Source: Candidatus Magasanikbacteria bacterium RIFOXYC2_FULL_42_28 (GTDB lineage Bacteria; Patescibacteriota; Patescibacteriia; Magasanikbacterales; GWA2-37-8). Taken from it: DNA of 64,000 nucleotides. Location: positions 23,347-87,346 of the forward strand of contig MFQZ01000008.1 in assembly GCA_001784435.1 (NCBI GenBank). The letters run 5' to 3'. Numbering within the stretch: position 1 is the first letter of the stretch; every line of letters begins with the position of its first letter. Shown one piece after another: positions 1 through 64,000 of the stretch. The position numbers and the translations under genes were made by a program. The notes beneath the pieces were generated by a model. It was not told the origin of the DNA, did not search any database, and worked only from the letters and a program-made list of their open reading frames with translations.

Positions 1-41
1 CCAAACCGGCTGCCAAAATAACCGCGCCCACATTGTTAAAA
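1..41 (-). CDS. 5' end (about 13 codons) of a minus-strand gene running out of the window; the N-terminus MSVDFNNVGAVILAAGL resembles sugar-nucleotidyltransferase N-termini
   Basis: ATG as the reverse complement of 39-41, immediately after the stop of the HAD gene; G-rich VILAAG motif; partial. Confidence 0.3.
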
Positions 42-773
42 TCAACTGACATATTTTTTAAATATTTTTAAAAGTTCAAGCAGGCCGTCGGCAATCACTA
101 TTCTGTCCTCATAATCAGCTCTTAAATTTGCCATAACTTTTTCACCGCTACTACGCTCGTCGCGAGTGTCGCGCCTTAAAAAAACCACTAAGTCATTAAA
201 CGCCAAAAGCAATTCGGCCGATTCATCCGCGCGGTCATTAAATAACACCGTATTTTTGCCGGTAAAATCTGCGCCAAACAGCGCGCGCAAGGCCTCGGCC
301 TTACCACCATTTTCTTTAACCGTAAACACCGTATTTTTATCACTAAAAATTTTATCAATTTTAACCCAACGCATTTTTTCCAACTGCCAATCACGCACGC
401 CCAAACTTAACAGATAATAATTTAATTTTTTTTGCTGACAAAATTCCAATAATTCGCGCGCCCCTGAAAGCAACAAACCCGCACCCTTTTTCTGAATTTC
501 ACCCACCACCGCGCCCGTCGCGATTTCGTCAATGTTTCTGCCTTCGACCTGACAACGACGACGAACCTCATCAACATAACGCGCTAAGGTAATAGCGATA
601 ATTCCATCCTGTTCATTACGCGCGGCCGAATAAAACGCGCGCGACTGTTCGTCCGAAAAACCATTCGCCTGGGCAATGGCGCGAAACAAAAATTTCAATT
701 GCATGGCGTCAAACAGCGTATTATCAAAATCAAACACCACTGTTGGTTTTTTACCAATTAAATTCTTTGCCAT
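42..773 (-). CDS. HAD-superfamily hydrolase
   Basis: N-terminal VVFDFDNTLFD (DxDxT HAD motif I); full ORF of 243 aa. Confidence 0.6.
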   Translation of the reverse strand: MAKNLIGKKPTVVFDFDNTLFDAMQLKFLFRAIAQANGFSDEQSRAFYSAARNEQDGIIAITLARYVDEVRRRCQVEGRNIDEIATGAVVGEIQKKGAGLLLSGARELLEFCQQKKLNYYLLSLGVRDWQLEKMRWVKIDKIFSDKNTVFTVKENGGKAEALRALFGADFTGKNTVLFNDRADESAELLLAFNDLVVFLRRDTRDERSSGEKVMANLRADYEDRIVIADGLLELLKIFKKYVS

Positions 774-1489
774 AAAGCATCAAATAATTTTTTTTGAGTT
801 TCAAACACGCCCGCGTTTTCAATTACCACGCCCCACGGATCGCCTTTGGCGTCCAAAGAAATATAAGCCACATGTCCGGGATAAATAATAATATAGGTGC
901 CGTGATCACCGCCCGCGAGCCACTTGCGTTCGTCCAAACCACGCAACTGTCCGCCCTCGCCCAAAGCAATTACTTTTACGGCCACGCTTTTGCCAATGCG
1001 CGCATCCGAAAATGTCGGCCAATTGTCGTACAAAAATTTCCGCACGCCTTCGGCGGAAAAAATCCGATAAGTTTTTTCAGCATCTTCCGCGCAAACATCC
1101 AGCACCTCTTCTAAAATTTTATTAATTTCATCTTTTTCAAAATACCGGGCAATTGGTCGCGCGCCCCCGCGGTTATATAGCGCCTCTAATTCCGTAGTCA
1201 TTTGCGCCAAACGTGTTTCTGTTTCTCGCCACGCGGACTGCTCTTCGCGCGCCAAACGAACCAAACGCTCCGGCGGTGTTGCCACAAACGACTGGCGCGT
1301 ATCTTTTTTATAAAATTCCACGAGCCCTTTTTGTTCCAGCCAATTTAAGGCCTCATAAACCGTACCCCGATTAAGCCCACAGGAATCAGCTAAATCACGC
1401 ACTGATGACGGGCCCAAACTTAATAATGCCAAATATACTTTGGAAAATTTGTCAGAAAAACCTAATTTTTTAAAAATCTCAATATCCAT
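758..1489 (-). CDS. TrmB-family (sugar-responsive) transcriptional regulator, wHTH plus C-terminal sensor domain
   Basis: N-terminal FSDKFSKVYLALLSLGPSSVRDLADSCGLNRGTVYEAL wHTH typical of TrmB; paralog at 46663-47397. Confidence 0.5.
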   Translation of the reverse strand: MDIEIFKKLGFSDKFSKVYLALLSLGPSSVRDLADSCGLNRGTVYEALNWLEQKGLVEFYKKDTRQSFVATPPERLVRLAREEQSAWRETETRLAQMTTELEALYNRGGARPIARYFEKDEINKILEEVLDVCAEDAEKTYRIFSAEGVRKFLYDNWPTFSDARIGKSVAVKVIALGEGGQLRGLDERKWLAGGDHGTYIIIYPGHVAYISLDAKGDPWGVVIENAGVFETQKKLFDALWQRI

Positions 1490-1578
1490 ATTTTGGCTAA
1501 TATTAGTATAATACTAAATAAAAAAACTGTCAACTTTTTGCTGACAGTTTCTGTGGATAACTACTAAATTTGGCTAAC

Positions 1579-2112
1579 TTACGCGATTTTAGCACGCGGA
1601 TCAATAACATTATTACGCAGTTCCTTCCAAGGATAGACCGGCCAGGCCTCAATTTCCCGACCGGAATAATCAGGGGTAAATTCTGACCAAGGTTGTTTGT
1701 AAAGCACGGCATAACGGACCTCTTGCGGTTGTTTCATATCCATATACGACTTCATCATTTTTAAAGTCGAACCCGACACGGCCATTTCATCCACCACCAA
1801 TATTTTTAACCCGCGCACATCTTTGGTTAATTCTTGGGTAATCACCGGTCGCTCCATTAAATCCTGTTCCTTACCATCTTGTTGAGTTTTGGAAAAATCA
1901 ATCTTAACAACATACAACTGTTTATTACCCAAAGTGTAAGCGATAAGCGCGGCGGGGATAAGACCAGAACGCGCGATTGACACTATCAAATCCGGCTCAA
2001 AATTATCGTGTTTCATGTCATCAATAATTTTTAACGTATCCTTTTCCACATCCTCCCAACTCAAACGTAATGTCCCAACATTCTTTTTATACAAATCAAT
2101 TGGTTTTGCCAT
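1579..2112 (-). CDS. phosphoribosyltransferase (purine/xanthine PRTase-like)
   Basis: PRPP-binding motif ILVVDEMAVSGSTL; start taken at MAKPIDLY, internal to the listed ORF. Confidence 0.6.
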   Translation of the reverse strand: MAKPIDLYKKNVGTLRLSWEDVEKDTLKIIDDMKHDNFEPDLIVSIARSGLIPAALIAYTLGNKQLYVVKIDFSKTQQDGKEQDLMERPVITQELTKDVRGLKILVVDEMAVSGSTLKMMKSYMDMKQPQEVRYAVLYKQPWSEFTPDYSGREIEAWPVYPWKELRNNVIDPRAKIA

Positions 2113-2169
2113 AGTAAATATGAAATACAAAGCTCGATTCCAAAACCGAGCTAATAAATAACAATTATA

Positions 2170-3009
2170 TTATAATCCCAACGCGATTTTCTTGATTTCC
2201 ACAAATCGTGGCTTCGCAATATTGTACAAAAAATTTTGCTTTTCGTCAATAGTTTTATAATCGCCAATCTCCTGCCAAATCGCCCGACCGGCCAAGAAAC
2301 CTTTACACCCAGCGGTCATTGCTTTTTTTAAATTATCTCTAAACACGTCGTATGAACCGCCGCCGGTCAAAAGTATCCACGGAATCGTCCCAAGCTTTTC
2401 GGTTATCCGCGCGCAAGCAGAATCATCACCTTCTGGATATTCTATCTTAAACACATCAGGTAAAATCCCGGCTTTTAAAAACATATCAACCGATCTTTCT
2501 ACCCACTCTCCCCGAGTCGCGCCAACCTCTTGGTAGCCATAAGTAACAATTTCAAAAAATAATGGCAATCCACTCGCGTGACTGTCGGCTAACGCTTCAC
2601 GCACAACATTCATTTGCTCTTTGACATTATCCGCTTCAGGATTAAAATATATTAATAATTTAGTTCCGCTCGCGCCCAGTTTTTTTAATTCTGCTGATTT
2701 ATATTCTAAAATAGTCAGCCGTCCTTGGTCAGTATTGGTATAACCGCTTTTTTCTAAACACAGCAAATACGGTTTGGTACGATTTTGATAGGCCGGCAAA
2801 CCCACTTCCGGATCCAATAACAGCCCGCTGCATTCGGAAGCGAAAACACCAATCACCAATTCCTTGGCGATAAGCGCTTCGTCGGCGCTGACTAATTCCG
2901 GATGCGCCGGGTTTAAAATTTTATTAAAACCTTGACGGTGGTCAAACGCCAGCATTAAATATTTATCGCTTTGGGTAAAAATTACTTTATTCATATTTTG
3001 CCATCCCAC
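2170..3009 (-). CDS. class I aldolase of the DeoC/LacD family (putative fructose-/tagatose-bisphosphate aldolase)
   Basis: LMLAFDHRQG motif and overall TIM-barrel aldolase-like profile; 279 aa. Confidence 0.5.
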   Translation of the reverse strand: MGWQNMNKVIFTQSDKYLMLAFDHRQGFNKILNPAHPELVSADEALIAKELVIGVFASECSGLLLDPEVGLPAYQNRTKPYLLCLEKSGYTNTDQGRLTILEYKSAELKKLGASGTKLLIYFNPEADNVKEQMNVVREALADSHASGLPLFFEIVTYGYQEVGATRGEWVERSVDMFLKAGILPDVFKIEYPEGDDSACARITEKLGTIPWILLTGGGSYDVFRDNLKKAMTAGCKGFLAGRAIWQEIGDYKTIDEKQNFLYNIAKPRFVEIKKIALGL

Positions 3010-3644
3010 TCGCGCAAGAATTGATCTAAATAAATTTTGGTAAATTGGACTTTTTCCTTGGCCATCTTTTTCGCGGTCTCGGTATTCATCATTTCAGATA
3101 ATTTCAAAATCTTTTCATAAAAAAAATTAATGCTGGTGCCTTCGATTTTTTTGTGCAAATAGACAACGCGGGGCAAACGTTTACGTGGTCGACGATCCGG
3201 ATCGTGAATAATGCGTTTCAAACGTCCGCCCGTCGCGAAAGTGCGAGCGATTCCAATCGCTCCCAAATTTTCCATCCAATCGGCGTCTTGAATTATTTTA
3301 CCTTCCAAAGTGGCCGGTGAAATGGTGTCGTCGCCGACAAACATGCTATCTTCCACGATCGTAATAATTTTTTTTTGAAAATCAGCGGGAATTTCTAAAA
3401 CATCCATCATCCCACGCAACACTAAAATGCCTTTTTGCTCATCAAACTCCAACTGCTTGTAATCACCTAAATCATGAAGTAACGCCGCTAATTCCACCAA
3501 TTCCAAATCGCCACCCTCAACCGCTTGAATTTTTTTGGCTGTTTCCCAAACACGTTTAACATGCCAATAATCATGGCCGGTGGGCTCATTGGCCAGTTGT
3601 TTTTTTACAAAAGCCAAAGTTTTTTTGACTAATTCTGTAGGCAT
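2991..3644 (-). CDS. HD-domain phosphohydrolase
   Basis: HDYWHVKRV ... LLHDLGD HD motif. Confidence 0.6.
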   Translation of the reverse strand: MPTELVKKTLAFVKKQLANEPTGHDYWHVKRVWETAKKIQAVEGGDLELVELAALLHDLGDYKQLEFDEQKGILVLRGMMDVLEIPADFQKKIITIVEDSMFVGDDTISPATLEGKIIQDADWMENLGAIGIARTFATGGRLKRIIHDPDRRPRKRLPRVVYLHKKIEGTSINFFYEKILKLSEMMNTETAKKMAKEKVQFTKIYLDQFLREWDGKI

Positions 3645-3723
3645 AGTTATTTAGTTTGCTCAATAATTATAACACGCCGCTGACATTCTGACAACTAATT
3701 TTTGCAATTAAAAAAGAGCCAAT

Positions 3724-3830
<107 letters not shown>

Positions 3831-3904
3831 AATATTGACTCTTTTTGGTTTAATTTGCGAATATTCTACGAATAAATAATTGGGTGCGGAACAATTCAAG
3901 CACA

Positions 3905-6890
<2,986 letters not shown>

Positions 6891-7140
6891 ACGAAAACAC
6901 TAAATAGTGCTTTCGCCTACAATTTAAAATTGCTTACCTACCCTATTATTTTATTCGTTGAATTTTTGAATTGTCAAAGTTCAGTCAGATCATTCGCAAG
7001 TATGTTACGAAATATTTTTCGCCTCATGCTTGCGCTTGCCTGAATTTTTTTCTTGTGGATTACACCGGCTCTGCCGGCGTTAAAAATTACCGCAAAATTT
7101 ATTTCGCCTTGGCTCGTAAATTTTGTTAATTTTTAAAAAA

Positions 7141-7165
7141 AGAACCGCTCTATTCAAGCGGTTCT
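7141..7165. terminator. hairpin AGAACCGCTCTATTCAAGCGGTTCT flanked by an A-run and a T/A-rich run; likely bidirectional terminator between tal and the rRNA promoter region
   Basis: perfect 9-bp stem seen directly. Confidence 0.4.
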
Positions 7166-7420
7166 TATAAAATACAGAAAAAGAATTCTGCTTTTAACCG
7201 CTTGGATATTTTGAGTAAGAATTAGAGATCAGTAACATGATGGTGTTAGATTCTTTTCCCGACTTAGTCGGGACTTACCCAGAGGTCCAAGCGAACGTTA
7301 GTTCAAGTCTTGTGGACGTGGTCCCGATTTATCGGGAAGTTAACGCACAGGCGATTATACAATAAATACAAAAAGCTGTCAAGGGAGGGTTGTGGATAAC
7401 CTGTATACAAATTGTATCCA

Positions 7421-8065
7421 CTACTTTTTGGCCTTTTCCCAGTCGGCCAAAAACTTGGTAATACCGGCATCGGTGAGCGGATGCTTAGTCATTTGTTCCA
7501 ATATTTTAAAGGGAATAGTAGCAATGTGCGCGCCTAAAATGGCCGCCTGTTTGGCATGCTCCAAACTACGCACTGAAGCCACAATTATCTGCGATTCATA
7601 ATTATAATTTTTTAATAAAACCACGGACTCGGCGATCATTTTCATACCGTCTTCACCGGCATCATCTAACCGTCCCACAAACGGACTAATAAAACTCGCG
7701 CCCGCTTTCGCGCACAGCAAAACCTGATTAACCGAAAACACCAAAGTAACATTTACTTTAATACCTTGGCCTTCTAAAATTTTTGTCGCTTTCAAACCGT
7801 CGGGCGTACAAGGAACTTTGACAATCACATTTTTGTGCCAAGCCGAAAATACATTCCCTTCTGCTACCATTTTGTCCGCCTCTAAACTAATCACCTCGGC
7901 CGAAACCGGCCCATCCACAATTTCACAAATCTCTAAAACTGTTTGTTTAAAATCCCGACCTTCTCGGGCGACGAGCGACGGATTGGTGGTAACGCCGTCT
8001 AAAATCCCCCAGCTGGCGGCGGTTTTAATTTCTGCTACATTGGCGGTGTCTAGAAAAATTTTCAT
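7421..8065 (-). CDS. tal: transaldolase / fructose-6-phosphate aldolase (short TalC/FsaA type)
   Basis: [10 protein letters not shown]...VTTNPSL...KVP motifs; 214 aa. Confidence 0.8.
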
Positions 8066-8155
8066 ATAATTTAAATTATTAACAACCTTAATTTAGCACA
8101 CTCTTTACATTTTAACAAGAAGGCGATAAAATATAGGCGTAAATTATTAAATTTT

Positions 8156-9256
8156 ATGTCCAAAACCAAATTTCAAAAACTATCTCCGGGCTTGCGCAAA
8201 TTTATTGTCCCCGAAACCAAACCGGCTTCGGCCGGCGGTTTAAACGCGCGCCTAAAAAATGTTAAGTCGCCGGTATCCGCTTTTGCCGAAACCACTTTGA
8301 ACCATTGCAACGGCGGCTCCACCATGCAGGCCGCTCTGTGGCTCAAAAATCACCTGGATAATGGGGGCAAACTAATGGTAACTTTGGCCGGTGCTTTGAG
8401 TTCGTTCCAAGTCGGCATTATGCTCGCCGAACTTATTCGCCAAGGCAAAGTCCATTTGGTTTCGGCCACCGGCGCTAATCACGAAGAATCATACTATCGC
8501 TATGTCGCCCATTCTCATTATGCCTATATCCCCCGCTATACCGAATTAACCCCGGAGCAAGAAGCGGAATTACGCGATACCGGTTTGCGCCGAATTACCG
8601 ACACTTTCTTACCGGAAGATGAAAGTGTGCGTATTATGGAACCACATTTGTTAAAGATGTGGAAAGAGGCGGAAAAAAACGGCAAAAGTTATTTACCGCA
8701 CGAATATTTCCGTAGATTATTTTCCGAAAAATTAATTTCACCTGACCCACAGGCCAACCCAGATGATTGCTGGGCGTATGCCGCGTATCAAAAAAATATC
8801 CCGATTGTGGTGCCGGGTTTTGAGGATTCTACGATGGGCAATATTTTCGCGAGTTATACTTATAACGGAGCGCACAAGAAAAAAGGCAACACCAGCGTGA
8901 GCCCAAACGTGATGAAATCCGGTTTGGATTATTTCCATCTGATGTATGATTGGTATATGAAAGAATCCCAAGACGCGCCGATTGCTTTCTTGCAATTAGG
9001 TGGTGGAATTTCGGCTGACTTTCCAATTTGCGTAGTGCCATCACTTAAACACGATCTGAAATTGAAAAAAGTCCGCGATTGGGCTGGATTTGTGGAAATT
9101 GGTTCGTCGCCGATGTCCTACGGCTCATATTCCGGCGCTGGCGGTAAAGAAAAAATCACCTGGGACAAATTATCAACCGAAAGTTATTATCAAATTATCC
9201 AAAGCGATGTGACAGTGGCTTTCCCTTGGATCGCGGCGGTGCTGTTGGGGTTGTAG
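8156..9256 (+). CDS. deoxyhypusine synthase-like protein
   Basis: 366 aa; LVSATGANHEES resembles the DHS-family TAGGxEED region; call from memory of the family, not verified. Confidence 0.45.
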   Translation: MSKTKFQKLSPGLRKFIVPETKPASAGGLNARLKNVKSPVSAFAETTLNHCNGGSTMQAALWLKNHLDNGGKLMVTLAGALSSFQVGIMLAELIRQGKVHLVSATGANHEESYYRYVAHSHYAYIPRYTELTPEQEAELRDTGLRRITDTFLPEDESVRIMEPHLLKMWKEAEKNGKSYLPHEYFRRLFSEKLISPDPQANPDDCWAYAAYQKNIPIVVPGFEDSTMGNIFASYTYNGAHKKKGNTSVSPNVMKSGLDYFHLMYDWYMKESQDAPIAFLQLGGGISADFPICVVPSLKHDLKLKKVRDWAGFVEIGSSPMSYGSYSGAGGKEKITWDKLSTESYYQIIQSDVTVAFPWIAAVLLGL

Positions 9257-9262
9257 AAATTG

Positions 9263-9345
9263 TGCCGACGGAGAGACTCGAACTCTCAATCCTTTTGAGA
9301 ACATGCTTCTAAGGCATGCGTGTATACCAATTCCACCACGTCGGC
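9263..9345 (-). tRNA. tRNA-Leu (anticodon TAG), long variable arm
   Basis: reverse complement GCCGACG..GTGGAATTGGTAT..ATGCCTTAGAAGCAT..variable arm..TTGAGAGTTCGAGTCTCTCCGTCGGCA folds as a class II tRNA. Confidence 0.75.
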
Positions 9346-9387
9346 TTAATTCACCGATATTTAACCATAAAAACATCCAAAAATCAA

Positions 9388-9418
9388 TAGACGGACCAAA
9401 TTGGCCCGTCTATTTTTT
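9388..9418. terminator. hairpin TAGACGGACCAAATTGGCCCGTCTA with flanking T-runs; terminator downstream of pnp
   Basis: seen directly; one mismatch in the stem. Confidence 0.4.
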
Positions 9419-9423
9419 ATCTC

Positions 9424-11637
9424 TTAGAATTTTCGTCCTCCGCCACCATGTCCACCACCGCCAAATCCACCACTACGTGGCGGACGGCGTTCAAATGGCG
9501 GTGGTTCTACAAAACCTTCTGGTTTTGGTATGAGCGCTTTCATGCTCAAATTAATCCGGCCTAAATTATCAACTTCTTTGACAACTACTTTTACTTTGTC
9601 GCCAATTTTCATCACATCGCGTGGGCTGTTGGTGCGACTCCAAGCAATATCAGAAACATGCACCATACCATCTTTACCCGGGACAATTTCCACAAACGCG
9701 CCAAAATCTTCAATGCGCACCACCGTGCCTTCAAATTGTTCGCCCGGCATCGGGTCGTGCGTTAAATCATGAATCCATTTCTTGGCTTTTAACATTCCTT
9801 CGGGTTCATGGGAAGTGATAAACACCGAACCATCTTGCTCAATGTCAATATCCACGCCGGTCTCGGCGATGATTTTGTTAATCATTTTTCCGCCCGGACC
9901 GATGACATCGCGGATCTTTTCCGGATCAATCATCATGATTTCAATACGTGGCGCGTATTTGGATAAATCCGCGCGCGGAGTGGAAATAATTTTTTCCATT
10001 GCGGTTAAAATTTCCAAACGTGCGGCTTTTGATTTGGTAAATGTCTCTTGCACAATTTCCCAACTCAAACCGGTGGTCTTGGTATCCATTTGGATAGCCG
10101 TAATACCATCGCGGGTGCCGGTAATTTTGAAATCCATACCGCCCGGTCCATCTTCTACATCTTGTAAATCCGTTAAAATTTTGTAACGGCCTTTTTCGTC
10201 GCTCGCTAATCCCATGGCAATTCCGCCCACCATTTTTTTAATTGGTACGCCAGCGTCCATTAAGGATAAAGTGGAGCCACAGGTAGAAGCCATGGAAGAC
10301 GAACCGTTTGAACCCAAAACCTCGGACACAACACGCATAGCATAAGGAAATGTCTTTTGATCAGGTAAAACCGGCTCTAACGCACGCTCTGCCAAGGCAC
10401 CGTGGCCAATGGAACGGTTGCCAGCGCCTCGAAGTGGCCCGGCCTCACCATAAGTGGCTGGGGTGTCATTGTAGTGGTGCATGTAGCGTTTGGTGCTGTC
10501 TTCGGACATCGTATCAATCGTTTGCACATCACCCGGCGCGCCCAAAGTAACAACCGACAACACTTGCGTATCGCCGCGTTGGAACAAACCGGAACCATGC
10601 GTGCGTGGCAATAATCCCACACCGATATTTAACGGACGAATCTGGTCTAATTTGCGATCGTCTAAACGCTGGCCCTTATCCAAAATTCGCGCGGTAATAA
10701 CTTTTTCTACATAAATTTTTACGCGTCCCAAAATTACTTTAGAAGTGTCGGCATCGGCCTCTTTGGTTTTTAACATTTCCGCGACGGCAGTGGAAAATCG
10801 GCTAATCATTTCCACACGCGCGCGACGATCCGGTTTAGGTGCGTCAAAAACCCAATCATTGGCATGTCCTTTCACAAACGCAATTACTTCGGTTTCAATA
10901 TCGCGTAATTTTTGTTCAGCTTCAGAAACATTTTTGGATAAATCCAATTTCTTTTCACCCACTTCGGCTTGAATTTTTTTAATAAAATTCACGACGGTCG
11001 CGAAATTTTCCGAACCAAATTTAATCGCTTCTAAAATTTCGTTATCGGCGACATCGTTCACGCCGGCTTCCACCATTACCACTTTGCCTTCGGAACCGGC
11101 CACCACCAAATCAAAATCAGATTTTGTACGCTGTTCAACGCTCGGATTCAAAATCAATTTACCATCAATGCGTCCCACGCGAGAAACCGAAATCGGACCA
11201 TCCCACGGCAAATTGGAAATTGATAACGCCACCGAAGCGGCAATCATCGCCGGCACTTGCGGGTCATTTTCACTATCATACGAAAGGGCGGTCAAAATAA
11301 CTTGCACATCGTTACGCAGTCGCTCATCAAACAACGGACGAATCGCACGGTCAACTAAACGACCGGACAAAATCGCGTCCTCGGTCGGACGGCCTTCGCG
11401 TTTGATAAATCGTGAGCCCTTGATTTTTCCGGCCGCGTAAAATTTTTCTTCAAAATTCACCATCAGCGGGAAAAAATCCAAACCCGGACGTAAATTCGGA
11501 CTCATGACAGCGGTTGCTAAAATTACCGTGTCGCCATAGCGCACAGTACAAGAGGCGTTTGTCTGTAAAGCCAAACGACCTGTTTCCACGGTAAGCGTTC
11601 TACCCGCCCACTCGGTGGACCAATTTTTAATATCCAT
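9424..11637 (-). CDS. pnp: polynucleotide phosphorylase with a Gly-rich C-terminal tail
   Basis: two RNase PH domains, KH and S1 domains; 737 aa; classic rpsO-pnp arrangement. Confidence 0.95.
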   Translation of the reverse strand: MDIKNWSTEWAGRTLTVETGRLALQTNASCTVRYGDTVILATAVMSPNLRPGLDFFPLMVNFEEKFYAAGKIKGSRFIKREGRPTEDAILSGRLVDRAIRPLFDERLRNDVQVILTALSYDSENDPQVPAMIAASVALSISNLPWDGPISVSRVGRIDGKLILNPSVEQRTKSDFDLVVAGSEGKVVMVEAGVNDVADNEILEAIKFGSENFATVVNFIKKIQAEVGEKKLDLSKNVSEAEQKLRDIETEVIAFVKGHANDWVFDAPKPDRRARVEMISRFSTAVAEMLKTKEADADTSKVILGRVKIYVEKVITARILDKGQRLDDRKLDQIRPLNIGVGLLPRTHGSGLFQRGDTQVLSVVTLGAPGDVQTIDTMSEDSTKRYMHHYNDTPATYGEAGPLRGAGNRSIGHGALAERALEPVLPDQKTFPYAMRVVSEVLGSNGSSSMASTCGSTLSLMDAGVPIKKMVGGIAMGLASDEKGRYKILTDLQDVEDGPGGMDFKITGTRDGITAIQMDTKTTGLSWEIVQETFTKSKAARLEILTAMEKIISTPRADLSKYAPRIEIMMIDPEKIRDVIGPGGKMINKIIAETGVDIDIEQDGSVFITSHEPEGMLKAKKWIHDLTHDPMPGEQFEGTVVRIEDFGAFVEIVPGKDGMVHVSDIAWSRTNSPRDVMKIGDKVKVVVKEVDNLGRINLSMKALIPKPEGFVEPPPFERRPPRSGGFGGGGHGGGGRKF

Positions 11638-11747
11638 AGGGATACCTTTCCAGAGCTGATTTGAGAGCTACAGACCAAAAAGGTCTATGTGTCCTCAAAC
11701 CAGCAATTAGTTAATAATTATTTTAAATTTATTTTTAGTTTTCTATT

Positions 11748-11824
11748 TGTCATCCCGATGAAAATCGGAATCTCTGTCCAATAGTGATTGCCGTGCGAAG
11801 ATCCCGATTTTCATCGGGATGACA
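11748..11824. repeat. perfect 21-bp inverted repeat TGTCATCCCGATGAAAATCGG / CCGATTTTCATCGGGATGACA around a 35-nt loop, followed by a degenerate GTGCGATGACA tandem; the left arm recurs at 43761-43792
   Basis: seen directly. Confidence 0.6.
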
Positions 11825-11867
11825 GTGACGAGTGCGATGACAATGGCGAGTGCAATGACAAATACAA

Positions 11868-12407
11868 CTATTTTCTAATAATATTTTTAATCAAAAACTT
11901 CCCCTTATCTTCACTCAAATCAATAAAATCGTCAGCCGCTTCTTTCAATTTACCTGACGCTGTTCCGCCAAAGGCCATCACTTCGGCTTGGCAGCCTTGA
12001 TTAAATTTCAAATATTCAACTAATGGTAAATAATCGCCGTCGCCGGAAACCAACACCACCGCGTCTAAACTGGAAGACAAACGAATCGCGTCCACCGTTA
12101 ACCCCACATCCCAATCCGCTTTTTTATCACCACCGTAAAAAATTTGCAACGGGCGTTCTTTGGTCTCAATTCCCAAATTATACAGCGCGTCAAAAAACGG
12201 CTGTTCGTCTTTACTTTCGGTAGAAACAACATAGGCAATCGCCCGAATCAATTTTCGCCCGGCCGTCGCTTCTTTGACAATATTGCCAAAATTAACTTTC
12301 GCGCCAAACAAATTTTTGGCGCTGTAATACATATTTTGGACATCAATAAACACCCCGACCCGTTGGTCGGGGTGTTTTAAAGGATGAGATGACTTATTCG
12401 GTAACAT
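11868..12407 (-). CDS. NYN-domain (LabA-like) protein
   Basis: VGVFIDVQNMYYS and LVSGDGDYLPL motifs. Confidence 0.65.
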   Translation of the reverse strand: MLPNKSSHPLKHPDQRVGVFIDVQNMYYSAKNLFGAKVNFGNIVKEATAGRKLIRAIAYVVSTESKDEQPFFDALYNLGIETKERPLQIFYGGDKKADWDVGLTVDAIRLSSSLDAVVLVSGDGDYLPLVEYLKFNQGCQAEVMAFGGTASGKLKEAADDFIDLSEDKGKFLIKNIIRK

Positions 12408-12753
12408 CTTCTTTAATATTTACGTCTTCTTCTTCGGCTTCCAAGTCAACCACTTCGCCTTTACTACCCGGTTTCAAAACAGCTTTCGGCTGTTTAATTT
12501 TGAGTTTTTTAGTCAATTGTTCGTAACTCTCGGCATTCTCTTTTTTTAAATGCTTCATCAAACGACGGCGCGCGCTTACTTTGCGCAGTAACCCCCGACG
12601 AGAAGAGTGATCTTTGGGGTGTAGTTTCAAATGCCCGATTAATTCATCAATTTCCGCAGTCAAAATGGCAATTTGTACCTCGCTACTGCCAGTATCCCCT
12701 TCGTGGGTCTGGTATTTCTTAATGACGGCCTGCTTTTTCTTGGTATTTAACAT
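12394..12753 (-). CDS. rpsO: 30S ribosomal protein S15 with an acidic C-terminal extension
   Basis: S15 core (HEGDTGSSEVQIAILTAEI...HLK.H.KDHSSRRGLL); 14-nt overlap with the downstream NYN gene. Confidence 0.9.
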   Translation of the reverse strand: MLNTKKKQAVIKKYQTHEGDTGSSEVQIAILTAEIDELIGHLKLHPKDHSSRRGLLRKVSARRRLMKHLKKENAESYEQLTKKLKIKQPKAVLKPGSKGEVVDLEAEEEDVNIKEDVTE

Positions 12754-12859
12754 ACATGCGTATTAGTTACCGCCGGTGTCGGAGCATGTTCCTAACCGTT
12801 CGGTCCCGACTAAGTCGGGATATTTAATGGGGTTATGATAGCAGAATATTAAAAATTTG

Positions 12860-13663
12860 TCAATCTGGTTGCCAGAAACAATACGGAGAATAATATCCAC
12901 ACATATCTTGCGTATCGGCTTCGGCACAAAGATCAGTTATGGAAAACCTCGTTTGCCCACCAGGTACTCCTTGACCATTTTCCATACTGCATGCTCCATC
13001 ACACACGCCAGCCACATCCTGATCCCTTTGTAAATTACAAAACGACGTACAAAATTGATCCGGCGAAATGTCGCCACCCATACATTTCCCTGGTACTTCG
13101 TCTAATATGTCTCCCCCTCCTTCTTTCCAATCACAATATGTGGTCTCTGCCAAGCATTGCTCTTCATCTTTATCGCCACACTGGGCTTGTTGAACCGCCA
13201 ACTGCTGTTCCGCAGTCATAACATCGGTATATTTTGGTGTGCATCCGACTTCGCCATGTCCTCCACTACCCCCCCCCGCCAACTTCCCAATCACCCAATT
13301 CCCCACGCCCAAAGAGACAAAAATTATCGCCATACCAATTAACGCCGCCTGAATTATATCTTGCGCTTTGGTGATATCTTCTTGGTTGCCGCGCGCGATT
13401 AACCACCGTCCACCACCATAAAGCATTAAGCCAAACAACGCCACCCCAATCATCGCCAAAACAATACCCAAGACCTGGCCAACCAAAGACAATAAATCCG
13501 CCCACTGGCCTACGTTAGGCTCCTTAGCATCAGCAATATACCCGGCTTTTGCTCCGCTATCAGACAATCCGTAATCTGCGGTCGTGGCCTTAGTCGCAAT
13601 AACAAAAAACGAAAACACGCCCAAAGCGACAACAAATAATAAAATAATAATTTTGAATTTCAT
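12860..13663 (-). CDS. T4SS-pilin-like (TrbC/VirB2-like two-TM) surface protein with a Cys-rich C-terminal domain; distant paralog of the 31.9-37.2 kb array
   Basis: signal peptide, core LYGGGRWLIARGNQEDITKAQDIIQAALIG, and a C-terminal domain with about 14 Cys; start taken at MKFKIIILLF (alternative MLNNT at 13687). Confidence 0.55.
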   Translation of the reverse strand: MKFKIIILLFVVALGVFSFFVIATKATTADYGLSDSGAKAGYIADAKEPNVGQWADLLSLVGQVLGIVLAMIGVALFGLMLYGGGRWLIARGNQEDITKAQDIIQAALIGMAIIFVSLGVGNWVIGKLAGGGSGGHGEVGCTPKYTDVMTAEQQLAVQQAQCGDKDEEQCLAETTYCDWKEGGGDILDEVPGKCMGGDISPDQFCTSFCNLQRDQDVAGVCDGACSMENGQGVPGGQTRFSITDLCAEADTQDMCGYYSPYCFWQPD

Positions 13664-13745
13664 AAATTTTATAGTGTTATTTAGCATTGTTATTATACCA
13701 CACCTTGATTTTTTCTTCAAAATCAGGTAAAATCGCTTTAGTTAT

Positions 13746-13818
13746 GACCCTGTAGTTCAATGGATAGAACAATAGCCTTCTAAGCTGTGGATCTTGGTTC
13801 GATTCCAAGCGGGGTCAC
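13746..13818 (+). tRNA. tRNA-Arg (anticodon TCT)
   Basis: cloverleaf: acceptor GACCCTG/CGGGGTC, anticodon loop CTTCTAA, T-loop TTCGATT. Confidence 0.8.
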
Positions 13819-13822
13819 ACGC

Positions 13823-13965
13823 CAAATTTCAAAATCCAAATTTCCAATGTCAAATCAATATCAAAGCCAAAATGTCAAACCAAACCAGGTAATACAGTTG
13901 GTATTGATTTTTTGTAAATAACCTGTTATAATCGTTTGGAAATTGGATATTGGAAATTTGAAATT
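13823..13965. repeat. AT-rich palindromic GGAAATT-family element (arms TTTCAAAATCCAAATTTCCAATGTCAAAT ... TTGGAAATTGGATATTGGAAATTTGAAAT) between two tRNAs
   Basis: seen directly; same family as 33945, 34588, 38643, 39681, 41887 and 62236. Confidence 0.6.
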
Positions 13966-13990
13966 CCCCCGACTAAGTCGGGGGCTACAC

Positions 13991-14063
13991 GGTGCCTATA
14001 GTGTAATGGTTAGCACGAGAGATTGTGGATCTCTCAGAATGGGTTCAAATCCCATTAGGCACC
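13991..14063 (+). tRNA. tRNA-His (anticodon GTG) with the extra 5' G(-1)
   Basis: G-1 pairs with C73; acceptor GTGCCTA/TAGGCAC; anticodon loop TTGTGGA; T-loop TTCAAAT. Confidence 0.8.
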
Positions 14064-15734
14064 CCAAACGGTATCTAATATAACCGAGTTCGGTTGATTG
14101 GATATCATTGCAGGAATCTCGGCAATTTGTCGGGATTTTTGCGTTTTAGGGGCAATCTTGGATTTTGATTTGCCAGCTATGAATGGTGTGAATTCTACGG
14201 CCAAGTCGGTTATTATTCTCGGACCGGTAATTTCTTTGTATTTCTTGGTAAAAACCATATCCTCAGCTTGCATCAGTCCTCTTATGATCGGTGATGGTAT
14301 TACGGTTTGGATTTTTTTGTCGGCTACCTCAAATCTTTCCCAGTAAAGCCCAAGGAATAATCGTTTCATTTCGTCCGGAGATTTAGTATAGGCTTCGTAA
14401 GCGTTGCGGACAAACAAGAGCATATCTTGCAGTTCATCGATCCTCATATTGAGTTTTTTATCTTGGACGTACAGTTCGTCTTGCAACAGCCCAAGCTGTT
14501 CTTTAATTTTCACTTTTATTCTGGTGAAGTCGTCATCGGTAATAAGTCCGGCAAATAGTTTTTCCTCGGCGGTGTCCCGTTTCTTTTCAAACATCATCTT
14601 TTGAGTATTCAAGCCTCGTTTGTCTTTATTGATCACTTCTTTGCGACCGCTGTAAATCTTTTCAATCTTGGTCACCAGTCTGTCGGTAAAATTGGGAGTA
14701 AATTCTATATACTTGAACAAGTTAGCAACTTGCTGTTCTATATCCCAGACTTCCACATATTTGTCTTGGCATTTAATCTGATCGCCAGACCGGTTGCAGT
14801 GATAATATGATTTATTTTTCTTAGGATGATGTTCGGCGGTGTATCTTTGTCCGCAGTTGGCACAAAAGGTTAGACCTCGCAGAATGAAATTGAATTTTTG
14901 CCGTCGGCAGGCATATCTATTGTGTTCGGCCATAACCAACTGGACTCGTTCCCACAAATCTTTATCTATAAGTGGTTTATGTTTTCCGGTGTTAACTAAT
15001 CCTCGCCACCTCATCTCACCATAATAAAAAGGATTTTTTAGTATCTCGATCATCTTACTGTGAGCCAATCGTTTATCGGCGTGTGTTCTAAAACCTTTTT
15101 TGTATAAAGCATCGCGAACTTCAAAGACTGAATAATCGCCAGTCACATACATTTTGAATGCTTCTTGAATAAGCGGTGCCCGTTCCTCATCTACAATAAT
15201 AATTCTTTTTTTCTCATCGTCCGGCTCGCCAGCATTTAAATAGCCGACAGCCACACCGGTCGGCCACCAACCCTCCCAGAATTTTAGCTCAAGACTTTTC
15301 AAAGTTTTTCTCGAAGTGATTTGGGATTGGAGTTGGTTCACACCGGCAATAACCAAGTCCATAAAGTTTCCCTCGGGGCTATCGGTAATGCCAGGTTGGG
15401 AGACAGAGAACAGTTCAACATCATGCTTTTTCATGATCGCTTTGATCTGCATGTGATCAAGAGCGTTTCTGGCTAGTCGGTCAGTGTCTTGAATAAAAAC
15501 CGCCCTGATTGTTTTGTCGTCTTGGATTTTAAGTAACATGTCTTGTAGACCGGGACGATTCATATTAGTGGCTGATCGTCCGGGGTCTTCAAAAACACCG
15601 TCATCTATCAGTTTGAATTTGTTACTTTCCTCGATCGCTCGTTTGCAGAGCTTGAGCTGAGTCGCAAGCGAGTGGTGGCCGTCCTCGGCCTGTTCCTCGG
15701 TTGAGACTCGGCAGTAAATTAATGCATGTTCCAT
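14055..15734 (-). CDS. large serine recombinase (integrase) of an integrated element; its 3' end overlaps the 3' end of tRNA-His
   Basis: N-terminal resolvase catalytic domain (ALIYCRVSTEEQ ... DRLARN), recombinase domain and Zn-ribbon-like C-terminus (CxxC...C) typical of large serine recombinases. Confidence 0.85.
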   Translation of the reverse strand: MEHALIYCRVSTEEQAEDGHHSLATQLKLCKRAIEESNKFKLIDDGVFEDPGRSATNMNRPGLQDMLLKIQDDKTIRAVFIQDTDRLARNALDHMQIKAIMKKHDVELFSVSQPGITDSPEGNFMDLVIAGVNQLQSQITSRKTLKSLELKFWEGWWPTGVAVGYLNAGEPDDEKKRIIIVDEERAPLIQEAFKMYVTGDYSVFEVRDALYKKGFRTHADKRLAHSKMIEILKNPFYYGEMRWRGLVNTGKHKPLIDKDLWERVQLVMAEHNRYACRRQKFNFILRGLTFCANCGQRYTAEHHPKKNKSYYHCNRSGDQIKCQDKYVEVWDIEQQVANLFKYIEFTPNFTDRLVTKIEKIYSGRKEVINKDKRGLNTQKMMFEKKRDTAEEKLFAGLITDDDFTRIKVKIKEQLGLLQDELYVQDKKLNMRIDELQDMLLFVRNAYEAYTKSPDEMKRLFLGLYWERFEVADKKIQTVIPSPIIRGLMQAEDMVFTKKYKEITGPRIITDLAVEFTPFIAGKSKSKIAPKTQKSRQIAEIPAMISNQPNSVILDTVWGA

Positions 15735-15818
15735 ATTATTTTCATTTTAATTTTGGCTAATAATTTTAGGCTTAGCTTTCAAACACAACATACGCTATTT
15801 TTGGCAACAAGCTAAGCG

Positions 15819-16253
15819 TTAGTTGCCCACAGGCTTTTTATTCTTGTATTTCTCTAAAATTTCCTCTATTTGACGACTACCTCTTTTGTATTCTTCGTCA
15901 TTACAATCATCATCTCTGCCTCCAGCCGGACCTCGGACAAAATCAAGAATGGTTTTGGCCGCTCGGAATTTCATGGCATCGCTTTTGGCGCCCATAAGAC
16001 TAACTAACATTTTGGATGCGGTCTCGGCGTGTTTCATTAGGACGGTATCGGTCTCTTTATCACGAACTTTATTTCTTTCTTTTTCGTATCGTTCGTACTC
16101 ATCCTTAAGTAAACCGTCTGACCGAAACCATCTCTTTACAGTAACGTGAGAGACTTTTAGCAGTTGGGCAATCTCTGAATAAGTAAAATCGCCGTATTTT
16201 AAGCGGATTGCATTCTGGTATTTTTCATTTTTTATGTCTACATTTTTTGCCAT
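15819..16253 (-). CDS. small HTH-domain protein (island cargo)
   Basis: YSEIAQLLKVSHVTVKRWF helix-turn-helix. Confidence 0.4.
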   Translation of the reverse strand: MAKNVDIKNEKYQNAIRLKYGDFTYSEIAQLLKVSHVTVKRWFRSDGLLKDEYERYEKERNKVRDKETDTVLMKHAETASKMLVSLMGAKSDAMKFRAAKTILDFVRGPAGGRDDDCNDEEYKRGSRQIEEILEKYKNKKPVGN

Positions 16254-16274
16254 TTGGGTATCATTTAGTATCTT

Positions 16275-17048
16275 TTAAAGGGTTAATAATTTATTGAAAT
16301 ATGCACCTCTATGCCGGATTTTGTCGCTTGGTTGATCCATTACAGACCGGTAGGCTTCCTCAATTCTTGCTAGTCCGTATTTCTTGAGAGATGATAAAAT
16401 AAAAGTCATATCTTTTTCTCCCAGCTCTTTGGCGATCTCCCAACATTTCTGTTCCTCATAAGACTTGGGAGTGAATTCTCTTACGGGTCGACCACGATTC
16501 GATCGGTTGTTTTTATTTTCTTTTTCGTTGTCGTTCTTGGAACTTCTGCCAAGCGAGCTTTCCGAACCGAAAGAAAACCTATCTACTAAAGCGTTTTTGT
16601 CACTTTCCAACTTCTGCCGAACGTCACTGACTTCTGTCGGTGCTTCTGCTGGTAATTGTGTATCAGTACCACCCTCACTTCTGCCATACTTCTGTTTGCT
16701 ACGGGTTTCAAGGTCTACAAAACCGCCATTTGATAAGGGGTAACGGGAGATATCAACATGGAACGAACTTCTGCGACCTTGCTGTATGGCAAACCATACC
16801 CACTTCTTACGCTTCAGGTTCAGCATCAGCCGATTGATGTGATTCTTGGAATACTTTTCTTTGAAGTCCTTGGAAAGTCCTGCGTAGCTGACATGAGCTT
16901 TTCCCATTCGTGGGTTGGCAGTGATCCATAACCAGACGAGGACCGAGTATTCCTCAAAACTCAAATAGCCGTCCACAAGGGCGGTCTTGATGCTTCGGGG
17001 AAGCTTTACGTAATCATTGTTATCTATTTCGAATGGCAAATTTTCCAT
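16275..17048 (-). CDS. hypothetical protein (island cargo; possible wHTH/replication-associated)
   Basis: ORF only; low-complexity basic middle region. Confidence 0.3.
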   Translation of the reverse strand: MENLPFEIDNNDYVKLPRSIKTALVDGYLSFEEYSVLVWLWITANPRMGKAHVSYAGLSKDFKEKYSKNHINRLMLNLKRKKWVWFAIQQGRRSSFHVDISRYPLSNGGFVDLETRSKQKYGRSEGGTDTQLPAEAPTEVSDVRQKLESDKNALVDRFSFGSESSLGRSSKNDNEKENKNNRSNRGRPVREFTPKSYEEQKCWEIAKELGEKDMTFILSSLKKYGLARIEEAYRSVMDQPSDKIRHRGAYFNKLLTL

Positions 17049-17067
17049 ATTTCATATTCAATTATTT

Positions 17068-17331
17068 TCAACTGATAGCGTCGTTATACATCAGTGATTT
17101 CAGCTCTTTGATCGCCAAGACAAATTCCTTGGCGTTCACGTCGGTATAACCTAAAAAATAACCCTCCACGAATTGGGGTCGTCCTGGTTGGTCAACAAAG
17201 ACAAAACGAAACCGGCGAGCATCGGTTTTATTTATACCAACAAGTTGGTATTTGTAGGCGAGCAAAAAAGCGGCCACATAGAAGTCGCTGGTAATAAAAT
17301 TATTGTCGGGTGTTTGGTTTTTCATATTCAT
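17068..17331 (-). CDS. DUF5659-like small protein, a type common in phage and mobile elements
   Basis: FYVAAFLLAYKYQLVGINKTDARRFRFVFVDQPG...FVLAIKELKSLMYN pattern recalled for DUF5659; not verified. Confidence 0.4.
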   Translation of the reverse strand: MNMKNQTPDNNFITSDFYVAAFLLAYKYQLVGINKTDARRFRFVFVDQPGRPQFVEGYFLGYTDVNAKEFVLAIKELKSLMYNDAIS

Positions 17332-17565
17332 TTTGATTATTAGATTGTTTTTCTTTCTCTTTTTGCTCGTAGCGATAATCCAAAAGTCGGACAATCAGAT
17401 CGGCTAATCTGTCCATGAAAATTTCCTCCATTTGAGCTGGGGTGAGGGGTGGTATTTTCTTTGTGATTATTGGCTTCGGCATATTGTTTGCCGGCCCGCA
17501 AATAAAAAAGCAGACCGTTTTCTTTCAGTCTGCTCTTTGCTGTCCGAATCAGGTCGGACTCCACC

Positions 17566-18162
17566 TTATCCAGCTTTGTAATCAATAAATATGCGCCTAA
17601 CTTTCCATTTCAAAAGCTTGTCTATCTCCAGCTTATGCTTCACTTTTTTATTTATCGCTCGCATAGCGTCATAGACACTGTCTTTGCTGTCTTTTGCCCA
17701 GTCCATTAAATCTAAAAAGTCTATTTCTTTGACCAGTGTGCCAAACGGGACTGCGAAAATAGTTTTGCATAGGAAGTATTGGTTGGTGTTAATCGGAATA
17801 GGGCAGGTTTTTCCTCCCATGTTTATTATTCCGGTTTTCTCATCAAACCTGATCTTAGTATCCACCGGCTTTTCCAGTTTTGGTTCAGGCTTGTCTTTCA
17901 GTTTGAAATAATAATCATTGAGCATGGACCGGCTCGGCTTAGAAACTACAAAGTCGCCGTCATCCAGTTTAAAGCTGGCAATAATCTTTTTCTTTTTCAG
18001 CTCGGTCATGACCGCCTTCTGTTCGGAAACATCCAGATCAGATATCGGGGAATTAAAATACACTTTTGCTGGTATTTTATGTGTGACGTCCGTGTAGGAT
18101 TCCACGCTCCCCAGCAGGGCATAAATAAAAACTAACTTTGCATTTTCATTTTTCATATTCAT
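17566..18162 (-). CDS. hypothetical protein (island cargo)
   Basis: ORF only. Confidence 0.3.
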   Translation of the reverse strand: MNMKNENAKLVFIYALLGSVESYTDVTHKIPAKVYFNSPISDLDVSEQKAVMTELKKKKIIASFKLDDGDFVVSKPSRSMLNDYYFKLKDKPEPKLEKPVDTKIRFDEKTGIINMGGKTCPIPINTNQYFLCKTIFAVPFGTLVKEIDFLDLMDWAKDSKDSVYDAMRAINKKVKHKLEIDKLLKWKVRRIFIDYKAG

Positions 18163-18512
18163 ATTCGTTAACGCCTCAACGAAAAGAGCTCGTGATCAAT
18201 TACCACAAAAAGTGATAACAATCACGAGCCCTTGAGCACGGAATACCATTCAGGTCGCCCCTTGAGGCGAAATTATTAAATTGTTGATTTTATTATAGCA
18301 CTGCTCAAAATTTCTCGGAAGTGTGTAAGGTGTTCGTTTTTCCGATATGAGACACTTTTGTCATATTGCTGAAACGGGGAGGATTGCTTGCTTTTATGGT
18401 CAAACTCGGTATATAATCTAGTGAATAGGAAGCAATATATGGTCTCCATTCACTAAATATTGACTTTTAAGTCGAAATCGCTTATACTAACCTTATAATT
18501 TTAACAAAACAT

Positions 18513-19415
18513 ATGGCTATAACAAAACCTATAAAAGACAGGCTTACAGCTCTAAAAAGCGAATATGACACCCTCCGCAAAGGCAAGGAGTCTCTTTTGG
18601 TGATGATTGACGAGGCCGAAGTGCCAGAAAGCGTCTATAACTCCAACGCTATTGAAAACTCCACCCTTACCCTCAAGGAAACTGAGAAGATCCTTTTGGA
18701 TATGGAGGTCTCCCGTGATGTTTCGTTGCGTGAAGTTTATGAGGCCAAAAACTTGGCTCGAGTTATCGGCTACATTCGCAACAAGAGTAAAGAAACGGAA
18801 ACTAACAAAGAGACAATCTTACTTTTGCATCAAATGCTTATCGGTGGCATCGACGACAAAATTGCCGGTCGTTTTAGAAAGCTCGGAGAATACGTCCGTG
18901 TTGGGACCCACGTTGCCCCAGCACCGGAACATGTTGAGAAAATGATTGAGGCAATCATCACTGAATACACCGGCGACCTCTCAAATTATTTCTTAGACAA
19001 GATCGCTAAATTCCATTTGGATTTTGAAACCGTTCACCCTTTCAACGATGGCAACGGCCGTATTGGTCGCGTGCTCATTTGTTTTCAGCTTCAGCGTCTT
19101 GGCTTTCCGATAATCATCATTCGTGATCGTGAAAAGAAAGAATACTATAAGTCATTTGCCGAATACCGTGATGAAAAAAACGCCAAAAATATGGAAAAGG
19201 TTATCGCCTTGGCTTTGATGGAATCATTGAGTAAGAGGATTACTTATCTCAAAGGTCAAAAGGTTATCACTTTGTCCGAGTATACAAAATTAAACAAACT
19301 ATCTGCCCCGGGCATGATTAACGCCGCTCGCCGTCAAAATATTCCGGCTTTCCGAGAGAAAGGTGTTTGGAAAATCGGCGAGGATTTTATTTATAACTCT
19401 CGCAAAGAAAAATAA
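18513..19415 (+). CDS. Fic-family protein (AMPylator/Doc-like)
   Basis: canonical Fic motif HPFNDGNGRIGR; TTGACT-18-TATACT promoter at 18460-18489. Confidence 0.8.
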   Translation: MAITKPIKDRLTALKSEYDTLRKGKESLLVMIDEAEVPESVYNSNAIENSTLTLKETEKILLDMEVSRDVSLREVYEAKNLARVIGYIRNKSKETETNKETILLLHQMLIGGIDDKIAGRFRKLGEYVRVGTHVAPAPEHVEKMIEAIITEYTGDLSNYFLDKIAKFHLDFETVHPFNDGNGRIGRVLICFQLQRLGFPIIIIRDREKKEYYKSFAEYRDEKNAKNMEKVIALALMESLSKRITYLKGQKVITLSEYTKLNKLSAPGMINAARRQNIPAFREKGVWKIGEDFIYNSRKEK

Positions 19416-19420
19416 AATAT

Positions 19421-21850
19421 ATGGCAATTAAAAAATCACAACTCTATAGCTCTATCTGGCAAGGATGCGACGAACTCCGTGGTGGTATGGATGCATCCCA
19501 GTATAAGGATTACGTCCTCGTGCTTTTGTTCGTTCGCTATGTCTCGGATAAATATGCCGGTAAGGCCAATCAGCTCGTAGACATTCCGGCTGGTGGCAGT
19601 TTTTCTGATTTGATAAAACTCAAAGGTAAACCGGATATCGGTGACGGGATCAATAAAGTTTTGAATAAGCTGGCCGAGGCCAATGGCTTGCAAGGTGTCA
19701 TCGATGCTGTTGATTTTAACGACGAAGACAAGCTTGGCAAAGGCAAGGACATGCAGGACCGCCTTTCCAATCTTATCGCTATCTTTGAAAATCCTGATTT
19801 AGATTTCAGCAAGAATCGTGCCGAAGGTGATGACCTCTTGGGCGATGCTTACGAATACTTGATGAAGCATTTCGCTGTTGAATCAGGAAAAAGCAAAGGA
19901 CAATTTTATACTCCGGCCGAAGTTTCTCGCATTATGGCCAAAGTGATTGAAGCTAACAAAGCCGACACCGGTATGCACACGGTTTACGATCCGACCTGCG
20001 GTTCCGGTTCACTTCTTTTGAAAGTCGCCGAGGAAGCTCAAAAAATTACAATCTACGGACAAGAGCTTGATAACGCTACTGCCGGACTCGCAACTCTTAA
20101 CATGTGGCTTCATGGCAAGCCCGAGGCTGAAATTAAGAAAGGTCAGAGCACGCTTTCTACTCCGCTTTTCACCGAACATAGTGCCCTCAAAACTTTTGAC
20201 TATGTCGTGGCCAATCCACCTTTTTCTTATAAGTCTTGGCGTAACGGCTTTGATCCTGATCACGATCAATACGGCCGTTTTGACGGCTTCGGTATTCCTC
20301 CCAAGAAAAATGGCGACTTCGCTTTTCTTTTGCATATTTTAAAGTCGCTCAAGAGTACTGGGACCGGTGCAGTCATTTTGCCTCATGGTGTTTTGTTCCG
20401 TGGCAATGCTGAAGCGGAAATTCGCAAAAATATTATTGAACGAGGATATATCAAAGGTATCATCGGCTTACCGGCCAACCTTTTCTACGGTACCGGCATT
20501 CCGGCGTGTATTATTGTTTTAGATAAAGCCGGAGCTAGTGATCGCAAAGGCATTTTTATGATTGATGCCTCCAAAGGTTTTGTTAAAGACGGTAATAAGA
20601 ATCGTTTGCGTGAGCAGGACATTCGCAAAATCGTGGACACTTGGAACGGCAAATTGGAAACCGCCAAGTTTTCTCGCTTTGTGGCCAATGAGGAGATAAA
20701 GAAAAACGAATATAACCTCAATCTCCCACGCTACATCGATACGCAAGAGCTGGAAGATATCCAAGACATCGAAGCACATCTCAAAGGTGGAATTCCTGAC
20801 GCTGACATTTCTGCTTTGTCCGCATATTGGGATATTTGCCCAACGCTTGAAAAATCTCTTTTCAAAGCCAATGGCCGAAAAGGATACAGCGAATTGCTTA
20901 TCGCTTCGGACGAAATAAAAAAGACTATTCTTACTCATCCGGAGTTTGAAGCTTTTAGAAAACAAACCCTGAATACTTTTGCCAAGTGGCAAAAAGCGTC
21001 AACTGATTTTCTCAAGAATATTGATACTGCCAATCATCCAAAAGCGGTCATTTATAAAATTGCCAGCGACCTGCTTTCAGCTTGTGCCAATCTCAAACTG
21101 GTTGATAAGTATGATATCTATCAGCACCTGATGGCTTATTGGGAAGAAGTGATGCAGGACGATACGCATATTATTACCATTGACGGCTGGAAAGCTGGCA
21201 AGGAAATAATCCGCTTACAAAAAGAAAATAAAGGCAAGAAAAAAGAGATTGAAGGACTTGTCGGTCTTGAAGGTCGCCTTATCCCGATCTCTTTGGCTAT
21301 CAAAACTTATTTTACCAAAGAGCAGAAAGCTCTTGATGATTTGAACGCTACCCTTGAACAGGTCGGCGTTGATATGGATTCGCTCAAAGACGAGCATGGC
21401 GGTGAGGAAGGCTTGCTCGAAGAAGTAATTGATAACGACAAAATCAGCAAGGCCAGTGTGCTTAAACGAATCAAAGAAATCAAAAACAGTGCGGACGATG
21501 TTGACGAGCTTGCTGTACTTGAAAAGTATTCAGCTTTGTTTGAAAAAGAAGCCGACACCAAGAAAGCGATCAAAGACGCCGAGAAAGACTTGGAGAAAAA
21601 AGTGCTGGTTAAATATCCGACTTTTACCGAAGCAGAAATCAAAACTTTGGTGGTTGAGAATAAATGGATGGACGAATTGTCTGCTCGAGTTTTAGGCGAA
21701 ATAGATCGTCTCTCCCAGACTCTCGCCGGCAGAGTTAAAGAATTAGCCGAGCGTTATGCCGAGCCAATGGCGGAAGTCACGAGCGAAGTGGAGACGCTTA
21801 CCAAAAAGGTTGAGGATCATCTCGCTAAGATGGGATTTAAGCTTAAATAA
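19421..21850 (+). CDS. hsdM: type I restriction-modification N6-adenine methyltransferase subunit with a roughly 300-aa coiled-coil C-terminal extension
   Basis: HsdM N-domain, AdoMet motif I (DPTCGSGSLL), motif IV NPPF; 809 aa. Confidence 0.9.
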   Translation: MAIKKSQLYSSIWQGCDELRGGMDASQYKDYVLVLLFVRYVSDKYAGKANQLVDIPAGGSFSDLIKLKGKPDIGDGINKVLNKLAEANGLQGVIDAVDFNDEDKLGKGKDMQDRLSNLIAIFENPDLDFSKNRAEGDDLLGDAYEYLMKHFAVESGKSKGQFYTPAEVSRIMAKVIEANKADTGMHTVYDPTCGSGSLLLKVAEEAQKITIYGQELDNATAGLATLNMWLHGKPEAEIKKGQSTLSTPLFTEHSALKTFDYVVANPPFSYKSWRNGFDPDHDQYGRFDGFGIPPKKNGDFAFLLHILKSLKSTGTGAVILPHGVLFRGNAEAEIRKNIIERGYIKGIIGLPANLFYGTGIPACIIVLDKAGASDRKGIFMIDASKGFVKDGNKNRLREQDIRKIVDTWNGKLETAKFSRFVANEEIKKNEYNLNLPRYIDTQELEDIQDIEAHLKGGIPDADISALSAYWDICPTLEKSLFKANGRKGYSELLIASDEIKKTILTHPEFEAFRKQTLNTFAKWQKASTDFLKNIDTANHPKAVIYKIASDLLSACANLKLVDKYDIYQHLMAYWEEVMQDDTHIITIDGWKAGKEIIRLQKENKGKKKEIEGLVGLEGRLIPISLAIKTYFTKEQKALDDLNATLEQVGVDMDSLKDEHGGEEGLLEEVIDNDKISKASVLKRIKEIKNSADDVDELAVLEKYSALFEKEADTKKAIKDAEKDLEKKVLVKYPTFTEAEIKTLVVENKWMDELSARVLGEIDRLSQTLAGRVKELAERYAEPMAEVTSEVETLTKKVEDHLAKMGFKLK

Positions 21851-21851
21851 T

Positions 21852-22604
21852 ATGGCAAATCTAACCACGAACGAAAAACAAATACTTGAGAAGCTATTCC
21901 AAATGAACGGTGGTTATGTTTTGAATTTCTCCGATAGGACTATGGGTGAATTTTTCAGGGATGATATTGGTATGGATATTTATAGTAAAAAGTATCTGTA
22001 CAGTAGTGGATCAAAGGCTAACCGTTTGAGAGGTTTGTGGTTGAATGGCGACGATAAAGTTGTCGGCAAGAGCGTTGTCAAGTTACTTGAATATGTTGAG
22101 AATCAAATCCTTATAGACAATCTTAAAAAGGAAGATTTTCCGGAGGACAGAATGAAAGCAGGCAAAAATGTTGCCGAGAGATTGTTGGGTAAAAAAACGG
22201 ATAAGAAAGAAAACAAGTCCGAAGCCACATTCAAAAACGGTAACATCAACATTCTTTTGCAGAAAGATATTTTTGACCACGTACAAAAACTTTTAAATGA
22301 CGGGCATTGTTTTAATGCTGTTGAGGAGGCTTACAAGGTTGTTAGAAAAAAATTGAAGGATGTTTCCGGCAAAGAAAAAGCGACTGACGCTTTTAGTGCC
22401 ACAAATTACGACAAGATTTTTGGTCACCAGCCTGTTGATGACGCAGAAAAAGACTTTTTCGAAGGTATTAAGTTTTTGCATATGGCCATCCAATTTTTGA
22501 GAAACGAGAAAGCCCACACACCAGCTCGTGATTTAGATAAGAATTTGGCTATCCATTACATCTCCCTAGCCAGCTTGGCCTACGATCTGATTAACAGGAA
22601 ATAA
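21852..22604 (+). CDS. RM-associated HEPN-like protein inserted between hsdM and hsdS
   Basis: C-terminal Rx4H motif (LRNEKAHT) in a predicted helical domain; ATG immediately after the hsdM stop. Confidence 0.45.
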   Translation: MANLTTNEKQILEKLFQMNGGYVLNFSDRTMGEFFRDDIGMDIYSKKYLYSSGSKANRLRGLWLNGDDKVVGKSVVKLLEYVENQILIDNLKKEDFPEDRMKAGKNVAERLLGKKTDKKENKSEATFKNGNINILLQKDIFDHVQKLLNDGHCFNAVEEAYKVVRKKLKDVSGKEKATDAFSATNYDKIFGHQPVDDAEKDFFEGIKFLHMAIQFLRNEKAHTPARDLDKNLAIHYISLASLAYDLINRK

Positions 22605-22605
22605 T

Positions 22606-23802
22606 ATGACAACAACTACACAAAAAATTCCATCAGGATATAAACAAACCGAGATCGGTGTGATTCCGGCCGATTGGGATGTCAAAAATTTAGGTAATGT
22701 TTGTGAAAAAATAACCACCGGAAAACTTAACGCCAATGCAATGGTTGAAGGTGGTGAGTATCGTTTTTATACGTGTGCCAAAGATTATTATCGAATAAAT
22801 CGTTATGCTTTTGATACTGAGGCACTGTTAGTTTCTGGTAATGGTGCAAATGTTGGATATGTACATTACTACAAAGGGAAATTTAATGCTTACCAAAGAA
22901 CGTATGTGCTATCTGATTTTTCAGCAGACATCCAATATATAAAATTATTTTTGGATAGAAATTTACAGGAAAGAATAAGAGTAGAAGTTAATGCAGGCAA
23001 TACCCCATATATCACAATGGGTACACTTACGGAAATGCAACTTGCAGTTCCTCCATTCAAAACTGAACAAACTGCAATTGCGACCACCATCTCCGATATA
23101 GGTATGTTGGTTGAAAAGTTTGAAAAATTAATTGGAAAGAAAAAGAATATCAAACAGGGTGTAATGCAGGAACTTCTTACTAAGAAGCGACGCCTTTCGG
23201 GATTTTCTAGTAAGTGGGAAACGAAAACCTTGGGTGATTTAGTTGATGTAAAAGACGGTACGCACCAAACACCAAGATATGTTGATGAGGGCGTACCTTT
23301 TTATAGTGTTGAAAGCGTTACCAGCAATGATTTTGAAAATACTAAATATATTAGTGAAACCGAACATAGACTATTAACCAAAAATTTCCGAATAGAAAAG
23401 GGTGATATTTTAATGACAAGAATCGGGTCTATTGGAGATTGCAAATTGATTACATGGGAACCGAATGCCAGTTTTTATGTGAGCTTGGCTTTGCTAAAAC
23501 CCAAAGATAAAAAGACCTCTCTTTATATCTACCATTTTTCTAAGACAGATTTCTTTAAAAAAGAATTAGAGGATAGATCCTTGCAATGGGCTGTGCCTAA
23601 AAAAATTAATCTCGGCGAGATTTCCAAAGTAAAAATTTATCTCCCAGTTGATCCTGAAGAACAAACCGCTATCGCCACTGTCTTGTCAGATATGGACACA
23701 GAAATTGAAAAACTGGAATCGCAACTTACCAAATACCAAAATATTAAACAAGGAATGATGCAAACACTTTTAACAGGCAAAATAAGATTACTTACAAAAT
23801 AA
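22606..23802 (+). CDS. hsdS: type I RM specificity subunit with two target-recognition domains
   Basis: central and C-terminal conserved repeats (QGVMQELLTKKRRL / QGMMQTLLTGKIRL). Confidence 0.85.
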   Translation: MTTTTQKIPSGYKQTEIGVIPADWDVKNLGNVCEKITTGKLNANAMVEGGEYRFYTCAKDYYRINRYAFDTEALLVSGNGANVGYVHYYKGKFNAYQRTYVLSDFSADIQYIKLFLDRNLQERIRVEVNAGNTPYITMGTLTEMQLAVPPFKTEQTAIATTISDIGMLVEKFEKLIGKKKNIKQGVMQELLTKKRRLSGFSSKWETKTLGDLVDVKDGTHQTPRYVDEGVPFYSVESVTSNDFENTKYISETEHRLLTKNFRIEKGDILMTRIGSIGDCKLITWEPNASFYVSLALLKPKDKKTSLYIYHFSKTDFFKKELEDRSLQWAVPKKINLGEISKVKIYLPVDPEEQTAIATVLSDMDTEIEKLESQLTKYQNIKQGMMQTLLTGKIRLLTK

Positions 23803-23806
23803 CAAT

Positions 23807-26800
23807 ATGGAAACACTAAACACAACTAAAGTCGGCCAGCTGGAACGCAAAACGCAAGATCGTATTGTGGCTTTGTTTCGTGATCGGCTTGGCTATGATT
23901 ATCTCGGCAACTTTGAAGAGCGAGAGGAAAACAACAATGTTGAAGAGGTCTATTTGCGCTCTTTTCTTTTGCGTTCCGGACACAGCGAAACTTTGATCAG
24001 CAAAGCCATTGAGAAGTTAAAGAAATGCACCAATCGTCCGCAGATGAGCTTGTATGATCTGAATAAAGAAACTTACAGCTTGCTTCGCTACAGTGCCAAA
24101 GAACGAGAGAAATTGGGAGAGCACAAGCAGGATGTTGAATTCATTGACTGGGAACATCCGGAGAATAATCATTTTGCGATTGCCGAGGAAGTGACGATCA
24201 AAGGCAACCGTACCAAACGGCCGGATATCGTGCTGTATGTAAACGGCATTGCTGTCGGTGTGATTGAACTCAAGCGAAGCATTGTTTCCGTGTCCGAAGG
24301 CATTCGCCAAAACATTGGCAATCAAAAAGAAGAATTTATCAAAACATTTTTCGGTACGATTCAGTTAGTTATGGCTGGTAATGACACTGAAGGTTTGCGT
24401 TATGGCACGACCGAAACTCCCGAACAACATTATTTGTCTTGGAAAGAGACAGGTCTCGGCAGTGAGTCCAGATTGGACCGAGCTATTTTGCAGATTTGCG
24501 ATAAGAAGCGTTTATTGGAAATTATCCACGACTTTATTGTTTTTGATAGCGGTATAAAAAAGACTTGCCGACATAATCAGTATTTTGGCGTTAAGGCCGC
24601 TCAGGATTATGTCAATCGTCACGAGGGTGGAATTGTTTGGCATACGCAAGGTAGTGGCAAGAGTTTGACGATGGTCTGGCTGGCTAAATGGATTCGCGAG
24701 AATATCAACGATGCTCGGGTGCTTTTACTTACCGACCGCACCGAACTTGATCAGCAAATCAAACAGGTTTTTGACGGCGTGAACGAAGAAATATATCGAG
24801 CACCAAGTGCCAGAGATTTATTGGACGAATTAAACAAAAAAGATAAGTGGTTGCTTTGTTCGCTCGTGCATAAATTTGGCCGAGTAAACGGGACCGGCGA
24901 GCTTGATGTTGATGACTATCTTTCAGAGATAAAGAAAAACTTGCCGAAGGACTTTTCTGCCAAAGGCAATTTGTTTGTGTTTGTGGATGAATGTCATCGC
25001 TCTCATACCGGCAAACTGCACGAAGCGATGAAGGAACTTTTGCCAACGGCAACATTCCTTGGCTTTACCGGCACTCCGCTTCTCAAGGTTGATAAATCAA
25101 ACAGCATCGGGGCGTTTGGACCGTATATCCATACTTATAAATATAACGAGGCCGTGGCCGACAAGGTGGTTTTGGATTTACGTTATGAAGCTCGCCGAGT
25201 TGATCAAAGTATCAGCTCCCAAGATAAGATCGACGAATGGTTTGAAGAACGCACCCAAGGGCTTACTGATGTCGCCAAAGCAGAACTCAAGCGACGTTGG
25301 GGTACGATGCAAAGTTTGCTCTCATCTCGATCACGACTGGAGAAAGTGGTTTTTGATATCTTAGATGACTTCTACAAAAAGGATCGCTTAGCCAGTGGTC
25401 GTGGCAATGCCATGCTCGTGGCCAGCAGTATCTATGAAGCTTGTCAGTATTATGAAATTTTCCAGACGATGGGCTTTACCAAGTGTGCCGTGGTGACTTC
25501 TTACGAACCCGGTGCTTTGTCTACCGATACTCGCGAATATGCGGTTTATCAGAAAATGTTAAACGGCAAGAGCACGGAAGATTTTGAGAAAGAAATCAAA
25601 AAGAAATTCATTGAAACTCCGGGTCAAATGCAACTGCTGATTGTGGTGGACAAACTTTTGACTGGTTTTGACGCACCGCCAGCTACTTATCTCTACATTG
25701 ATAAGAATATGCAGGATCACGGCTTGTTCCAAGCGATTTGTCGTGTGAACCGATTGGATGGCGAAGATAAAGAGTACGGCTATATTGTGGACTATCGGGA
25801 CCTATTCAAAAAACTAGAGAAAGCTGTCGGCGATTATACTGCCGGTGCTCTTGAGGGTTTTGATAAGGAAGACGTGCTCGGGCTTTTGAAGGATCGCATG
25901 GATGAAGGCAAAAAGGATTTGGATGAGGCAATGGAAATTGTGAAGGCACTTTGCGAGCCAGTCTCTCCGCCGAAAGATTCAGCCATGTATATCCGCTACT
26001 TCTGCGGTGATGTTGAAAACCCTTACTCCCTCAAAGAAAATGAAATCAAGCGAGTAAAACTTTATAAATCTGTCAGTCATTTGCTTCGAGCTTATGCCGA
26101 CTTGGCCAACGATATGGCTGATGCTGGTTATACCAAAGATCAGGCACAAGCGATTGAGCGAGAAGTTAGACACTACGAACAAGTACGAATGGAAGTTAAA
26201 CTTGCCAGCGGTGATTACATTGATCTGAAGAAATACGAACCGGCAATGCGAGTTTTGATTGACCGTTATATTTCGGCTACCGAAAGCGAGAAGTTGTCGG
26301 CTTTTGACGATATGACTTTGGTGGACTTAATTGTGAAGAAAGGTGAAGACGCTTTGAATGACTTGCCAGACGCTATTAAGCAAAGTCAGGAAGCGGTTGC
26401 CGAAACAATTGAGAACAACGTCCGCAAGCTGATCATTGATGAGATGCCGACTAACCCGAAGTATTATTTGCGAATGTCCGAACTCTTGGATGAGCTGGTC
26501 AAGAAACGCAAACAGGCTGACGTTGAGTATAAGGAATATTTAAAGCAGATTGTGGCTTTGTCCAAGAAAGTTAAAAACCCAATGGACGAGTCTGTTGGTG
26601 CGGAAATAAATACCTCTACTAAGCGAGCGATTTATGACAATCTTGGTCAGGATGTAAATAAGGCCGTGGCGGTGCATGAAGCCGTGATCGCTTCGAGGCA
26701 AGCCGACTGGCGTGGCAATCGTTTGAAAGAACGAGCAATCAAGATTGAAATCAAAAACGCTTTGCCCGAAATCACAGACGAGGAATTGAAAAACCTTTTT

Positions 26801-26830
26801 GAGATTATCAAGAATCAAAATGAGTACTAA
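23807..26830 (+). CDS. hsdR: type I restriction enzyme R subunit (SF2 helicase plus nuclease)
   Basis: Walker A QGSGKS, DECH box (FVDECHRSH), 1007 aa. Confidence 0.9.
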   Translation: METLNTTKVGQLERKTQDRIVALFRDRLGYDYLGNFEEREENNNVEEVYLRSFLLRSGHSETLISKAIEKLKKCTNRPQMSLYDLNKETYSLLRYSAKEREKLGEHKQDVEFIDWEHPENNHFAIAEEVTIKGNRTKRPDIVLYVNGIAVGVIELKRSIVSVSEGIRQNIGNQKEEFIKTFFGTIQLVMAGNDTEGLRYGTTETPEQHYLSWKETGLGSESRLDRAILQICDKKRLLEIIHDFIVFDSGIKKTCRHNQYFGVKAAQDYVNRHEGGIVWHTQGSGKSLTMVWLAKWIRENINDARVLLLTDRTELDQQIKQVFDGVNEEIYRAPSARDLLDELNKKDKWLLCSLVHKFGRVNGTGELDVDDYLSEIKKNLPKDFSAKGNLFVFVDECHRSHTGKLHEAMKELLPTATFLGFTGTPLLKVDKSNSIGAFGPYIHTYKYNEAVADKVVLDLRYEARRVDQSISSQDKIDEWFEERTQGLTDVAKAELKRRWGTMQSLLSSRSRLEKVVFDILDDFYKKDRLASGRGNAMLVASSIYEACQYYEIFQTMGFTKCAVVTSYEPGALSTDTREYAVYQKMLNGKSTEDFEKEIKKKFIETPGQMQLLIVVDKLLTGFDAPPATYLYIDKNMQDHGLFQAICRVNRLDGEDKEYGYIVDYRDLFKKLEKAVGDYTAGALEGFDKEDVLGLLKDRMDEGKKDLDEAMEIVKALCEPVSPPKDSAMYIRYFCGDVENPYSLKENEIKRVKLYKSVSHLLRAYADLANDMADAGYTKDQAQAIEREVRHYEQVRMEVKLASGDYIDLKKYEPAMRVLIDRYISATESEKLSAFDDMTLVDLIVKKGEDALNDLPDAIKQSQEAVAETIENNVRKLIIDEMPTNPKYYLRMSELLDELVKKRKQADVEYKEYLKQIVALSKKVKNPMDESVGAEINTSTKRAIYDNLGQDVNKAVAVHEAVIASRQADWRGNRLKERAIKIEIKNALPEITDEELKNLFEIIKNQNEY

Positions 26831-27545
26831 TTCTTATCTACAACTTGGCAGTGTTGAAGCATTGGTCGTCCGCAAGCCGATCAAGAATTTGCATCTTTCG
26901 GTTTTGCCTCCCAACGGTTGGGTGCGTGTCACTGCACCAGCAAATATGAAAGACGACGCTATCCGTACGCTCTTGGCTTTGAGATTGCCATGGATCAAGA
27001 AACAGCAAGCCAAATTTACTGGCCAAGAAAGGCAAACCAAGCGTGATTATTCCTCCGGTGAAAGCCATTACTTTTTTGGTAAACGCTATCGCCTTGAAGT
27101 GGTTTATAAAGACGAGGCACCTGTTGTTACCTTGAAAGGAAAAAATAAGATTATTTTACAGGTTCGACCGAAAAGTCCGGCGATCAAACGCCGAGAAGTG
27201 ATGATGGATTGGTATCGCAAGGAGTTGCACACGGTCGTTGATGAATTGATTGCCAAGTGGCAAAAGAAAATGGGCGTAGAGGTTAAATTTTGGGGTATTA
27301 AGCAGATGAAGACTCGTTGGGGTACCTGCAATCACAAGCGAGCTCGAGTCTTGATAAACCTAGAGCTAGCCAAAAAGCCGATCGCTTGCGTGGAGTATGT
27401 CGTAGTCCACGAGCTTTTGCATTTGATTGAGAAAAAACACAGCGACAAATTTGTCGCCCTAATGGCAAAATACATTCCGAAATGGAAAGGCATAAAAGAG
27501 GAACTGAACAGTTTTATTTTGTCGTACGAGGAGTGGAAGTATTAG
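26820..27545 (+). CDS. YgjP/DUF45-type (M48-like) zinc metallopeptidase, a type commonly linked to hsdR
   Basis: HExxH motif (VVVHELLHLIE); start overlaps the hsdR stop. Confidence 0.6.
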   Translation: MSTNSYLQLGSVEALVVRKPIKNLHLSVLPPNGWVRVTAPANMKDDAIRTLLALRLPWIKKQQAKFTGQERQTKRDYSSGESHYFFGKRYRLEVVYKDEAPVVTLKGKNKIILQVRPKSPAIKRREVMMDWYRKELHTVVDELIAKWQKKMGVEVKFWGIKQMKTRWGTCNHKRARVLINLELAKKPIACVEYVVVHELLHLIEKKHSDKFVALMAKYIPKWKGIKEELNSFILSYEEWKY

Positions 27546-27616
27546 TCTTGACTAGTAAAAATAGGCTGTAATTTGCTATCGAAAAATTTTCGATAAACTG
27601 ATATAATTATTGTAGT

Positions 27617-28687
27617 ATGAAATCACAATCCTCAAAAATTAAAGTCGTTGATTTATTTTGTGGCATTGGTGGACTGACTCACGGTCTTATCAAGGAGGGT
27701 TTAGATGTGGTGGCAGGAATTGATAACGATTCAAGTTGTAAATTTGGTTATGAATACAACAACAAGGCTCAATTTATTGATAGCGACATTCTTAAGGTAA
27801 CACCTGATCAAATAAATAAATTATTTGGTACAAAAAAGGGCACAATACGTGTTCTTGCTGGTTGTGCCCCTTGCCAGCCATTTTCAAGATTGAATCTAAA
27901 AAAAGTCACCGAAAAACAACTTGAGCCACTGGGTAAATTTGCTCAACTTATTGCGACTGTTCAGCCAGACATTGTCTCAATGGAAAATGTTAGTGGTTTA
28001 GCTGACACAAATAAATACCCCGTCTTTGCTAAATTTATAAAGACTCTGGAGGATAACGGATATAAATATAAATATGAAGTGGTAGATGTCTCAGAATTTG
28101 GCGTACCTCAAAAACGAAAACGATTAGTTTTATTGGCCTCAAAGTTTGGTGAAATTGAATTGATAAAAAGAACTCACAAAGACAAGCGAGTTACTGTTCG
28201 TGATGTTATAAAACACCTTGAACCAATCAAAGATGGTCAAACAAGTAAAAAAGACCCTCTTCATAAGGCAAGAAAACTTGATCCAATAAATCTTGATCGA
28301 ATCAAGGCGACTCCACATAATGGCGGGAATTCAGAAAGTTGGAGTGAAGATTTAATGCTTGATTGCCACAAAAAAGCTTCAGGAAAGACTTATCGAAGTA
28401 CCGTTTATGGCCGAATGAGATGGGACGAACCAGCACCGACTATGACAACTCAATGCATAGGTTTAGGGAATGGTCGTTTTGGTCACCCAACACAAAATCG
28501 TGCTATAAGTTTAAGGGAGGCCGCAATATTTCAAACATTCCCTGAAAATTATAAATTTACCGAGTCCGAAGACTCTATGGTGGTTACTAAAGTGGCAAAG
28601 TTTATTGGAAACGCAGTACCAGTAAGGCTGGGATCAGTCATTGGCAAGAGTATCAAGAATCACCTCAAATATTATGAAAAACAATAA
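27617..28687 (+). CDS. DNA (cytosine-5) methyltransferase
   Basis: motif I DLFCGIGG, motif IV GCAPCQPFS, motif VI ENV (SMENV). Confidence 0.85.
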   Translation: MKSQSSKIKVVDLFCGIGGLTHGLIKEGLDVVAGIDNDSSCKFGYEYNNKAQFIDSDILKVTPDQINKLFGTKKGTIRVLAGCAPCQPFSRLNLKKVTEKQLEPLGKFAQLIATVQPDIVSMENVSGLADTNKYPVFAKFIKTLEDNGYKYKYEVVDVSEFGVPQKRKRLVLLASKFGEIELIKRTHKDKRVTVRDVIKHLEPIKDGQTSKKDPLHKARKLDPINLDRIKATPHNGGNSESWSEDLMLDCHKKASGKTYRSTVYGRMRWDEPAPTMTTQCIGLGNGRFGHPTQNRAISLREAAIFQTFPENYKFTESEDSMVVTKVAKFIGNAVPVRLGSVIGKSIKNHLKYYEKQ

Positions 28688-30347
28688 TGATAATTTCTCT
28701 TTTGAGATTTCACTGAGCGTTTTGAATCACTTAGGAAGAAATCTGTACAGAAGTTTTGCTACAGTTCTCGGAGAAGCAATCTCTAATGCATGGGATGCTG
28801 ACGCAAAAAATGTCTCAATCTATATCAACAAGAAAGGCAACAGCTTTTTTATCAAAGATGACGGAGTTGGTATGACAAGTGATGATTTTCAAAATAAGTT
28901 TTTGAAAATTGGATACTCAAAGAGAAAAGATGGCGGTTCTGCTTCTCCCAAGGGCAGACCTTATATAGGCAGGAAAGGTATCGGTAAATTAGCTTTGCTG
29001 TCTTGTGCGGACAAAATAACCGTTATATCAAAAACTAAATCCAGCAAGTACATTGGTGGTGTCATTGATAACTCCGGTTTAGACAAAGCAATAACAGAAG
29101 ATCTTACTCCCAAGGAGTATTCTCTTGGATCATGGACAGAAAGCACTTTTGCCACCCATACAAAAGATCATAAACATGGCACAATAATTTATTTTGAAGG
29201 TATCAAGGACGGTATACAAAACAGCTTAGAGTTTTTGAAAAAGATTGTTGCTTTGTATTTTCGTTTTTCACTTTTAGATAAAACATTCAATATCTTTATT
29301 GATGGCGAAAAAATCACACATGAATCCCTTAATGATCTTGCTGAAAAAACAGAGTTTTTATGGAAAATAAATGAACACAAGGATCCTTACGTTCAAAGTC
29401 TTGAAAAGAGATTTACTCCAGAAAAAAACGAGCAAAGAGACATCGTCCTTAAAGGTACTAAAGTGAAGGGGTTTATTGCGTCAGTTGAACGACCAAGAGA
29501 TCTTAAAATAATGACGACAGAGGAAAGAATCGGAATCGACCTTTTTGTAAATGGAAGATTGCGAGAAAGAGATATCCTCAAACATATACCAACATCTCGA
29601 GTGGCCGAGAATTATTTGTATGGACAGATTCACTTCAATGAGCTTGATAGTGGCGATGATATATTTACTAGTAGCCGAGAGGGTGTGGTTGCTGATGATC
29701 CAAAATATAAAAAGTTTCTAGATACTCTGCGAAAAAGTGTGATATTAAAAATTGTTGAGGATTGGGACAAATGGAGAATAGCCCACAGGAAGGATGGCGA
29801 TTCAGAAAACGAGAGAATGACCCCTCGAGATAGAAAATCAATGGAGTTATTTAATACCGTTTCCAAAGAATATACAGTTACAGGAAAATCAAAACATAAA
29901 AAGAAAATTGACACATGGGTTAATGATCTTGCTGATGACGCTCAATACAATTTTGGCTCTTATGCGGAATGTTTTGTATCAGAAAATTTAATCAGAAATT
30001 ATATTGGCGAAAAGAAAATAACCTTGTCAAAGGAAGCAAAAACAGAAATTGCGAAATGGAAAAAAGTAGAAACGGAGTCTAAAAATAAAGGCAATGTTAG
30101 TATTGGTATCCGCAAAAATAATAGTGATTTGAGCTATCTATCTATGAATGATCTCGCATACCTTGTAGATAAAGCAAAAGATCCAACTAAAGAGGCTTGT
30201 CTTGCGAGAGATGCAAACGAGTATAAGCCAATTCGAGACTCGCTTGCTCACACAGCACTTCTAACTGATGCGGCGAAAAAGAAGTTAACCTCGGTTTATG
30301 AAAATATCAAAGGCAGACTCATTACATTACTGTCTGGGAAGGCCTAA
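28674..30347 (+). CDS. GHKL-superfamily (HATPase_c, MORC/MutL-like) ATPase with a large C-terminal domain of unknown function; 14-nt overlap with the upstream m5C methyltransferase gene
   Basis: N-box EAISNAWDA, G1 box DDGVGM, G2-like GRKGIGKLAL. Confidence 0.6.
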   Translation: MKNNNDNFSFEISLSVLNHLGRNLYRSFATVLGEAISNAWDADAKNVSIYINKKGNSFFIKDDGVGMTSDDFQNKFLKIGYSKRKDGGSASPKGRPYIGRKGIGKLALLSCADKITVISKTKSSKYIGGVIDNSGLDKAITEDLTPKEYSLGSWTESTFATHTKDHKHGTIIYFEGIKDGIQNSLEFLKKIVALYFRFSLLDKTFNIFIDGEKITHESLNDLAEKTEFLWKINEHKDPYVQSLEKRFTPEKNEQRDIVLKGTKVKGFIASVERPRDLKIMTTEERIGIDLFVNGRLRERDILKHIPTSRVAENYLYGQIHFNELDSGDDIFTSSREGVVADDPKYKKFLDTLRKSVILKIVEDWDKWRIAHRKDGDSENERMTPRDRKSMELFNTVSKEYTVTGKSKHKKKIDTWVNDLADDAQYNFGSYAECFVSENLIRNYIGEKKITLSKEAKTEIAKWKKVETESKNKGNVSIGIRKNNSDLSYLSMNDLAYLVDKAKDPTKEACLARDANEYKPIRDSLAHTALLTDAAKKKLTSVYENIKGRLITLLSGKA

Positions 30348-30366
30348 CTAAAGTAAATATGGGTTA

Positions 30367-30546
30367 TGGCCAACGATAACGATCCAATCAAAGACGACCC
30401 AGATGAAGAAGCTCCGGACGAGGAAGTCGCTGAGCTTATGGAAACCCACGATCTTGATAAAGACACGGCCGAGCGTGTGCAGGAGATCATGGAAGATTTG
30501 GGTGTGGACGAAGATGACGCCGTTGAGATCGAGGAGAGTCTTTAGT
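30367..30546 (+). CDS. 59-aa highly acidic small protein (MANDNDPIKDDPDEEAPDEE...)
   Basis: ORF below the 60-aa track cutoff, found by reading the sequence; ATG at 30367, TAG at 30544. Confidence 0.3.
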
Positions 30547-31114
30547 TAAGCAATTATGACTCGGTGCAATTTGCTTAACTTTTCCGAAGTTAAGCAAATA
30601 GTTCTAGGCTCGCAAATTTCGTCAAACCGGTGGGCTATGGTCGCAAGATGTGTCAAAGGTCTATCCGGGGTGCAAAGCTCGCCATAAGGGCAGACAAGGG
30701 GCAACAACGTTTTACTTTTTGGCTAACAGGAGATCGTAGTTGTAAAACTTGGCAACTTTCTTGATGTTATTCATTTTTTCGCGTAAAGTAACCATATACT
30801 CTTTATCCTCGAGCACTGTTATAAGACCCGACAGTGCCTGACCCCGAATTTTTTCTTATGTTGCCAAATGTTGCCAAAAACCGCTATGTTAACGCCTTAT
30901 TTTGGTTGATGTTTTTTTCGGCGGCCGTCCATATGGCGGTCTTATTTTTTCTGACGATAATCAACAATAATTGGCAAATTATAAATTATTTTAATATCTT
31001 GGATTTTGATTTAATCGCGCCTAATTTTCCTGGACTAAATAACTTAACTTTAGCCACATTTACCGGTTTAATAATTTATCTTTTAATATTTTTCTTCGGC
31101 ACAAAAAAAAATAA

Positions 31115-31843
31115 CTAACGCACATCGGACAGATAACCTTTTTGTTTACCGCTAAAATAATAACATAGAAATTGAAAAAAATATTCCCACAGCCCTTTAA
31201 ACACGCTCCCCTTAAACCGCCGACCGGAAAAAGCCACCGCCGGCGTCGGTAAAAAAACTATTTTACCCAATTTATTAAGACGAAAACCCAAGTCCAAATC
31301 TTCCATTGCCTGTAAATTCGGGTTAAACCCGCCCACGCACTCATAAGTTTCTTTATAAACGGCAAAACTAAACCCGGAGATAAAATAATTACCAAACAAG
31401 CGCCAATAAAACCAATTCCACTTTGGCCAAAACCAATTAAAAAACCGGCCGCGCCAATCTAACAAATCATTAATCATCACCGCTCCGGTTACCGCCGGGG
31501 CATTTGTTTTTTTAAGAGCACCAACCATTGCCTCCACCCAATTCGGTGGCGCGATCGTGTCGGCATCGGTTGATAAAATAATTTGGCCTTGGGCGCTGTT
31601 AAACCCAGCCGCCCGCGCCGCTCCTCGGCCTTGCTGATGTTCTGAAATAATACGCAAATTTAAACGCGACTGAAAGCGCGTGGCGACGGCGACAGTTTTG
31701 TCCGTAGAATTATTATCCACCACAATCACTTCAAAAATATAACCGGTTTTTTGCGCAACTAAAAATTCCAAACAGTCAGAAATTTTTTCTTCTTCATTAA
31801 AAGCGGGTATTACTACGGAAATTAAATTATTATCTGGATTCAT
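31115..31843 (-). CDS. family 2 glycosyltransferase
   Basis: VVIPAFNEE...VVDNNSTD...DAD motifs. Confidence 0.7.
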   Translation of the reverse strand: MNPDNNLISVVIPAFNEEEKISDCLEFLVAQKTGYIFEVIVVDNNSTDKTVAVATRFQSRLNLRIISEHQQGRGAARAAGFNSAQGQIILSTDADTIAPPNWVEAMVGALKKTNAPAVTGAVMINDLLDWRGRFFNWFWPKWNWFYWRLFGNYFISGFSFAVYKETYECVGGFNPNLQAMEDLDLGFRLNKLGKIVFLPTPAVAFSGRRFKGSVFKGLWEYFFQFLCYYFSGKQKGYLSDVR

Positions 31844-31922
31844 ACCATTTAAAAATCCTTCCCAAAAATATTTTCGGAAGGATTTTAAATTATCACAAAA
31901 CTACTGTTTGGGTAAATGACGA

Positions 31923-32423
31923 TTATCTCCTGAGCAAATTCACTTCACCAACCGGCACTCCGGAAGCATCGCTGTCATAAATCGGCGCTTTTTCCAAATC
32001 ATAGCGACGGATCTGACCATCCCAATAATCGGTATAATCACCTTTGGCCAATTTAATCGCGAATAGCGTGATGGAATAAGCGCTTAAAATTATCGCCAGT
32101 CCAATTACCGCTTGAGTTAAAAGCGATTTGGCTTTAGTTACCTGCTCATCGTTACCCCCGGCCGTCATCCACAAAAATCCGGCGTAAAGAGTAAACACAA
32201 AAAACAACATTCCCAAAAATTCCAAAGCCACGCGGATGATATTGGCGACAATTTGGCGGGGGTCTTTGACATCGGCCGGAGTATAGCCAGCGCCAGTGCC
32301 GGCCGCGCCCAATTGGCCCACGATATCCGGTCCGTCTAAAGCGCTCGCTTGGCGAGCGGAAAACAATCCTACACCCAACATAACAACCAACGCCGAGATA
32401 ATTAAAAATTTTGTAAATTTCAT
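31923..32423 (-). CDS. T4SS-pilin-like (TrbC/VirB2-like) two-TM protein, paralog 1
   Basis: signal peptide; core YAGFLWMTAGGNDEQVTKAKSLLTQAVIGLAIIL; variable N-domain. Confidence 0.6.
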   Translation of the reverse strand: MKFTKFLIISALVVMLGVGLFSARQASALDGPDIVGQLGAAGTGAGYTPADVKDPRQIVANIIRVALEFLGMLFFVFTLYAGFLWMTAGGNDEQVTKAKSLLTQAVIGLAIILSAYSITLFAIKLAKGDYTDYWDGQIRRYDLEKAPIYDSDASGVPVGEVNLLRR

Positions 32424-32429
32424 AAATTA

Positions 32430-33023
32430 TTAATCTACCGGCATGCAACAAGTGCCGGGTATTTCTTCTTGAGTTGCAGGATCAACTTGGCAACTGACAC
32501 CGCCAACCAAAGCATCAAACCAATCTACTATATCTCCAAAATCAGAATTGCTTTCCGGCTGATAGGCCTCTCCGCCTAATGCCGTGCAATTACTTTGGTG
32601 AGTTGTGCCACCGGCTGTTGTCCATCCCGCTGATGTGCCGGTAACACTCGTGAAACGCAAAGTGACAAAAAACGTAATACTGAAAGCCGCCAAGGCAATA
32701 ATCATACCAATAACCGATGCTTTTAAAATATTCACGGCTTTGGTAATCTGCTCATCGTTACCCCCGGCCGTCATCCACAAAAACCCGGCGTAAACAGCCA
32801 AAGCAAAAAATATCATGCCCACAAGCGACAATGTAACGCTAATAATATACCCAATCCCGCTGGATAGTTGATTGGCTTCGTTGCCGATTTCGTAACCGGA
32901 ACCTTTGGCCACCCCCTCCAATGTGTTTTGCCCAAAATCAACTGCGTTGGCATGATTCAATGCTGGCGCGCCTAAAAGCAAAATGCCGACAAAGATACTC
33001 ACCAAAATAAATTTAAGTCTCAT
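32430..33023 (-). CDS. T4SS-pilin-like protein, paralog 2, with a Cys-containing C-terminal tail
   Basis: core YAGFLWMTAGGNDEQITKAVNIL; shares a 47-nt near-identical DNA tract with paralog 1. Confidence 0.6.
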   Translation of the reverse strand: MRLKFILVSIFVGILLLGAPALNHANAVDFGQNTLEGVAKGSGYEIGNEANQLSSGIGYIISVTLSLVGMIFFALAVYAGFLWMTAGGNDEQITKAVNILKASVIGMIIALAAFSITFFVTLRFTSVTGTSAGWTTAGGTTHQSNCTALGGEAYQPESNSDFGDIVDWFDALVGGVSCQVDPATQEEIPGTCCMPVD

Positions 33024-33042
33024 AAATTTTATTATCTATTTG

Positions 33043-33540
33043 TTACTCTGGGCAACTTTCACCAGCACGCCAAACCCCATCGCCATTTGCACAATCAGCT
33101 TTGCTGATACCGCCCACAACTGTATCTATACATTCTTCCACACCATCGGCATCTGTTAACACGCACTTACCCCCCCCGCCACCCCCACCCACCAACCTAT
33201 TCGTCACAAACGCCGTAATCGCATATGCCAAAAATACAATTGTGATGCCGATTAAGGCCGCTTCCAAGGTGTCTTTGGCTTTAGTAACTTTTTCGTCATT
33301 GCCTTGAGCGGTCATCCAACGAATGCCGGCGTAAACCGTTAAGATGAAAAATACCGTGCCAATTAAAGCCAAAATCGTGTTGATTACTAAACCGGTGGTG
33401 CTTTCAAGATTAGGTGTCAAGCCGGTTTTTCCGCCGATTTGACTCAATTTTGTGCCAGCGTCATTAATTGTCAAAGCACTTACACTTAAAGGCACAAGTA
33501 AAACTGTGGCTAAAATGATAGTAAAAAAAATCTTACGCAT
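33043..33540 (-). CDS. T4SS-pilin-like protein, paralog 3, with poly-Gly linker and Cys-rich C-terminus
   Basis: core YAGIRWMTAQGNDEKVTKAKDTL. Confidence 0.6.
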   Translation of the reverse strand: MRKIFFTIILATVLLVPLSVSALTINDAGTKLSQIGGKTGLTPNLESTTGLVINTILALIGTVFFILTVYAGIRWMTAQGNDEKVTKAKDTLEAALIGITIVFLAYAITAFVTNRLVGGGGGGGKCVLTDADGVEECIDTVVGGISKADCANGDGVWRAGESCPE

Positions 33541-33552
33541 ATTTTAAAAAAA

Positions 33553-33933
33553 TTATTTCAAATTCAACGCGTTAAACACAAAGCGAGCAATGGCATAAGC
33601 GGCCAAAACTATTACCAAACCAATACTGGATGTTTCCAGCAATTCTTTCGCCTTGGTAACGCGCTCGCTATTGCCCAGGGCCGTCATCCACACGCCACCG
33701 GCGTATAAAGTCAAAACGAAAAATAACGCGCCGATAAGCGACAGGGCGATACCGACGATAGCGCCAATAAGGTCGATGACATTGGTGGCGTCGGCTACTT
33801 CTTGCGGTAATTTTGCTTCCTTGGCCGCTGTGCCTAAACCATATCCACCTGTGTAGGCCTCGGCCAAAACAAAAGTCGGGGCGAGCAGTAAAACACCGGC
33901 TAAAATTGTTAATGATATTTTTTTAAAAGACAT
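33553..33933 (-). CDS. T4SS-pilin-like protein, paralog 4 (minimal form)
   Basis: core YAGGVWMTALGNSERVTKAKELL. Confidence 0.6.
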   Translation of the reverse strand: MSFKKISLTILAGVLLLAPTFVLAEAYTGGYGLGTAAKEAKLPQEVADATNVIDLIGAIVGIALSLIGALFFVLTLYAGGVWMTALGNSERVTKAKELLETSSIGLVIVLAAYAIARFVFNALNLK

Positions 33934-33944
33934 AGTTTGATTAA

Positions 33945-34060
33945 TATCAAATTTCCAATGTCAAATGTCAAATCAATTTCAAAATCCAAATTTCAAAAAA
34001 CGATTTGACATTTAAATTTTGGATTTGATTGGAAATTGGAAATTTAGATTTTGACATTTC
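33945..34060. repeat. about 115-bp near-perfect AT-rich palindromic element of the GGAAATT family
   Basis: CAAATTTCCAATGTCAAATGTCAAATCAATTTCAAAATCCAAATTTC / GATTTGACATTTAAATTTTGGATTTGATTGGAAATTGGAAATTTAG; near-identical copy at 34588-34702. Confidence 0.7.
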
Positions 34061-34157
34061 ACTCAACCTATTTCCCGACAGGGGGTTGCGAGTTCGCCCA
34101 CAAACGCAACTGTTTAAAATTGCGAGCGAGCGCGCGAACCCCCTGCCGAAAAATATA

Positions 34158-34547
34158 CTACCCGGTAAACCCTGTTTTATCAACTAATTCTCCAACCACA
34201 AACTGCGCAATCGCGTAAGCGGACAAAATAATTGCGAGACCGATAATACCCGAGAATATCCATTTCTTGGCTTCGCCTACTTTTTCATCATTACCGCCGG
34301 CCGTCATCCAAGTAAAGCCGCCGATCAAAATAATGACGATGGCGACGATACCCAAAAAGCCGAGTACTACACTAATAATGTTACCAATAGTAGCGCGCAA
34401 ATCACCATCTCCCAAACCACTTGTTTTAGCAAAGCCCAGGCCCAAGTTCTCTTCTTGATCTGGCGTACTGCTTATAGCCAACACTGGCGTGGCAAACAAA
34501 GCCAAAGCCATCACGCCCAAAATTACTCCACTTAAAATCTTTTTCAT
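34158..34547 (-). CDS. T4SS-pilin-like protein, paralog 5
   Basis: core GGFTWMTAGGNDEKVGEAKKWI; strong SD (GGGGGTGAG) before the ATG. Confidence 0.6.
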   Translation of the reverse strand: MKKILSGVILGVMALALFATPVLAISSTPDQEENLGLGFAKTSGLGDGDLRATIGNIISVVLGFLGIVAIVIILIGGFTWMTAGGNDEKVGEAKKWIFSGIIGLAIILSAYAIAQFVVGELVDKTGFTG

Positions 34548-34587
34548 ATTCTCACCCCCTTTCGCAATTTTAATATCATATTATTAA

Positions 34588-34702
34588 TTTCAAATTTCCA
34601 ATGTCAAATGTCAAATCAATGTCAAAATCCAAATTTCAAAACGCGATTTGACATTTAAATTTTGGATTTGATTGGAAATTGGAAATTTGGATTTTGACAT
34701 TG
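34588..34702. repeat. palindromic GGAAATT-family element, copy nearly identical to 33945-34060
   Basis: seen directly. Confidence 0.7.
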
Positions 34703-34743
34703 CTAATATTATACCACATTTATTTTTTCGCCACAACTACAAA

Positions 34744-35556
34744 CTACTTTGGAAAATCACCCGTACCCAAATACGTCAAAACGCCATTTAAAAACAAATA
34801 ACTAAAAAACACGATGAACGCGCCCAAAGCCGCAAACGCCATCGTTTTCCCGCCGGCCTTAATTTTTTCCGGATTGCCGGCGGCCATGAGCCAGGCCTGC
34901 GCACCCCAAATAAACATCAAAAGCACGACCGCGCCGATTACGCCCAAAATGCCTTTAATTATTATACCGATAATAGTAGGGACGTCGGTAGTGCCACTGG
35001 CCAAGGGGTTGTCAAGACAAACCGAACCGGTTGGACAAGGTTCTTTTGTTTTTGAAGTATCAGGCGCTGACGCGGCGTCGGCGATTGGCGTTTCGGCAGG
35101 GGCGACAGTTGAACCAGGCACAACCGCTGTTTCCTCTAACTCTGCAGTGGCCAAATCAGGTGTCCAAATAGTAGTGACTGGGGCAGTTAAAGTTAGTTTG
35201 TCAGCCACAGTAACTTCACCCGAAATTGGCACTGTCACTACCGGCGGTATATTAAATTTCGCCATTAGTTCTTCCACTGTGCTAGATTCGTTTAATAACT
35301 CACAATCTGCTTGGAGATTTATTTCTTCCACATCAACATTGTTCCAAAAACAAGTTGCTTTTTCTGTAAGACCACCGGCATTATATGTTCCATGATATTG
35401 ACTACATGCAGATTCCAACGCGACACCTAATCCATAATCTATTTCCAATTCACCTGCAACTTCACAAACCCCCTCTGCCAATACCGGCGCCGCCGAAAAA
35501 AACAAAACAAAAAATGATAGTGGCACCAACAAAAAAGATAAGATAATTTTACGCAT
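34744..35556 (-). CDS. T4SS-pilin-like protein, paralog 6, with a long Cys-containing N-terminal ectodomain
   Basis: C-terminal core GAQAWLMAAGNPEKIKAGGKTM plus TM pair. Confidence 0.55.
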   Translation of the reverse strand: MRKIILSFLLVPLSFFVLFFSAAPVLAEGVCEVAGELEIDYGLGVALESACSQYHGTYNAGGLTEKATCFWNNVDVEEINLQADCELLNESSTVEELMAKFNIPPVVTVPISGEVTVADKLTLTAPVTTIWTPDLATAELEETAVVPGSTVAPAETPIADAASAPDTSKTKEPCPTGSVCLDNPLASGTTDVPTIIGIIIKGILGVIGAVVLLMFIWGAQAWLMAAGNPEKIKAGGKTMAFAALGAFIVFFSYLFLNGVLTYLGTGDFPK

Positions 35557-35560
35557 AAAT

Positions 35561-36529
35561 TTAAAACAAACTAAACAGCGAACGCACCAACCAATAAGCC
35601 GCCATTTGCACTATAATGGATAGCGTCGCCCAGAGCAAAATGTGTTTGGCTTTAGTTATTTGTTCGGCATTGCCTTGGGCGGTCATCCACAAAAAGCCGG
35701 CCCAGACATAAAACAAAAGTAAGAGCGAGCCAATTATGCCCATTAAAAAATAAATTACTTTACCGATAAATTCATTGACGCGACCGGTGGCCGTTGATTC
35801 TGTGAGCCATTTAAAAGGATTTAATTTTAATTTGGCGCTGGCTTGTAAACTTTTAAGATCGCCGGTTTTTAGGGTGGAGGTGATCGGATCGTGTTCGTAA
35901 GAAGCGCAGGTACCATCGGGACCCAAATCATTAACAATTGCGTCTTTTTCACAACCTATTACACAACTATTATCTTGTAATTTTTTAGGAGTTTCCACGC
36001 AACTGACTGATCCATCATCAACACTGCGCACACAACAACAATTGGGCTGTTCACCCTTAAAAAATTGGCATAGAATTCGGGGAGAAGCAAAATCATTAAT
36101 ATCTGTGGATGCCCCTCCCAATCTACCGACTCTATTAATTGGAGTAGTGATTTTAGTGCAAACGTCATTCAACATCGTCAAATTAAATTCCCAATCGGAT
36201 AAAAGACCATATAAACCGTTAACCTGTTTTAAATCTCCACTATATAATTTACTATTCTCGGTAAAAACTCCATAATAGATTGGCGCCACCCCAAACTTGT
36301 CCAAAATATTACCACCAAAACCACCGCCAGTAGAAAAATCAATAGAACAAACACAAGCACTTTTGTGTTGGCATTTATCGGAAAACAATTTGTCAAGTGC
36401 TGGCTCAGTTTTGGTAAAATTATTATGCAAAGTCCCGCCTGGCGTAATTTCGCCTGACGCAAAATCCGGCCCGATTGAAATTCCCAATAAAATGACAAAA
36501 ATAAAAACAGTAATTTTTTTCATAAACAT
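35561..36529 (-). CDS. T4SS-pilin-like protein, paralog 7, with a large Cys-rich N-terminal ectodomain (about 17 Cys)
   Basis: C-terminal core WAGFLWMTAQGNAEQITKAKHIL. Confidence 0.55.
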   Translation of the reverse strand: MFMKKITVFIFVILLGISIGPDFASGEITPGGTLHNNFTKTEPALDKLFSDKCQHKSACVCSIDFSTGGGFGGNILDKFGVAPIYYGVFTENSKLYSGDLKQVNGLYGLLSDWEFNLTMLNDVCTKITTPINRVGRLGGASTDINDFASPRILCQFFKGEQPNCCCVRSVDDGSVSCVETPKKLQDNSCVIGCEKDAIVNDLGPDGTCASYEHDPITSTLKTGDLKSLQASAKLKLNPFKWLTESTATGRVNEFIGKVIYFLMGIIGSLLLLFYVWAGFLWMTAQGNAEQITKAKHILLWATLSIIVQMAAYWLVRSLFSLF

Positions 36530-37213
36530 CTACTTTAACTTTAAACCAACACCCCCGAGCGACCCCACCCCTACCGCTTCGCTTAAAAATCCGACTAACA
36601 AATACGCGGAAAAAACCACGATTATGCCAATAATAGCCGCGAGCATGGCGTCGGTGCCTTTTTTAACGCGTTCGGGATTGCCTTCGGATATGATAAATAA
36701 AATTCCGCCGTAAATAAACATCAGGAGTGCGAGCGCGCCAATAATGCCAAATAGGTAATTGGCGATATTGATGCCGAGCAAAACAAAAATGCCAATATCG
36801 CGACAAGGCGAATCTTTGGGAAACTCATTGGCTAAAATACAAGCCGGTAAAAACGCGCTGGTATTGGCCTCAGTGCTGGAAACATCTTTGGTTAATTTGG
36901 TGCGGTGCGCGTCCCAGGTAATAAGAGCGTCTTTACAGCGTTGGTAGCCATCGTCAATACCACCGTCAAAAAATTTACAGCTGTCGAAGTCGTTAATATA
37001 CTCATAAGTTCCGGCCGTACTTTTACAGGCATCTTCATTGCTTGTAGTATTACATCCGCTATTTTTAGCATCTTTTAATTCTTCCGGAGTAACCCCGGTG
37101 TCTAAAGGTGAAGCGCAAAAACAATAACCACCCGCTTGGGCCGGAGTTGAAGTTAAAACCAAACCGGCGAAAGACAGGAGGGCGACTGATAAAATTATAA
37201 ATTTTTTGGACAT
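36530..37213 (-). CDS. T4SS-pilin-like protein, paralog 8, with a Cys-rich N-terminal ectodomain
   Basis: C-terminal core YGGILFIISEGNPERVKKGTDAM; start abuts the stop of paralog 7. Confidence 0.5.
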   Translation of the reverse strand: MSKKFIILSVALLSFAGLVLTSTPAQAGGYCFCASPLDTGVTPEELKDAKNSGCNTTSNEDACKSTAGTYEYINDFDSCKFFDGGIDDGYQRCKDALITWDAHRTKLTKDVSSTEANTSAFLPACILANEFPKDSPCRDIGIFVLLGINIANYLFGIIGALALLMFIYGGILFIISEGNPERVKKGTDAMLAAIIGIIVVFSAYLLVGFLSEAVGVGSLGGVGLKLK

Positions 37214-37224
37214 AAATTGTTATT

Positions 37225-38667
37225 TTATAACGTTTGGCCGACTTTGGCCACCGCGTTATTTAACACCCCTTGACGCGCTTCATCTTCTTTAGCAATCCCA
37301 GCCGGTATGGTGAGCCAATCATCTACCATATCACCCACGGCTTTGGCCGCGACCGAATAATTACTGCCCCGATACCAATTTTCGGCCATTAAAACCTGTT
37401 CTACAAACGGCGCCACTTTTAAGTCAGCCCGTTGCTCCTCGATATACGCGCGCAGTGCCGTCGGCCGACCGCTGGCATCTAAATAATCTTTGGTCGCTTT
37501 GGAATGAGCCAAATAATCTATCAAACCCCAGGCCTCATTTTGATGTTTGGATTTGGCGGTAACGGCCTGTAAATAATAATTAGCCACGTTCACCGGTTGA
37601 TCCGGATTTAATTGAAATAATGGTAATACGCCAATATTCAACTGGGGAGCGCGCGCTTTAATGGTCGGATAATCATAACTATATCCTACCATAAATCCAA
37701 CTTTTCCGCTAACAAACGCGTCCATGGCATTACCCATATTTTTATTCCAGCCATAAGTGTCACGCGTAGGATTGGCAAAATCAGTATAAAAATCTAACAC
37801 GCTAAACGAGGCGCTGTTGGCATCCGCGCGTCTGTCCCGCCCACTGCCAAATTGTAAACGACCAAAATTATCACTAAACGGCACGCCACTTTGGCGGAAT
37901 AAAACAAACAAAATATCATCAACCGCCGCGACATTTTTACCAGCGCCAAAAGCCACGCCCGATTGAGTGATTTTGTCGTTTACCCGATCATATTTATTAA
38001 TTTTTTTCACCGCGGCCTGAAATTCATCCCAATTTTTAGGCGCTTCCGGCACACCCGCGCGGTCCAATAAATCTTTGTTGTAATAAACAGCCAAAGTATC
38101 CAAAGACAGTGGCAAGCCATAAACCTTGTCGCCTATTACCGCGTCCTCTTTGACTACTTTTACATATTCGCGCTCCAATTGAGTCGGCGTTACGAGTGGT
38201 ATGGTGCCAACCTGAACGGTAGTTTCGTCGCCCCCCAGGGCGGTTTTGGTCGTAAGCAAACGCGCATCCGAGACACTGGCCGGCATCGGCGCGATTTTAC
38301 TCAAATACCCGCGCACCATCCGATTGGAAATAGAAATAATATCCGGACCTTTATCTTCGGCAAGAGCTTCAATCAATCGCTGATAAAATTCCGAAGCGCG
38401 CAATTGGCGAACATTAACAGTTAAGTAACTACGGCCATCCAATTTATATTTTTCAATATTAGTTTTAAGCGCGTCCACATCATCGGCCACAGTCCAATAT
38501 TCTAAAGTTAATGGTTTAACCAATTGTTGTTGATCGGCAGAGATGCCTTTACAGCCGAGACCAGAAGTAATTAGAAACGCAAAAATACCGCTTATAATAA
38601 GTAGGGGTAAAATTTTCTTATGCGACTTTGGCATAAATTTTAATGTCAAATTTCCAATCAAATCCAA
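37225..38667 (-). CDS. extracellular solute-binding protein (ABC sugar-type SBP family) with a lipoprotein-like N-terminus
   Basis: N-terminal TM/lipobox (SGLGC), 480 aa, SBP-family-1-like profile; call not verified. Confidence 0.45.
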   Translation of the reverse strand: MDLIGNLTLKFMPKSHKKILPLLIISGIFAFLITSGLGCKGISADQQQLVKPLTLEYWTVADDVDALKTNIEKYKLDGRSYLTVNVRQLRASEFYQRLIEALAEDKGPDIISISNRMVRGYLSKIAPMPASVSDARLLTTKTALGGDETTVQVGTIPLVTPTQLEREYVKVVKEDAVIGDKVYGLPLSLDTLAVYYNKDLLDRAGVPEAPKNWDEFQAAVKKINKYDRVNDKITQSGVAFGAGKNVAAVDDILFVLFRQSGVPFSDNFGRLQFGSGRDRRADANSASFSVLDFYTDFANPTRDTYGWNKNMGNAMDAFVSGKVGFMVGYSYDYPTIKARAPQLNIGVLPLFQLNPDQPVNVANYYLQAVTAKSKHQNEAWGLIDYLAHSKATKDYLDASGRPTALRAYIEEQRADLKVAPFVEQVLMAENWYRGSNYSVAAKAVGDMVDDWLTIPAGIAKEDEARQGVLNNAVAKVGQTL

Positions 38668-38745
38668 ATGTCAAATATCAAATTTTGACATTGTCCACCA
38701 CAGGCCGATCCGCCTTTGGCGGAGAAATTTGGATTTTGAAATTAC
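38643..38745. repeat. GGAAATT-family palindromic element with an inner CCGCCTTTGGCGG hairpin
   Basis: seen directly. Confidence 0.6.
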
Positions 38746-38750
38746 CAATA

Positions 38751-39611
38751 TTATACCACACTTTTCAAATATTTCCTAAAATCTTTTCCCAAAATCGGGC
38801 TACGGAGCGCAAAATCAACATTGGCCTGAATATAACCGAGCTTGGAACCGGTGTCATAATATTTACCATCTACTTCACAGGCGTAATAGGGGCGTTTTTT
38901 TAACACTTTGGCGTTAGCGTCAGCCAACCACAACTCCCCGCCTTTGCCCAATTTGGTAGTTTCTAAAGCAGTAAAAACATCCGGCGTTAAGATAAAGGCG
39001 CCAAACATACCAAGGCGTGAAGGTGATTTTTCTGGCCCGGGCTTTTCCACAATTTTTTTAACTTGATACACCCCTTTTTCCACTTCCACCCCATCAATCA
39101 TCCCATATTTTTTTGTGCCTTCATCATCGGTTTTTTGCGCGGTAATTACTGGATCGCCATATTTTTCATAAACATCCATTAATTGTTTTAGATGCGGTTT
39201 TTTAGGACAATAAAAAAATTCATCGCCCCACATAACCGCGAACGGCTCATCACCAATTATATCTTTGGCGCAGAGTACCGGTGTGCCGTTGCCATACGGC
39301 CCTTTTTGACGAATAAAAATAAAATTAGCGAGGTCGGCAATTTTTTTCAACTGTTCGGCCACCTCTTCTTTACCTTGTTTTTTTAATAAATTTACCAATT
39401 CATAATTTGGACTAAAATGATCTTCCACCGCGCGCTTACTGGGACCGGTTACCATAATAATGTCAGTGATTCCCGACCGCACCGCGTCTTCAACCACATA
39501 TTGAATAATCGGCTTGTCCACGATAGGGAGCATTTCTTTGGGTTGGGCCTTTGTTGCTGGCAAAAATCTTGTTCCTAAGCCAGCTACTGGAATGACAAGT
39601 TTTCTGATCAT
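38751..39611 (-). CDS. galU: UTP-glucose-1-phosphate uridylyltransferase
   Basis: VIPVAGLGTRFLPATKAQPKEMLPIVDKP signature. Confidence 0.85.
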   Translation of the reverse strand: MIRKLVIPVAGLGTRFLPATKAQPKEMLPIVDKPIIQYVVEDAVRSGITDIIMVTGPSKRAVEDHFSPNYELVNLLKKQGKEEVAEQLKKIADLANFIFIRQKGPYGNGTPVLCAKDIIGDEPFAVMWGDEFFYCPKKPHLKQLMDVYEKYGDPVITAQKTDDEGTKKYGMIDGVEVEKGVYQVKKIVEKPGPEKSPSRLGMFGAFILTPDVFTALETTKLGKGGELWLADANAKVLKKRPYYACEVDGKYYDTGSKLGYIQANVDFALRSPILGKDFRKYLKSVV

Positions 39612-39680
39612 AATTTTAAGTGATTATTTCATTGAAAATATTATAGCTTTTTTAACTTTATTTTACAAGAGAGAACTTTA

Positions 39681-39790
39681 ATTTCAAAATCCAAATTTCC
39701 AATTTCCAATCAAATCCAAAATCCTAATATCAAATTTGACATTTTGGCTTTGACATTGATTTGACATTGGAAATTGGAAATTTGACATTT
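39681..39790. repeat. GGAAATT-family palindromic element immediately upstream of the PilX-like gene
   Basis: seen directly. Confidence 0.6.
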
Positions 39791-41167
39791 TCACTCTATC
39801 TCTTCCCAACTCACCAAAAAATATTCCGACCCAACCGGAAAACCGGGGGGTGGATTTAGAGTTAAATTGGCATCGTAAGTGGCATAGGTATTTTTGTAAC
39901 CCGACACCACCGACCCGCCACCGGACACATAACTCCAAGTCCACAAATCATTGGAAATTATCGAACCATAAATAGTTAAACTTTCCCGTTTATTGCCCAT
40001 ATAAAAATATCGCTTGGCCGCGCCGGTTTGGGCGAGCATGGCCGCGTCCACTTCCAAGTAATTAGGCGCGATGTAGGGCAACAAAATATTTTTCTCAGCA
40101 ATCAATCCCAAAACATTAGTGCCGTCTTTCGCTAAATAAGTTAAATTATTGTTAATAACAATTGATTTGTCATCCGCCGTGCCGACCGTCGCCCGACCGT
40201 TGACAATCCCGTCCACCCATACCATATCTTCTACATATATATAGCCATTGGTCGGCATATCATATACCACTGCCGTGCCAAAAGTGGCGGCGTCAATGCA
40301 AAACCAGCCAAAGCGCGCGTGGCCATTGCCCCAATAATCTTGGCCGTAATAACAATCCGTGGTATTAACTTTGTAAATATTAATTTTGCCATCAGCGCGA
40401 AATTCCAGCCGATATCCTTGCTTACCGGACGATGTTAAATAAATACCATTAATTTCCGCCTCGCGTTTAATTTCGGCCAGTTTGGCGGTAACGCGCGAAA
40501 AATCTTGCGCCGGCACCGGAAATTCCCACAAACTCTCGTCGCCGTCGCCCCACACTCCGGGTTTTTCTTGATTACCGCAACCGTGATGTTGTTTACATAT
40601 ATAAGTAGGCACCGCCGAGGTAATGGGTGCGTTGCCAATGCCGTCAAAGCGCGCCCCGCCGTTAGCATGCAGTTTGCCGTTGGCGGTTTCGCTGTCGCCA
40701 ATCCAAATATCCACATTGGTAAGATACGCAAAATCCGTTAAAGCCGGAAACCCGACGCGCGCTTTTAAAGTGCGTTTGCTATCGGGCTGTAAATCCAACC
40801 AGCCGGTGGATTCAATCGTAACGACCGTGGAACCGCTTTGGGGTGGAATAATATTTAAAGAATAATGGCCGATGACATTGCCATCTTTATCTTCGTATTC
40901 GTGGATGTATGGCCCAACCGCGCCCGTGCCGTCTTGATAATCAGTTTTATCATGCGCCAAATGCCAGCGATAATAATTCACGCCCGCCTCGGCAATTTGA
41001 AAAGCCATTTCGCGATTATGTTTATGAACCGAAGCCCGATTTTCCAAAACCGCGTAACCGGTAACACCGACGACAATTAAACTAAAACTAATGGCGCCGA
41101 AGATGAGGGCAAAGAGTAATGCTGTTCCCCTTTTGTCAAATTTTAATTTTTTATAAATATTCAGCAT
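39791..41167 (-). CDS. PilX-like type IV pilus minor-pilin/assembly protein (large secreted protein)
   Basis: N-terminus KRGTALLFALIFGAISFSLIVVG resembles the PilX_N domain; 458 aa. Confidence 0.4.
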   Translation of the reverse strand: MLNIYKKLKFDKRGTALLFALIFGAISFSLIVVGVTGYAVLENRASVHKHNREMAFQIAEAGVNYYRWHLAHDKTDYQDGTGAVGPYIHEYEDKDGNVIGHYSLNIIPPQSGSTVVTIESTGWLDLQPDSKRTLKARVGFPALTDFAYLTNVDIWIGDSETANGKLHANGGARFDGIGNAPITSAVPTYICKQHHGCGNQEKPGVWGDGDESLWEFPVPAQDFSRVTAKLAEIKREAEINGIYLTSSGKQGYRLEFRADGKINIYKVNTTDCYYGQDYWGNGHARFGWFCIDAATFGTAVVYDMPTNGYIYVEDMVWVDGIVNGRATVGTADDKSIVINNNLTYLAKDGTNVLGLIAEKNILLPYIAPNYLEVDAAMLAQTGAAKRYFYMGNKRESLTIYGSIISNDLWTWSYVSGGGSVVSGYKNTYATYDANLTLNPPPGFPVGSEYFLVSWEEIE

Positions 41168-41289
41168 GCTAATAACTATTAATAATTCACTAAGTCCTAA
41201 TTCGCTAATTAACTAATCAAATACCAAAGTATTCAAGAATTGAAAATTTTATTAGCGAATTAGTTAATTAGTGAATTAGTTAATTTTCG

Positions 41290-41922
41290 TCAATTTGTCT
41301 TAAGATTTCTAATCGCCGCCTTGGTCTCAATCGCAAACGGCACCGGCGCCACATTAGGTTTTTCTTCTAATAATAAATTTATGCCAATCACCCGCACCAG
41401 CGCCGGATCAATCGGTGCTGACATCGGCGTGCCGGTCGCGCCGGTATAATCCTCATCATAATAATAAAACAGCGACGAGGTGGTATTGGCGACATCATGA
41501 ACAATATCAGTAACAGTTTCGCTCCCTAAATTATACGCGAGCGGTGTGCCGGTCGCTTTCACTATCCCCACTTTCAACGTCGTGCTCACCAAAAAATATC
41601 TAATCCTCTCCCGAAAAGAATCCGCGTCTAAATTGGAATAAAAAACCACCTCTTGGGCACCAGCCGACTCCAAACCATAACCGCCCGTGGCCGACTGCCC
41701 GGCGCGACGCAATTGATTAACAAAATCCTGCACCACCTTACGCCCTTCGTTTTGGGTGGACAACTGCTCCCACACCACATCGCGCCCCCGAAATCCCCAT
41801 ATAAAAATTTCCATCGTGCCCGCTGACACAATCAAAAAGATTCCAATCGCCACAAGGATTTCAATAATGGACATGCCGCGGGTATCAGTTTTGAATTTGG
41901 GATTTTGGATTTGATTTGACAT
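41290..41922 (-). CDS. prepilin-type N-terminal cleavage/methylation domain protein (pseudopilin)
   Basis: class III signal RG-MSIIEILVAIGIFLIV. Confidence 0.6.
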   Translation of the reverse strand: MSNQIQNPKFKTDTRGMSIIEILVAIGIFLIVSAGTMEIFIWGFRGRDVVWEQLSTQNEGRKVVQDFVNQLRRAGQSATGGYGLESAGAQEVVFYSNLDADSFRERIRYFLVSTTLKVGIVKATGTPLAYNLGSETVTDIVHDVANTTSSLFYYYDEDYTGATGTPMSAPIDPALVRVIGINLLLEEKPNVAPVPFAIETKAAIRNLKTN

Positions 41923-41945
41923 TGGAAATTTGGATTTTGAAATTA
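41887..41945. repeat. half-copy of a GGAAATT-family element, overlapping the 5' end of 41290-41922 and reaching the stop of 41943-43745
   Basis: GATTTGACATTGGAAATTTGGATTTTGAAATT. Confidence 0.5.
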
Positions 41946-43745
41946 CAACGTGGACATATTAACAAACGTATCCGCGTTCCCGACAACATCCACCTGACCG
42001 GCATTATTCGCATACCCCGAACGCGTTACCGTCACGGTATAAGAACTGGCGGATAAACCGCTAAAAAACGCCTGCCCGGGCGGGGTGCAACTATTAGTAT
42101 AGGTAATGGACAATTCGGATAAAATGGGGGTGTAGTTGTTGTTAGTAGTGCTTAAATACGCCTTATAGCGCAAATAACGCTTATCACTCAAAGAAGCCGG
42201 AATAGTGGGATTAGCAACCGTAAAATAGGTGCCGGCGGTGCCGTCCGGACCGACAAAACTCCAACTGGCCGGCGTGGAAGAATTGGAAGTGGCTAATTGA
42301 AATTTCAAAGAATTAGCGCCGGTTTGCGACGGCTGGGTCAAGGGGTTAATTACCAAATTGCGCAAAGTTATAGGCGCGCCAAAATCAAAAGTAGATGATT
42401 CTAAATTACCGCTAAGATAATATTTAGAACCATTCTTTTTTAATTTGACATTGCCGGCCGTGGCGCCGGACACATTAATCGTGCCACTATCGCTAAAATA
42501 TTTATTTTCAATTACATAAGCCACCTGTCCGGTTCCGCCCGACCAATCGGTCTGACGCAAGTAACCGACGCCCGTGGATAAGGTCTGATCATAACCGCCT
42601 CCGCCGGTCAAACGCACAGACGCGTCCGACAAGGGCAAACCGGTGCCGGAATCAAACACTTTTACCAATAAAGAATTAGCGCTATGCGGTTGTAAAATCG
42701 CGGTAACATCTTGCGTAGCGCCCGCGTGTAAAACAATCGGCAAGGGTGGAATCGTGCCAGCAATATCATAAACACCACTCGTGGCACTGATATGATAATC
42801 ATTAAATTCCAAATTATTCAAAGCAATACTGCCGGCGCCACCCGTTAAAAAATTTTGATTATATTTATAAACATCCGGATCAATACTCAACATTTTTTCA
42901 CTGCCGTACATATTAAAATTCGCGTTGCCGACCGCGACGCAGGTGGCGTTAACGGAATTAAAATTAATACTCCCCAATAAATCAATGGAAAAACTGATAT
43001 CAGTCACGGTTTGCTCATTAACATTAGACGGTGGTTTAACCGGAGCCGGTACCGCTGGCGAAGTCGCTACCGTATAATCAGAAGAATACCCGTCTTTGGA
43101 CACCGTAATATGATAAGCCAAAGTGCCGGTGGGAGTATCAATAATCCGCAAATAACCATTGGCATCAGTGGTGTCATCAATAATTAAATCCGGATTTAAA
43201 TCAGTATTAGCCACATGAACATCAGCCCCGGCCACGGGTAAACCATCTTCGCCAAACACCTCAATAAAAAGCGCGCCATTACTGCTCGCCCCTTCTAGTT
43301 GTCGCGGCGACACCATCGTACTTAATTTAATCGGCATGGCCTGACCGCAACCAAAACAAATTGCCGACATTTCCACTAATTTATAATCGGCCGGTGAAGT
43401 GTCATTCGGGCTACCGCCGATGGTACCGTCAAAAGCATCATCAATATTGCGCACCGTGGCCGTTATCAAAAAATCCAAATTATTACGTGTGACGGTTTTC
43501 GTGCGCGCCAGTGCCCCCACCGGCACACCGTTTAAAATACCAACACTTTCATATGGCAAATTGCGCGCCACTTCCAATTCTTCTGACAGTAAAGCCGTTT
43601 CCAAAATTTTAATGCGCGATTGATAAACAATTTTAAAAACCAGCGATAATCCGCTATAAATCCCAATCGCGAATAACAAAAATATGGCCGAGGCGACCAC
43701 GGCTTCCACGAGAGTGAATCCTTGGTGGGATTTTATTTTTGGCAT
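41943..43745 (-). CDS. large (600 aa) prepilin-type minor pilin / pilus-associated adhesin-like protein
   Basis: class III signal QG-FTLVEAVVASAIFLL, then a long beta-rich Thr/Ser/Gly-rich domain. Confidence 0.55.
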   Translation of the reverse strand: MPKIKSHQGFTLVEAVVASAIFLLFAIGIYSGLSLVFKIVYQSRIKILETALLSEELEVARNLPYESVGILNGVPVGALARTKTVTRNNLDFLITATVRNIDDAFDGTIGGSPNDTSPADYKLVEMSAICFGCGQAMPIKLSTMVSPRQLEGASSNGALFIEVFGEDGLPVAGADVHVANTDLNPDLIIDDTTDANGYLRIIDTPTGTLAYHITVSKDGYSSDYTVATSPAVPAPVKPPSNVNEQTVTDISFSIDLLGSINFNSVNATCVAVGNANFNMYGSEKMLSIDPDVYKYNQNFLTGGAGSIALNNLEFNDYHISATSGVYDIAGTIPPLPIVLHAGATQDVTAILQPHSANSLLVKVFDSGTGLPLSDASVRLTGGGGYDQTLSTGVGYLRQTDWSGGTGQVAYVIENKYFSDSGTINVSGATAGNVKLKKNGSKYYLSGNLESSTFDFGAPITLRNLVINPLTQPSQTGANSLKFQLATSNSSTPASWSFVGPDGTAGTYFTVANPTIPASLSDKRYLRYKAYLSTTNNNYTPILSELSITYTNSCTPPGQAFFSGLSASSYTVTVTRSGYANNAGQVDVVGNADTFVNMSTL

Positions 43746-43933
43746 AAATATTTAAACACTTGTCATCCCGATGAAAATCGGGATCTCTGTCCCACTTTGT
43801 ATATTATACCAGAAAAATCACCCGCTGTCATTCCGAACAAATGTGCAATAAAAAAACGTCTCGCGAATAATGCGAAACGTTTGAAATTTTCAATAAACCA
43901 ATTTACAATTTTCAATCAATTTTCATTTTTCAA

Positions 43934-44242
43934 TTAAACAATCCTAATGCCGGTCTTTTTAATCTCATTAACCATCGGATTGTTTTTATCGTTAAAATCA
44001 GCGACGGTGAAACCGTGGGGTTCAATTCGCCCATCCACATTACTACCGGCCATCCACAGGGCGGAACTATTTTCAAACCGACGTAACTTATCAGAAAATA
44101 TCGCCACATCAATATCACTAAATTTATTAGCCAAACCTTTGGCGGTGGAACCAAACCAAAAAATACTGGCAAACGGAAAATTGCTTTTTTTTAATTCGGC
44201 CGCGTAAGAACAAACAATTTTTTTTACTTTATCTTTTGACAT
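43934..44242 (-). CDS. nucleotidyltransferase (MNT) component of a HEPN/MNT toxin-antitoxin pair
   Basis: GSTAKGLANKFSDIDVAIF (GS...SDxD polymerase-beta-type NTase motif). Confidence 0.65.
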   Translation of the reverse strand: MSKDKVKKIVCSYAAELKKSNFPFASIFWFGSTAKGLANKFSDIDVAIFSDKLRRFENSSALWMAGSNVDGRIEPHGFTVADFNDKNNPMVNEIKKTGIRIV

Positions 44243-44613
44243 AACTGGTTGTATAATTTTTTGATTTTACCGTGGTATTTTTTGGTAAATTCCCCGGTGC
44301 ATTTTTTGTAAAAATCCAATTTGTATTCCGGGTATCTGGTACGGATATTAAACTCGTTTACCTGCCCTAAAAAAATCATCAAATCGTCATCACTTTCTAA
44401 TTTAGCCAATTCATAAAGCCGAATTAAATTGTGAATATAAGGCGCGTCTTTTTTGGTTTCTTGCACCACGAGCGCCTTTAAAATTTTCTCCAAAACAATG
44501 TGGCCAAAAAACAAACAAGCCGAATAACGTTTACTTCGATATAACGCCAGCATCGTATCATAATCATGCTCGGCAGTTTTAACCCAATATTTTACTAGTC
44601 CTTTTTTGTCCAT
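44224..44613 (-). CDS. HEPN-domain protein, partner of the MNT gene (19-nt overlap)
   Basis: classical HEPN helix pattern (YRSKRYSACLFFGHIVLEKILKALVV). Confidence 0.6.
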   Translation of the reverse strand: MDKKGLVKYWVKTAEHDYDTMLALYRSKRYSACLFFGHIVLEKILKALVVQETKKDAPYIHNLIRLYELAKLESDDDLMIFLGQVNEFNIRTRYPEYKLDFYKKCTGEFTKKYHGKIKKLYNQLCQKIK

Positions 44614-44638
44614 AGTTGTCCAAATTATTTTTTCACCA

Positions 44639-44890
44639 TTATAATAACTCCATAAATTTCCCCATCAACTTATCTCCGCCAACCGTTTTCAATTCTTTAA
44701 TAATTTGATGCTGTACTTTTAATTCATTGTGCCTCGGAATCATTATAAACGGCCGATGTCCGGCTGGAATTAAATAATTTTTTGGAAAAGCATATTTATC
44801 ATGACTACCGGTGCGATCATTGTTTAAATAAAAACCTAATTTTTTAAGCGCAAATACGCACTGCCGTTTGTTGAAATTATAGTCCCCCAT
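44639..44890 (-). CDS. hicA: HicA-family mRNA interferase toxin
   Basis: ALKKLGFYLNNDRTGSHDKYAF (HicA/YcfA signature). Confidence 0.55.
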   Translation of the reverse strand: MGDYNFNKRQCVFALKKLGFYLNNDRTGSHDKYAFPKNYLIPAGHRPFIMIPRHNELKVQHQIIKELKTVGGDKLMGKFMELL

Positions 44891-44902
44891 ATCTATAATT
44901 TT

Positions 44903-45244
44903 TTAAGTGGGCTGGGTTTGCAATTGTGCTTCGTAACGAATTACTTCGTTATTGGCCATTCTAAATTCATTGAAAATAAAATCCGACTCTCTTTTCGGCA
45001 CCCCAAAATAAGTAAGTACGGCATCGTTTACCATATCCAACAATTCTTTCTTTGACTGGGCTTGAGTGAAAATACCCGACAAATCTTTGCATTCGGCTAC
45101 AAACCAACCGTCCGGAGTAATCTCCACAGTCCAATCTAATCGATCGGGAATACCATATTTTTGTTTGATAAAGACCGGATCTTTTTGAACGACAAAATAC
45201 CGATAAGCCCGATTAAACGTTTGTTGTATTTTTGCGGTAAGCAT
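44903..45244 (-). CDS. hicB: HicB-family antitoxin
   Basis: DGWFVAECKDLSGIFTQAQSKKELLDMVNDAVLTYF matches the HicB N-terminal domain. Confidence 0.55.
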   Translation of the reverse strand: MLTAKIQQTFNRAYRYFVVQKDPVFIKQKYGIPDRLDWTVEITPDGWFVAECKDLSGIFTQAQSKKELLDMVNDAVLTYFGVPKRESDFIFNEFRMANNEVIRYEAQLQTQPT

Positions 45245-45461
45245 ACTATTTGTGGATATTTTTTTACATTGATATTATACTATAAATTATGGTAAATGTC
45301 AAAATTACAAACACAAAACCACGCGATTAAACGTGGTTTTATATTACTCTTTGACAACTAATTTAATTACCAAAGAATGATGCCACTTTTGAACGTGTGT
45401 GGCGCACGGGTGATTTTGAAAGGTTAATCACGAACCATTGAGGAAGGCGATGCTGGAACAC

Positions 45462-46310
45462 CTACGTACGACGATGCAAAACCAGAATCAGGTCATCTTT
45501 GGCAAAATATTTTCTGGTAAAACCCATGACCCACCCAATGACCCAATTCTGTGTCGTTTTGTCATACACGAGACATTCGCACAAATACCCTTGATAGGGG
45601 TGCCAATGGCCAGTCAGCAAATAGTAATTTTGCAGGTTGGTCGGAATTTCCGACTGACCTTCCAACACGAACATAATATCCTTCCCCGAGGGTAAGTCAG
45701 TCACTTCAGCCAGCATCTCTTTCGGAGTCATGGGCATCTTGTCAAACGAACCACCAACGACTTCATACCGCCTTCCCTCAACCGAGAATTCAACCCGAAC
45801 AGGTTCTACAGCCACCTCTTTCAGTGGCAACGGAATTGGCACCTTATTGAGTCGATGCACTACAAGAACGCTCCCCCACTGCCGCATGATCTCGCCGTTC
45901 GCGAAAAACTGCACAGCGTCTCGACCGCTTTGTGGAAAATAGCCACGAGGAATTCGTTCTATCCTACGATTCCACCTTGACCCCTCCCAAGTAAAGTACA
46001 CACTGTACCCGGGGTCTTCTTCATCCCTTGAGTTGGTCAACAGTTTGGAACAGTAGCGCAAAACAGATGGCAGCTGATCCAAACGATCAGCCAAAAACTT
46101 GCAATCCTCGTCTCCGATCCCCACGGAGTTCAAAGTAGACACCAAGACAGAAAGATCAATGTAGGTCGGTCCTTCTACCAACCCGCCCATGGCCTCATAC
46201 CATCGTCCTTCAACCTCAAACTGGATCGTTTTGGTATTGCCTTTTCTAACTGCTTTAGCACCTTTAGTCGTTGTTTTTGCCTTCATTACAGCATCTCCTC
46301 CCGTTTTCAA
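45462..46310 (-). CDS. hypothetical protein with an internal duplication and locally elevated GC
   Basis: two similar modules (IQFEVEGRWYEAMGGLVEGP / VRVEFSVEGRRYEVVGGSFD); no recognisable family. Confidence 0.3.
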   Translation of the reverse strand: MKTGGDAVMKAKTTTKGAKAVRKGNTKTIQFEVEGRWYEAMGGLVEGPTYIDLSVLVSTLNSVGIGDEDCKFLADRLDQLPSVLRYCSKLLTNSRDEEDPGYSVYFTWEGSRWNRRIERIPRGYFPQSGRDAVQFFANGEIMRQWGSVLVVHRLNKVPIPLPLKEVAVEPVRVEFSVEGRRYEVVGGSFDKMPMTPKEMLAEVTDLPSGKDIMFVLEGQSEIPTNLQNYYLLTGHWHPYQGYLCECLVYDKTTQNWVIGWVMGFTRKYFAKDDLILVLHRRT

Positions 46311-46489
46311 AGAACTTGTTTACCACACGCGACCCCATGTCACGTTTGGCAGAACATCATAGCATATACCGTTTTGTTCGCATTGTCAAGATAATTGACC
46401 CGATATATTACTTTTGATTAAATTGTCATAATTTATTTAAAATTAGCCAAAATATAGTCATTTTTAATTACTATTCTGTGTCAAAAAAC

Positions 46490-46518
46490 TTGACAGATGT
46501 TAAAATATGTGTTATAAT
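46490..46518 (+). promoter_or_regulatory. perfect consensus sigma70 promoter TTGACA-17-TATAAT upstream of the TrmB-like gene, with a roughly 145-nt CA-rich leader
   Basis: TTGACA at 46490-46495 and TATAAT at 46513-46518, counted directly. Confidence 0.5.
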
Positions 46519-46662
46519 AGCCAAAGTTATACTGTTATATTGTCCACAAGAAATCCTGCAATAACCAACTTTAAGGGATTCCTCCACTCGCTACAGCTCG
46601 GTCGGAATGACAATAACCACTCGCACCAATAAACCACTAAACTAATAAACCAATCAACCGCC

Positions 46663-47397
46663 ATGTCCGACACTACTCTTAATTTAGCTCTACAAAACCT
46701 CGGTCTAGATGACAAAGAAGCCAAAATCTATTTGGCGCTTTTGGAATTAGGCAAAGGCACTGTCGCCGATGTTGCTAAACAGTCCGGCGTCAAACGCACG
46801 AACATTTACAATTTTATCGGTCCGATGAAAGACAAACATATCATCGGTGAAATAATACAGGACAAACAAATTATTCTTATCCCCGAAAATCCCCAAGCCC
46901 TAATCAAACGCGCCGAACAAAATTTTGTTGACATCAAAAATCTTTTACCAAATTTATTATCCATTTTTAACACCCCCGAATCAAAACCAAAAGTAAAATT
47001 TTTTGACGGGGCGCAAGGAATTAAAAACGCTTGGGATGATATGACCACGAGTGGTGAAAATATTTACGGTTTTTCTGACTATGAAAAAATGTTTGGCGTT
47101 TTTCCAGATGATTGGCTCGGGCAAATACCTAAAACCCGCGCGCAGAACAAACAATTTTATTATTGTATTGCCAAAGACGGTCCCTGGGGCAAAAAAATTA
47201 AATCCAGAGACAAAAAACAATTGCGCCAAACCAAATTAGTCAAAAATTTAAATTTAGACACCGAAATAAACATTTACGGCGGAAAAGTTTTGCTAATAAG
47301 TTTCCGCAAACCGTATTCCGCGATTATAATAGAAGAAAGAGCCATTGCCATGTCGTTAAAATCAATTTGGCAATTGATTTGGGATGGGTTGAAGTAG
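46663..47397 (+). CDS. TrmB-family transcriptional regulator (second copy)
   Basis: DDKEAKIYLALLELGKGTVADVAKQSGVKRTNIYNFI wHTH. Confidence 0.5.
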   Translation: MSDTTLNLALQNLGLDDKEAKIYLALLELGKGTVADVAKQSGVKRTNIYNFIGPMKDKHIIGEIIQDKQIILIPENPQALIKRAEQNFVDIKNLLPNLLSIFNTPESKPKVKFFDGAQGIKNAWDDMTTSGENIYGFSDYEKMFGVFPDDWLGQIPKTRAQNKQFYYCIAKDGPWGKKIKSRDKKQLRQTKLVKNLNLDTEINIYGGKVLLISFRKPYSAIIIEERAIAMSLKSIWQLIWDGLK

Positions 47398-47569
47398 TTA
47401 TGCACAGCGCCAGTTTTACGAAAATGTGGTATAATATGTGTGAAATACTAAACCCTAAATCCTAAACTCTAAAGAAGTCCAAATATTTAAATTCAAAAAA
47501 AACAAAAATTTTGACATTTTTATTTGGAATTTGTTTAGAACTTAGTGTTTAGAATTTAGAATTTTTATT

Positions 47570-49915
47570 GTGTCTCGTCCTCGTCGCATGATCCACTACC
47601 AAAAACGCCCGGCCGCGCCGCGTTTTAATCTTAATCCCGAATTAAACAACGGCATTATTGCGGTTTTGCTTTTTATTTTGGCTGGCATTGCCACTTTGAG
47701 TTTTTTCCAAATGGCCGGCGTGCTCGGACAATTTGTGGATTCATTTTTGGCATTGCTGTTTGGCCAAGTACGCTACTGCGTCCCCTTGGTTTTAATCACC
47801 GCTTCCATCTTACTCGTCAAAGACATTGAATATAACTATCGCCACACCCACTCGGTCGGCGCGATTTTATTTTTCTTAAGTTTCAACGGCCTCGTGCATT
47901 TACAATATCCGCTTGCCGATATGGCCTCAACGGCGCAACAAGGTTACGGTGGCGGTATGATTGGCTTTGCCCTCGCCTGGGTAATGGCCTCGTATGTTGG
48001 CTATTGGGGCGGGATGTTAATTTTAATCGGACTTTTGATTGTCTCACTCATATTTTTGTTCAACACCACGCTCGCGCAAATGGTGGAAATTCACAAAAAA
48101 TTATTTTTAACTTTGGGCTGGCTCGGACGCGAGATTGTTGCGTTTTTTGGCAGTTTTAAAAACCCGTCTTCGCCTTGGGCTACGCCGGGTAAACCCGTAA
48201 AATTTGCTATCAAGGGTGATTATGAAAATCAAACTCAACCCGAAGATAATATTAACGAAACCGATGGCGAAGAAGAGCGCGTCTTTAAACAAAAATCGAT
48301 TGCTCAAACTGACGACACCGACGAAACAGAAGAAGAACCAGCCGAAGCCGAACCGGAAGAGGAAAAAGTGGTGGGCGTGCCTCAAGCCGTTATTCGCGAT
48401 TTACCAAATTTAGATTTATTATTCACCTCCAAATCCAAACCATCGGCCGGTGATATCAAAGGCAATGCCGAGACCATTAAAAGCACTTTGAAAAATTTTG
48501 GCATTGAAGTAGAAATGGGTGAGGTGCGCGTTGGTCCGACGGTAACGCAATATTCTTTCAAACCAGCGGCCGGCATTAAATTAACCCGCATCACTACTTT
48601 ATCAAATGATTTAGCGCTCGCTTTGGCCGCCCACCCAATTCGTATTGAAGCGCCAATTCCAGGCCAAAGTTTAGTCGGCGTGGAAGTTCCCAACCAAAAA
48701 GTGGCGATGGTAACACTGCGCGAATTATTAGAATCTGAAGAATTTACCAAACGCCCGCACAACATGATGATCGCGTTAGGCAAAGATGTCGCCGGTAAAG
48801 TTTGGTGGACGGACTTATTAAAAATGCCCCACCTACTCGTCGCCGGCGCCACTGGTTCAGGCAAAACCGTTTGTATCAATGCGATTATCACCAGTCTACT
48901 TTATCAAAATACCGCCGAAACTTTGCGCTTTATAATGGTAGACCCTAAACGGGTGGAGTTGACGCTCTACGACGGCATCCCCCATTTATTAACGCCGGCA
49001 ATAACCACTCCGGCCAAATGTGTGAACGCGCTAAAATGGACTATCAACGAAATGGAACGCCGTTTTGATGTTTTAGCCAAAGCCGGCAAACGCGATATTG
49101 CTTCTTTTAATAAATCCTCGTCCGAACCACTTCCATATATAGTATTTGTCATTGACGAATTAGCGGACTTAATGTCCCAAGCCAGCGCCGAAGTGGAAGC
49201 CGGAATAATTCGCATTGCCCAAATGGCGCGCGCGGTCGGTATTCATTTAATTGTCGCCACCCAACGCCCGAGTGTGGAAGTGATTACCGGTTTAATGAAA
49301 GCCAATATCCCCGGGCGCATCGCCTTTTCGGTGGCTTCAATTATTGATTCGCGCACAATTTTAGATTGCCCGGGCGCGGAAAAATTATTAGGCCGCGGCG
49401 ATATGTTGCTCCTGACCGCTGACATGTCTAAACCAAAACGCGTACAAGGCGCGTTTATTTCCGAAGAAGAAATTGATCATGTAGTGGAACATTTGAAAGG
49501 CGACGAACCACCCACTTACGACGACGCGATTGTGGCCAAAGGCGATAACAGTGGCGGCACCTTAAATATGTTTACCGGTGGCACCGATGACCAAGACGCG
49601 TTATTTGATGATGCCAAAAGATGTGTAATTGAAAGTGGCAAAGCATCCGCTTCATTATTACAACGTCGCTTAAAAGTGGGCTACGCCCGCGCCGCGAGAT
49701 TATTAGATGAATTAGAAAATGCCGGCATCGTCGGGCCCGCTGACGGCGCCAAACCGCGCGAGGTGTTTACCGAACATATTGGCAATGGACACCATATGCC
49801 CGCGCCCGAAGCCGAAATTCCGGCGGACGAGCAGACGATGGATTTGGGTGGGGTGGTGTTGGATGATAATAAACCGAAAGAATCAGAAGCCGAAGAAGAA
49901 CCACCAACACAATAA
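47570..49915 (+). CDS. ftsK: DNA translocase FtsK/SpoIIIE
   Basis: N-terminal TM segments, linker, Walker A VAGATGSGKT, Walker B, C-terminal gamma wHTH. Confidence 0.9.
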   Translation: MSRPRRMIHYQKRPAAPRFNLNPELNNGIIAVLLFILAGIATLSFFQMAGVLGQFVDSFLALLFGQVRYCVPLVLITASILLVKDIEYNYRHTHSVGAILFFLSFNGLVHLQYPLADMASTAQQGYGGGMIGFALAWVMASYVGYWGGMLILIGLLIVSLIFLFNTTLAQMVEIHKKLFLTLGWLGREIVAFFGSFKNPSSPWATPGKPVKFAIKGDYENQTQPEDNINETDGEEERVFKQKSIAQTDDTDETEEEPAEAEPEEEKVVGVPQAVIRDLPNLDLLFTSKSKPSAGDIKGNAETIKSTLKNFGIEVEMGEVRVGPTVTQYSFKPAAGIKLTRITTLSNDLALALAAHPIRIEAPIPGQSLVGVEVPNQKVAMVTLRELLESEEFTKRPHNMMIALGKDVAGKVWWTDLLKMPHLLVAGATGSGKTVCINAIITSLLYQNTAETLRFIMVDPKRVELTLYDGIPHLLTPAITTPAKCVNALKWTINEMERRFDVLAKAGKRDIASFNKSSSEPLPYIVFVIDELADLMSQASAEVEAGIIRIAQMARAVGIHLIVATQRPSVEVITGLMKANIPGRIAFSVASIIDSRTILDCPGAEKLLGRGDMLLLTADMSKPKRVQGAFISEEEIDHVVEHLKGDEPPTYDDAIVAKGDNSGGTLNMFTGGTDDQDALFDDAKRCVIESGKASASLLQRRLKVGYARAARLLDELENAGIVGPADGAKPREVFTEHIGNGHHMPAPEAEIPADEQTMDLGGVVLDDNKPKESEAEEEPPTQ

Positions 49916-50350
49916 ACTGTCTCGCTGTCTTTCCCCTCCTTTTCAAGGAGGGGACCAAGGGGCGGTTCACTCACCAACAAAAAAATATCCGCCTCACAGC
50001 GAATATTTTTATTATAGAAGCAAAACCACCCTCGCCAAAATTAAACTATTTTAATTCTAACGAGGTAGGGGTGGTCTTGCGATGTTCTGTAAGTCCGCCC
50101 ATACCTTTTCTTCGTCATTTTTTGTCCTCACCCTCTTGATCGTTGGCGCCCTCACTTCTCAACGACTCTGCGTAGTCGTTGTCGGACTGTAGCTTTTCCA
50201 ACTGTTCTTTTTCATCTTCTTCTTTTGTTTTTTTTGACTTCTTTTTGAAATCGGACGACATTCGCCCTCCTTTTGCCAGAGAGTGATTTCTCGGTCTCGG
50301 AAACTCTAACAAATAACTCTCTCTCTCTGTCAAATATCCCCCCCCCCCCA

Positions 50351-50393
50351 CGCTTAGCGTGGGTTATGGGACGCTTAGCGACAACGCTTAGCG
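50351..50393. promoter_or_regulatory. three copies of the 9-bp palindrome CGCTTAGCG (50351-50359, 50372-50380, 50385-50393), candidate operator sites, directly after a C12 tract (50338-50349)
   Basis: seen directly. Confidence 0.45.
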
Positions 50394-50398
50394 TCCCC

Positions 50399-50427
50399 TT
50401 GACAAAACCACCAAGATAGTATATAAT
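50399..50427 (+). promoter_or_regulatory. perfect consensus sigma70 promoter TTGACA-17-TATAAT, with its -10 only about 12 nt before the ATG of 50440 (near-leaderless transcript)
   Basis: TTGACA at 50399-50404 and TATAAT at 50422-50427. Confidence 0.5.
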
Positions 50428-50439
50428 ATACTATATACT

Positions 50440-51210
50440 ATGTATTCCGACACCAAACAACAAATCCTTAATATCATTAAGGAAAACAACGGCACCAGCC
50501 CCCACTCTCTTATTACCACCCTAAACAAAAACGCCTCGGGAATTTTTCGCCATCTAAAAAAATTAATTGAAACCAGCCAAATCACCAAGGTTGGCAAACC
50601 GCCAAAAGTGGTGTATTATTACTCTGCTAATAAAAATAATATGAACGAAAATCAAACTGCCGGTGACAAAATTTTAAACTGGGCGACTACCGGCAACACT
50701 ACCACAGTCCAACCGAATTGGACTTGTCAAACGCGCGATGTTTTTCAAGCCCGGCACGATCGTTTGTTAAATGAATTAAAAAAGAAATTCAGCGAAAATG
50801 TTGCTTTCACCGTTGCCGCGATTACCGGCGAAATCGGCAATAATTCCTTTGACCATAATTTGGGAAATTGGCGTGATGTAATGGGAGTAGTATTTGAAAT
50901 TAATTTGGAAAAACGTGAAATTATTTTAGCTGACCGTGGCCAAGGGATACTGGCGTCAATTAGACGTGTGCGCCCCCAAACGACCGATGACGCCGATGCG
51001 CTCCAAGTCGCGTTTACCGAAGTAATTTCCGGACGATTCCCCGAACAGCGCGGCAATGGCCTAAAATATGTCGCCAAAAATATCAAAGCCAATAATTTTT
51101 CCCTAAAATTTTATTCTGGCAATTCCAGCTGTGAAATTATCGATAATCAAATGACAATTAAAAAAACTAATCAACTAACTCCGGGAACATTGGCAATCAT
51201 TAACTTCTAA
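50440..51210 (+). CDS. wHTH plus GHKL-type ATPase (RsbW/SpoIIAB-like serine-kinase/anti-sigma-factor fold) protein
   Basis: N-terminal wHTH; N-box ITGEIGNNSFDH, G1 DRGQGI, G2 GNGLKYV. Confidence 0.5.
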   Translation: MYSDTKQQILNIIKENNGTSPHSLITTLNKNASGIFRHLKKLIETSQITKVGKPPKVVYYYSANKNNMNENQTAGDKILNWATTGNTTTVQPNWTCQTRDVFQARHDRLLNELKKKFSENVAFTVAAITGEIGNNSFDHNLGNWRDVMGVVFEINLEKREIILADRGQGILASIRRVRPQTTDDADALQVAFTEVISGRFPEQRGNGLKYVAKNIKANNFSLKFYSGNSSCEIIDNQMTIKKTNQLTPGTLAIINF

Positions 51211-51213
51211 AAT

Positions 51214-51483
51214 ATGCGTATTGAATTAAAAAAATTTGGCAACAATCTATCCTCCCGCCCAGCTGGCAAAGAGGCCTATTTGAGCGCGCGCGCCTATATC
51301 TTGCCCAAGGATAAAAACGAAAAAGTAGAAATTGATTTTACCGGCGTAGATGTTTTGACCCCATCTTGGGCCGACGAATTTTTAACACCAATTAAAAAAG
51401 AATTCGGTGATAATTTGGTTTTGTTACCATCGAATAATGTGACAATTAAATCAACTTTGGAATTTTTGGAGGAGATTAAATAA
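51214..51483 (+). CDS. small STAS-like (anti-sigma-antagonist-like, DUF4325-type) protein, probable partner of the upstream ATPase
   Basis: IDFTGVDVLTPSWADEFL resembles the STAS core; 89 aa; 3-nt intergenic gap. Confidence 0.4.
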   Translation: MRIELKKFGNNLSSRPAGKEAYLSARAYILPKDKNEKVEIDFTGVDVLTPSWADEFLTPIKKEFGDNLVLLPSNNVTIKSTLEFLEEIK

Positions 51484-51500
51484 TACCACCCAAAAATTTC

Positions 51501-52172
51501 ATGTCCATCTTCTGCATAAAAAAATTAGAACCGCCGGAATCAGTGGGAGCGCGCTTAAAACGCAAACGCGCGGAATTAGGCGAACACCTTACGGCCATAT
51601 CCGCGCGCATTGGCGTAGCGGAAAATCATTTGACCGCGCTGGAAACCGGCCACCACCGCGAACTCCCCTTAACTATCGCCCATCGCTCGGCTTATTTAAA
51701 AAAATACGCGACCGCGCTCGGATTAAACCCGGACATGCTCTGGAAACAATTTGTCCAAGAGGGCGGAACCGCTGATATCAAAACCGGCCATCCGGCCCAA
51801 GCGTTAAAAAATATTCGCTTTGATTCTTTGGCCTCGCTTATTCGCAACCTCGGCATCGCTACGCTCGTAATTATTTTCGCCGGCTATTTAATTTGGCAAA
51901 TTCGCGGAATTTTAACTCCGCCACTCCTCGTTGTATACACGCCGATGGAAGGCACCGTTACCAGCCACACGAGCATCGTCGTGCAAGGCATAACCGACAA
52001 AGAAGCGCACCTATCCATCAACGGCAAAGATATTATGATCGACGAAGACGGAAAATTTTCCGTAGAAATTTCCTTAGCCCCCGGCGTTAATTCCATTACG
52101 ATAACCACCATAAAAAAACACGGCAAAACGACCACAGTCGCGCGCCATGTGGTGGTAAAAGAGAAAAAATAG
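51501..52172 (+). CDS. RodZ-like HTH (XRE) plus single-TM membrane protein
   Basis: N-terminal XRE-type HTH, central TM (IATLVIIFAGYLIW), C-terminal beta domain. Confidence 0.45.
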   Translation: MSIFCIKKLEPPESVGARLKRKRAELGEHLTAISARIGVAENHLTALETGHHRELPLTIAHRSAYLKKYATALGLNPDMLWKQFVQEGGTADIKTGHPAQALKNIRFDSLASLIRNLGIATLVIIFAGYLIWQIRGILTPPLLVVYTPMEGTVTSHTSIVVQGITDKEAHLSINGKDIMIDEDGKFSVEISLAPGVNSITITTIKKHGKTTTVARHVVVKEKK

Positions 52173-52284
52173 CCCCCAGTTTTATCCACTTGCGTAATAT
52201 TGCCCGTTTGATTATAATACCCGAACTAATATCCGCCAGAGGCGGACCAGCCTGTGGCTGGAACTAATCCATAATATAAACTCT

Positions 52285-53346
52285 ATGCCCAAAGTAAGCG
52301 AAGAAGTAAAAAACAAATTAAAAGCCGCCGAAGCCGCCATTGAACAAATTAAGGCCAAATTTGGCGAAGGTGCCATTATGACCTTTGGCGATAGTAAAGC
52401 GATGGATATAGACACGGTTTCTACCGGTTGTTTATCAGTTGACCTAGCACTTGGCGTTGGCGGTGCGCCCCGTGGTCGTATTATGGAGGTTTATGGACCA
52501 GAAAGTTCTGGTAAAACAACATTAGCGCTCCATACTATCTCCGAAGTCCAAAAATTAGGTGGGATTGCGGCGTTTGTGGACGCTGAACACGCTTTTGATC
52601 CGGACTATGCTCGCAAAATCGGTTTAAAAGTGGAAGAACTTTTAATGTCCCAACCCGACACTGGCGAACAGGCCTTGGATATCGTGGAAACACTGGTGCG
52701 CTCTAACGCCGTGGATATTATTGTCGTGGACTCGGTGGCCGCGCTCGTGCCCAGAGCTGAAATCGAAGGCGACATGGGCGACAGTCATATGGGTTTGCAA
52801 GCACGTTTAATGAGCCAAGCCCTACGCAAATTAACCGGCATTATTTCCAAATCAAAAACCATTTTGGTTTTCATTAACCAAACCCGCATGAAAATCGGCA
52901 TTGTCTATGGCAACCCCGAAACCACTACCGGTGGCACGGCTTTGAAATTTTATTCAAGTATCAGAATCGAAGTTCGTCGCGCCGCCCAAATTAAACAAGG
53001 TGACAAAGTTATTGGCAATCGCGTCAAAGTCAAAGTTGTCAAAAACAAAGTCGCCGCCCCGTTCCGCACCACGGAATTTGATATTATGTATAACGAAGGC
53101 ATTTCCATTTCCGGCGATGTACTAGACACCGGCGCAATCTATCAAGTAATTTCCAAACGTGGCAACACCTATGCCTATGGCGAAGAAAAATTAGGCGTCG
53201 GAAGAGAAGCAGCCAAAAAATTCTTAAAAGATAACCCCAAATTATTAAAAGAAATTTCAACCAAAGTAAAAGAGGTAGTCGCGCGTGGCGAAGCGCCGGA
53301 AGAAGAAGCCCCGATTGAGGAAGCGCCGTTGCCGGAGGAGGAATAG
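52285..53346 (+). CDS. recA: recombinase RecA
   Basis: full RecA core ([19 protein letters not shown], ...) with an acidic C-terminal tail. Confidence 0.95.
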
Positions 53347-53476
53347 CGCTTCGCCTGCGGCTACGCACTATAAATTAGCGCTTAATACAGTATTGCCAGT
53401 TTACAGGGCGTAGTCCGCCCAAGGCGGACGAAGCCCTGAGGAATCCCTTTACGAAAATTCACATCCATAACCAACA

Positions 53477-53507
53477 CAAAAAACCGTCACAATCGTGGCG
53501 GTTTTTT
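53477..53507. terminator. A-run/hairpin/T-run element AAAAAACCGTCACAATCGTGGCGGTTTTTTT; copy 1 of a 4-copy terminator repeat (others at 54685-54713, 57212-57246 and 58945-58975)
   Basis: seen directly. Confidence 0.55.
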
Positions 53508-53530
53508 TGTATAAAAATTGCGCGCCACAA

Positions 53531-54586
53531 CTAACCAACCACATAAGAAGTCGACTTGCCCTTGCCGGTCGCCTTAATCATTTTAAGTTTTTTTAATTTT
53601 TGCAATTGCAACTGCGCTGATCGACGCGGACAAGATAAAATATCTTCCGCATCGGCAACGGTAATCCGGCCGACCTGATCCAAGAAATCAATAATTTTTA
53701 ACTGTTCCGGCGAAAGATAAATTTGTGATTTTATTTTACCAGCAACATTACGAGCGGACAATGGCAACACCTTACTCTTCACCTCATCAATTTCCGCTTT
53801 AAATCCTTTTACAAAATATTCCAACCAAGAAGTGAGGTCAGTACGCCTGGCTTCATAAGTTTTACCTAAATTAATCGCTTTATAATATGACGATCGGTCG
53901 GTATTATAATAATCCTCCAAGGCAAACAATCGCCGAAAGTCATACCCGCGCTGATAAAGTATTAAGGTCGCCAAAGCGCGCGCGGTACGCCCATTACCAT
54001 CGTTAAATGGATGAATAGCGGCAAGCTCCATATGAGCAACGGCCGCCACAATCACCGGGCTTATTTCCTTCTCCTCACTGTCTTTAATCCAAGTAACAAA
54101 TTCTGCCATAAGTTGCGGTACTCGCTTTGCCTCCGGCCCGGTATATAAAATTTCTTGTGGCATGCCCAAACGCCGACGCACCACATAAATCGGGCCGGGA
54201 CGATAATGGCCGGAAAACTGTGAATTTAATGTTTTATCAGTCACTAATTTATGCATTTTTAAAATCACTTTTTCCGTTATTAGCTGTTTTTCGGCCACTA
54301 TTTTTTCAATAAATTTCAAAACATTTAAATAATTTTTTACTTCATAAATATCTCGATCCGGCGCGTCAATTTTCTTGTTAGCATAAAGCGCCTCCACCTG
54401 CACCATATTCAGTTGGTTCCCTTCAATTTCAGTGGAATGATGGGTCATACGGATAATCGCTTGCCGGCGTAATTTTATTTCTTGTTGCGGTAAAATTTTA
54501 GCACGATCAATAATGCCTTTGGCTTCGGCGATAGCAGTAAGGTCGCTCAAAATCTTGTCGGTATATTTAAATATTGGAGTAAACAT
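53531..54586 (-). CDS. Fic-family protein with a C-terminal wHTH
   Basis: Fic motif HPFNDGNGRTAR. Confidence 0.75.
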   Translation of the reverse strand: MFTPIFKYTDKILSDLTAIAEAKGIIDRAKILPQQEIKLRRQAIIRMTHHSTEIEGNQLNMVQVEALYANKKIDAPDRDIYEVKNYLNVLKFIEKIVAEKQLITEKVILKMHKLVTDKTLNSQFSGHYRPGPIYVVRRRLGMPQEILYTGPEAKRVPQLMAEFVTWIKDSEEKEISPVIVAAVAHMELAAIHPFNDGNGRTARALATLILYQRGYDFRRLFALEDYYNTDRSSYYKAINLGKTYEARRTDLTSWLEYFVKGFKAEIDEVKSKVLPLSARNVAGKIKSQIYLSPEQLKIIDFLDQVGRITVADAEDILSCPRRSAQLQLQKLKKLKMIKATGKGKSTSYVVG

Positions 54587-54684
54587 ATGATTTGTATTAT
54601 TTTATAACTACACCAGTATTATAGCATAAAATTACGATTCGCGCAAGATTCGCGCAACAATCGCGCAAAACTTTATGAAGTTTT

Positions 54685-54713
54685 AAAAAACCGTCACAAT
54701 CGTGACGGTTTTT
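54685..54713. terminator. terminator repeat copy 2 (AAAAAACCGTCACAATCGTGACGGTTTTT)
   Basis: seen directly. Confidence 0.5.
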
Positions 54714-54743
54714 AATAACAAACCAATAATCTCTATACTGAAT

Positions 54744-55037
54744 TTATCGCCAAAGATAATTGGCGATACCATTTTCTTCATCCTCTCTCTTCTTGTTATA
54801 TTCAGCAAAATGAATATTTTTCTTTAACTCATCTTGCCAATCCTCTGGTAATTGATCCCAATTATCAAGAAGGTGGCCGGCGGCGTCCCATTCTACGATA
54901 GTGTTATTTCCGCCTTCCACAAAAAATAATCCAGCCACTTGGCCAGCCCAGTCCTTCAATGCTCCACTTAATGGTGGATAATTTTTTTCTTTCTCCACCG
55001 ACGGTTGTGCTACCCCTGGTTGCGGTCGTTTATCCAT
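54744..55037 (-). CDS. hypothetical small protein (Trp/Asp-rich)
   Basis: ORF only. Confidence 0.3.
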   Translation of the reverse strand: MDKRPQPGVAQPSVEKEKNYPPLSGALKDWAGQVAGLFFVEGGNNTIVEWDAAGHLLDNWDQLPEDWQDELKKNIHFAEYNKKREDEENGIANYLWR

Positions 55038-55085
55038 ATTTTTTATATTAAAAATAAAATTGCTTTTGATTAATACTATTATTCT

Positions 55086-55652
55086 TTATTTAGGCTCAGT
55101 AGCCAACAGCAGATTTTCCATATAGAACCCGCCTGGCCAATGAGTACTTTCACCATCATCGTCAACGGGAATTATTTTTGTCTCTTCAATCTGATTTTTT
55201 AATCTATTGTGAGGCAATGCTGATGTTGAAACAACGAATACTATATCTTCTGCCTTATTTTTACCTCTTCTCACCCGACCGTACGCATCGCGGGCCATTG
55301 GCTCTGATCTAGTTACGACAACACATGGTGTCTCACCCTCCATGAGCTCGCTATTTAAAAATGCTTGACCAACGGGAGAAAGGGAAACTTCTGGGTAAAC
55401 CATTATTTTTGTTCCCTGCCCCCTCCATTCGGCAATTTGCTTGGCTAATGCCAACCGGCCTGACCCATCGCCGTGTATCTGGAGCACCTTCCAACCACTG
55501 GGAAGTTCGTCAAAATTCAATTCTGGAGCTTGTTCTTGTCCCTCTTTTAATAAATAAGCCTGAAAATTTTCAGCTGTATTATCTATTAAAGTATCCAAAC
55601 TCAGAATTTCCGGCTGTGGTTCGCCACGTATTTTCCCTTCGCTTATTGTCAT
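55086..55652 (-). CDS. hypothetical protein expressed from a poly-C-containing repeat promoter
   Basis: ORF; no recognisable family. Confidence 0.35.
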   Translation of the reverse strand: MTISEGKIRGEPQPEILSLDTLIDNTAENFQAYLLKEGQEQAPELNFDELPSGWKVLQIHGDGSGRLALAKQIAEWRGQGTKIMVYPEVSLSPVGQAFLNSELMEGETPCVVVTRSEPMARDAYGRVRRGKNKAEDIVFVVSTSALPHNRLKNQIEETKIIPVDDDGESTHWPGGFYMENLLLATEPK

Positions 55653-55734
55653 ATATTTTTTAAATTAAAAATAAATTTTTCCCTATTAAGTATACCCCCC
55701 CCCCAACCGCTTTTGGCAAATTAGTTATCCACAG
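55653..55734 (-). promoter_or_regulatory. 82-bp repeat copy 1, read in minus orientation: DnaA box TGTGGATAA, -35 TTGCCA, G10 tract in the spacer, -10 TATACT, AT-rich leader, ATG
   Basis: near-identical to 57723-57804; C-run at 55695-55704. Confidence 0.5.
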
Positions 55735-55809
55735 ATCGCCACCCTTTGGGCTATGACCTTTTTGCAAGGCAGGGCAACCAAAGAGTGAAAAAAATATAAA
55801 AACAGCCGT

Positions 55810-56523
55810 TTAATTTAACACCGATAGATAATTTTTTAACAAAAACACGACCTCCGCGCGCAAATGATTTTTAACCCACGCTTTTTCTTTTTCACTTGGT
55901 AAAAGCTCGGCCAATCCGTGTAAAATTTCATTGTCTTTGACGGCCGCAATTACCGCGATACAATCAGCCAAATGTTCTTTGACGGTTTTGTCGGTTCTGG
56001 CTCGAAGCACATCGGTATTAATATCCCAATTATTTTTAGCAAAAAACCAAATATCGTAAATATCGCGCACTGCCAATGTTTTTCTATCAGTCAAAGCCGC
56101 CAGTTTACTCGCAAATAGATAATCTTGCTTGCCAACCAGCATCGAAATTCCCAAATAATCTTTCAATTCGTAATGTTCTTTAATATTAGGCATTAAAATT
56201 CTAACATTCACTTCAATTTTGACATTGTGGTCAGTGTCGCCATAAGAAAGTAGAAAAAAAACAGTATTTCGTTTGATATAACTATCCTTGACCTCCCCAT
56301 ATTTTCTAAGCATACCGCCAATTTTTTCCGATACCAATTTTTGCGTGGGCTCATCAGTAATAAATAAATCAAAATCCAAATCCACCGAAAATCTGCCCAG
56401 GGCATAAAAAAAATATATACAGGTTCCACCTTTAAATCCGATGAGCGATGAAATGGAAGTGTCGGAATAAATATCACGCAGAATCTGTCCCATGATAAGT
56501 TGATGTTTTTCTTTATTGAGCAT
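55810..56523 (-). CDS. AbiEii-family (DUF1814) nucleotidyltransferase toxin
   Basis: FKGGTCIYFFYALGRFSVDLDFD matches the AbiEii N-terminal signature. Confidence 0.6.
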   Translation of the reverse strand: MLNKEKHQLIMGQILRDIYSDTSISSLIGFKGGTCIYFFYALGRFSVDLDFDLFITDEPTQKLVSEKIGGMLRKYGEVKDSYIKRNTVFFLLSYGDTDHNVKIEVNVRILMPNIKEHYELKDYLGISMLVGKQDYLFASKLAALTDRKTLAVRDIYDIWFFAKNNWDINTDVLRARTDKTVKEHLADCIAVIAAVKDNEILHGLAELLPSEKEKAWVKNHLRAEVVFLLKNYLSVLN

Positions 56524-57088
56524 ATTTTTGGTAGGTATTTAATCGCTTTATTAATTGCTTATTATCATAAATTTTTACCAATTCAAAACACTGCTCCCAA
56601 TTAATGGATCGTAAATTATCAAAATAAAATTTGGGTGATAAATAAATCGTATCAAGAAACGCTCGTTCTGGCGTGGCGATACAACAATTTTTTTCGTTTC
56701 TAACACCAAGCGCGTTATAAAGCACGCTATTTTTTAATTTTCTATATACAATTTTATTATCATCAATTTCTTTTTTCATTGGATAAGGCCCAGCGACAAA
56801 AATTGAATCATATTGCTGAAAAATAATCCCGGCCTCGCGCAAAACTGTTTCAAAACTTACATAGGACGGGGTATAAATACTGGTCGCTAATTCTTTAACA
56901 TCATATTCCTTGTTCTTGGCAAAAACTCCACGAGTTAAACGAATTAACGACCCCTGATTGGTATAATATTTAAGCTTGGAAAATAAATTCACATTATTGG
57001 TTTCCTCCCAAATCAAAGCAACATCCTTGACGGTAAGGATTGTTTTGGGGGATTCATATAATTTGGCGATTAGGTTGTCGGTGGCCAT
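56513..57088 (-). CDS. AbiEi-type antitoxin/transcriptional regulator, partner of AbiEii (11-nt overlap)
   Basis: position and size; 191 aa. Confidence 0.5.
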   Translation of the reverse strand: MATDNLIAKLYESPKTILTVKDVALIWEETNNVNLFSKLKYYTNQGSLIRLTRGVFAKNKEYDVKELATSIYTPSYVSFETVLREAGIIFQQYDSIFVAGPYPMKKEIDDNKIVYRKLKNSVLYNALGVRNEKNCCIATPERAFLDTIYLSPKFYFDNLRSINWEQCFELVKIYDNKQLIKRLNTYQKYAQ

Positions 57089-57211
57089 ATTACAATATAT
57101 TTAATGGAAAGGTGATATTCTCACCTTTCCATTGTATATTATTTAGACAACTCTGCCAAGTGGACTGGTGGGGATAAGTTAAGTATGTTAACAATTAGTG
57201 CTAAATTAAGC

Positions 57212-57246
57212 AAAAAACCGTCACAATCGTGGCGGTTTTTAAAAAA
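57212..57246. terminator. terminator repeat copy 3
   Basis: AAAAAACCGTCACAATCGTGGCGGTTTTTAAAAAA. Confidence 0.5.
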
Positions 57247-57269
57247 TTACACTATAATTAATATGTTAG

Positions 57270-57722
57270 TCAATTTACAATTCTGTAACCTTGTTCAATA
57301 AGTATCTCATTAACAGCGCGAAGTAGTGTGCCCGCTGATGCCTGCTCTTCGTGAATCAGAGTTGTTTTAACTTCAAGAGTGCCAGATTCTTCGGTATCAT
57401 CCTTAGCAACTTCAATTTCTACTGATTGTCCGTGATACAAACCAAGCCCATTAAAATCAATTTGGAATTTTTTTGAATTTACAACAGTGTAAGAAAATCC
57501 TTGACTTCTGCCTTCACTGTCTACCGATTTTCCTTCTTCATACGGCCGATCTGGAGCAAGCGCTTCATTTTCGTATTTATGAACCAATTGTAGTAAATCT
57601 GCTTTATGTTGTGAAAGCGTATCAACTATTTCGCGTGTTTGATGGTCTAACTCCGGAAGTTTTTTGTCTTTTGAGACAGAGGAATGCCCAAAGTCTACTT
57701 CCCGATTATGCTGTATGTCCAT
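57270..57722 (-). CDS. hypothetical acidic protein expressed from the second poly-C repeat promoter
   Basis: ORF only. Confidence 0.35.
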   Translation of the reverse strand: MDIQHNREVDFGHSSVSKDKKLPELDHQTREIVDTLSQHKADLLQLVHKYENEALAPDRPYEEGKSVDSEGRSQGFSYTVVNSKKFQIDFNGLGLYHGQSVEIEVAKDDTEESGTLEVKTTLIHEEQASAGTLLRAVNEILIEQGYRIVN

Positions 57723-57804
57723 AATATTTTTAAATTAAAAATAAATTTTTCCCTATTAAGTATACCCCCCCCCCCAGCCACTTTTGGCAAATTAGTTATC
57801 CACA
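57723..57804 (-). promoter_or_regulatory. 82-bp repeat copy 2 (G11 tract in the spacer; DnaA box TTATCCACA at 57796-57804)
   Basis: seen directly. Confidence 0.5.
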
Positions 57805-57979
57805 GGGCTACACCCCGTAAACTACAAAAGCAGTAAAATTCTGGGACAAGAAAATATTTAAAAATAGTCCCAATTTAGTCGGGACTATTTTTTTGTTTAT
57901 TTTTCTCACTATCGTTTTTTATAAATATTATGCGAGCCGGTATCAAGCAGATTCACAACATCGGGAGCGGAGAACTCAA

Positions 57980-58222
57980 TTATGCCCGCAAGGCAGATAT
58001 CAAACTGCGTGCGGTTTTGTGAGAAGTGTAATCGCCCAGCGCGTAGTCAAGCCGCGCTGACCCGATAATTTCGTCTAGTGTTTTGGCATCATTCACCCGC
58101 ACAATATCATCCGTGGCGATTTCCACCACGATTTTTTTCTCACGTGGATAACGAGAAAGATAGCGCAAAGCCGACAAAGGTAATTTGACCATTGCCTCTT
58201 TGGTTTTTTGAATAGTGGCCAT
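57980..58222 (-). CDS. hypothetical small protein (possible antitoxin-like)
   Basis: start taken at MATIQKTK; weak resemblance only. Confidence 0.25.
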   Translation of the reverse strand: MATIQKTKEAMVKLPLSALRYLSRYPREKKIVVEIATDDIVRVNDAKTLDEIIGSARLDYALGDYTSHKTARSLISALRA

Positions 58223-58366
58223 ATAATTTGGATTAAGTAATTTATGATTAAAGATTATCATATTATTACAAAAAAACAAGGGAACGCACCACCATTTTAC
58301 ATCGTCATCTTTCTATTGTATAATTCATATGCTTCATCGTGGCTAAACTAATTTACACAAAACAAT

Positions 58367-58594
58367 ATGATGAACTTTGGATTTTGGCCTTTTGCCTCTT
58401 TCGGCTGGATTTTTATGATGCTCTGGTGGGTTTTGATTATCGCGGGAGTAATAGCTTTAATAAGATGGTTTGCTAACCAATCCGGCAACTCTCGTCCTAA
58501 CGAAAAATCAGCGTTAGAAATTTTACGCGAACGCTATGCCAAAGGCGAAATTGAAAAAAAAGAATTTGAAGAAAAAAAGAAAGATTTAATTTAA
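58367..58594 (+). CDS. SHOCT-domain small membrane protein
   Basis: N-terminal TM plus C-terminal ILRERYAKGEIEKKEFEEKKKDL. Confidence 0.5.
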   Translation: MMNFGFWPFASFGWIFMMLWWVLIIAGVIALIRWFANQSGNSRPNEKSALEILRERYAKGEIEKKEFEEKKKDLI

Positions 58595-58597
58595 AAT

Positions 58598-58924
58598 ATG
58601 AAACTTGGAATAATTTTACAATCCAATAAACCAGAACATGTTTGGAATACTTTCCGTTTAGGCATTGCCTCGCTTAAAGAAGGCCACGTCGTCCAGATCA
58701 ATCTTATGAGCGAAGGGGTGGAAGCGGAAGACCTGCCCGATACCGAACATTTTGATATTTCTCAAAAAATTCAGGAATTCAAAATCCTAAAAGGCGAACT
58801 ACTGGCCTGTGGCACTTGCTTGAAAATTCGATCCAAATCAGAAAGCAAAGTTTGTCCGACTTCCACGATGCAAAATTTGGCAAAGATGGTGGCGGAATAT
58901 GATAAAGTGTTGGTGTTCGGGTAA
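58598..58924 (+). CDS. DsrE/DsrF-like family protein
   Basis: size and MKLGIILQSN ... CGTC pattern; not verified. Confidence 0.4.
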   Translation: MKLGIILQSNKPEHVWNTFRLGIASLKEGHVVQINLMSEGVEAEDLPDTEHFDISQKIQEFKILKGELLACGTCLKIRSKSESKVCPTSTMQNLAKMVAEYDKVLVFG

Positions 58925-58944
58925 AATAACTAAAAATGATCGTC

Positions 58945-58975
58945 AAAAAACCGTCACAAAATCGCGACGGTTTTT
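58945..58975. terminator. terminator repeat copy 4 (variant loop)
   Basis: AAAAAACCGTCACAAAATCGCGACGGTTTTT. Confidence 0.45.
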
Positions 58976-58993
58976 ATTTTACACAAACTATCC

Positions 58994-59251
58994 CTATTTC
59001 TTAATACTCACATTATGCATCCAAGCAACATACGCCCCGGCCACACCCGACCAAACAGCGACAGTCAACGCCCCAAAAAACCAACTGCCAAAATTTACGC
59101 CGGTGAACCCCGGGAACAACGCAAACAAAGAGGCATGCAATTCGGCTGCCGCGCCACTTAAAAATTTTCCATATACCATACAAACGGTATAGGCGATTTC
59201 GCCACCAAACAAACACAGCGACGCATATTTTTTGATAGAAAGTTCGTGCAT
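58994..59251 (-). CDS. small hydrophobic membrane protein
   Basis: ORF; two predicted TM segments. Confidence 0.3.
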   Translation of the reverse strand: MHELSIKKYASLCLFGGEIAYTVCMVYGKFLSGAAAELHASLFALFPGFTGVNFGSWFFGALTVAVWSGVAGAYVAWMHNVSIKK

Positions 59252-59372
59252 ATTTCCACCCCCCTTCTAATTAAAATTTATCTTATATTTTTTACCTTGT
59301 AATAATAACGTGTTCAATGCTACACCAATTATTCACCTACTACCGGTAGTATACCCCCATATTTAATCAATG

Positions 59373-59954
59373 TTAAGTACTGGTTTTATGATTGTTGGGC
59401 TGGACAATTTCGCAAACCGCGCCCGAGTTAATTTTTTGCGCGACAATGTAAATGGAAAAAAATAAACTAATAACCGCGAATAAACCAAACTCGCTCCCCC
59501 GCAACGGCAACGCGCCTAACATATTCGTGGCAATGGAGAATCCAAAGACGGAAGACAATATCACTGAACCACAAGAAGCGCAACCGACACCGAGTAGCCC
59601 TGCCAACATCCCGGCCACGCTCACACCCGCCGCTTTTTGCCACACCGCGCGTTGTTTAAAATAATAAATCAAAAGCGCGCCGTTCAAACCCACAAGCAAC
59701 GCCGTCAAAAATGTCAGTATCAAGGTGGCGGGCCCGAAAGTGGTCAGAAATAGAGTGGTGGCACTACCTAAAATAGAAACACGGTCGCGCCACGAGAACG
59801 CGTCCGAGTGATAAACAAATAAAATCAACGAATAACTGGCCAACCACATTTCCAACAAGGCAAAAATAAGCGCGCTACCAAAAACCGCCCAACGATATTT
59901 GGCCGATGATAGGACAACGCGACAAACACCAATAACATTGGATATTTTCCCCAT
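59373..59954 (-). CDS. polytopic membrane protein with an intramembrane CxxC (GCASCG); possible thiol-disulfide partner of the adjacent DsbA-like gene
   Basis: start taken at MGKISNV; multiple hydrophobic segments. Confidence 0.3.
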   Translation of the reverse strand: MGKISNVIGVCRVVLSSAKYRWAVFGSALIFALLEMWLASYSLILFVYHSDAFSWRDRVSILGSATTLFLTTFGPATLILTFLTALLVGLNGALLIYYFKQRAVWQKAAGVSVAGMLAGLLGVGCASCGSVILSSVFGFSIATNMLGALPLRGSEFGLFAVISLFFSIYIVAQKINSGAVCEIVQPNNHKTST

Positions 59955-60032
59955 AATCAAATTATTTTTCCGGCCATTAAACAAACCCGGGTGGCACTGC
60001 GTTACGCGATGCCACCCGCGCCACACCATATT

Positions 60033-60797
60033 TTAACGAAGCGCCGCGTCAATCGCCGTTTTAATCTGTTCAAACGGCAACGCACCGGGAATAAGCTGTG
60101 CTTGACCGTCTTTACCAATAATGAATGTCCCCGGGGTGCCACTCACGCCCGCGGCCGAACCGGAATTTGTTTCATCTTGAATATGTTGTGCGTATTTACC
60201 GCTATCAAGACAAGTTTTAAACTTACTTTCATTAAGGCCGAGCTCTTTGGCCAAAGAAACGAGCGCGTCAAGCGCGAATCCGGTACCGTTAGAAGTGGTG
60301 CGTTCAAACAACGCATCCAGATATTTCCAAAAAGCGTCATTACCGCCTAACTCATTGGCACATTCCGTGGCTTCGGCTTCTTTTTGAGCGTTAGCATGAA
60401 ATGATAATGGGTAATGGCGATAGACCCACTTTACTTTTCCTTTAAATTCATTCATTACCTGTAACATGGTCGGGTGGAAACGTTTGCAATATGGACATTC
60501 AATATCCGAATATTCAACCAATGTTACCGACCCACTACCGCGCACATGATCGGCTTTCGTGAGTGGCGGAACCGAACCGCTCGGCACGGGCGCGGCCGGT
60601 TGGTTGGGCGCGCTCGGTGCTTGCGCCCCGGCGACAGGAATAGAGTTGCCAACTCCAACAATATTTTTGCTGTTGCCATTTCGCCAATACAGACCAAGCA
60701 AAACTACAAAACCAATAGTGCACAATACCATCACCCCACCAATCAACCCGACAATCAAGGCGCTTTTGGGAGAAAGTTTGTTGAAAAAATCATTCAT
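60033..60797 (-). CDS. DsbA-like thioredoxin-fold thiol:disulfide oxidoreductase with an N-terminal membrane anchor
   Basis: CPYC active site (ECPYCKRFHP); start taken at MNDFFNKL. Confidence 0.7.
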   Translation of the reverse strand: MNDFFNKLSPKSALIVGLIGGVMVLCTIGFVVLLGLYWRNGNSKNIVGVGNSIPVAGAQAPSAPNQPAAPVPSGSVPPLTKADHVRGSGSVTLVEYSDIECPYCKRFHPTMLQVMNEFKGKVKWVYRHYPLSFHANAQKEAEATECANELGGNDAFWKYLDALFERTTSNGTGFALDALVSLAKELGLNESKFKTCLDSGKYAQHIQDETNSGSAAGVSGTPGTFIIGKDGQAQLIPGALPFEQIKTAIDAALR

Positions 60798-60875
60798 ACT
60801 ATAATAATTTTTAATTATTAATATCAAACACGGTGTTTTTAAAAAATCAAAACACCAACACAACCGGTTAACCGC

Positions 60876-61259
60876 CTAAAAAACTTTACCGTGAAGCACG
60901 CCGCCGCTAAATAAAAGAATAAAATAATTCCATATTTCCGCGTTTCCATAACATCGCCGCAACCATAACCAACACCATTTGGGCACGACAATTATCACAG
61001 ACATTGCCGCCAGCGCCATTGCCAAAGAAATCGGTGCGGTCAAATCAAAAATTGCGGAACGAATAAAAGCAACAACCGTGGCGCTGTGAGAGGCGGGATG
61101 AATTTGTTTATCCAAGATATCACAACAAGTAACACCGGGTATGCTAATAATTTGATCCGACACCACAGCCGCAGACGCGCTATGGCAAGAAAATAACGCC
61201 GCACTAATAATTAGCGCTACGAAAAATTTAATTATTGTCGGATTTTTGGACATTGCCAT
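60876..61259 (-). CDS. hypothetical secreted/membrane protein
   Basis: signal-like N-terminus; Cys/Trp-rich. Confidence 0.3.
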   Translation of the reverse strand: MAMSKNPTIIKFFVALIISAALFSCHSASAAVVSDQIISIPGVTCCDILDKQIHPASHSATVVAFIRSAIFDLTAPISLAMALAAMSVIIVVPKWCWLWLRRCYGNAEIWNYFILLFSGGVLHGKVF

Positions 61260-61268
61260 AAATTAAAT

Positions 61269-63644
61269 TTACCCCATCCGACTCAACCTTGCGAAAACAA
61301 AAAATATCACACTAAACCCAACCCCCATCACAACCGGCGCGAAGAGCGACAACCAATTGGTTTTCCCCGGCCGAAACCGACGCAAAAATAATGAATTAAT
61401 AACAACCGATACCGAAGACAACGCCATGGCCAATCCGGCCAATTCCGGTTTTAACACCAAACCAATGCCGGCAAAAACTCGCGCGGCAATTGGAATGCCG
61501 ATGACATTATAGAACAACGCAAAAAACATATTTTGTTTTATTTTGCCCATGGTCTCGCGGCTTAATTGAATCGCGGTCAGCACATCGCGCAAATCGTTTT
61601 TGATAATTACGATGCCACCAGTTTCCATCGCCACGTCTGTGCCACTACCCATTGCAATTCCCAGATCCGCCTGCGCCAACGCCGGCGCGTCGTTTATGCC
61701 GTCCCCCACCATGGCGACTTTCACACCCGCGCTTTGTAATTTTTTCACCTCGTTCGCTTTTTCTTCCGGCAACACCTCGGCCAATACATTTTTAATTCCC
61801 GCTTGACGCGCGATTGCTTCGGCCGTCCGACGATTATCACCGGTAATCATATATACTTCTAGCCCACGCTTCTGCAACATTTTTACCGCTTCCACTGTTG
61901 TCTCTTTAATTGTGTCCGCGACGGCAATCAACCCAACCAAATCATTTTCAATAACCAAAAACATTACGGTCTTCCCCTCTTTTTCCAACTGCTCTACGAC
62001 ATAATTATTAGCGGGCGCAATCACCAAATTATTATCAGCCAATAATTTCCGATTTCCCAATAAAATTTTCTGCTCATTAATTTTACCAACTACACCATGC
62101 CCGGGAACTGCGCTAAATTCCTGTACCTCCAAAAGCACTAAATTTTTCTCCTTGGCCTTATTCACAATCGCATCAGCCAAAGGATGTTCTGACTTGGATT
62201 CTATGGAAGCGGCAATTTGAAGAATTTGATCATTGGGATTTGAAAATTGATTGGAAATTGGAAATTGGAAATTGGAAATTGCGATGATATCCGTCAATTC
62301 CGGCTCTCCCTTAGTCAAAGTCCCGGTTTTATCAAAAACAATCACTTTAATTTTACATGCCGCTTCCAATGGCTCACCCCCTTTGATAAGTACGCCGTGT
62401 TCTGCACCTTTACCCGTGCCAACCATAATCGCGGTCGGCGTGGCGAGGCCCAAAGCGCACGGACAAGCAATAACGATAACGGAGGTAAACGCCATTAACG
62501 CGAACGCGAGCGACGCGCCCAAGAAAAAATACCATACCAAACCGGTCAAAATCGCAATGCCAATTACCGCCGGCACAAAGTAAGCGGAAATTTTATCCGC
62601 GAACGCCGCAATGGGCGCTTTGCTCCCCTGCGCGTCTTCCACCACGCGAATAATTTGCGCGAGCATAGTTTCGCCTCCGACTTTCGTCGCGACAAATTCA
62701 AAACTGCCGTGCTTATTTATGGTGGAACCGATTACCACATCGCCCACATTTTTTTCCACCGGAATACTTTCACCCGTAATCATACTTTCGTCCACAGCTG
62801 ACTGGCCTTTGGCAATTTTTCCATCCACCGGAATTTTTTCACCCGGACGCACGACAATGACATCGCCCGCGACCACCTGTTCAATCGGTACATCCGCCGT
62901 TACACCATTTTTAATTACGCGCGCAGTTTTGGCTTGCAAACCCATTAATTTTTTAATCGCGTCCGAGGTCTGGCCTTTGGTTTTTGCTTCCAACCATTTA
63001 CCTAACACCACGAAAGTAATTAGAAACGCCGCGGTCTCAAAATATAATTCCGGAATTTTCGCGCCGTTTAAGCCGATAAAACTATTGGTGATCCGAACAT
63101 AATTAAGATATTGTACTAAACTGTAAAAGAACGCGGTGCTCGTGCCAATCGCAATCAAACTATCCATGTTGAAAGTTTTCATTTTCAAACTACTCCACAT
63201 TCCTTTGTAAAATCCGGTGCCAATAATAAACTGCACCGGAATGGTCAAAATCAAAGAAATTATTCCGACATAAGGCAATAGTGCCGCTCGGAGTGGAATA
63301 AATGAAAAGAAATCAAACAACATGAAATACAACATCGGCAAAGACAACCCAAAACTCCACCAGAATTTTTTGCCATATCCGGTTAACACAGTCGCGCGCT
63401 CGCGTCTATCCGCCTCCGGATCAGAGTTATCATTCAAACGCGCTTTGTAACCGGCCTTTTCCACCGCCGAAATTAATTGCGCGACGGTCGTGAGCGAAGT
63501 ATCAAACACCACCCGCGCTTTTTCCGCGGCAAAATTTACATTGGCGGTTTGAACGCCCGTCACCTCTTTTAATCCCCGCTCAATCAAAGTGGCGCAAGAC
63601 GCGCAGTGCATGCCTGACAAATTTAATTGTTTATTATCGATCAT
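61269..63644 (-). CDS. copA: copper-translocating P1B-type ATPase with an in-frame repeat-derived insertion in the N-domain
   Basis: HMA domain [11 protein letters not shown] motif, [17 protein letters not shown]; start taken at MIDNKQ. Confidence 0.9.
62236..62282. repeat. GGAAATT-family repeat segment ((TTGGAAA)x4) embedded in-frame in copA, encoding [14 protein letters not shown]
   Basis: seen directly. Confidence 0.6.
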
Positions 63645-63654
63645 ATTTTTATAA

Positions 63655-63999
63655 TTATTGAGAAATACCACTACCACAACCATCAAGCGAACAGGAAATA
63701 TTATCAGCATTTTCTGTTGTGTTAGTATTGGCATTAACCGCTGTATTTTTATCTTCTACCACAATAAATTTCCCACGATACATCCCCATGGAACAAGAAA
63801 ATGGAATCGTGCCCACTTCGGTCGGTGTAAAATTAATAATATTTTCACCGGCGTTAAGCCCTTGATTAATTCCAAATTTGCGCATCACAATCGACGCGGC
63901 GCAAGAATATTGCGAAGTGGAATTGATTATCCATTTAACCGGCCGGCCTTTCACCACGGTAAAAGTATCAGGCGTGTAACCATTATTATTTTGCGTCAT
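63655..63999 (-). CDS. cupredoxin-like copper-binding domain protein, probably N-terminally truncated at the window edge
   Basis: [12 protein letters not shown] resembles a type-1 Cu site region; adjacent to copA. Confidence 0.35.
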
Positions 64000-64000
64000 G

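Follow-up and report, generated by a model that had tools for sequence, protein, structure and literature searches.

Arrays of VirB2-like pilin genes are already on record in Patescibacteria (McLean 2020, PMC7427843, as the 'Sec-secreted array' of TM7x), and in Southlakia epibionticum a 6-gene pilin array (Wang 2023, PMC10633639), comparable to the one described here, was reported to be essential (PMC10633639, PMC12857230). Quinonero-Coronel et al. 2025 (PMC12102498) describe 441 arrays of 2-11 genes each in 383 assemblies, highlight Microgenomatia and Saccharimonadia, and bring up an analogy with Bartonella and Anaplasma phagocytophilum, host-dependent bacteria whose virulence T4SSs likewise include several diverged VirB2 copies in tandem. 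Conjugative pilins begin as two-TM proteins in the membrane, and head-to-tail cyclisation, which some of them undergo, makes their termini adjacent (PMC6362355). A T4SS pilus has been seen in no Patescibacterium (PMC12857230).

Our analysis covered a stretch of 64,000 nucleotides (the window), in which nine diverged paralogs form a genuine tandem array of secretion-system pilin-like membrane proteins. The DNA comes from Candidatus Magasanikbacteria RIFOXYC2_FULL_42_28, an ultrasmall groundwater bacterium of the Patescibacteria (class ABY1). Like the published Patescibacteria arrays, this one consists of tandem chromosomal genes of PF18895/PF04956 type with Sec signal peptides, in a genome with VirB4; assembly GCA_001784435.1 is itself in the PMC12102498 dataset, where its VirB4 is recorded (Table S1).

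A sequence-only reading had described eight adjacent minus-strand paralogs at 31923-37213 and a ninth at 12860-13663, and all nine ORFs were confirmed. The first gene, g8 (36530-37213, 227 aa), encodes an N-terminal ectodomain of ~120 aa with 8 Cys; g7 (35561-36529, 322 aa) has an N-terminal ectodomain of ~220 aa with 12 Cys, and g6 (34744-35556, 270 aa) one with 6 Cys. The minimal forms g5 (34158-34547, 129 aa) and g4 (33553-33933, 126 aa) follow, and then g3 (33043-33540, 165 aa), in which a Gly-linker leads to a 4-Cys ectodomain at the C-terminus, and g2 (32430-33023, 197 aa), with a C-terminal ectodomain that also contains 4 Cys and a core 51% identical to those of g1 and g3. The contiguous block is closed by g1 (31923-32423, 166 aa), whose C-terminal tail is short and lacks Cys. 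The separate minus-strand gene g9 (12860-13663, 267 aa, with an alternative TTG start at 13720) carries 12 Cys in a 136-aa C-terminal ectodomain. The array has a polarity, with N-terminal ectodomains upstream, the minimal g5, and C-terminal ectodomains downstream. Cysteines number 0, 4, 4, 0, 0, 6, 12, 8 and 12 from g1 to g9, always an even count and never within the core; the 322-aa protein has 12, not the approximately 17 that had been counted. In a set of 560 family members, the C-terminal Cys count was likewise even in 114 of 125.

Seven of the eight contiguous genes scored above the gathering score of PF18895 (T4SS_pilin; 26.6 bits), at 31.1 (g1), 33.8 (g3), 28.3 (g4), 37.1 (g5), 27.5 (g6), 34.5 (g7) and 49.3 bits (g8), which upholds the earlier assignment to a VirB2/TrbC-like pilin family. 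The score of g2 (26.1 bits) is slightly below this value and that of g9 (17.5 bits, E 0.0045) is under threshold; in close relatives, the genes that occupy its position exceed it (26.8-32.5 bits). A search of the window with an HMM of the nine cores recovered precisely g1-g9 and no other ORF. Pairwise core identity is 19-53% with a mean of 35% (ungapped, 72 aa), a similarity well above chance. The published arrays, with a mean of 25% and a maximum of 54% identity, are similarly conserved in structure and divergent in sequence. The motif proposed earlier as common to all members fits g1-g5 and g7 only loosely, and G...G-N-x-E alone is invariant in all nine. Each protein has an AXA-type Sec signal peptide followed by a membrane hairpin of two helices; the signal peptide, the two-TM core and the attachment of ectodomains at one end or the other had been claimed earlier and hold.

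Like VirB2, TrbC and TraA (PF04956; T-, P- and F-pili), the array proteins combine a signal peptide, two hydrophobic helices and a short loop, show weak collinear sequence and profile similarity, and would be inserted into the membrane before assembly. The g5 family and authentic VirB2/TrbC aligned collinearly through TM1-loop-TM2 in hhalign (probability 59%, E 1e-4), TrbC PF04956 matched g5 at 23.8 bits, below cut-off, and several g5 orthologs carry precomputed PF04956 matches. AF2 modelled g5 as a two-helix hairpin (pLDDT ~96) and the g7 ectodomain as mainly beta at low confidence. In contrast to these pilins of Gram-negative T4SSs, the proteins here score under the family cut-off and come from a monoderm host, their loop is 8 residues longer and contains the invariant G-N-x-E, there are nine paralogs rather than one, large ectodomains sit on either terminus, and the genes are neither beside virB3/virB4 nor plasmid-borne. 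No BLAST-level relative of g5 was found on 72,556 plasmids. The best NCBIfam match of all nine proteins is Mbov_0395 / MMCAP2_0565 of Mycoplasma ICEs (NF045849), likewise a small two-TM protein, from the conjugation system of a monoderm, with all nine scores under the cut-off of 40 bits (best g5, 37.6 bits); the Mycoplasma ICE protein is single-copy, and the array here has no ICE context.

Pfam searches of essentially all ORFs of at least 100 aa found neither VirB4 nor VirD4 in the window, as had been stated. The suggestion made at the time, that the locus serves something other than a conjugation pilus, may or may not hold; VirB4 is encoded elsewhere in the genome (PMC12102498, Table S1). What links the array to VirB4 is only that this gene occurs somewhere in the genome.

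Unlike the published arrays, the present one lies away from the T4SS cluster, between T4P/GalU/SBP genes and tRNAs/S15/NYN/PNPase. Directly upstream is an orphan solute-binding protein gene (SBP_bac_1/8; 37225-38667, minus strand), its product carrying a membrane or lipid anchor at the N-terminus; the gene occurs at 45 of the 55 loci that hold five or more pilin genes and lies inside the array in more distant lineages. It is preceded by a syntenic GalU-like nucleotidyltransferase gene (38751-39611, minus; Pfam NTP_transferase) and three type IV pilus minor-pilin genes (39791-43745, minus), which encode a 458-aa PilX_N protein and two N_methyl proteins, 210 and 600 aa long. A family-2 glycosyltransferase gene downstream of g1 (31115-31843, minus), found at the same position only in relatives' loci L017 and L028, completes the 12.6-kb co-directional run (31115-43745) that had been described. 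Further away (59373-60863, minus), a membrane-anchored DsbA-like oxidoreductase (CPYC; Pfam DSBA/Thioredoxin_4) and a multi-TM protein with a CASC motif plausibly form an extracytoplasmic disulfide-forming system, possibly of use to the Cys-rich ectodomains.

The order T4P minor pilins-GalU-SBP-g8..g1-tRNAs-g9-S15-NYN-PNPase is repeated in dozens of species. In relatives, too, the tRNA-Arg(TCT) and tRNA-His(GTG) genes (here 13746-14066, plus strand) stand between g1 and g9 as conserved landmarks, and g9 orthologs sit between tRNA-Arg and S15. In relatives the distance from g1 to tRNA-His can be as short as ~50-70 nt (L002, L009); here it is about 17.9 kb, mostly an inserted integrative defence island (14055 to approximately 31000). 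The island encodes a large serine recombinase that abuts tRNA-His, an HTH protein, DUF5659, Fic, a type I R-M system, and YgjP-like, Dcm and HATPase_c_3 proteins; no att repeats of at least 12 nt were found. The ninth gene is a related paralog, as had been noted, and rather than standing apart from the array it belongs to this locus as the conserved last member, split from g1-g8 by the island. Architecture by position is also kept across species, with 59% of g8-type orthologs extended N-terminally, and comparison across relatives indicates an ancient array whose genes are positional orthologs.

Within this arrangement g5 is distinctive. Its core is 71% identical to those of its positional orthologs (42-58% for other members), and these orthologs are never extended by an ectodomain. 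The intergenic gaps from g1 to g8 are 6, 19, 12, 224, 196, 4 and 0 nt, and both long gaps contain palindromic repeats, in agreement with the sequence-only reading; in related arrays, too, long gaps occur only beside g5. Each holds an element of ~120 nt, and the two copies, 96% identical, bracket g5. The AT-rich copy upstream of g5 (34575-34710, minus; RNA fold -32.1 kcal/mol, z -3.3) includes TTGACA-16-AATAAT (34607-34580), which matches a sigma-70 promoter better than any other site of the region, and the copy upstream of g4 (33935-34065, minus) includes a promoter-like TTGACA-17-GATATT at 33971-33943. Directly 3' of g5 is a GC-rich stem-loop (34066-34160, minus; -51.7 kcal/mol, z -7.4), a candidate terminator or mRNA stabiliser, and a stable 3' structure is kept after g5 orthologs (median -38.1 kcal/mol versus -17 to -20 elsewhere, n=46). 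The promoter-like site and the hairpin near g5 were recognised from pattern matches and folding energies. A major subunit would be expected to be highly conserved, to have a promoter-like site to itself and to be followed by a conserved hairpin, and g5 is proposed as such.

Our combined findings suggest, at about even chances, that the locus provides a conserved, largely co-transcribed set of nine VirB2-like paralogs, with g5 as the major subunit, for a short surface filament or stalk built by a VirB4 T4SS. Each protein would be exported by Sec, lose its AXA-type signal peptide and then lie as a helical hairpin in the cytoplasmic membrane, with both termini outside and the conserved short loop W-M-T-A-x-G-N-x-E-x-x-T-K-A-K on the cytoplasmic side. 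Domains fused to either end would therefore be extracellular, and their even Cys numbers would be able to form disulfides. Abundant g5 would be decorated or capped by the other eight, lower-abundance subunits through their lineage-specific disulfide-rich ectodomains, and VirB4-containing type IV secretion machinery encoded elsewhere would extract and assemble the subunits. The product may be used for host-cell contact or exchange. Of this picture, the family membership, topology features, Cys parity, positional orthology, conserved signals at g5 and purifying selection are observed, and polymerisation, the need for VirB4, the division into major and minor subunits and binding to a host are inferred.

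It is possible, at well below even chances, that the PF18895 hairpin merely anchors variable disulfide-rich or Ig-like ectodomains for display on the surface as adhesins or receptors, with neither a filament nor a T4SS involved. Elsewhere in relatives the same core is fused to Big_5, TIG and Big_7 Ig-like ectodomains of 660-2,266 aa, at loci whose neighbours are signal peptidase I and HisRS and not T4SS genes. Fused ectodomains of 500-2,200 aa, also seen in relatives, could not fill every position of a packed helical filament. The array is never close to virB4 in this lineage (no T4SS gene was found within the 64 kb here or within +/-10 kb of 55 related array loci), an anchored SBP lies beside or within arrays, and in fold searches the hairpin was indistinguishable from thousands of generic ones. 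However, simple display leaves unaccounted for the ectodomain-free g4 and g5 and the top conservation of g5, the invariant cytoplasmic G-N-x-E and the homology to VirB2/TrbC, and equivalent arrays in Saccharibacteria sit inside an essential T4SS cluster.

More doubtful, and not supported by our results, is a repertoire of interchangeable subunits, as the sequence-only reading proposed, or of antigenically varying ones, with one or a few paralogs used at a time for host matching or evasion. The divergence inside the array is strong, relatives carry about 5 to 16 genes (the largest, about 15-16, beyond the 2-11 given in PMC12102498), and the near-identical palindromes around g5 could in principle permit rearrangement. 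The ectodomains are near-orphan sequences, that of g7 having a sole, partial relative among 1.84 billion representatives, and their length at a given position varies several-fold among relatives. Yet dN/dS is 0.10-0.40 for ectodomains (0.03-0.14 for cores), which indicates purifying rather than diversifying selection, with no gene-wide diversifying signal; the ectodomains change fast under this constraint. The gaps of 0-19 nt imply joint transcription, nhmmer found the palindromic element in no relative, a second assembly, made independently from this population, shows 100% identity, and no invertase or switch adjoins the array. Conserved order, architecture by position and short gaps speak more for a fixed multi-subunit set than for alternative cassettes. 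Conserved order and architecture, with purifying selection, set the array apart from the Bartonella and Anaplasma copies, which are read as antigenic or host-range variants. The earlier observation was confirmed and its interpretation partly supported.

It is very improbable that the proteins are Sec-exported T4SS cargo, effector or toxin subunits that the T4SS releases, as the original description of the TM7x array suggested on the model of pertussis toxin (McLean 2020, PMC7427843); Sec signal peptides on all nine would suit this, but each member retains two strongly hydrophobic helices downstream of its signal peptide, which makes it an integral membrane hairpin and not a soluble subunit, and the homology is to pilins and not to toxin subunits. 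Least credible of all is an accessory role in the neighbouring type IV pilus, to which the co-directional synteny with minor-pilin genes (conserved in 25 of the 55 loci) might point, as the array proteins have AXA Sec signals and not the class III prepilin leaders of their neighbours (e.g. G|FTLVE, G|MSIIE), do not match N_methyl, and form a two-TM hairpin, where T4P pilins have a single helix at the N-terminus.

In the searched passages of PMC12102498, PMC10633639 and PMC7427843 we found no mention of Cys-rich ectodomain fusions with an N-to-C polarity, the conserved g5 hairpin or positional orthology. Since VirB2-like pilin arrays of Patescibacteria are already published, the kind of system is known, and the present array is a well-preserved example of it with a few new details: its positional orthology, g9 as its terminal member, the N-to-C polarity, the signals at g5 and the evolution of the ectodomains.

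Eight open reading frames (ORFs) follow one another on the minus strand at 31923-37213. We numbered them by rising coordinate as g1 to g8, with transcription running from g8 to g1. They encode proteins of 166, 197, 165, 126, 129, 270, 322 and 227 aa and are separated, in the same order, by gaps of 6, 19, 12, 224, 196, 4 and 0 nt; a ninth ORF, g9, lies on the same strand at 12860-13663. The proposal, made in the sequence-only reading, that these genes are a family of T4SS-pilin-like paralogs was borne out. First, an HMM of the nine cores (the ungapped 72-aa portion with two transmembrane segments, TM) recovered g1-g9 and no other ORF in the whole 64-kb window. Second, PF18895 (T4SS_pilin; gathering threshold 26.6 bits) was the top Pfam family for all nine proteins, with 7 of the 8 array genes passing at 27.5-49.3 bits (g1, 31.1; g3, 33.8; g4, 28.3; g5, 37.1; g6, 27.5; g7, 34.5; g8, 49.3). 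The g2 protein fell marginally below at 26.1 bits and g9 scored 17.5 bits, with orthologs at the g9 position in close relatives passing at 26.8-32.5 bits.

Read from the sequence, the N-terminus of each of the nine proteins is a Sec signal peptide of the AXA type; a two-TM hairpin with a short loop follows, the VirB2/TrbC-type layout, as seen in hydropathy segments and in an AF2 model of g5. The cores are 19-53% identical to one another (mean 35%), and one helix-1 Gly and the loop motif G-N-x-E are the sole features invariant in all nine; over their full length the other members are 21-41% identical to g1. Every cysteine lies outside the core. The counts for g1 to g9 are all even (0, 4, 4, 0, 0, 6, 12, 8 and 12), the 12 of the 322-aa g7 replacing an earlier estimate of about 17.

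A holin-type identity, raised at the outset as one way in which the assignment might fail, found no support: holin families were absent from the Pfam output for the nine proteins and no PHROG family matched them at E ≤0.01. Type IV pilus (T4P) pilins fit no better: none of the nine matches the class III signal peptide (G|F/M-x-x-x-E) of the Pfam N_methyl motif, a genuine prepilin leader that is carried by the neighbouring T4P minor-pilin genes at 41290-43745. For VirB2/TrbC itself, the best PF04956 score was that of g5, at 23.8 bits (E 5e-5) against a gathering threshold of 27.9 bits, with g8 at 13.2 bits; several g5 orthologs have precomputed PF04956 matches. The best NCBIfam match was also from g5, to NF045849 (Mbov_0395 pilin-like conjugal transfer protein of a Mycoplasma ICE), at 37.6 bits for a cut-off of 40 bits, the others scoring 15-28 bits. 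Aligning the g5 family by hhalign with a profile of authentic VirB2/TrbC sequences, gathered by tblastn, gave a moderate match (probability 58.6%, E 9.6e-5) over 57 collinear columns comprising TM1, loop and TM2, the array loop being 8 residues longer than that of VirB2/TrbC. A tblastn search of g5 against 72,556 plasmids returned no match. A PDB sequence search with the core profile gave only hits that we consider spurious, scoring ~4 bits per stretch, to armadillo repeat proteins and designed ‘Pizza’ proteins, and fold searches with g5 were uninformative because its fold is a plain hairpin. On the basis of their sequences, we place the nine proteins in PF18895 and, with moderate confidence, in the VirB2 superfamily.

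We also considered the genomic surroundings. The window is chromosomal, with 23S and 5S rRNA, tRNAs, PNPase, S15, RecA and FtsK. Pfam searches found no VirB4, VirD4 or VirB6 in the 64-kb window, nor were T4SS genes found in the flanks of related arrays; the T4SS cluster that would mark VirB2/TrbC genes was thus not seen. VirB4 is marked ‘Yes’ for this assembly and is therefore encoded elsewhere in the genome (PMC12102498 Table S1). The genes that precede the array on its strand encode an orphan solute-binding protein (SBP), a GalU-like enzyme and three T4P minor pilins, and a GT2 glycosyltransferase gene lies downstream. The T4P minor-pilin genes are separated from the gene that comes next by two toxin-antitoxin-like pairs (43934-45244; nucleotidyltransferase/HEPN, and HicA with a partner).

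Scanning one genome per species with the four closer cores as query yielded 79 related loci (L001-L079), mostly from Magasanikbacteria and other Patescibacteria. Arrays of 5-15 neighbouring family genes are the norm in these relatives, the longest uninterrupted run having a median of 7 genes and comprising at least 5 in 57 of 77 loci. Gene order is shared by dozens of species, reading T4P minor pilins - GalU - SBP - g8-g7-g6-g5-g4-g3-g2-g1 on the array side and, after g1, tRNA-His - tRNA-Arg - g9-like - S15 - NYN - PNPase - tRNA-Leu. Array architecture, too, tracks gene position. N-terminal extensions are present in 59% of g8, 81% of g7, 43% of g6 and 0% of g5 orthologs, and in 0-2% of those of g4, g3, g2, g1 and g9. 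C-terminal extensions occur in 15%, 7%, 2% and 3% of g8, g7, g6 and g5 orthologs, respectively, and in 68%, 39%, 34%, 29% and 86% of those of g4, g3, g2, g1 and g9.

Magasanikbacteria-type arrays were also found in GTDB-representative TPA_asm MAGs named ‘uncultured Gammaproteobacteria bacterium’ (L004, L007, L011, L013, L014, L017 and ~30 others), with S15-NYN-PNPase synteny at 65-85% identity; these names look like placeholders or mislabels. A second PF18895 class in the same genomes consists of a single gene of 660-697 aa, plus one of 2,266 aa, in which an N-terminal pilin-like core is followed by Big_5, TIG or Big_7 Ig-like domains (L029:9809-11839, L037:4921-13891, L005, L006, L043, L045, L048, L053, L062 and L070). 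We rejected the ~690-aa proteins as pointers to a T4SS locus, their genes being conserved beside signal peptidase I and HisRS rather than T4SS genes.

The two parts of these proteins diverge to different degrees. Core identity among positional orthologs is 42-71%, highest for g5 (71%), versus 12-33% for the non-core mature parts, whose length differs several-fold at any given position. Cysteine number is nonetheless regular: among 560 family members, 114 of the 125 Cys-containing C-terminal parts have an even count. A single partial relative of the g7 ectodomain emerged from an exhaustive phmmer search of 1.84 billion representative proteins, two word-indexed searches gave almost no relatives, and an AF2 model of g7 with an 11-sequence alignment reached a pLDDT of 56, too low for a fold search. 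The sole other contig returned for strain-level variation, L001, is 100% identical to the window over 20.4 kb, and dN/dS was therefore measured on close pairs of relatives. Omega ranged from 0.03 to 0.14 in cores and from 0.10 to 0.40 in non-core regions, values from which the fastest-diverging orthologs are excluded and among which several pairs are saturated at synonymous sites. Thus, the ectodomains evolve 3-5 times faster than the cores, yet remain constrained. Together with positional orthology and tight gene coupling, this purifying selection argues against the original view of the array as an interchangeable repertoire.

The cell appears able to form extracytoplasmic disulfides, since the window encodes, at 59373-60863, a DsbA-like oxidoreductase that is anchored in the membrane and has CPYC as its active site and, beside it, a multi-TM protein with a CASC motif and no Pfam match that may be its DsbB/VKOR-type partner.

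Of all positions, that of g5 stands apart. Long intergenic gaps in related arrays flank this position only (medians of 73 and ~90-117 nt, compared with 2-11 nt at the other positions). The 110 nt 3' of g5 orthologs have a median folding energy of -38 kcal/mol versus -17 to -20 kcal/mol after other array genes (46 loci), and the hairpin that follows g5 in the window reaches -51.7 kcal/mol (z -7.4). Just upstream of g5, TTGACA-16-AATAAT is the best sigma-70-like match of the region. The AF2 model of the protein consists of a signal helix and a confident hairpin (helices 50-82 and 87-124, pLDDT ~96) connected by an AGGN turn. The minimal, highly conserved g5 bears signals expected of a major subunit. 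The remaining members form a fixed, ordered set in which each position has a characteristic ectodomain end, and their fast-evolving but constrained ectodomains are built for extracellular disulfide bonding.

The spacers of the region also harbor an AT-rich palindromic repeat, specific to this species, whose arms of ~57 nt contain TTGACA and GGAAATT units (13824-13967, 33942-34060, 34585-34703, 38635-38682, 39679-39790, 41890-41946 and 62226-62282). The window holds 11 arms, 10 of which fall between genes of the pilin/T4P cluster, and the arms generate promoter-like sites upstream of g5, g4 and GalU. The copy at 62226-62282 lies in frame within a P-type ATPase ORF, where it gives a 17-residue peptide, and that at 41890-41946 codes for the leader of a T4P minor pilin, an arrangement reminiscent of Rickettsia palindromic elements, which insert in frame. 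The repeat was absent from all 79 related loci, and we therefore rejected it as a conserved regulatory site common to T4P and pilin genes.

The separation of g9 from the array is explained by an insertion. In two related loci (L002 and L009) g1 lies ~50-70 nt from tRNA-His, whereas in the window the two are ~17.9 kb apart, a distance filled mostly by an integrative defence island (14055-~31000). Based on this difference in spacing, g9 belongs to the ancestral locus of g1-g8 as its terminal member and was displaced by the insertion. The island opens, directly against the tRNA-His 3' end, with a gene for a large serine recombinase and further carries an HTH protein, DUF5659, Fic, a YgjP-like metallopeptidase, a Dcm methylase, a GHKL (HATPase_c_3) protein and a type I R-M system (HsdM, Hypoth_Ymh, HsdS, HsdR). 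A search of its far side for an att-type direct repeat matching the 3' end of tRNA-His found none of at least 12 nt, a result compatible with a serine recombinase; the right boundary is approximate. Two Fic/DOC-domain genes were noted in the window, one in the island (18513-19415) and one at 53531-54586, near an AbiEii toxin gene (55810-56523). A gene of the deoxyhypusine synthase family (PF01916), unusual for a bacterium, adjoins transaldolase and tRNA-Leu at 8156-9256; its product may be a homospermidine-synthase-like enzyme.

The SBP (37225-38667; SBP_bac_1/8) is directly upstream of the array, with no ABC permease or ATPase nearby. It was found in 45 of 55 array loci and, in more distant lineages, lies between the pilin-like genes themselves (L016, L032, L041, L046, L050, L051, L054, L059, L064, L068, L078 and L079). 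This placement among pilin-like genes suggests that it works together with the array.

Arrays of this kind have been reported before. In Saccharibacteria, 4-6 small Sec-signal proteins occur in arrays beside the T4SS (McLean et al. 2020, PMC7427843), and the predicted pilin series of the Southlakia T4SS cluster is essential (Wang et al. 2023, PMC10633639). A PF18895 and PF04956 search of 3,035 Patescibacteria genomes, including this assembly (Quinonero-Coronel et al. 2025, PMC12102498), yielded 441 arrays of 2-11 pilin genes, many away from virB4. A 2025 review (PMC12857230) presents these as the only monoderm T4SSs with potential pili and states that no T4SS pilus has been visualised in Patescibacteria. 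Arrays were defined as at least two PF18895/PF04956 genes, in tandem or one non-pilin gene apart, in a genome with VirB4 (PMC12102498), a definition that covers our eight contiguous genes and displaced g9 in a class ABY1 genome with VirB4. Divergence is likewise high, with cores 19-53% identical here and a within-array mean of 25% and maximum of 54% in that study. The locus thus belongs to a published kind and is not a new system. What we think is new in description are the ectodomain fusions and their polarity, the deep positional orthology in class ABY1, the g5 expression signature and the embedded SBP, four points with no mention in the searched passages of McLean 2020, Wang 2023, Quinonero-Coronel 2025 and the 2025 review.

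How might such proteins act? In the F-pilus structure of Costa et al. 2016, both pilin termini are reportedly exposed on the outside of the pilus. Conjugative pilins are initially two-TM membrane proteins once their signal peptide is removed (PMC6362355), and some are cyclised head to tail (PMC6362355; RP4 and H-pilus papers). The pilus lumen is lined by basic loop residues and lipid head groups (PMC6362355). The N- and C-termini of the array proteins would both be extracytoplasmic, as in conjugative pilins, and ectodomains could for this reason be attached at either end, all with a composition suited to disulfides. The g5 protein would then be the major subunit and the other eight fixed minor subunits presenting lineage-specific ectodomains, with assembly by VirB4 machinery encoded elsewhere in the genome (PMC12102498 Table S1). 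Polymerisation, VirB4 dependence and host binding are steps that we infer.

The main alternative is that the hairpin is a mere membrane anchor for surface proteins. It draws strength from the relatives in which the same core, at loci that have no connection with a T4SS, carries Ig-like ectodomains 660-2,266 aa long. Going beyond a pilin assignment, we regard it as unlikely, though worth stating, that the VirB2-like array of Magasanikbacteria and related ABY1 lineages has become a self-contained surface-organelle locus, genetically uncoupled from the T4SS, that makes a heteropolymeric ‘decorated VirB2 pilus’. On this reading, g5 would form a monoderm filament or stalk, the eight position-fixed minor subunits would show modular, disulfide-rich, lineage-specific ectodomains from either terminus, and the embedded SBP would capture host-derived molecules. 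If true, a decorated VirB2 pilus would be without a described counterpart, and the equivalence of the two VirB2 termini would serve as a general scaffold for domain display.

Few gene sets have been proven essential to the epibiotic life of a cultivated Patescibacterium, and VirB2-like pilin arrays count among them; the comparative regularities of this array yield concrete, testable predictions. A filament built from these proteins would be the first known case of a pilus in a monoderm T4SS, and one that carries swappable binding domains as decoration. Without a filament, the VirB2 hairpin would instead have been put to new use, as a general means of anchoring surface proteins in the membrane. 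Either outcome would inform our picture of host attachment and feeding in ultrasmall bacteria.

What the first reader, a model, noticed from the sequence alone, without database searches (positions are those of the whole stretch)
32142..32794. Near-identical 47-nt DNA tracts inside paralogs 1 and 2 suggest gene conversion
32142-32188 and 32748-32794 are identical over 36 nt (CTGCTCATCGTTACCCCCGGCCGTCATCCACAAAAA), plus 10 more nt with one mismatch. Both encode the WMTAGGNDEQ core. The corresponding segments of the other paralogs differ at many synonymous positions.

This points to recent recombination between neighbouring copies, consistent with a cassette-shuffling system.
Basis: seen in the sequence. 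Interest (0 to 1): 0.55.

Follow-up and report, generated by a model that had tools for sequence, protein, structure and literature searches.

The report
Short gene conversion between neighbouring pilin genes
Two neighbouring, anciently duplicated pilin-like genes of an uncultured groundwater bacterium share a 36-47 base stretch that was most likely copied from one gene into the other, which is ordinary gene conversion and not a programmed cassette-shuffling system.

Summary
Positions 32142-32177 and 32748-32783 are identical over 36 nt, and over 47 nt with one mismatch. Both stretches encode YAGFLWMTAGGNDEQ on the minus strand.

They lie in genes p1 (31923-32423) and p2 (32430-33023). These are the last two of eight tandem VirB2-like "T4SS_pilin" (PF18895) genes. 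The source is a Candidatus Magasanikbacteria (Patescibacteria) genome.

Codon constraint does not explain the identity:
- The p1-p2 tract matches at 46/48 nt, against at most 38/48 for any other pair. The flanks are only 55% identical.
- 12 of 13 synonymous codons match in the tract, several of them rare. In the flanks 9 of 21 match.

The array order is conserved in related genomes, so p1 and p2 are old paralogs. Their flanks group with orthologs, but the tract groups by genome. In the closest relatives the orthologous pair is not identical (81%).

Adjacent pairs in other genomes independently show the same thing at the same motif, each with its own nucleotide sequence.

The best explanation is short-tract gene conversion between adjacent paralogs, probably from p1 into p2.

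The "cassette-shuffling" reading is not supported. All copies are complete genes with signal peptides, and the exchange lies in the conserved core, not in the variable parts.

This is a real but ordinary process in an already described kind of gene array.

The parts
32142..32188 (-). Tract copy in p1. It is 36 nt exact (32142-32177), then one mismatch (32178), then 10 identical nt. It encodes YAGFLWMTAGGNDEQ.
32748..32794 (-). Tract copy in p2. It is identical to the p1 copy except at 32784 (GGG in p2, GGA in p1, both Gly).
31923..32423 (-). p1: VirB2-like pilin paralog of 166 aa, with a signal peptide and two hydrophobic helices. It is the probable donor of the tract.
   Evidence: (PF18895, 31.1 bits)
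32430..33023 (-). p2: VirB2-like pilin paralog of 197 aa with a Cys-containing C-terminal extension. It is the probable acceptor of the tract.
   Evidence: PF18895, 26.1 bits, just under the 26.6 cut-off; matches the core HMM
33043..33540 (-). p3: pilin paralog of 165 aa.
33553..33933 (-). p4: pilin paralog of 126 aa.
34158..34547 (-). p5: pilin paralog of 129 aa. It also gives a weak TrbC/VirB2 PF04956 match.
34744..35556 (-). p6: pilin paralog of 270 aa with a long N-terminal ectodomain.
35561..36529 (-). p7: pilin paralog of 322 aa with a Cys-rich N-terminal ectodomain.
36530..37213 (-). p8: pilin paralog of 227 aa, the first gene of the array.
12860..13720 (-). p9: the remote ninth paralog. 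Its likely true start is the internal ATG giving MKFKIIILLF.... It matches the core HMM but has no Pfam hit at E<0.001.

Best explanation
A short non-reciprocal homologous exchange (ectopic gene conversion) copied about 36-47 bp of the conserved loop-motif region between p1 and p2. These are two adjacent, same-strand, anciently duplicated VirB2-like pilin genes whose tracts start 606 bp apart. The eight-gene tandem array belongs to a Candidatus Magasanikbacteria (Patescibacteria) chromosome. What is shown: the tract is identical at synonymous sites while the rest of the two genes is at background synonymous similarity. The duplication predates the split from related genomes, and the tract nevertheless groups by genome. 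What is inferred: the mechanism is RecA-type heteroduplex formation, or template switching between close direct repeats. It is seeded in the one segment that purifying selection on the protein motif keeps similar enough, and it is cut short by the diverged flanks. Each conversion restores identity there and makes the next one easier, which would explain why the same spot is homogenised independently in many lineages. Direction is probably p1 to p2. Window p2 carries ACG GCC GGG GGT, as do window p1 and the p1 ortholog of the closest relative. The p2 ortholog of that relative has ACC GCC GCG GGC. This looks like a by-product of tandem paralogy, not a dedicated variation system.
For: (1) Exact repeat: two copies of the 36-mer and none in shuffles. 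(2) Tract against flanks: p1-p2 is 46/48 nt in the tract and 82/150 (55%) in the rest of the core. That flank value equals p1-p4, p2-p4 and p3-p4. Synonymous codons match at 12/13 in the tract and 9/21 in the flanks. (3) The shared codons include rare ones: TAC 0.24, GGG 0.12, ACG 0.20, AAC 0.30, GAG 0.26, CAG 0.30. (4) Null models: family-wise P of a run of at least 36 nt is 0/3000 to about 0.008, and the within-pair stratified permutation gives p=0.004. (5) No sequence-specific constraint on the tract: between genomes, synonymous identity is 0.377 in the tract and 0.354 in the flanks. (6) Old paralogs: the array order p8..p1 is conserved in L003, L012, L007, L005, L031, L023, L029 and L163. 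In flank amino acids, window p1 matches its orthologs at 0.67-0.70 and window p2 at 0.46; window p2 matches its orthologs at 0.60-0.71. (7) Incongruence: against L003, tract sites split 5 by-genome to 0 by-ortholog, and sites outside split 2 to 11 (Fisher p=0.0025). (8) Unconverted controls: orthologous p1/p2 pairs have tract identity 0.81 (L003), 0.85 (L012), 0.79 (L007), 0.67 (L005) and 0.81 (L163). (9) Window-specific synonymous states TAC, AAC and GAG are present in both copies. (10) Recurrence: among pairs with under 80% core identity, exact runs of at least 30 nt occur in 15 adjacent pairs, 1 pair two genes apart and 0 distant pairs. These fall in 15 of 77 loci, and most runs start at core nt 49-72. 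The tract sequence differs between genomes. L055/L021 gives 8:0 inside against 0:29 outside (p=2.6e-8), and L031/L023 gives 5:0 against 1:16 (p=2e-4). Adjacent pairs reach p<0.01 in 13/542 cases, non-adjacent pairs in 5/1967.
Against: The tract is very short, so every single-locus test has limited power. Bonferroni correction of the conservative pairwise p (0.004 x 36) gives 0.14. Triplet tests with orthologs give p between 0.003 and 0.46 depending on the reference. The quartet with the closest relative L163 is weak inside the tract (2:0 against 5:17, about 0.08), because L163's p1 ortholog already shares much of the tract sequence. Before conversion the two copies would have shared only about 80% identity with exact runs of 11-14 nt. 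That is below the usual minimal homology for RecA-mediated exchange, so either conversion has been continuous since the duplication or another mechanism acts. No closely related strain is available to catch the event directly. The recombination machinery of this genome was not examined.
Confidence: 0.75

Rival explanations
1. Chance combined with constraint. The motif is the most conserved part of the protein, and codon preference plus residual ancestral identity happen to give a long identical run in one of 36 pairs.
For: The tract coincides with the longest stretch of identical amino acids, where long runs are easiest to obtain. After Bonferroni correction the conservative permutation test is not significant. 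TAC GCC GG is shared by p1-p4, so part of the 47 nt may be ancestral.
Against: Several shared codons are rare in this genome. Simulations conditioned on the amino-acid sequences give at most 0.008 family-wise. Other pairs with the same WMTAGGNDE peptide, such as p1-p5, match at only 5/10 synonymous codons. The orthologous pairs in L003, L012, L007, L005 and L163 are not identical. The same pattern recurs almost only in adjacent pairs.
Confidence: 0.08
2. Selection on the nucleotide sequence within each genome. Both mRNAs might need to pair with the same small RNA or antisense transcript, or share a translational pause or secondary-structure signal, so the two copies co-evolve with a genome-specific partner.
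For: Within-genome identity with between-genome difference is also what a co-evolving trans-acting partner would produce. The tract is more GC-rich (0.55) than the array (0.43).
Against: There is no excess synonymous conservation of the tract between genomes (0.377 against 0.354). Only some genomes and only adjacent pairs show the pattern, while the other paralogs with the same motif do not. No Rfam family or convincing structure was found in the region. This reading needs an extra unknown component.
Confidence: 0.05
3. A programmed cassette-shuffling or antigenic-variation system, as with Neisseria pilE/pilS, in which the conserved motif is the anchor for frequent segment exchange among paralogs.
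For: There are multiple tandem pilin paralogs with variable ecto-domains. There is evidence of conversion at a conserved anchor. A 119-nt repeat flanks p5. Others have speculated that pilin arrays aid adaptation to hosts (PMC12102498).
Against: All copies are complete genes with start codon, signal peptide and stop, and there is no single expression site. Order and orthology of all eight positions are conserved across distant genomes. The variable regions show ortholog-type, not mosaic, relationships: 3' flank sites split 1:14 and 0:9 in favour of orthology. Two independent assemblies are identical over 16.5 kb, so no variation is visible.
Confidence: 0.05
4. A recent tandem duplication of one gene followed by very fast divergence, or replacement, of everything except the motif.
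For: The pair is adjacent. The 5' half of the core (TM1) is somewhat more similar (about 70%) than the 3' half (about 50%).
Against: Both genes have separate orthologs at the same array positions in at least eight other genomes. Synonymous identity in the flanks is at background (9/21). Fast protein evolution would not erase synonymous identity.
Confidence: 0.04

Closest known systems
VirB2-like pilin arrays of Patescibacteria (Pfam PF18895 T4SS_pilin; described in PMC12102498; essential pilin series of Ca. Southlakia epibionticum, PMC10633639)
   Same: It has tandem arrays of 2-11 small pilin-like genes with a signal peptide and two hydrophobic helices. Amino-acid identity between copies is low. 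It occurs in CPR/Patescibacteria, as here (8 genes plus 1, with core identity about 20-56%).
   Different: That work reports the arrays and their variability but not gene conversion between copies. Here no VirB4 or other T4SS gene lies among the window ORFs I scanned, so the array is not in a recognisable T4SS cluster within the window.
Ectopic gene conversion / concerted evolution of bacterial paralogs (for example duplicated tuf genes and rRNA operons; my own knowledge of the literature)
   Same: The exchange is non-reciprocal and homogenises a segment of two paralogs in one genome. The tract groups by genome while the rest groups by ortholog.
   Different: The tract here is unusually short (36-47 bp). 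It sits in otherwise highly diverged genes (55% nt identity), whereas the classic cases homogenise whole, nearly identical genes.
Neisseria pilE/pilS pilin antigenic variation, and similar systems such as Anaplasma msp2 and Borrelia vlsE
   Same: A pilin or surface-protein gene family in which gene conversion uses conserved segments as homology anchors.
   Different: Those systems have one expression site plus silent, truncated, promoterless cassettes. Conversion there is frequent, targets the variable regions and gives population-level mosaics. None of these features is seen here.
Tandem virB2 paralogs of Anaplasma phagocytophilum and Bartonella (PMC3556328)
   Same: There are multiple tandem VirB2 paralogs with hypervariable regions flanking a conserved core.
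   Different: The bacteria are different (Rickettsiales, diderm) and the arrays lie next to virB4. Copy number varies between strains. Conversion within the conserved core was not the reported feature.

Membership tests
T4SS_pilin (PF18895) / VirB2-like pilin | Match to the Pfam model at or above the gathering score | tested here: met
   p1 and p3-p8 score 27.5-49.3 bits against a cut-off of 26.6. p2 scores 26.1, marginally below. p9 has no Pfam hit but matches an HMM of the family core. The database's precomputed annotation gives PF18895 for p2.
T4SS_pilin (PF18895) / VirB2-like pilin | N-terminal signal peptide followed by two hydrophobic helices joined by a short conserved loop | tested here: met
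   All eight array proteins start with a K/R-rich N-terminus, a hydrophobic stretch and an AxA-type site. The core alignment shows two hydrophobic blocks around WMTAGGNDE. This was judged by eye; no predictor was run.
T4SS_pilin (PF18895) / VirB2-like pilin | Genomic association with VirB4 or other T4SS genes | tested here: not met
   The 20 ORFs submitted to Pfam include a GT2 glycosyltransferase, a solute-binding protein, an NTP-transferase, type IV pilus-like pseudopilins, FtsK and PNPase, but no VirB4, VirB6 or coupling protein. L001's precomputed annotations add restriction-modification genes. Not every ORF of the window was scanned, and the rest of the genome was not available.
T4SS_pilin (PF18895) / VirB2-like pilin | Assembly into a pilus or function in secretion | not testable with these tools
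   No experimental data exist for this organism.
Ectopic gene conversion between paralogs | A segment whose identity at synonymous sites exceeds that of the flanks | tested here: met
   12/13 in the tract against 9/21 in the flanks; 46/48 nt against 55%; permutation p=0.004; simulations at most 0.008.
Ectopic gene conversion between paralogs | Phylogenetic incongruence: the tract groups paralogs by genome, the flanks group them by ortholog | tested here: met
   Window/L003 gives 5:0 inside against 2:11 outside, p=0.0025. Orthologous pairs in L003, L012, L007, L005 and L163 are unconverted. The signal is weaker with L163 (2:0 against 5:17).
Ectopic gene conversion between paralogs | No nucleotide-level conservation of the tract across genomes that could explain the identity by selection | tested here: met
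   Between-genome synonymous identity is 0.377 in the tract and 0.354 in the flanks. Tract sequences differ between genomes.
Ectopic gene conversion between paralogs | Direct observation of donor and converted alleles in close strains, and dependence on recombination genes | not testable with these tools
   No relative closer than about 56-61% protein identity exists in any collection.
Programmed cassette / antigenic-variation system (pilE/pilS type) | One expression locus plus silent, truncated cassettes | tested here: not met
   All copies are full-length ORFs with ATG, signal peptide and stop, spaced 0-19 nt apart or separated by promoter-like repeats.
Programmed cassette / antigenic-variation system (pilE/pilS type) | Exchange affects the variable regions and produces mosaics | tested here: not met
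   The tract is the conserved motif. The 3' flank follows orthology, 1:14 with L163 and 0:9 with L003. Array order is conserved.
Programmed cassette / antigenic-variation system (pilE/pilS type) | Within-population sequence variation at the locus | tested here: inconclusive
   Only one other assembly could be compared, and it is identical over 16.5 kb. No read-level data were available.
Diversity-generating retroelement (template/variable repeat pair) | A non-coding template repeat next to a reverse transcriptase, with mismatches confined to adenines | not tested
   Both copies are coding and the flanks differ at all bases. There is only one mismatch (A/G), and no reverse transcriptase was found among the 20 ORFs submitted to Pfam. 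The window was not scanned exhaustively.

The most novel reading that the evidence does not exclude
The conserved WMTAGGNDE-coding segment may act as a standing recombination anchor in Patescibacteria pilin arrays. Repeated conversions and crossovers there would occasionally swap the upstream module (ectodomain plus first helix) against the downstream module (second helix plus C-terminal extension) between neighbouring paralogs. That would amount to a slow, unprogrammed form of cassette shuffling that diversifies the surface filament for new hosts. Two observations hint at this. First, the same spot is homogenised independently in about one array in five. Second, the 5' flank shows a mixed by-genome/by-ortholog signal (4:3) while the 3' flank does not (1:14).
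Probability: 0.1. Interest if true: 0.55.

Novelty: new member of a known kind. Interest (0 to 1): 0.3.

Why it matters
The result shows that the VirB2-like pilin arrays of Patescibacteria are not entirely independent gene copies, even though they have been described as highly diverged. Neighbours exchange short patches at the one motif that stays similar, and this has happened repeatedly in different lineages. Anyone building trees or dating duplications of these pilins should mask that segment, because it carries a different history from the rest of the gene. The result also removes the more exciting reading: nothing here indicates a dedicated antigenic-variation machine. Biologically it is an ordinary consequence of tandem paralogy. 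Its value is mainly as a clean small example and a caution for evolutionary analysis of these arrays.

Tried and rejected
(1) Close strains, to date the event. Exact-protein look-ups returned only an identical contig. The genome scan, the metagenome scan and the 5.8-billion-protein search found nothing closer than 52-61% identity. Dating is therefore impossible with public data.

(2) Triplet (3SEQ-like) tests with orthologs as the vertical parent were underpowered, because synonymous sites are saturated. P ranged from 0.003 to 0.46. I rely more on quartet site patterns.

(3) Codon-bias explanation: rejected, because several shared codons are rare.

(4) Conserved RNA or DNA element: rejected. 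Rfam gave only sub-threshold hairpin noise, and there is no excess synonymous conservation between genomes.

(5) Assembly artefact: unlikely. The identity (36-47 nt) is far shorter than the final assembly k-mer implied by the contig name (k141), and an independent ENA contig is identical.

(6) G-quadruplex initiator, as in Neisseria. The only G4-like run in the array (33170-33190) is the coding sequence of a Gly7 linker in p3. I do not consider it meaningful.

(7) Plus-strand ORFs overlapping the tracts (for example 32605-32793, and similar ones in p3-p5) are antisense reading frames of the conserved motif (...SSLPPAVIH...). They are not genes.

(8) p5 as a third-party donor: rejected, because it shares only a 14-nt run with p1/p2.

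(9) A literature search for gene conversion in VirB2 arrays found nothing relevant to Patescibacteria.

Full report
**1. The observation**

The 36-mer CTGCTCATCGTTACCCCCGGCCGTCATCCACAAAAA occurs exactly twice in the window, at 32142-32177 and 32748-32783. No other site matches with up to three mismatches, and no match appears in 100 shuffles. Reading on, one base differs (T at 32178, C at 32784) and the next ten are again identical.

Both tracts lie on the minus strand inside complete ORFs, p1 (31923-32423, 166 aa) and p2 (32430-33023, 197 aa). They encode (L/V)YAGFLWMTAGGNDEQ.

**2. What the genes are**

- Eight consecutive minus-strand genes, p1 to p8 (31923-37213), share a 66-residue core: a hydrophobic helix, the loop W-M-T-A-x-G-N-x-E, and a second hydrophobic helix. 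A ninth copy, p9, lies at 12860-13720.
- Seven of the eight array genes pass the Pfam gathering score for PF18895 (T4SS_pilin). p2 misses it by 0.5 bit. p5 also touches TrbC/VirB2.
- All eight have an ATG, a typical signal peptide and a stop codon. They are separated by 0-19 nt, except for two spacers of about 200 nt.
- The protein search identifies the source as a Candidatus Magasanikbacteria MAG (RIFOXYC2_FULL_42), a member of the Patescibacteria.
- The ORFs scanned with Pfam are ordinary chromosomal genes: a GT2 glycosyltransferase, a solute-binding protein, an NTP-transferase, type IV pilus-like pseudopilins, FtsK and PNPase. L001's precomputed annotations add a restriction-modification island. 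No VirB4 or other T4SS component was among the ORFs scanned.
- Arrays of 2-11 VirB2-like pilin genes with low mutual identity are already described for Patescibacteria (PMC12102498). A pilin series is essential in Ca. Southlakia (PMC10633639).

**3. Is the identity more than codon constraint?**

I aligned the 66 core codons of all nine paralogs.

| Measure | p1-p2 | Comparison |
|---|---|---|
| Identity over the 48-nt tract | 46/48 | best of the other 35 pairs: 38/48 |
| Identity over the remaining 150 nt of the core | 55% | p1-p4 56%, p2-p4 57%, p3-p4 57% |
| Identical codons where amino acids match, tract | 12/13 | p1-p5, same WMTAGGNDE peptide: 5/10 |
| Identical codons where amino acids match, flanks | 9/21 | |

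- The shared codons include several that are rare in this genome: GGG 0.12, ACG 0.20, TAC 0.24, GAG 0.26, AAC 0.30, CAG 0.30.
- With amino-acid sequences fixed and codons redrawn from genome or family usage, a run of at least 36 nt in any of the 36 pairs never arose in 3000 trials. It arose in 0.13% and 0.7-0.9% of trials when substantial residual ancestral codon sharing was built in.
- A deliberately conservative test permutes the identical/different labels of synonymous codons within the p1-p2 pair, stratified by degeneracy. It gives p = 0.004. After Bonferroni correction for 36 pairs that is 0.14, so this test alone is not decisive.

**4. Comparative evidence**

A scan of one genome per species with p1 returned 80 loci, nearly all Magasanikbacteria or other Patescibacteria. 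An HMM of the core found 644 paralogs in them, typically 6-16 per locus. Four results follow.

- **The array is old.** By flank amino-acid identity, the order p8-p7-p6-p5-p4-p3-p2-p1 recurs in L003, L012, L007, L005, L031, L023 and L029. It recurs in L163 as well, with one extra p3-like copy. L163 is a Logan contig and the closest relative.
- **Window p1 and p2 each sit closer to their own orthologs than to each other.** Window p1 is closer to its orthologs (0.67 in L003, 0.70 in L163) than to window p2 (0.46). Window p2 matches its orthologs at 0.60-0.71. The p1/p2 duplication therefore predates these lineage splits.
- **In those relatives the orthologous p1/p2 pair is not identical in the tract.** Tract identity is 0.81 (L003), 0.85 (L012), 0.79 (L007), 0.67 (L005) and 0.81 (L163), with many synonymous differences.
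- **Site patterns in four-sequence comparisons switch at the tract.** Against L003, tract sites split 5 by-genome to 0 by-ortholog, and sites outside split 2 to 11 (Fisher p = 0.0025). Three synonymous states (TAC, AAC, GAG) are specific to the window lineage yet present in both copies.
- **There is no sequence-specific constraint on the tract.** Between genomes, synonymous identity is 0.377 in the tract and 0.354 in the flanks.

**5. The phenomenon recurs**

- Among 2509 within-locus pairs, exact runs of at least 30 nt in pairs with under 80% core identity occur in 15 adjacent pairs, one pair two genes apart and no distant pair. They fall in 15 of 77 loci, and 12 of 16 runs start at core nt 49-72, the same motif.
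- Adjacent pairs reach p < 0.01 in the permutation test in 13 of 542 cases, against 5 of 1967 for non-adjacent pairs.
- The tract sequences differ between genomes at many synonymous sites but are identical within each genome's pair.
- Quartets of related genomes give very clean switches. L055/L021 gives 8:0 inside the tract against 0:29 outside (p = 2.6e-8). L031/L023 gives 5:0 against 1:16 (p = 2e-4). The control pair L003/L012, which has no identical tract, gives 0:1 against 1:21.
- L035 and L077 are about 90% identical. The Leu codon in the tract is CTA in both copies of one genome and CTC in both copies of the other.

This is concerted evolution confined to the motif.

**6. Mechanism**

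*Shown:* a short segment of two adjacent, anciently diverged paralogs has a different and younger history than the rest of the genes.

*Inferred:* non-reciprocal homologous exchange. It would proceed through a RecA-type heteroduplex, or by template switching between direct repeats whose tracts start 606 bp apart. It starts where purifying selection on the protein motif keeps the DNA most alike, and it is cut short by the diverged flanks. Each event restores identity and so favours the next, which explains the recurrent hot spot.

*Direction:* probably p1 to p2. Window p2 carries ACG GCC GGG GGT, as do window p1 and L163's p1 ortholog. L163's p2 ortholog has ACC GCC GCG GGC, and the L003 and L012 p2 orthologs have Ser at that position.

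*Possible older events:* the 5' flank (first helix) shows a mixed signal, 4 by-genome to 3 by-ortholog with L163, while the 3' flank does not (1:14). Older conversions may therefore have reached further upstream. The counts are small and this is only suggestive.

*A difficulty:* unconverted pairs share only about 80% identity with exact runs of 11-14 nt, which is short for initiating RecA-mediated exchange. Either conversion has been more or less continuous since the duplication in some lineages and lost in others, or a mechanism tolerant of short homology acts.

**7. The cassette-shuffling reading**

Systems such as Neisseria pilE/pilS have one expressed gene, silent truncated cassettes, frequent conversion of variable regions, and mosaics within the population. 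Here the picture differs on each count:

- Every copy is a complete gene.
- The positions are stable orthologs across distant genomes.
- The exchanged piece is the conserved core.
- The variable 3' parts follow orthology.
- An independent assembly is identical over 16.5 kb.

The reading is not supported, although read-level population data were not available.

**8. Verdict**

The gene-conversion interpretation is supported with about 0.75 confidence, and the cassette-system interpretation is not. Both the array type and the process are known. What is added is a documented, recurrent micro-conversion hot spot in Patescibacteria pilin arrays. That is of modest interest, and it is a practical warning for phylogenies of these genes.

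Noticed in passing
window 33940-34058 and 34583-34701; a third, diverged copy around 39690-39790: A 119-nt AT-rich repeat, 96% identical between the first two copies, folds into a hairpin of about 100 nt (-32 kcal/mol, z = -3.6). It sits in the two long spacers of the array, directly upstream of p4 and p5, so p5 is flanked by direct repeats. It carries the best sigma-70-like match of the region (TTGACA-N16-AATAAT, 11/12). The third copy is upstream of the NTP-transferase gene. It may be a mobile promoter-bearing palindromic element. Rfam gives only sub-threshold miRNA-hairpin noise.
   Followed up: partly
L055 9480-10290, L021 9411-10290, L031 3854-4760, L039 9880-10940, L057 8901-9915, L071 10217-11360 (locus coordinates): Adjacent pilin paralogs in other Patescibacteria genomes independently share exact tracts of 35-63 nt at the same motif. 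The nucleotide sequences are genome-specific, and the quartet site patterns switch very cleanly (for example 8:0 inside against 0:29 outside).
   Followed up: yes
window 12860-13720 and 14055-15734: The ninth, remote pilin paralog p9 has a long Cys-rich C-terminal extension. It lies about 330 nt from a large serine recombinase gene (Resolvase, Recombinase and Zn_ribbon_recom domains), followed by a small sigma-70 region 4 / HTH protein. p9 may sit on or beside an integrated element.
   Followed up: no
window 32430-32800 (p2 C-terminus), 33043-33200 (p3), 34744-37213 (p6-p8 N-termini): The paralogs differ mainly by Cys-rich extensions outside the two-helix core. These are C-terminal in p2, p3 and p9, and N-terminal (100-250 aa) in p6, p7 and p8. 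They are presumably disulfide-bonded surface domains, and relatives carry different ones at the same array positions.
   Followed up: no
window 33170-33190: A C-rich run on the plus strand (G-rich on the coding strand) matches a G-quadruplex pattern. It is the coding sequence of a Gly7 linker in p3, and p9 has a similar GGGSGG linker at 13286-13310.
   Followed up: partly
window 19421-30347: A restriction-modification and defence island lies next to the array. It includes a type I restriction subunit (HsdR, 23807-26830), a YgjP/SprT-like metalloprotease, a DNA cytosine methylase (27617-28687) and an HATPase_c_3 protein (28641-30347). A Fic/DOC protein lies at 18513-19415.
   Followed up: no
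window 39791-43745: Three genes have type IV pilin-like N-termini (N_methyl, PilX_N), one of them with a CarboxypepD_reg domain. This is a type IV pilus (T4P) minor-pilin cluster a few kb from the VirB2-like array, so two different filament systems are encoded side by side.
   Followed up: no
window 32605-32793, 33101-33307, 33653-33856, 34267-34458 (plus strand): Open reading frames run antisense to p2-p5, and all contain ...SSLPPAVIH/Q.... They are the mirror frame of the conserved WMTAGGNDE motif and not independent genes.
   Followed up: yes
window 44224-44613: A small HEPN-domain protein sits next to short unannotated ORFs (44639-45244). It may be a toxin-antitoxin or defence pair.
   Followed up: no

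What the first reader, a model, noticed from the sequence alone, without database searches (positions are those of the whole stretch)
33945..34702. Family of about 115-bp AT-rich palindromic elements (GGAAATT/TTGACATT-rich) punctuating the surface-gene cluster
At least seven copies occur, at 13823-13965, 33945-34060, 34588-34702 (nearly identical to the previous), 38643-38745, 39681-39790, 41887-41945 and 62236-62282. All are built from TTGGAAA heptamer runs, AAATCCAAA and TGTCAAA modules arranged as long near-perfect palindromes. They lie exactly in the non-contiguous gaps between pilin-like genes and upstream of galU and the PilX-like gene.

Because they are palindromic, every copy presents a TTGACA hexamer pointing outward on each side. 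For example, for paralog 5 the sequence reads TTGACATTGGAAATTTGAAATTAATAATAT, then SD GGGGGTGAG, then ATG. They therefore look like portable bidirectional terminator-plus-promoter cassettes, or MITE-like elements, that subdivide the array into separately expressed units and could mediate recombination between copies.
Basis: seen in the sequence. Interest (0 to 1): 0.7.

Follow-up and report, generated by a model that had tools for sequence, protein, structure and literature searches.

The report
Miniature IVS-like palindromic repeat family
The AT-rich palindromes are real: they are gene-less miniature copies of a selfish DNA cassette, of the kind known for interrupting 23S rRNA genes, that sits between and even inside ordinary genes in many candidate-phyla-radiation (CPR) bacteria.

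Summary
The repeat family exists at the stated coordinates and is far beyond chance. Five copies are about 110-140-bp inverted pairs of a 55-nt "arm". Two are single arms inside coding sequence: a prepilin leader and a CopA loop. Each arm is about eight heptads of the form TTnGnnn.

The same arm occurs in more than 108 loci of roughly 59 GTDB assemblies, nearly all CPR lineages. It is found at gene junctions, in frame inside housekeeping genes, and inside a 23S rRNA gene. Two syntenic relatives (GalU 76-78% identical) lack all four inserts, and the closest CopA orthologues lack the CopA insert, so the copies are insertions.

In 7 of 7 loci examined, a C-type arm and a G-type arm flank a PF05635 "23S rRNA intervening-sequence protein" gene. 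In 87 of 120 homologues the protein begins with the arm-encoded peptide MSNQIQNPNDKK. The window palindromes are 75-86% identical to the joined ends of such cassettes. One encodes MSNFQFPMSNQCQSQNVK fused directly to G-arm sequence.

They are therefore ORF-less (MITE-like) derivatives of an IVS-type selfish cassette. "MITE-like" is supported. "Terminator-plus-promoter cassette" is not. I found no prior description.

The parts
13825..13965 (.). Element copy between tRNA-Arg and tRNA-His. C-type arm 13825-13879, 54-nt central insert carrying TGTTATAAT (13924-13932, +), truncated G-type arm 13934-13965.
   Evidence: fold -33.3 kcal/mol, z -3.6
33940..34058 (.). Full ORF-less element (119-nt unit; arms 33943-33997 and 34004-34058), immediately upstream of T4SS-pilin-like ORF 33553-33933(-).
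   Evidence: D4; z -3.9
34583..34701 (.). Full ORF-less element, 96% identical to 33940-34058 over a sharply bounded 119 nt (its two arms 96% and 98%). It lies 6 nt downstream of TGTGGTATAAT (34708-34718, -) and upstream of T4SS-pilin-like ORF 34158-34547(-).
38635..38745 (.). Element copy between galU and the solute-binding-protein gene. C-type arm 38635-38682; G-type arm interrupted by a GC-rich hairpin insert. It starts about 5 nt after TGTGGTATAAT (38750-38760, -), which overlaps the galU stop codon. The ATG at 38636 follows directly.
39680..39789 (.). Full ORF-less element, an inverted-orientation relative of 34583-34701 (arms 87-91% identical). It lies 1 nt after the PilX-like stop codon (39791-39793) and upstream of TTGTAA-N17-TATAAT (39668->39640, -) and galU. 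The minus strand encodes MSNFQFPMSNQCQSQNVK fused to G-arm sequence.
   Evidence: (z -5.7)
41890..41944 (-). Single arm (C-type on the gene strand) at the junction of ORF 41943-43745 and prepilin-like ORF 41290-41922. It supplies the ATG (41922) and leader residues MSNQIQNPKFK. Absent in L111 and L112.
62225..62280 (-). Single arm in frame inside the CopA-like P-type ATPase ([19 protein letters not shown]). It replaces about 9 residues of the N-domain loop, a net gain of 10 aa.
41170..41285 (.). Probable relative with a different vocabulary: a palindrome of AATTAGTT/CTAATTAA 8-mers between the prepilin-like and PilX-like genes. Absent in L111.
   Evidence: I20; z -5.7; family membership not tested
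47443..47567 (.). Probable relative: a palindrome of CTAAAYC / TTTAGAA heptads directly after TGTGGTATAAT and before the ftsK start. The vocabulary resembles the arms around the PF05635 gene in L104.
   Evidence: (z -5.1); family membership not tested

Best explanation
The elements are ORF-less miniature derivatives of a selfish DNA cassette that is widespread in CPR (Patescibacteria) and belongs to the same kind as 23S rRNA intervening sequences (IVS).

The full cassette has three parts. The first is a C-type arm: G-poor heptads nnnCnAA that contain the start codon and the first 12-18 codons, MSN(FQFPMSN)QIQNPNDKK. The second is the body of a PF05635 four-helix-bundle gene (S23p, "23S rRNA IVS protein"). 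The third is a G-type arm, the inverted copy built of TTnGnnn heptads. Deleting the gene body leaves the roughly 115-bp palindromes seen in the window.

Copies are inserted DNA. They persist only where they do little harm:
- in the very short gene junctions of these compact genomes, where they are transcribed as part of the flanking mRNA;
- in variable rRNA helices;
- as single C-type arms in frame in surface loops or N-termini of proteins. The C-type strand has no stop codon in any frame, whereas the G-type strand carries TGA in every frame.

Shown: family membership, insertion status, in-frame translation and cassette ends.

Inferred: the inverted arms form a long AU-rich stem in the transcript that RNase III cleaves, as established for IVS stems in rRNA. 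That would split operon transcripts at the junction. Start codons (prepilin 41922) and TTGACA boxes brought in by the arms are incidental by-products.

Unknown: how the element is copied to new sites. No transposase was found.
For: Within the window:
- 11 arms, with 0 expected by chance.
- 33940-34058 and 34583-34701 are 96-98% identical over a sharply bounded 119 nt, although the flanks are unrelated and the adjacent pilin paralogues are only about 64% identical.

Insertion status:
- Syntenic loci L111 and L112 keep the same gene order but have no arm in 16.8 kb each. In L111 the four junctions that carry 58-120-nt inserts in the window are only 5-40 nt long.
- In 108 of 120 CPR CopA orthologues the DKTGT..SEHP segment is 41 aa. 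The window protein has 51 aa. Orthologues 84-87% identical lack the insert, and 4-5 others carry arm-like inserts at the same loop, one in the opposite orientation.

Distribution:
- More than 108 loci in roughly 59 GTDB assemblies, mostly CPR classes, against only 1 hit in IMG/VR.
- 25 inverted pairs, all in the order C-arm then G-arm and none reversed.
- 32 of 118 hits lie deep in long ORFs, nearly all with the C-type strand as sense strand.
- Arm-bearing inserts lie inside a 23S rRNA gene, including the helix-25 IVS site.

Link to PF05635:
- C-arm + PF05635 ORF + G-arm in L010, L104, L192, L202, L209, L217 and L221, that is 7 of 7 loci examined.
- 87 of 120 PF05635 homologues carry the arm-encoded SNQxQN motif at the N-terminus, although the query excluded that segment.
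- Window palindromes are 75-86% identical to the joined ends of four such cassettes.
- The short ORF in 39680-39788(-), MSNFQFPMSNQCQSQNVK-FDIRILDLIGNWKFGF*, matches the P0124 N-terminus and the P0160 read-through C-terminus.

Literature:
- The Coxiella IVS is described as a selfish element with terminal inverted repeats. It has tandem heptameric repeats, variable in number between strains, just upstream of the S23p start, and it is excised by RNase III (PMC4990558).
- CPR rRNA insertions include 23S_rRNA_IVP ORFs and short IVS-like inserts (PMC11270868).
Against: - No target-site duplication is visible.
- No transposase or other recurrent enzyme gene was found in 0.8 Mb around arms. PF05635 is not a known recombinase, so mobility has no identified mechanism.
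- The two arms of an element are no more complementary to each other (0.739) than to arms from other genomes (0.766). Mismatches show no sense-strand G-U bias (49 vs 45). The hairpin therefore shows no sign of selection, which weakens the RNase III step.
- Arm identity within a genome (0.78) is about the same as between genomes (0.77), and TT/G positions are nearly invariant at a 7-nt period. This looks more like sequence constraint than neutral decay of a transposon. The foreign loci were, however, selected by a 20-mer.
- No PF05635 gene lies in the 64-kb window, and the rest of the source genome could not be read.
Confidence: 0.65

Rival explanations
1. The heptad arrays are functional cis-elements. 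Arrays of TTnGnnn heptads in convergent orientation would be bound cooperatively by a protein conserved in CPR, for example a ribbon-helix-helix-type repressor or the S23p pentamer itself, and would regulate the flanking genes. Copies in coding sequence would be tolerated by-products.
For: - Conservation is strictly periodic: TT is about 100% and G 86-99% conserved every 7 nt, while other positions vary.
- Polarity is fixed, 25:0.
- The arms do not covary, so base pairing itself is not what is conserved.
- Identity across genomes equals identity within genomes.
- An orthologous in-CDS arm (L011 vs L068) looks better conserved than its flanks (judged by eye).
- Period-7 repeats of many vocabularies are about 4-fold enriched in CPR loci.
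- From memory: the omega repressor of pSM19035 reads 7-bp heptads in direct and convergent, but not divergent, arrays.
Against: - About a quarter of hits lie inside housekeeping ORFs and rRNA.
- Close relatives lack the elements at all four junctions while keeping the same genes.
- Position relative to promoters is inconsistent.
- No binding protein was identified.
Confidence: 0.12
2. One reading: portable bidirectional terminator-plus-promoter cassettes that split the pilin array into separately transcribed units.
For: - Outward TTGACA with a -10-like hexamer 16-18 nt further on occurs at three elements, including the best consensus match of the region, 34607->34580.
- The polarity (A-rich 5' arm, U-rich 3' arm on both strands) matches that of bidirectional terminators.
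- 39680-39789 sits between a stop codon and a good promoter-like site.
Against: - No GC-rich stem plus T run is called at any element, although canonical terminator-like hairpins exist elsewhere in the window.
- Elements 34583-34701 and 38635-38745 lie downstream of extended -10 boxes, and the solute-binding-protein ATG follows its element directly. That gene must therefore be transcribed through the element.
- In many genomes the start codon is 1-10 nt after the element.
- The model does not explain the copies in coding sequence or in rRNA.
Confidence: 0.08
3. The copies are not related by descent. Heptamer microsatellites would arise and expand in place by slippage in AT-rich CPR genomes and converge on similar low-complexity words.
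For: - A perfect (ATTGGAA)x4.6 run lies in the CopA gene.
- A 46-nt deletion between internal direct repeats is seen among population variants.
- L112 has (TATTAGG)x4 at the orthologous galU junction.
- Period-7 repeats of many vocabularies are in excess in CPR loci.
Against: - The arm has a non-periodic conserved core (TTGATT) and a defined length of about 8 units and defined ends.
- The 20-mer gives more than 108 hits in GTDB against about 4 expected from a uniform-composition estimate of my own, and 1 in IMG/VR.
- There is a sharply bounded 119-nt near-identical pair.
- The arms are tied to the PF05635 N-terminus.
Confidence: 0.05
4. The arms are DNA-uptake signal sequences for the competence and pilus machinery of CPR bacteria. 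They would accumulate by biased uptake, as DUS and USS do: single copies in genes, inverted pairs after genes.
For: - The motif is conserved across very divergent lineages.
- Single copies sit in tolerated reading frames, and inverted pairs sit at gene ends.
- From memory, this pattern parallels DUS in Neisseria and USS in Haemophilus.
Against: - The copies are 55-115-nt insertions, not motifs created by point substitution.
- Density, about 1 arm per 6 kb here, is low.
- The physical link to a specific gene cassette is not expected for an uptake signal.
Confidence: 0.04

Closest known systems
23S rRNA intervening sequences (IVS) carrying an S23p/PF05635 ORF (Coxiella, Leptospira; ORF-less forms in Salmonella and others)
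   Same: - Terminal inverted repeats that can form a stem.
- A PF05635 four-helix-bundle ORF in the loop of the full-length relatives, 7 of 7 loci.
- Tandem heptameric repeats at the S23p start whose number varies between strains (PMC4990558; compare).
- Family members sit in 23S rRNA, including the helix-25 site.
- Sporadic, selfish-looking distribution.
- ORF-less short forms exist.
   Different: - The window copies are not in rRNA. They lie at mRNA gene junctions, between tRNAs and in frame inside protein genes.
- The arms are 55 nt, built of about 8 heptads.
- The DNA sequence is shared across many CPR classes.
- RNase III excision is untested here, and the arms show no pairing covariation.
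MITEs (miniature inverted-repeat transposable elements)
   Same: - Small and without an ORF.
- Inverted ends shared with a longer gene-carrying element.
- Multi-copy, with insertion polymorphism between relatives.
- Solo-end copies occur.
   Different: - No target-site duplication was seen.
- The cargo gene of the long form is not a known transposase.
Rickettsia palindromic elements (RPE) (from memory)
   Same: Palindromic repeats of about 100-150 bp found both between genes and in frame inside conserved protein genes, at permissive surface sites.
   Different: - Here only single arms occur in coding sequence, because the second arm carries stop codons.
- The internal structure is heptad-based.
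- The host range is a superphylum, not one genus.
- The family is linked to PF05635.
ERIC/IRU and Neisseria Correia (NEMIS) elements (from memory)
   Same: Imperfect palindromes of about 100-150 bp, co-transcribed with flanking genes. Correia elements are RNase III substrates and can bring promoter boxes.
   Different: No sequence relation. Correia elements have TA target duplications and IHF sites. Neither family is linked to a cargo gene or to rRNA IVS.
Cyanobacterial STRR tandem heptanucleotide repeats (from memory; mentioned in PMC2858038)
   Same: Strict 7-nt period. Located between genes and inserted into a structural RNA gene (RNase P RNA). Function unknown.
   Different: STRR are simple tandem arrays of one word. 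No inverted-pair architecture or PF05635 link is known to me.

Membership tests
IVS-type element (S23p/PF05635 cassette) | Terminal inverted repeats able to form a stem | tested here: met
   Five window copies fold at -33 to -42 kcal/mol, z -2.8 to -5.7. All 25 pairs are in C-arm then G-arm order.
IVS-type element (S23p/PF05635 cassette) | PF05635 ORF between the inverted ends | tested here: not met
   The window copies carry no ORF body, only its first 11-18 codons. Full-length relatives meet this in 7 of 7 loci. The window copies are therefore filed as ORF-less derivatives, like the short IVS of enterobacteria.
IVS-type element (S23p/PF05635 cassette) | Location in variable helices (25, 45) of 23S rRNA | tested here: not met
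   The window 23S gene (3917-6891) holds no arm. Family members in L014 do lie in 23S rRNA, including helix 25.
IVS-type element (S23p/PF05635 cassette) | Heptameric direct repeats at the S23p start, variable in number | tested here: met
   7-nt periodic arms span the start codon. Population variants differ by a 46-nt deletion between direct repeats, seen in the G-arm rather than at the start. For Coxiella see PMC4990558.
IVS-type element (S23p/PF05635 cassette) | Excision of the stem by RNase III | not testable with these tools
   No transcript data were available. The lack of pairing covariation gives no support.
MITE | Target-site duplication | tested here: inconclusive
   No duplication is visible at 5 window copies or 21 foreign copies. 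Ends in AT-rich DNA are hard to fix to the base.
MITE | Ends shared with an autonomous element that encodes a transposase | tested here: inconclusive
   The ends are shared with the PF05635 cassette. PF05635 is not a known transposase, and no transposase is recurrent near arms.
MITE | Presence/absence polymorphism at orthologous sites | tested here: met
   L111 and L112 lack all four junction inserts. The closest CopA orthologues lack the insert.
Rickettsia palindromic element-like selfish DNA | In-frame insertion in conserved protein genes | tested here: met
   CopA gains a net 10 aa in an N-domain loop. The prepilin leader is replaced. 32 hits lie in ORFs in other genomes, including LeuRS and UvrD-like genes.
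Intrinsic terminator / sigma-70 promoter cassette | GC-rich stem followed by a T run; -35/-10 pair facing each flank | tested here: not met
   No terminator-like call at any element. Promoter-like pairs occur at only three elements, and on one side each.
REP/BIME/REPIN | 20-40-nt palindromic unit associated with a RAYT transposase | tested here: not met
   The arm is 55 nt and heptad-built. No IS200/IS605-like gene is recurrent in 0.8 Mb.
TIGR array (TIGR-Tas) | 36-nt units with two 8-9-nt spacers, next to a Nop-domain Tas gene | tested here: not met
   The period is 7 nt, the variable positions are too short to be spacers, and the same sequence recurs across genomes. For the definition see PMC12045711. 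The neighbouring genes that were scanned against Pfam include no Nop-domain protein.
Rfam RNA families | Match to a curated covariance model | tested here: not met
   Nothing at the gathering threshold. Only generic miRNA-hairpin noise at E<1.

The most novel reading that the evidence does not exclude
The PF05635 (S23p) pentamer is itself the sequence-specific partner of the TTnGnnn heptad arms. Together they would form a new kind of mobile genetic element without a classical transposase. This element would create rRNA intervening sequences, intergenic palindromes and in-frame insertions in essential proteins throughout the CPR, and possibly the heptamer repeats and four-helix-bundle genes of cyanobacteria and Bacteroidota as well.
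Probability: 0.2. Interest if true: 0.88.

Novelty: new variant of a known kind. Interest (0 to 1): 0.72.

Why it matters
IVS elements and their S23p ORFs have been known for decades as oddities of 23S rRNA, with no known origin, function or means of spread. This work shows the same kind of cassette, with a recognisable DNA signature, dispersed through protein-coding regions of many CPR lineages.

- It supplies hundreds of independent insertion events with which to study how IVS elements move and where they land.
- It gives a concrete source for some low-complexity N/Q/S/I-rich insertions in CPR housekeeping proteins and for short rRNA insertions.
- It gives a testable ligand, the heptad arms, for the uncharacterised PF05635 family, which Pfam also assigns to the DGR accessory protein Avd (PMC10053308, listed but not read).
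- It warns annotators: gene starts, leader peptides and apparent promoters in CPR genomes can be element-derived, and the repeats probably break metagenome assemblies, since many cassette genes sit on contigs of about 1 kb.

Tried and rejected
- Rfam at gathering and E-value thresholds: no family.
- TIGR-Tas arrays: wrong period and no spacers.
- PARCEL coding repeats: these are 25-aa tandem units inside ORFs, not this.
- Integron attC sites: considered because the elements follow small same-strand genes. Rejected by inspection, because the arms lack GTTRRRY/RYYYAAC cores and also occur inside genes.
- Phage-borne element: only 1 hit in IMG/VR.
- Selection for an RNA hairpin: no own-arm excess complementarity and no sense-strand wobble bias.
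- Search for a recurrent transposase near arms: only housekeeping families were found.
- Strain-level variation of the window copies: the two contigs recovered are 100% identical to the window.
- A strict six-heptad periodicity scan of the window was uninformative, because the central TTGATT breaks the register.
- Literature searches for CPR plus MITE, heptanucleotide or palindromic element, and for the exact repeat string, found no prior description.
- The genome-wide copy number in the source genome could not be obtained.
Full report

Yes. Reading the stated coordinates shows AT-rich sequence built from 7-nt words: TTGGAAA, TTGACAT, TTGGATT and TTGAAAT on one strand, and their complements on the other.

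- Repeat and tandem-repeat finders group the copies.
- A 20-mer from the arm core, TTGATTKGAMATTGGAAATT, occurs 7 times in the window against none in 100 shuffles.
- An nhmmer profile built from nine arms finds 11 arms in the window, E from 3e-14 to 4e-4.
- Five copies are inverted pairs of a 55-nt arm (13825-13965, 33940-34058, 34583-34701, 38635-38745, 39680-39789). They fold as long hairpins, -33 to -42 kcal/mol, z -2.8 to -5.7.

Parts of the description need correcting.

- Two of the seven "copies" are single arms, not palindromes, and both are in coding sequence. Arm 41890-41944 supplies the ATG and the leader residues MSNQIQNPKFK of the prepilin-like ORF 41290-41922(-). Arm 62225-62280 encodes [19 protein letters not shown] inside a CopA-type ATPase.
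- The arms of a pair are only about 75% complementary in register.
- One copy lies between tRNA-Arg and tRNA-His.
- The "pilins" are PF18895 T4SS-type pilins.
- Outward TTGACA boxes are present on both sides in only two copies.

**2. Anatomy**

Alignment of the copies in both orientations gives defined ends, AAT(T/G)TCAAA ... TTTGA(A/C)ATT.

- The 5' arm is G-poor ("C-type") and the 3' arm is C-poor ("G-type"). Because the element is palindromic, this holds on both strands.
- Each arm is about eight heptads around a non-periodic core, TTGATT.
- Across 109 arms from many genomes the conservation is strictly periodic: TTnGnnn, with TT about 100% and G 86-99% conserved, also in columns that were not used to fish out the loci.
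- The C-type strand has no stop codon in any frame. The G-type strand has TGA in all frames (by inspection; consistent).

**3. The copies are insertions**

- The two contigs that encode the identical GalU protein are 100% identical to the window, so they show no strain variation.
- A protein-guided metagenome scan found two syntenic relatives, L111 and L112 (GalU 78% and 76% identical). They have the same gene order: large pilin-like protein, prepilin, PilX-like, GalU, (SBP), then the T4SS pilin array. Neither has an arm in 16.8 kb.
- In L111 the four junctions that carry 58-120-nt inserts in the window are only 5-40 nt long: TAAATATG, TAAAATATG, a 40-nt spacer, and GTGGTATAAT-aggtgagct-ATG.
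- At the galU/SBP junction, L112 carries a different heptamer run, (TATTAGG)x4, plus other hairpins.
- In CopA, the alignment to the A. fulgidus structure shows an extra 11 residues.
- Among 120 CPR orthologues the DKTGT..SEHP segment is 41 aa in 108 but 51 aa in the window protein. Orthologues 84-87% identical lack the insert. Four or five others carry arm-like inserts in the same loop, one in the opposite orientation (IGNWKMEIG).
- Within the window, 33940-34058 and 34583-34701 are 96-98% identical over a sharply bounded 119 nt, while their flanks are unrelated and the adjacent pilin paralogues are about 64% identical. This is a recent copy.
- 39680-39789 is an inverted-orientation relative; its arms are 87-91% identical to those of 34583-34701.

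**4. Distribution**

A uniform-composition estimate of my own predicts about 4.
- Of the 80 listed hits, roughly 59 assemblies are represented. About 55 loci are labelled as CPR lineages: Moranii-, Woese-, Magasanik-, Sacchari-, Levy-, Falkow-, Kuenen-, Berkel-, Uhr-, Roizman-, Yanofsky- and Peribacteria, Parcubacteria and Minisyncoccia.
- A few Lewinellaceae and other Bacteroidota loci hold a different palindrome family.
- IMG/VR gave a single hit.
- In these loci, 25 inverted pairs all have the order C-arm then G-arm, never the reverse.
- The pairs fill the junction between same-strand genes. They start 0-25 nt after a stop codon and often end 1-10 nt before the next ATG. This adjacency is expected from genome compactness alone.
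- Thirty-two of 118 hits lie deep inside long ORFs such as LeuRS, UvrD-like, FolC-like and FemAB-like genes. Nearly all have the C-type strand as sense strand, giving peptides like [18 protein letters not shown]. All three frames are used. The few opposite cases contain only the stop-free GGAAATT run, giving [12 protein letters not shown].
- In L014, three arm-bearing inserts lie inside the 23S rRNA gene. One is a 116-nt insert in the helix-25 loop, a classical IVS site.

**5. What they derive from**

I looked for arms in C...G order with something between them. This turned up a small ORF in L010, and a tblastn search with that ORF found a second in L104. Both ORFs are PF05635, "23S rRNA intervening sequence protein", E about 1e-13.

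- A database search with the ORF body, with the arm-encoded N-terminus removed from the query, gave 6614 homologues.
- Of the best 120, 87 carry the arm-encoded motif at the N-terminus. Typically this is MSNQIQNPNDKK, sometimes MSNFQFPMSNQxQNPNxK, just before the conserved YDLEERTAKFGE.
- DNA was fetched for five further proteins. Each showed the C-arm spanning the start codon and a G-arm right after the stop codon (L192, L202, L209, L217). In L221 the G-arm follows a second cargo ORF, and the whole cassette sits between rpsQ and rplN of the ribosomal-protein operon.
- That makes 7 of 7 loci.
- The window palindromes are 75-86% identical to the joined ends of four such cassettes.
- The short ORF in 39680-39788(-), MSNFQFPMSNQCQSQNVK-FDIRILDLIGNWKFGF*, matches the N-terminal extension of P0124. 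Its tail matches the G-arm read-through tail of P0160.
- No PF05635 body is present in the window.

The palindromes are therefore cassette ends with the gene body missing.

**6. Comparison with what is known**

- The Coxiella burnetii IVS is described as a selfish element in helix 45 of 23S rRNA. It has terminal inverted repeats and an S23p ORF. Just upstream of the S23p start it has tandem heptameric repeats whose number varies between strains. It is excised by RNase III (PMC4990558).
- A survey of CPR rRNA insertions found 23S_rRNA_IVP ORFs and many short, probably IVS-type inserts (PMC11270868).
- The family here shares the inverted ends, the PF05635 cargo, the heptamer repeats at the start codon and the presence in 23S helix 25. 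Heptamer number also varies here: a 46-nt deletion between internal direct repeats of the G-arm distinguishes L194/L201 from L192.
- What differs is the location (mRNA junctions, tRNA spacers, inside protein genes), the ORF-less miniature form dispersed like a MITE or a Rickettsia palindromic element, and a DNA sequence shared across a superphylum.
- I found no paper describing this. That search covers only the open-access library.

**7. How it probably works**

Shown:
- The elements are inserted, multi-copy and cassette-derived.
- They are translated when in frame.
- They are tolerated at junctions.
- They brought a new start codon and leader to the prepilin gene.

Inferred:
- They are co-transcribed. 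Two copies begin 6-8 nt after a TGTGGTATAAT extended -10, and in many genomes the next ATG follows directly.
- The arms form a stem that RNase III could cut, as in rRNA IVS, separating the cistrons.

Two tests weaken the inferred step.
- An element's arms are no more complementary to each other (0.739) than to arms from other genomes (0.766).
- Mismatches show no sense-strand G-U bias, 49 vs 45, p = 0.76.

Pairing is therefore a by-product of inverted arms, not a visibly selected trait.

The way new copies arise is unknown. There is no target duplication and no recurrent transposase in 0.8 Mb of flanking sequence.

Several observations leave room for a protein that reads the heptads, possibly S23p itself: the strict TTnGnnn conservation, the fixed polarity, the equal identity within and between genomes (0.78 vs 0.77, with ascertainment bias), and a 4-fold excess of period-7 repeats of other vocabularies in CPR loci.

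**8.

"MITE-like" holds. "Bidirectional terminator plus promoter" does not.

- No terminator-like call falls on an element.
- Placement relative to promoter-like sites is inconsistent.
- The model cannot account for the copies in coding sequence or in rRNA.
- The cited TTGACA-16-AATAAT site is the best consensus match in the region, so incidental promoter activity is possible.

**9. Verdict**

This is a real and interesting repeat family. It is best described as ORF-less, IVS-type (PF05635-cassette-derived) palindromic elements. As far as I could determine it is a new variant of a known kind.

Noticed in passing
window 41170-41285: A 116-nt palindrome built of 8-mers AATTAGTT/CTAATTAA lies between the prepilin-like stop and the PilX-like start (fold z -5.7). 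It is absent in relative L111, where the junction is TAAAATATG. The architecture matches the heptad elements but the vocabulary differs.
   Followed up: partly
window 47443-47567: A palindrome of CTAAAYC / TTTAGAA heptads lies directly after TGTGGTATAAT and before the ftsK GTG start (fold z -5.1). Its words resemble the arms around the PF05635 gene in L104.
   Followed up: partly
window 43886-43945: A diverged single arm (CAATTTT-type heptads with a CAATCAAT core) lies after the nucleotidyltransferase/HEPN gene pair and is followed by a terminator-like hairpin.
   Followed up: no
window 53478-53511, 54685-54718, 57212-57245, 58947-58980: Four copies of a canonical terminator-like hairpin, AAAAAACCGTCACAATCGTGRCGGTTTTT. 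The genome therefore does use ordinary GC-stem/T-run terminators.
   Followed up: no
window 55650-55744 and 57720-57815; also 50324-50350: A direct repeat of about 100 nt containing a C10-12 homopolymer run and a TTATCCACA (DnaA-box-like) motif. A further C12 run lies at 50324-50350. These may be slippage-prone tracts.
   Followed up: no
window 11748-11824 and 43761-43786: A 26-nt hairpin repeat, TGTCATCCCGATGAAAATCGGGATCT, is present three times. One copy lies in the probable 5' UTR of ORF 41943-43745.
   Followed up: no
window 14055-15734 (-), next to tRNA-His 13992-14066: A large serine recombinase gene (Resolvase + Recombinase + Zn ribbon domains) abuts tRNA-His. This may mark the edge of an integrated element, right beside element copy 13825-13965.
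   Followed up: no
window ~6545-6608 (-), inside 23S rRNA: The window's 23S rRNA has an extra hairpin of about 63 nt at Rfam model position 282/283. It contains TGTCAAAAGATTGATCGCAAGATTGATTTGGACA, words reminiscent of the arms.
   Followed up: no
L112 8861-9110: At the orthologous galU/SBP junction a relative carries (TATTAGG)x4 followed by about 200 nt of other hairpins. The same junction has therefore been hit by different heptamer sequences in different lineages.
   Followed up: partly
L192 vs L194/L201, 2873-2945: Population variants of one cassette differ by a 46-nt deletion inside the G-arm, between two TTTAACATTTGGATTT direct repeats.
   Followed up: partly
L221 700-1735: A PF05635 cassette carrying a second, unannotated 163-aa ORF is inserted between rpsQ (S17) and rplN (L14) of the ribosomal-protein operon.
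   Followed up: partly
L016, L032, L040, L046, L093, L096: Lewinellaceae and other Bacteroidota MAGs hold a different palindromic repeat family: CTTTTCCAATTTCAAATTTTTCTTTTCCAATTTCAAAT ... and its inverted copy.
   Followed up: no
L011 3034-6057 (-) and seven other loci: LeuRS is a frequent host. Genes of the LeuRS cluster appear in 8 of about 108 loci, and the L011 copy has up to three arm-like low-complexity inserts. L086 and L095 (by eye, not in the listed cluster members) carry inserts at the same APEHP site in opposite orientations.
   Followed up: partly
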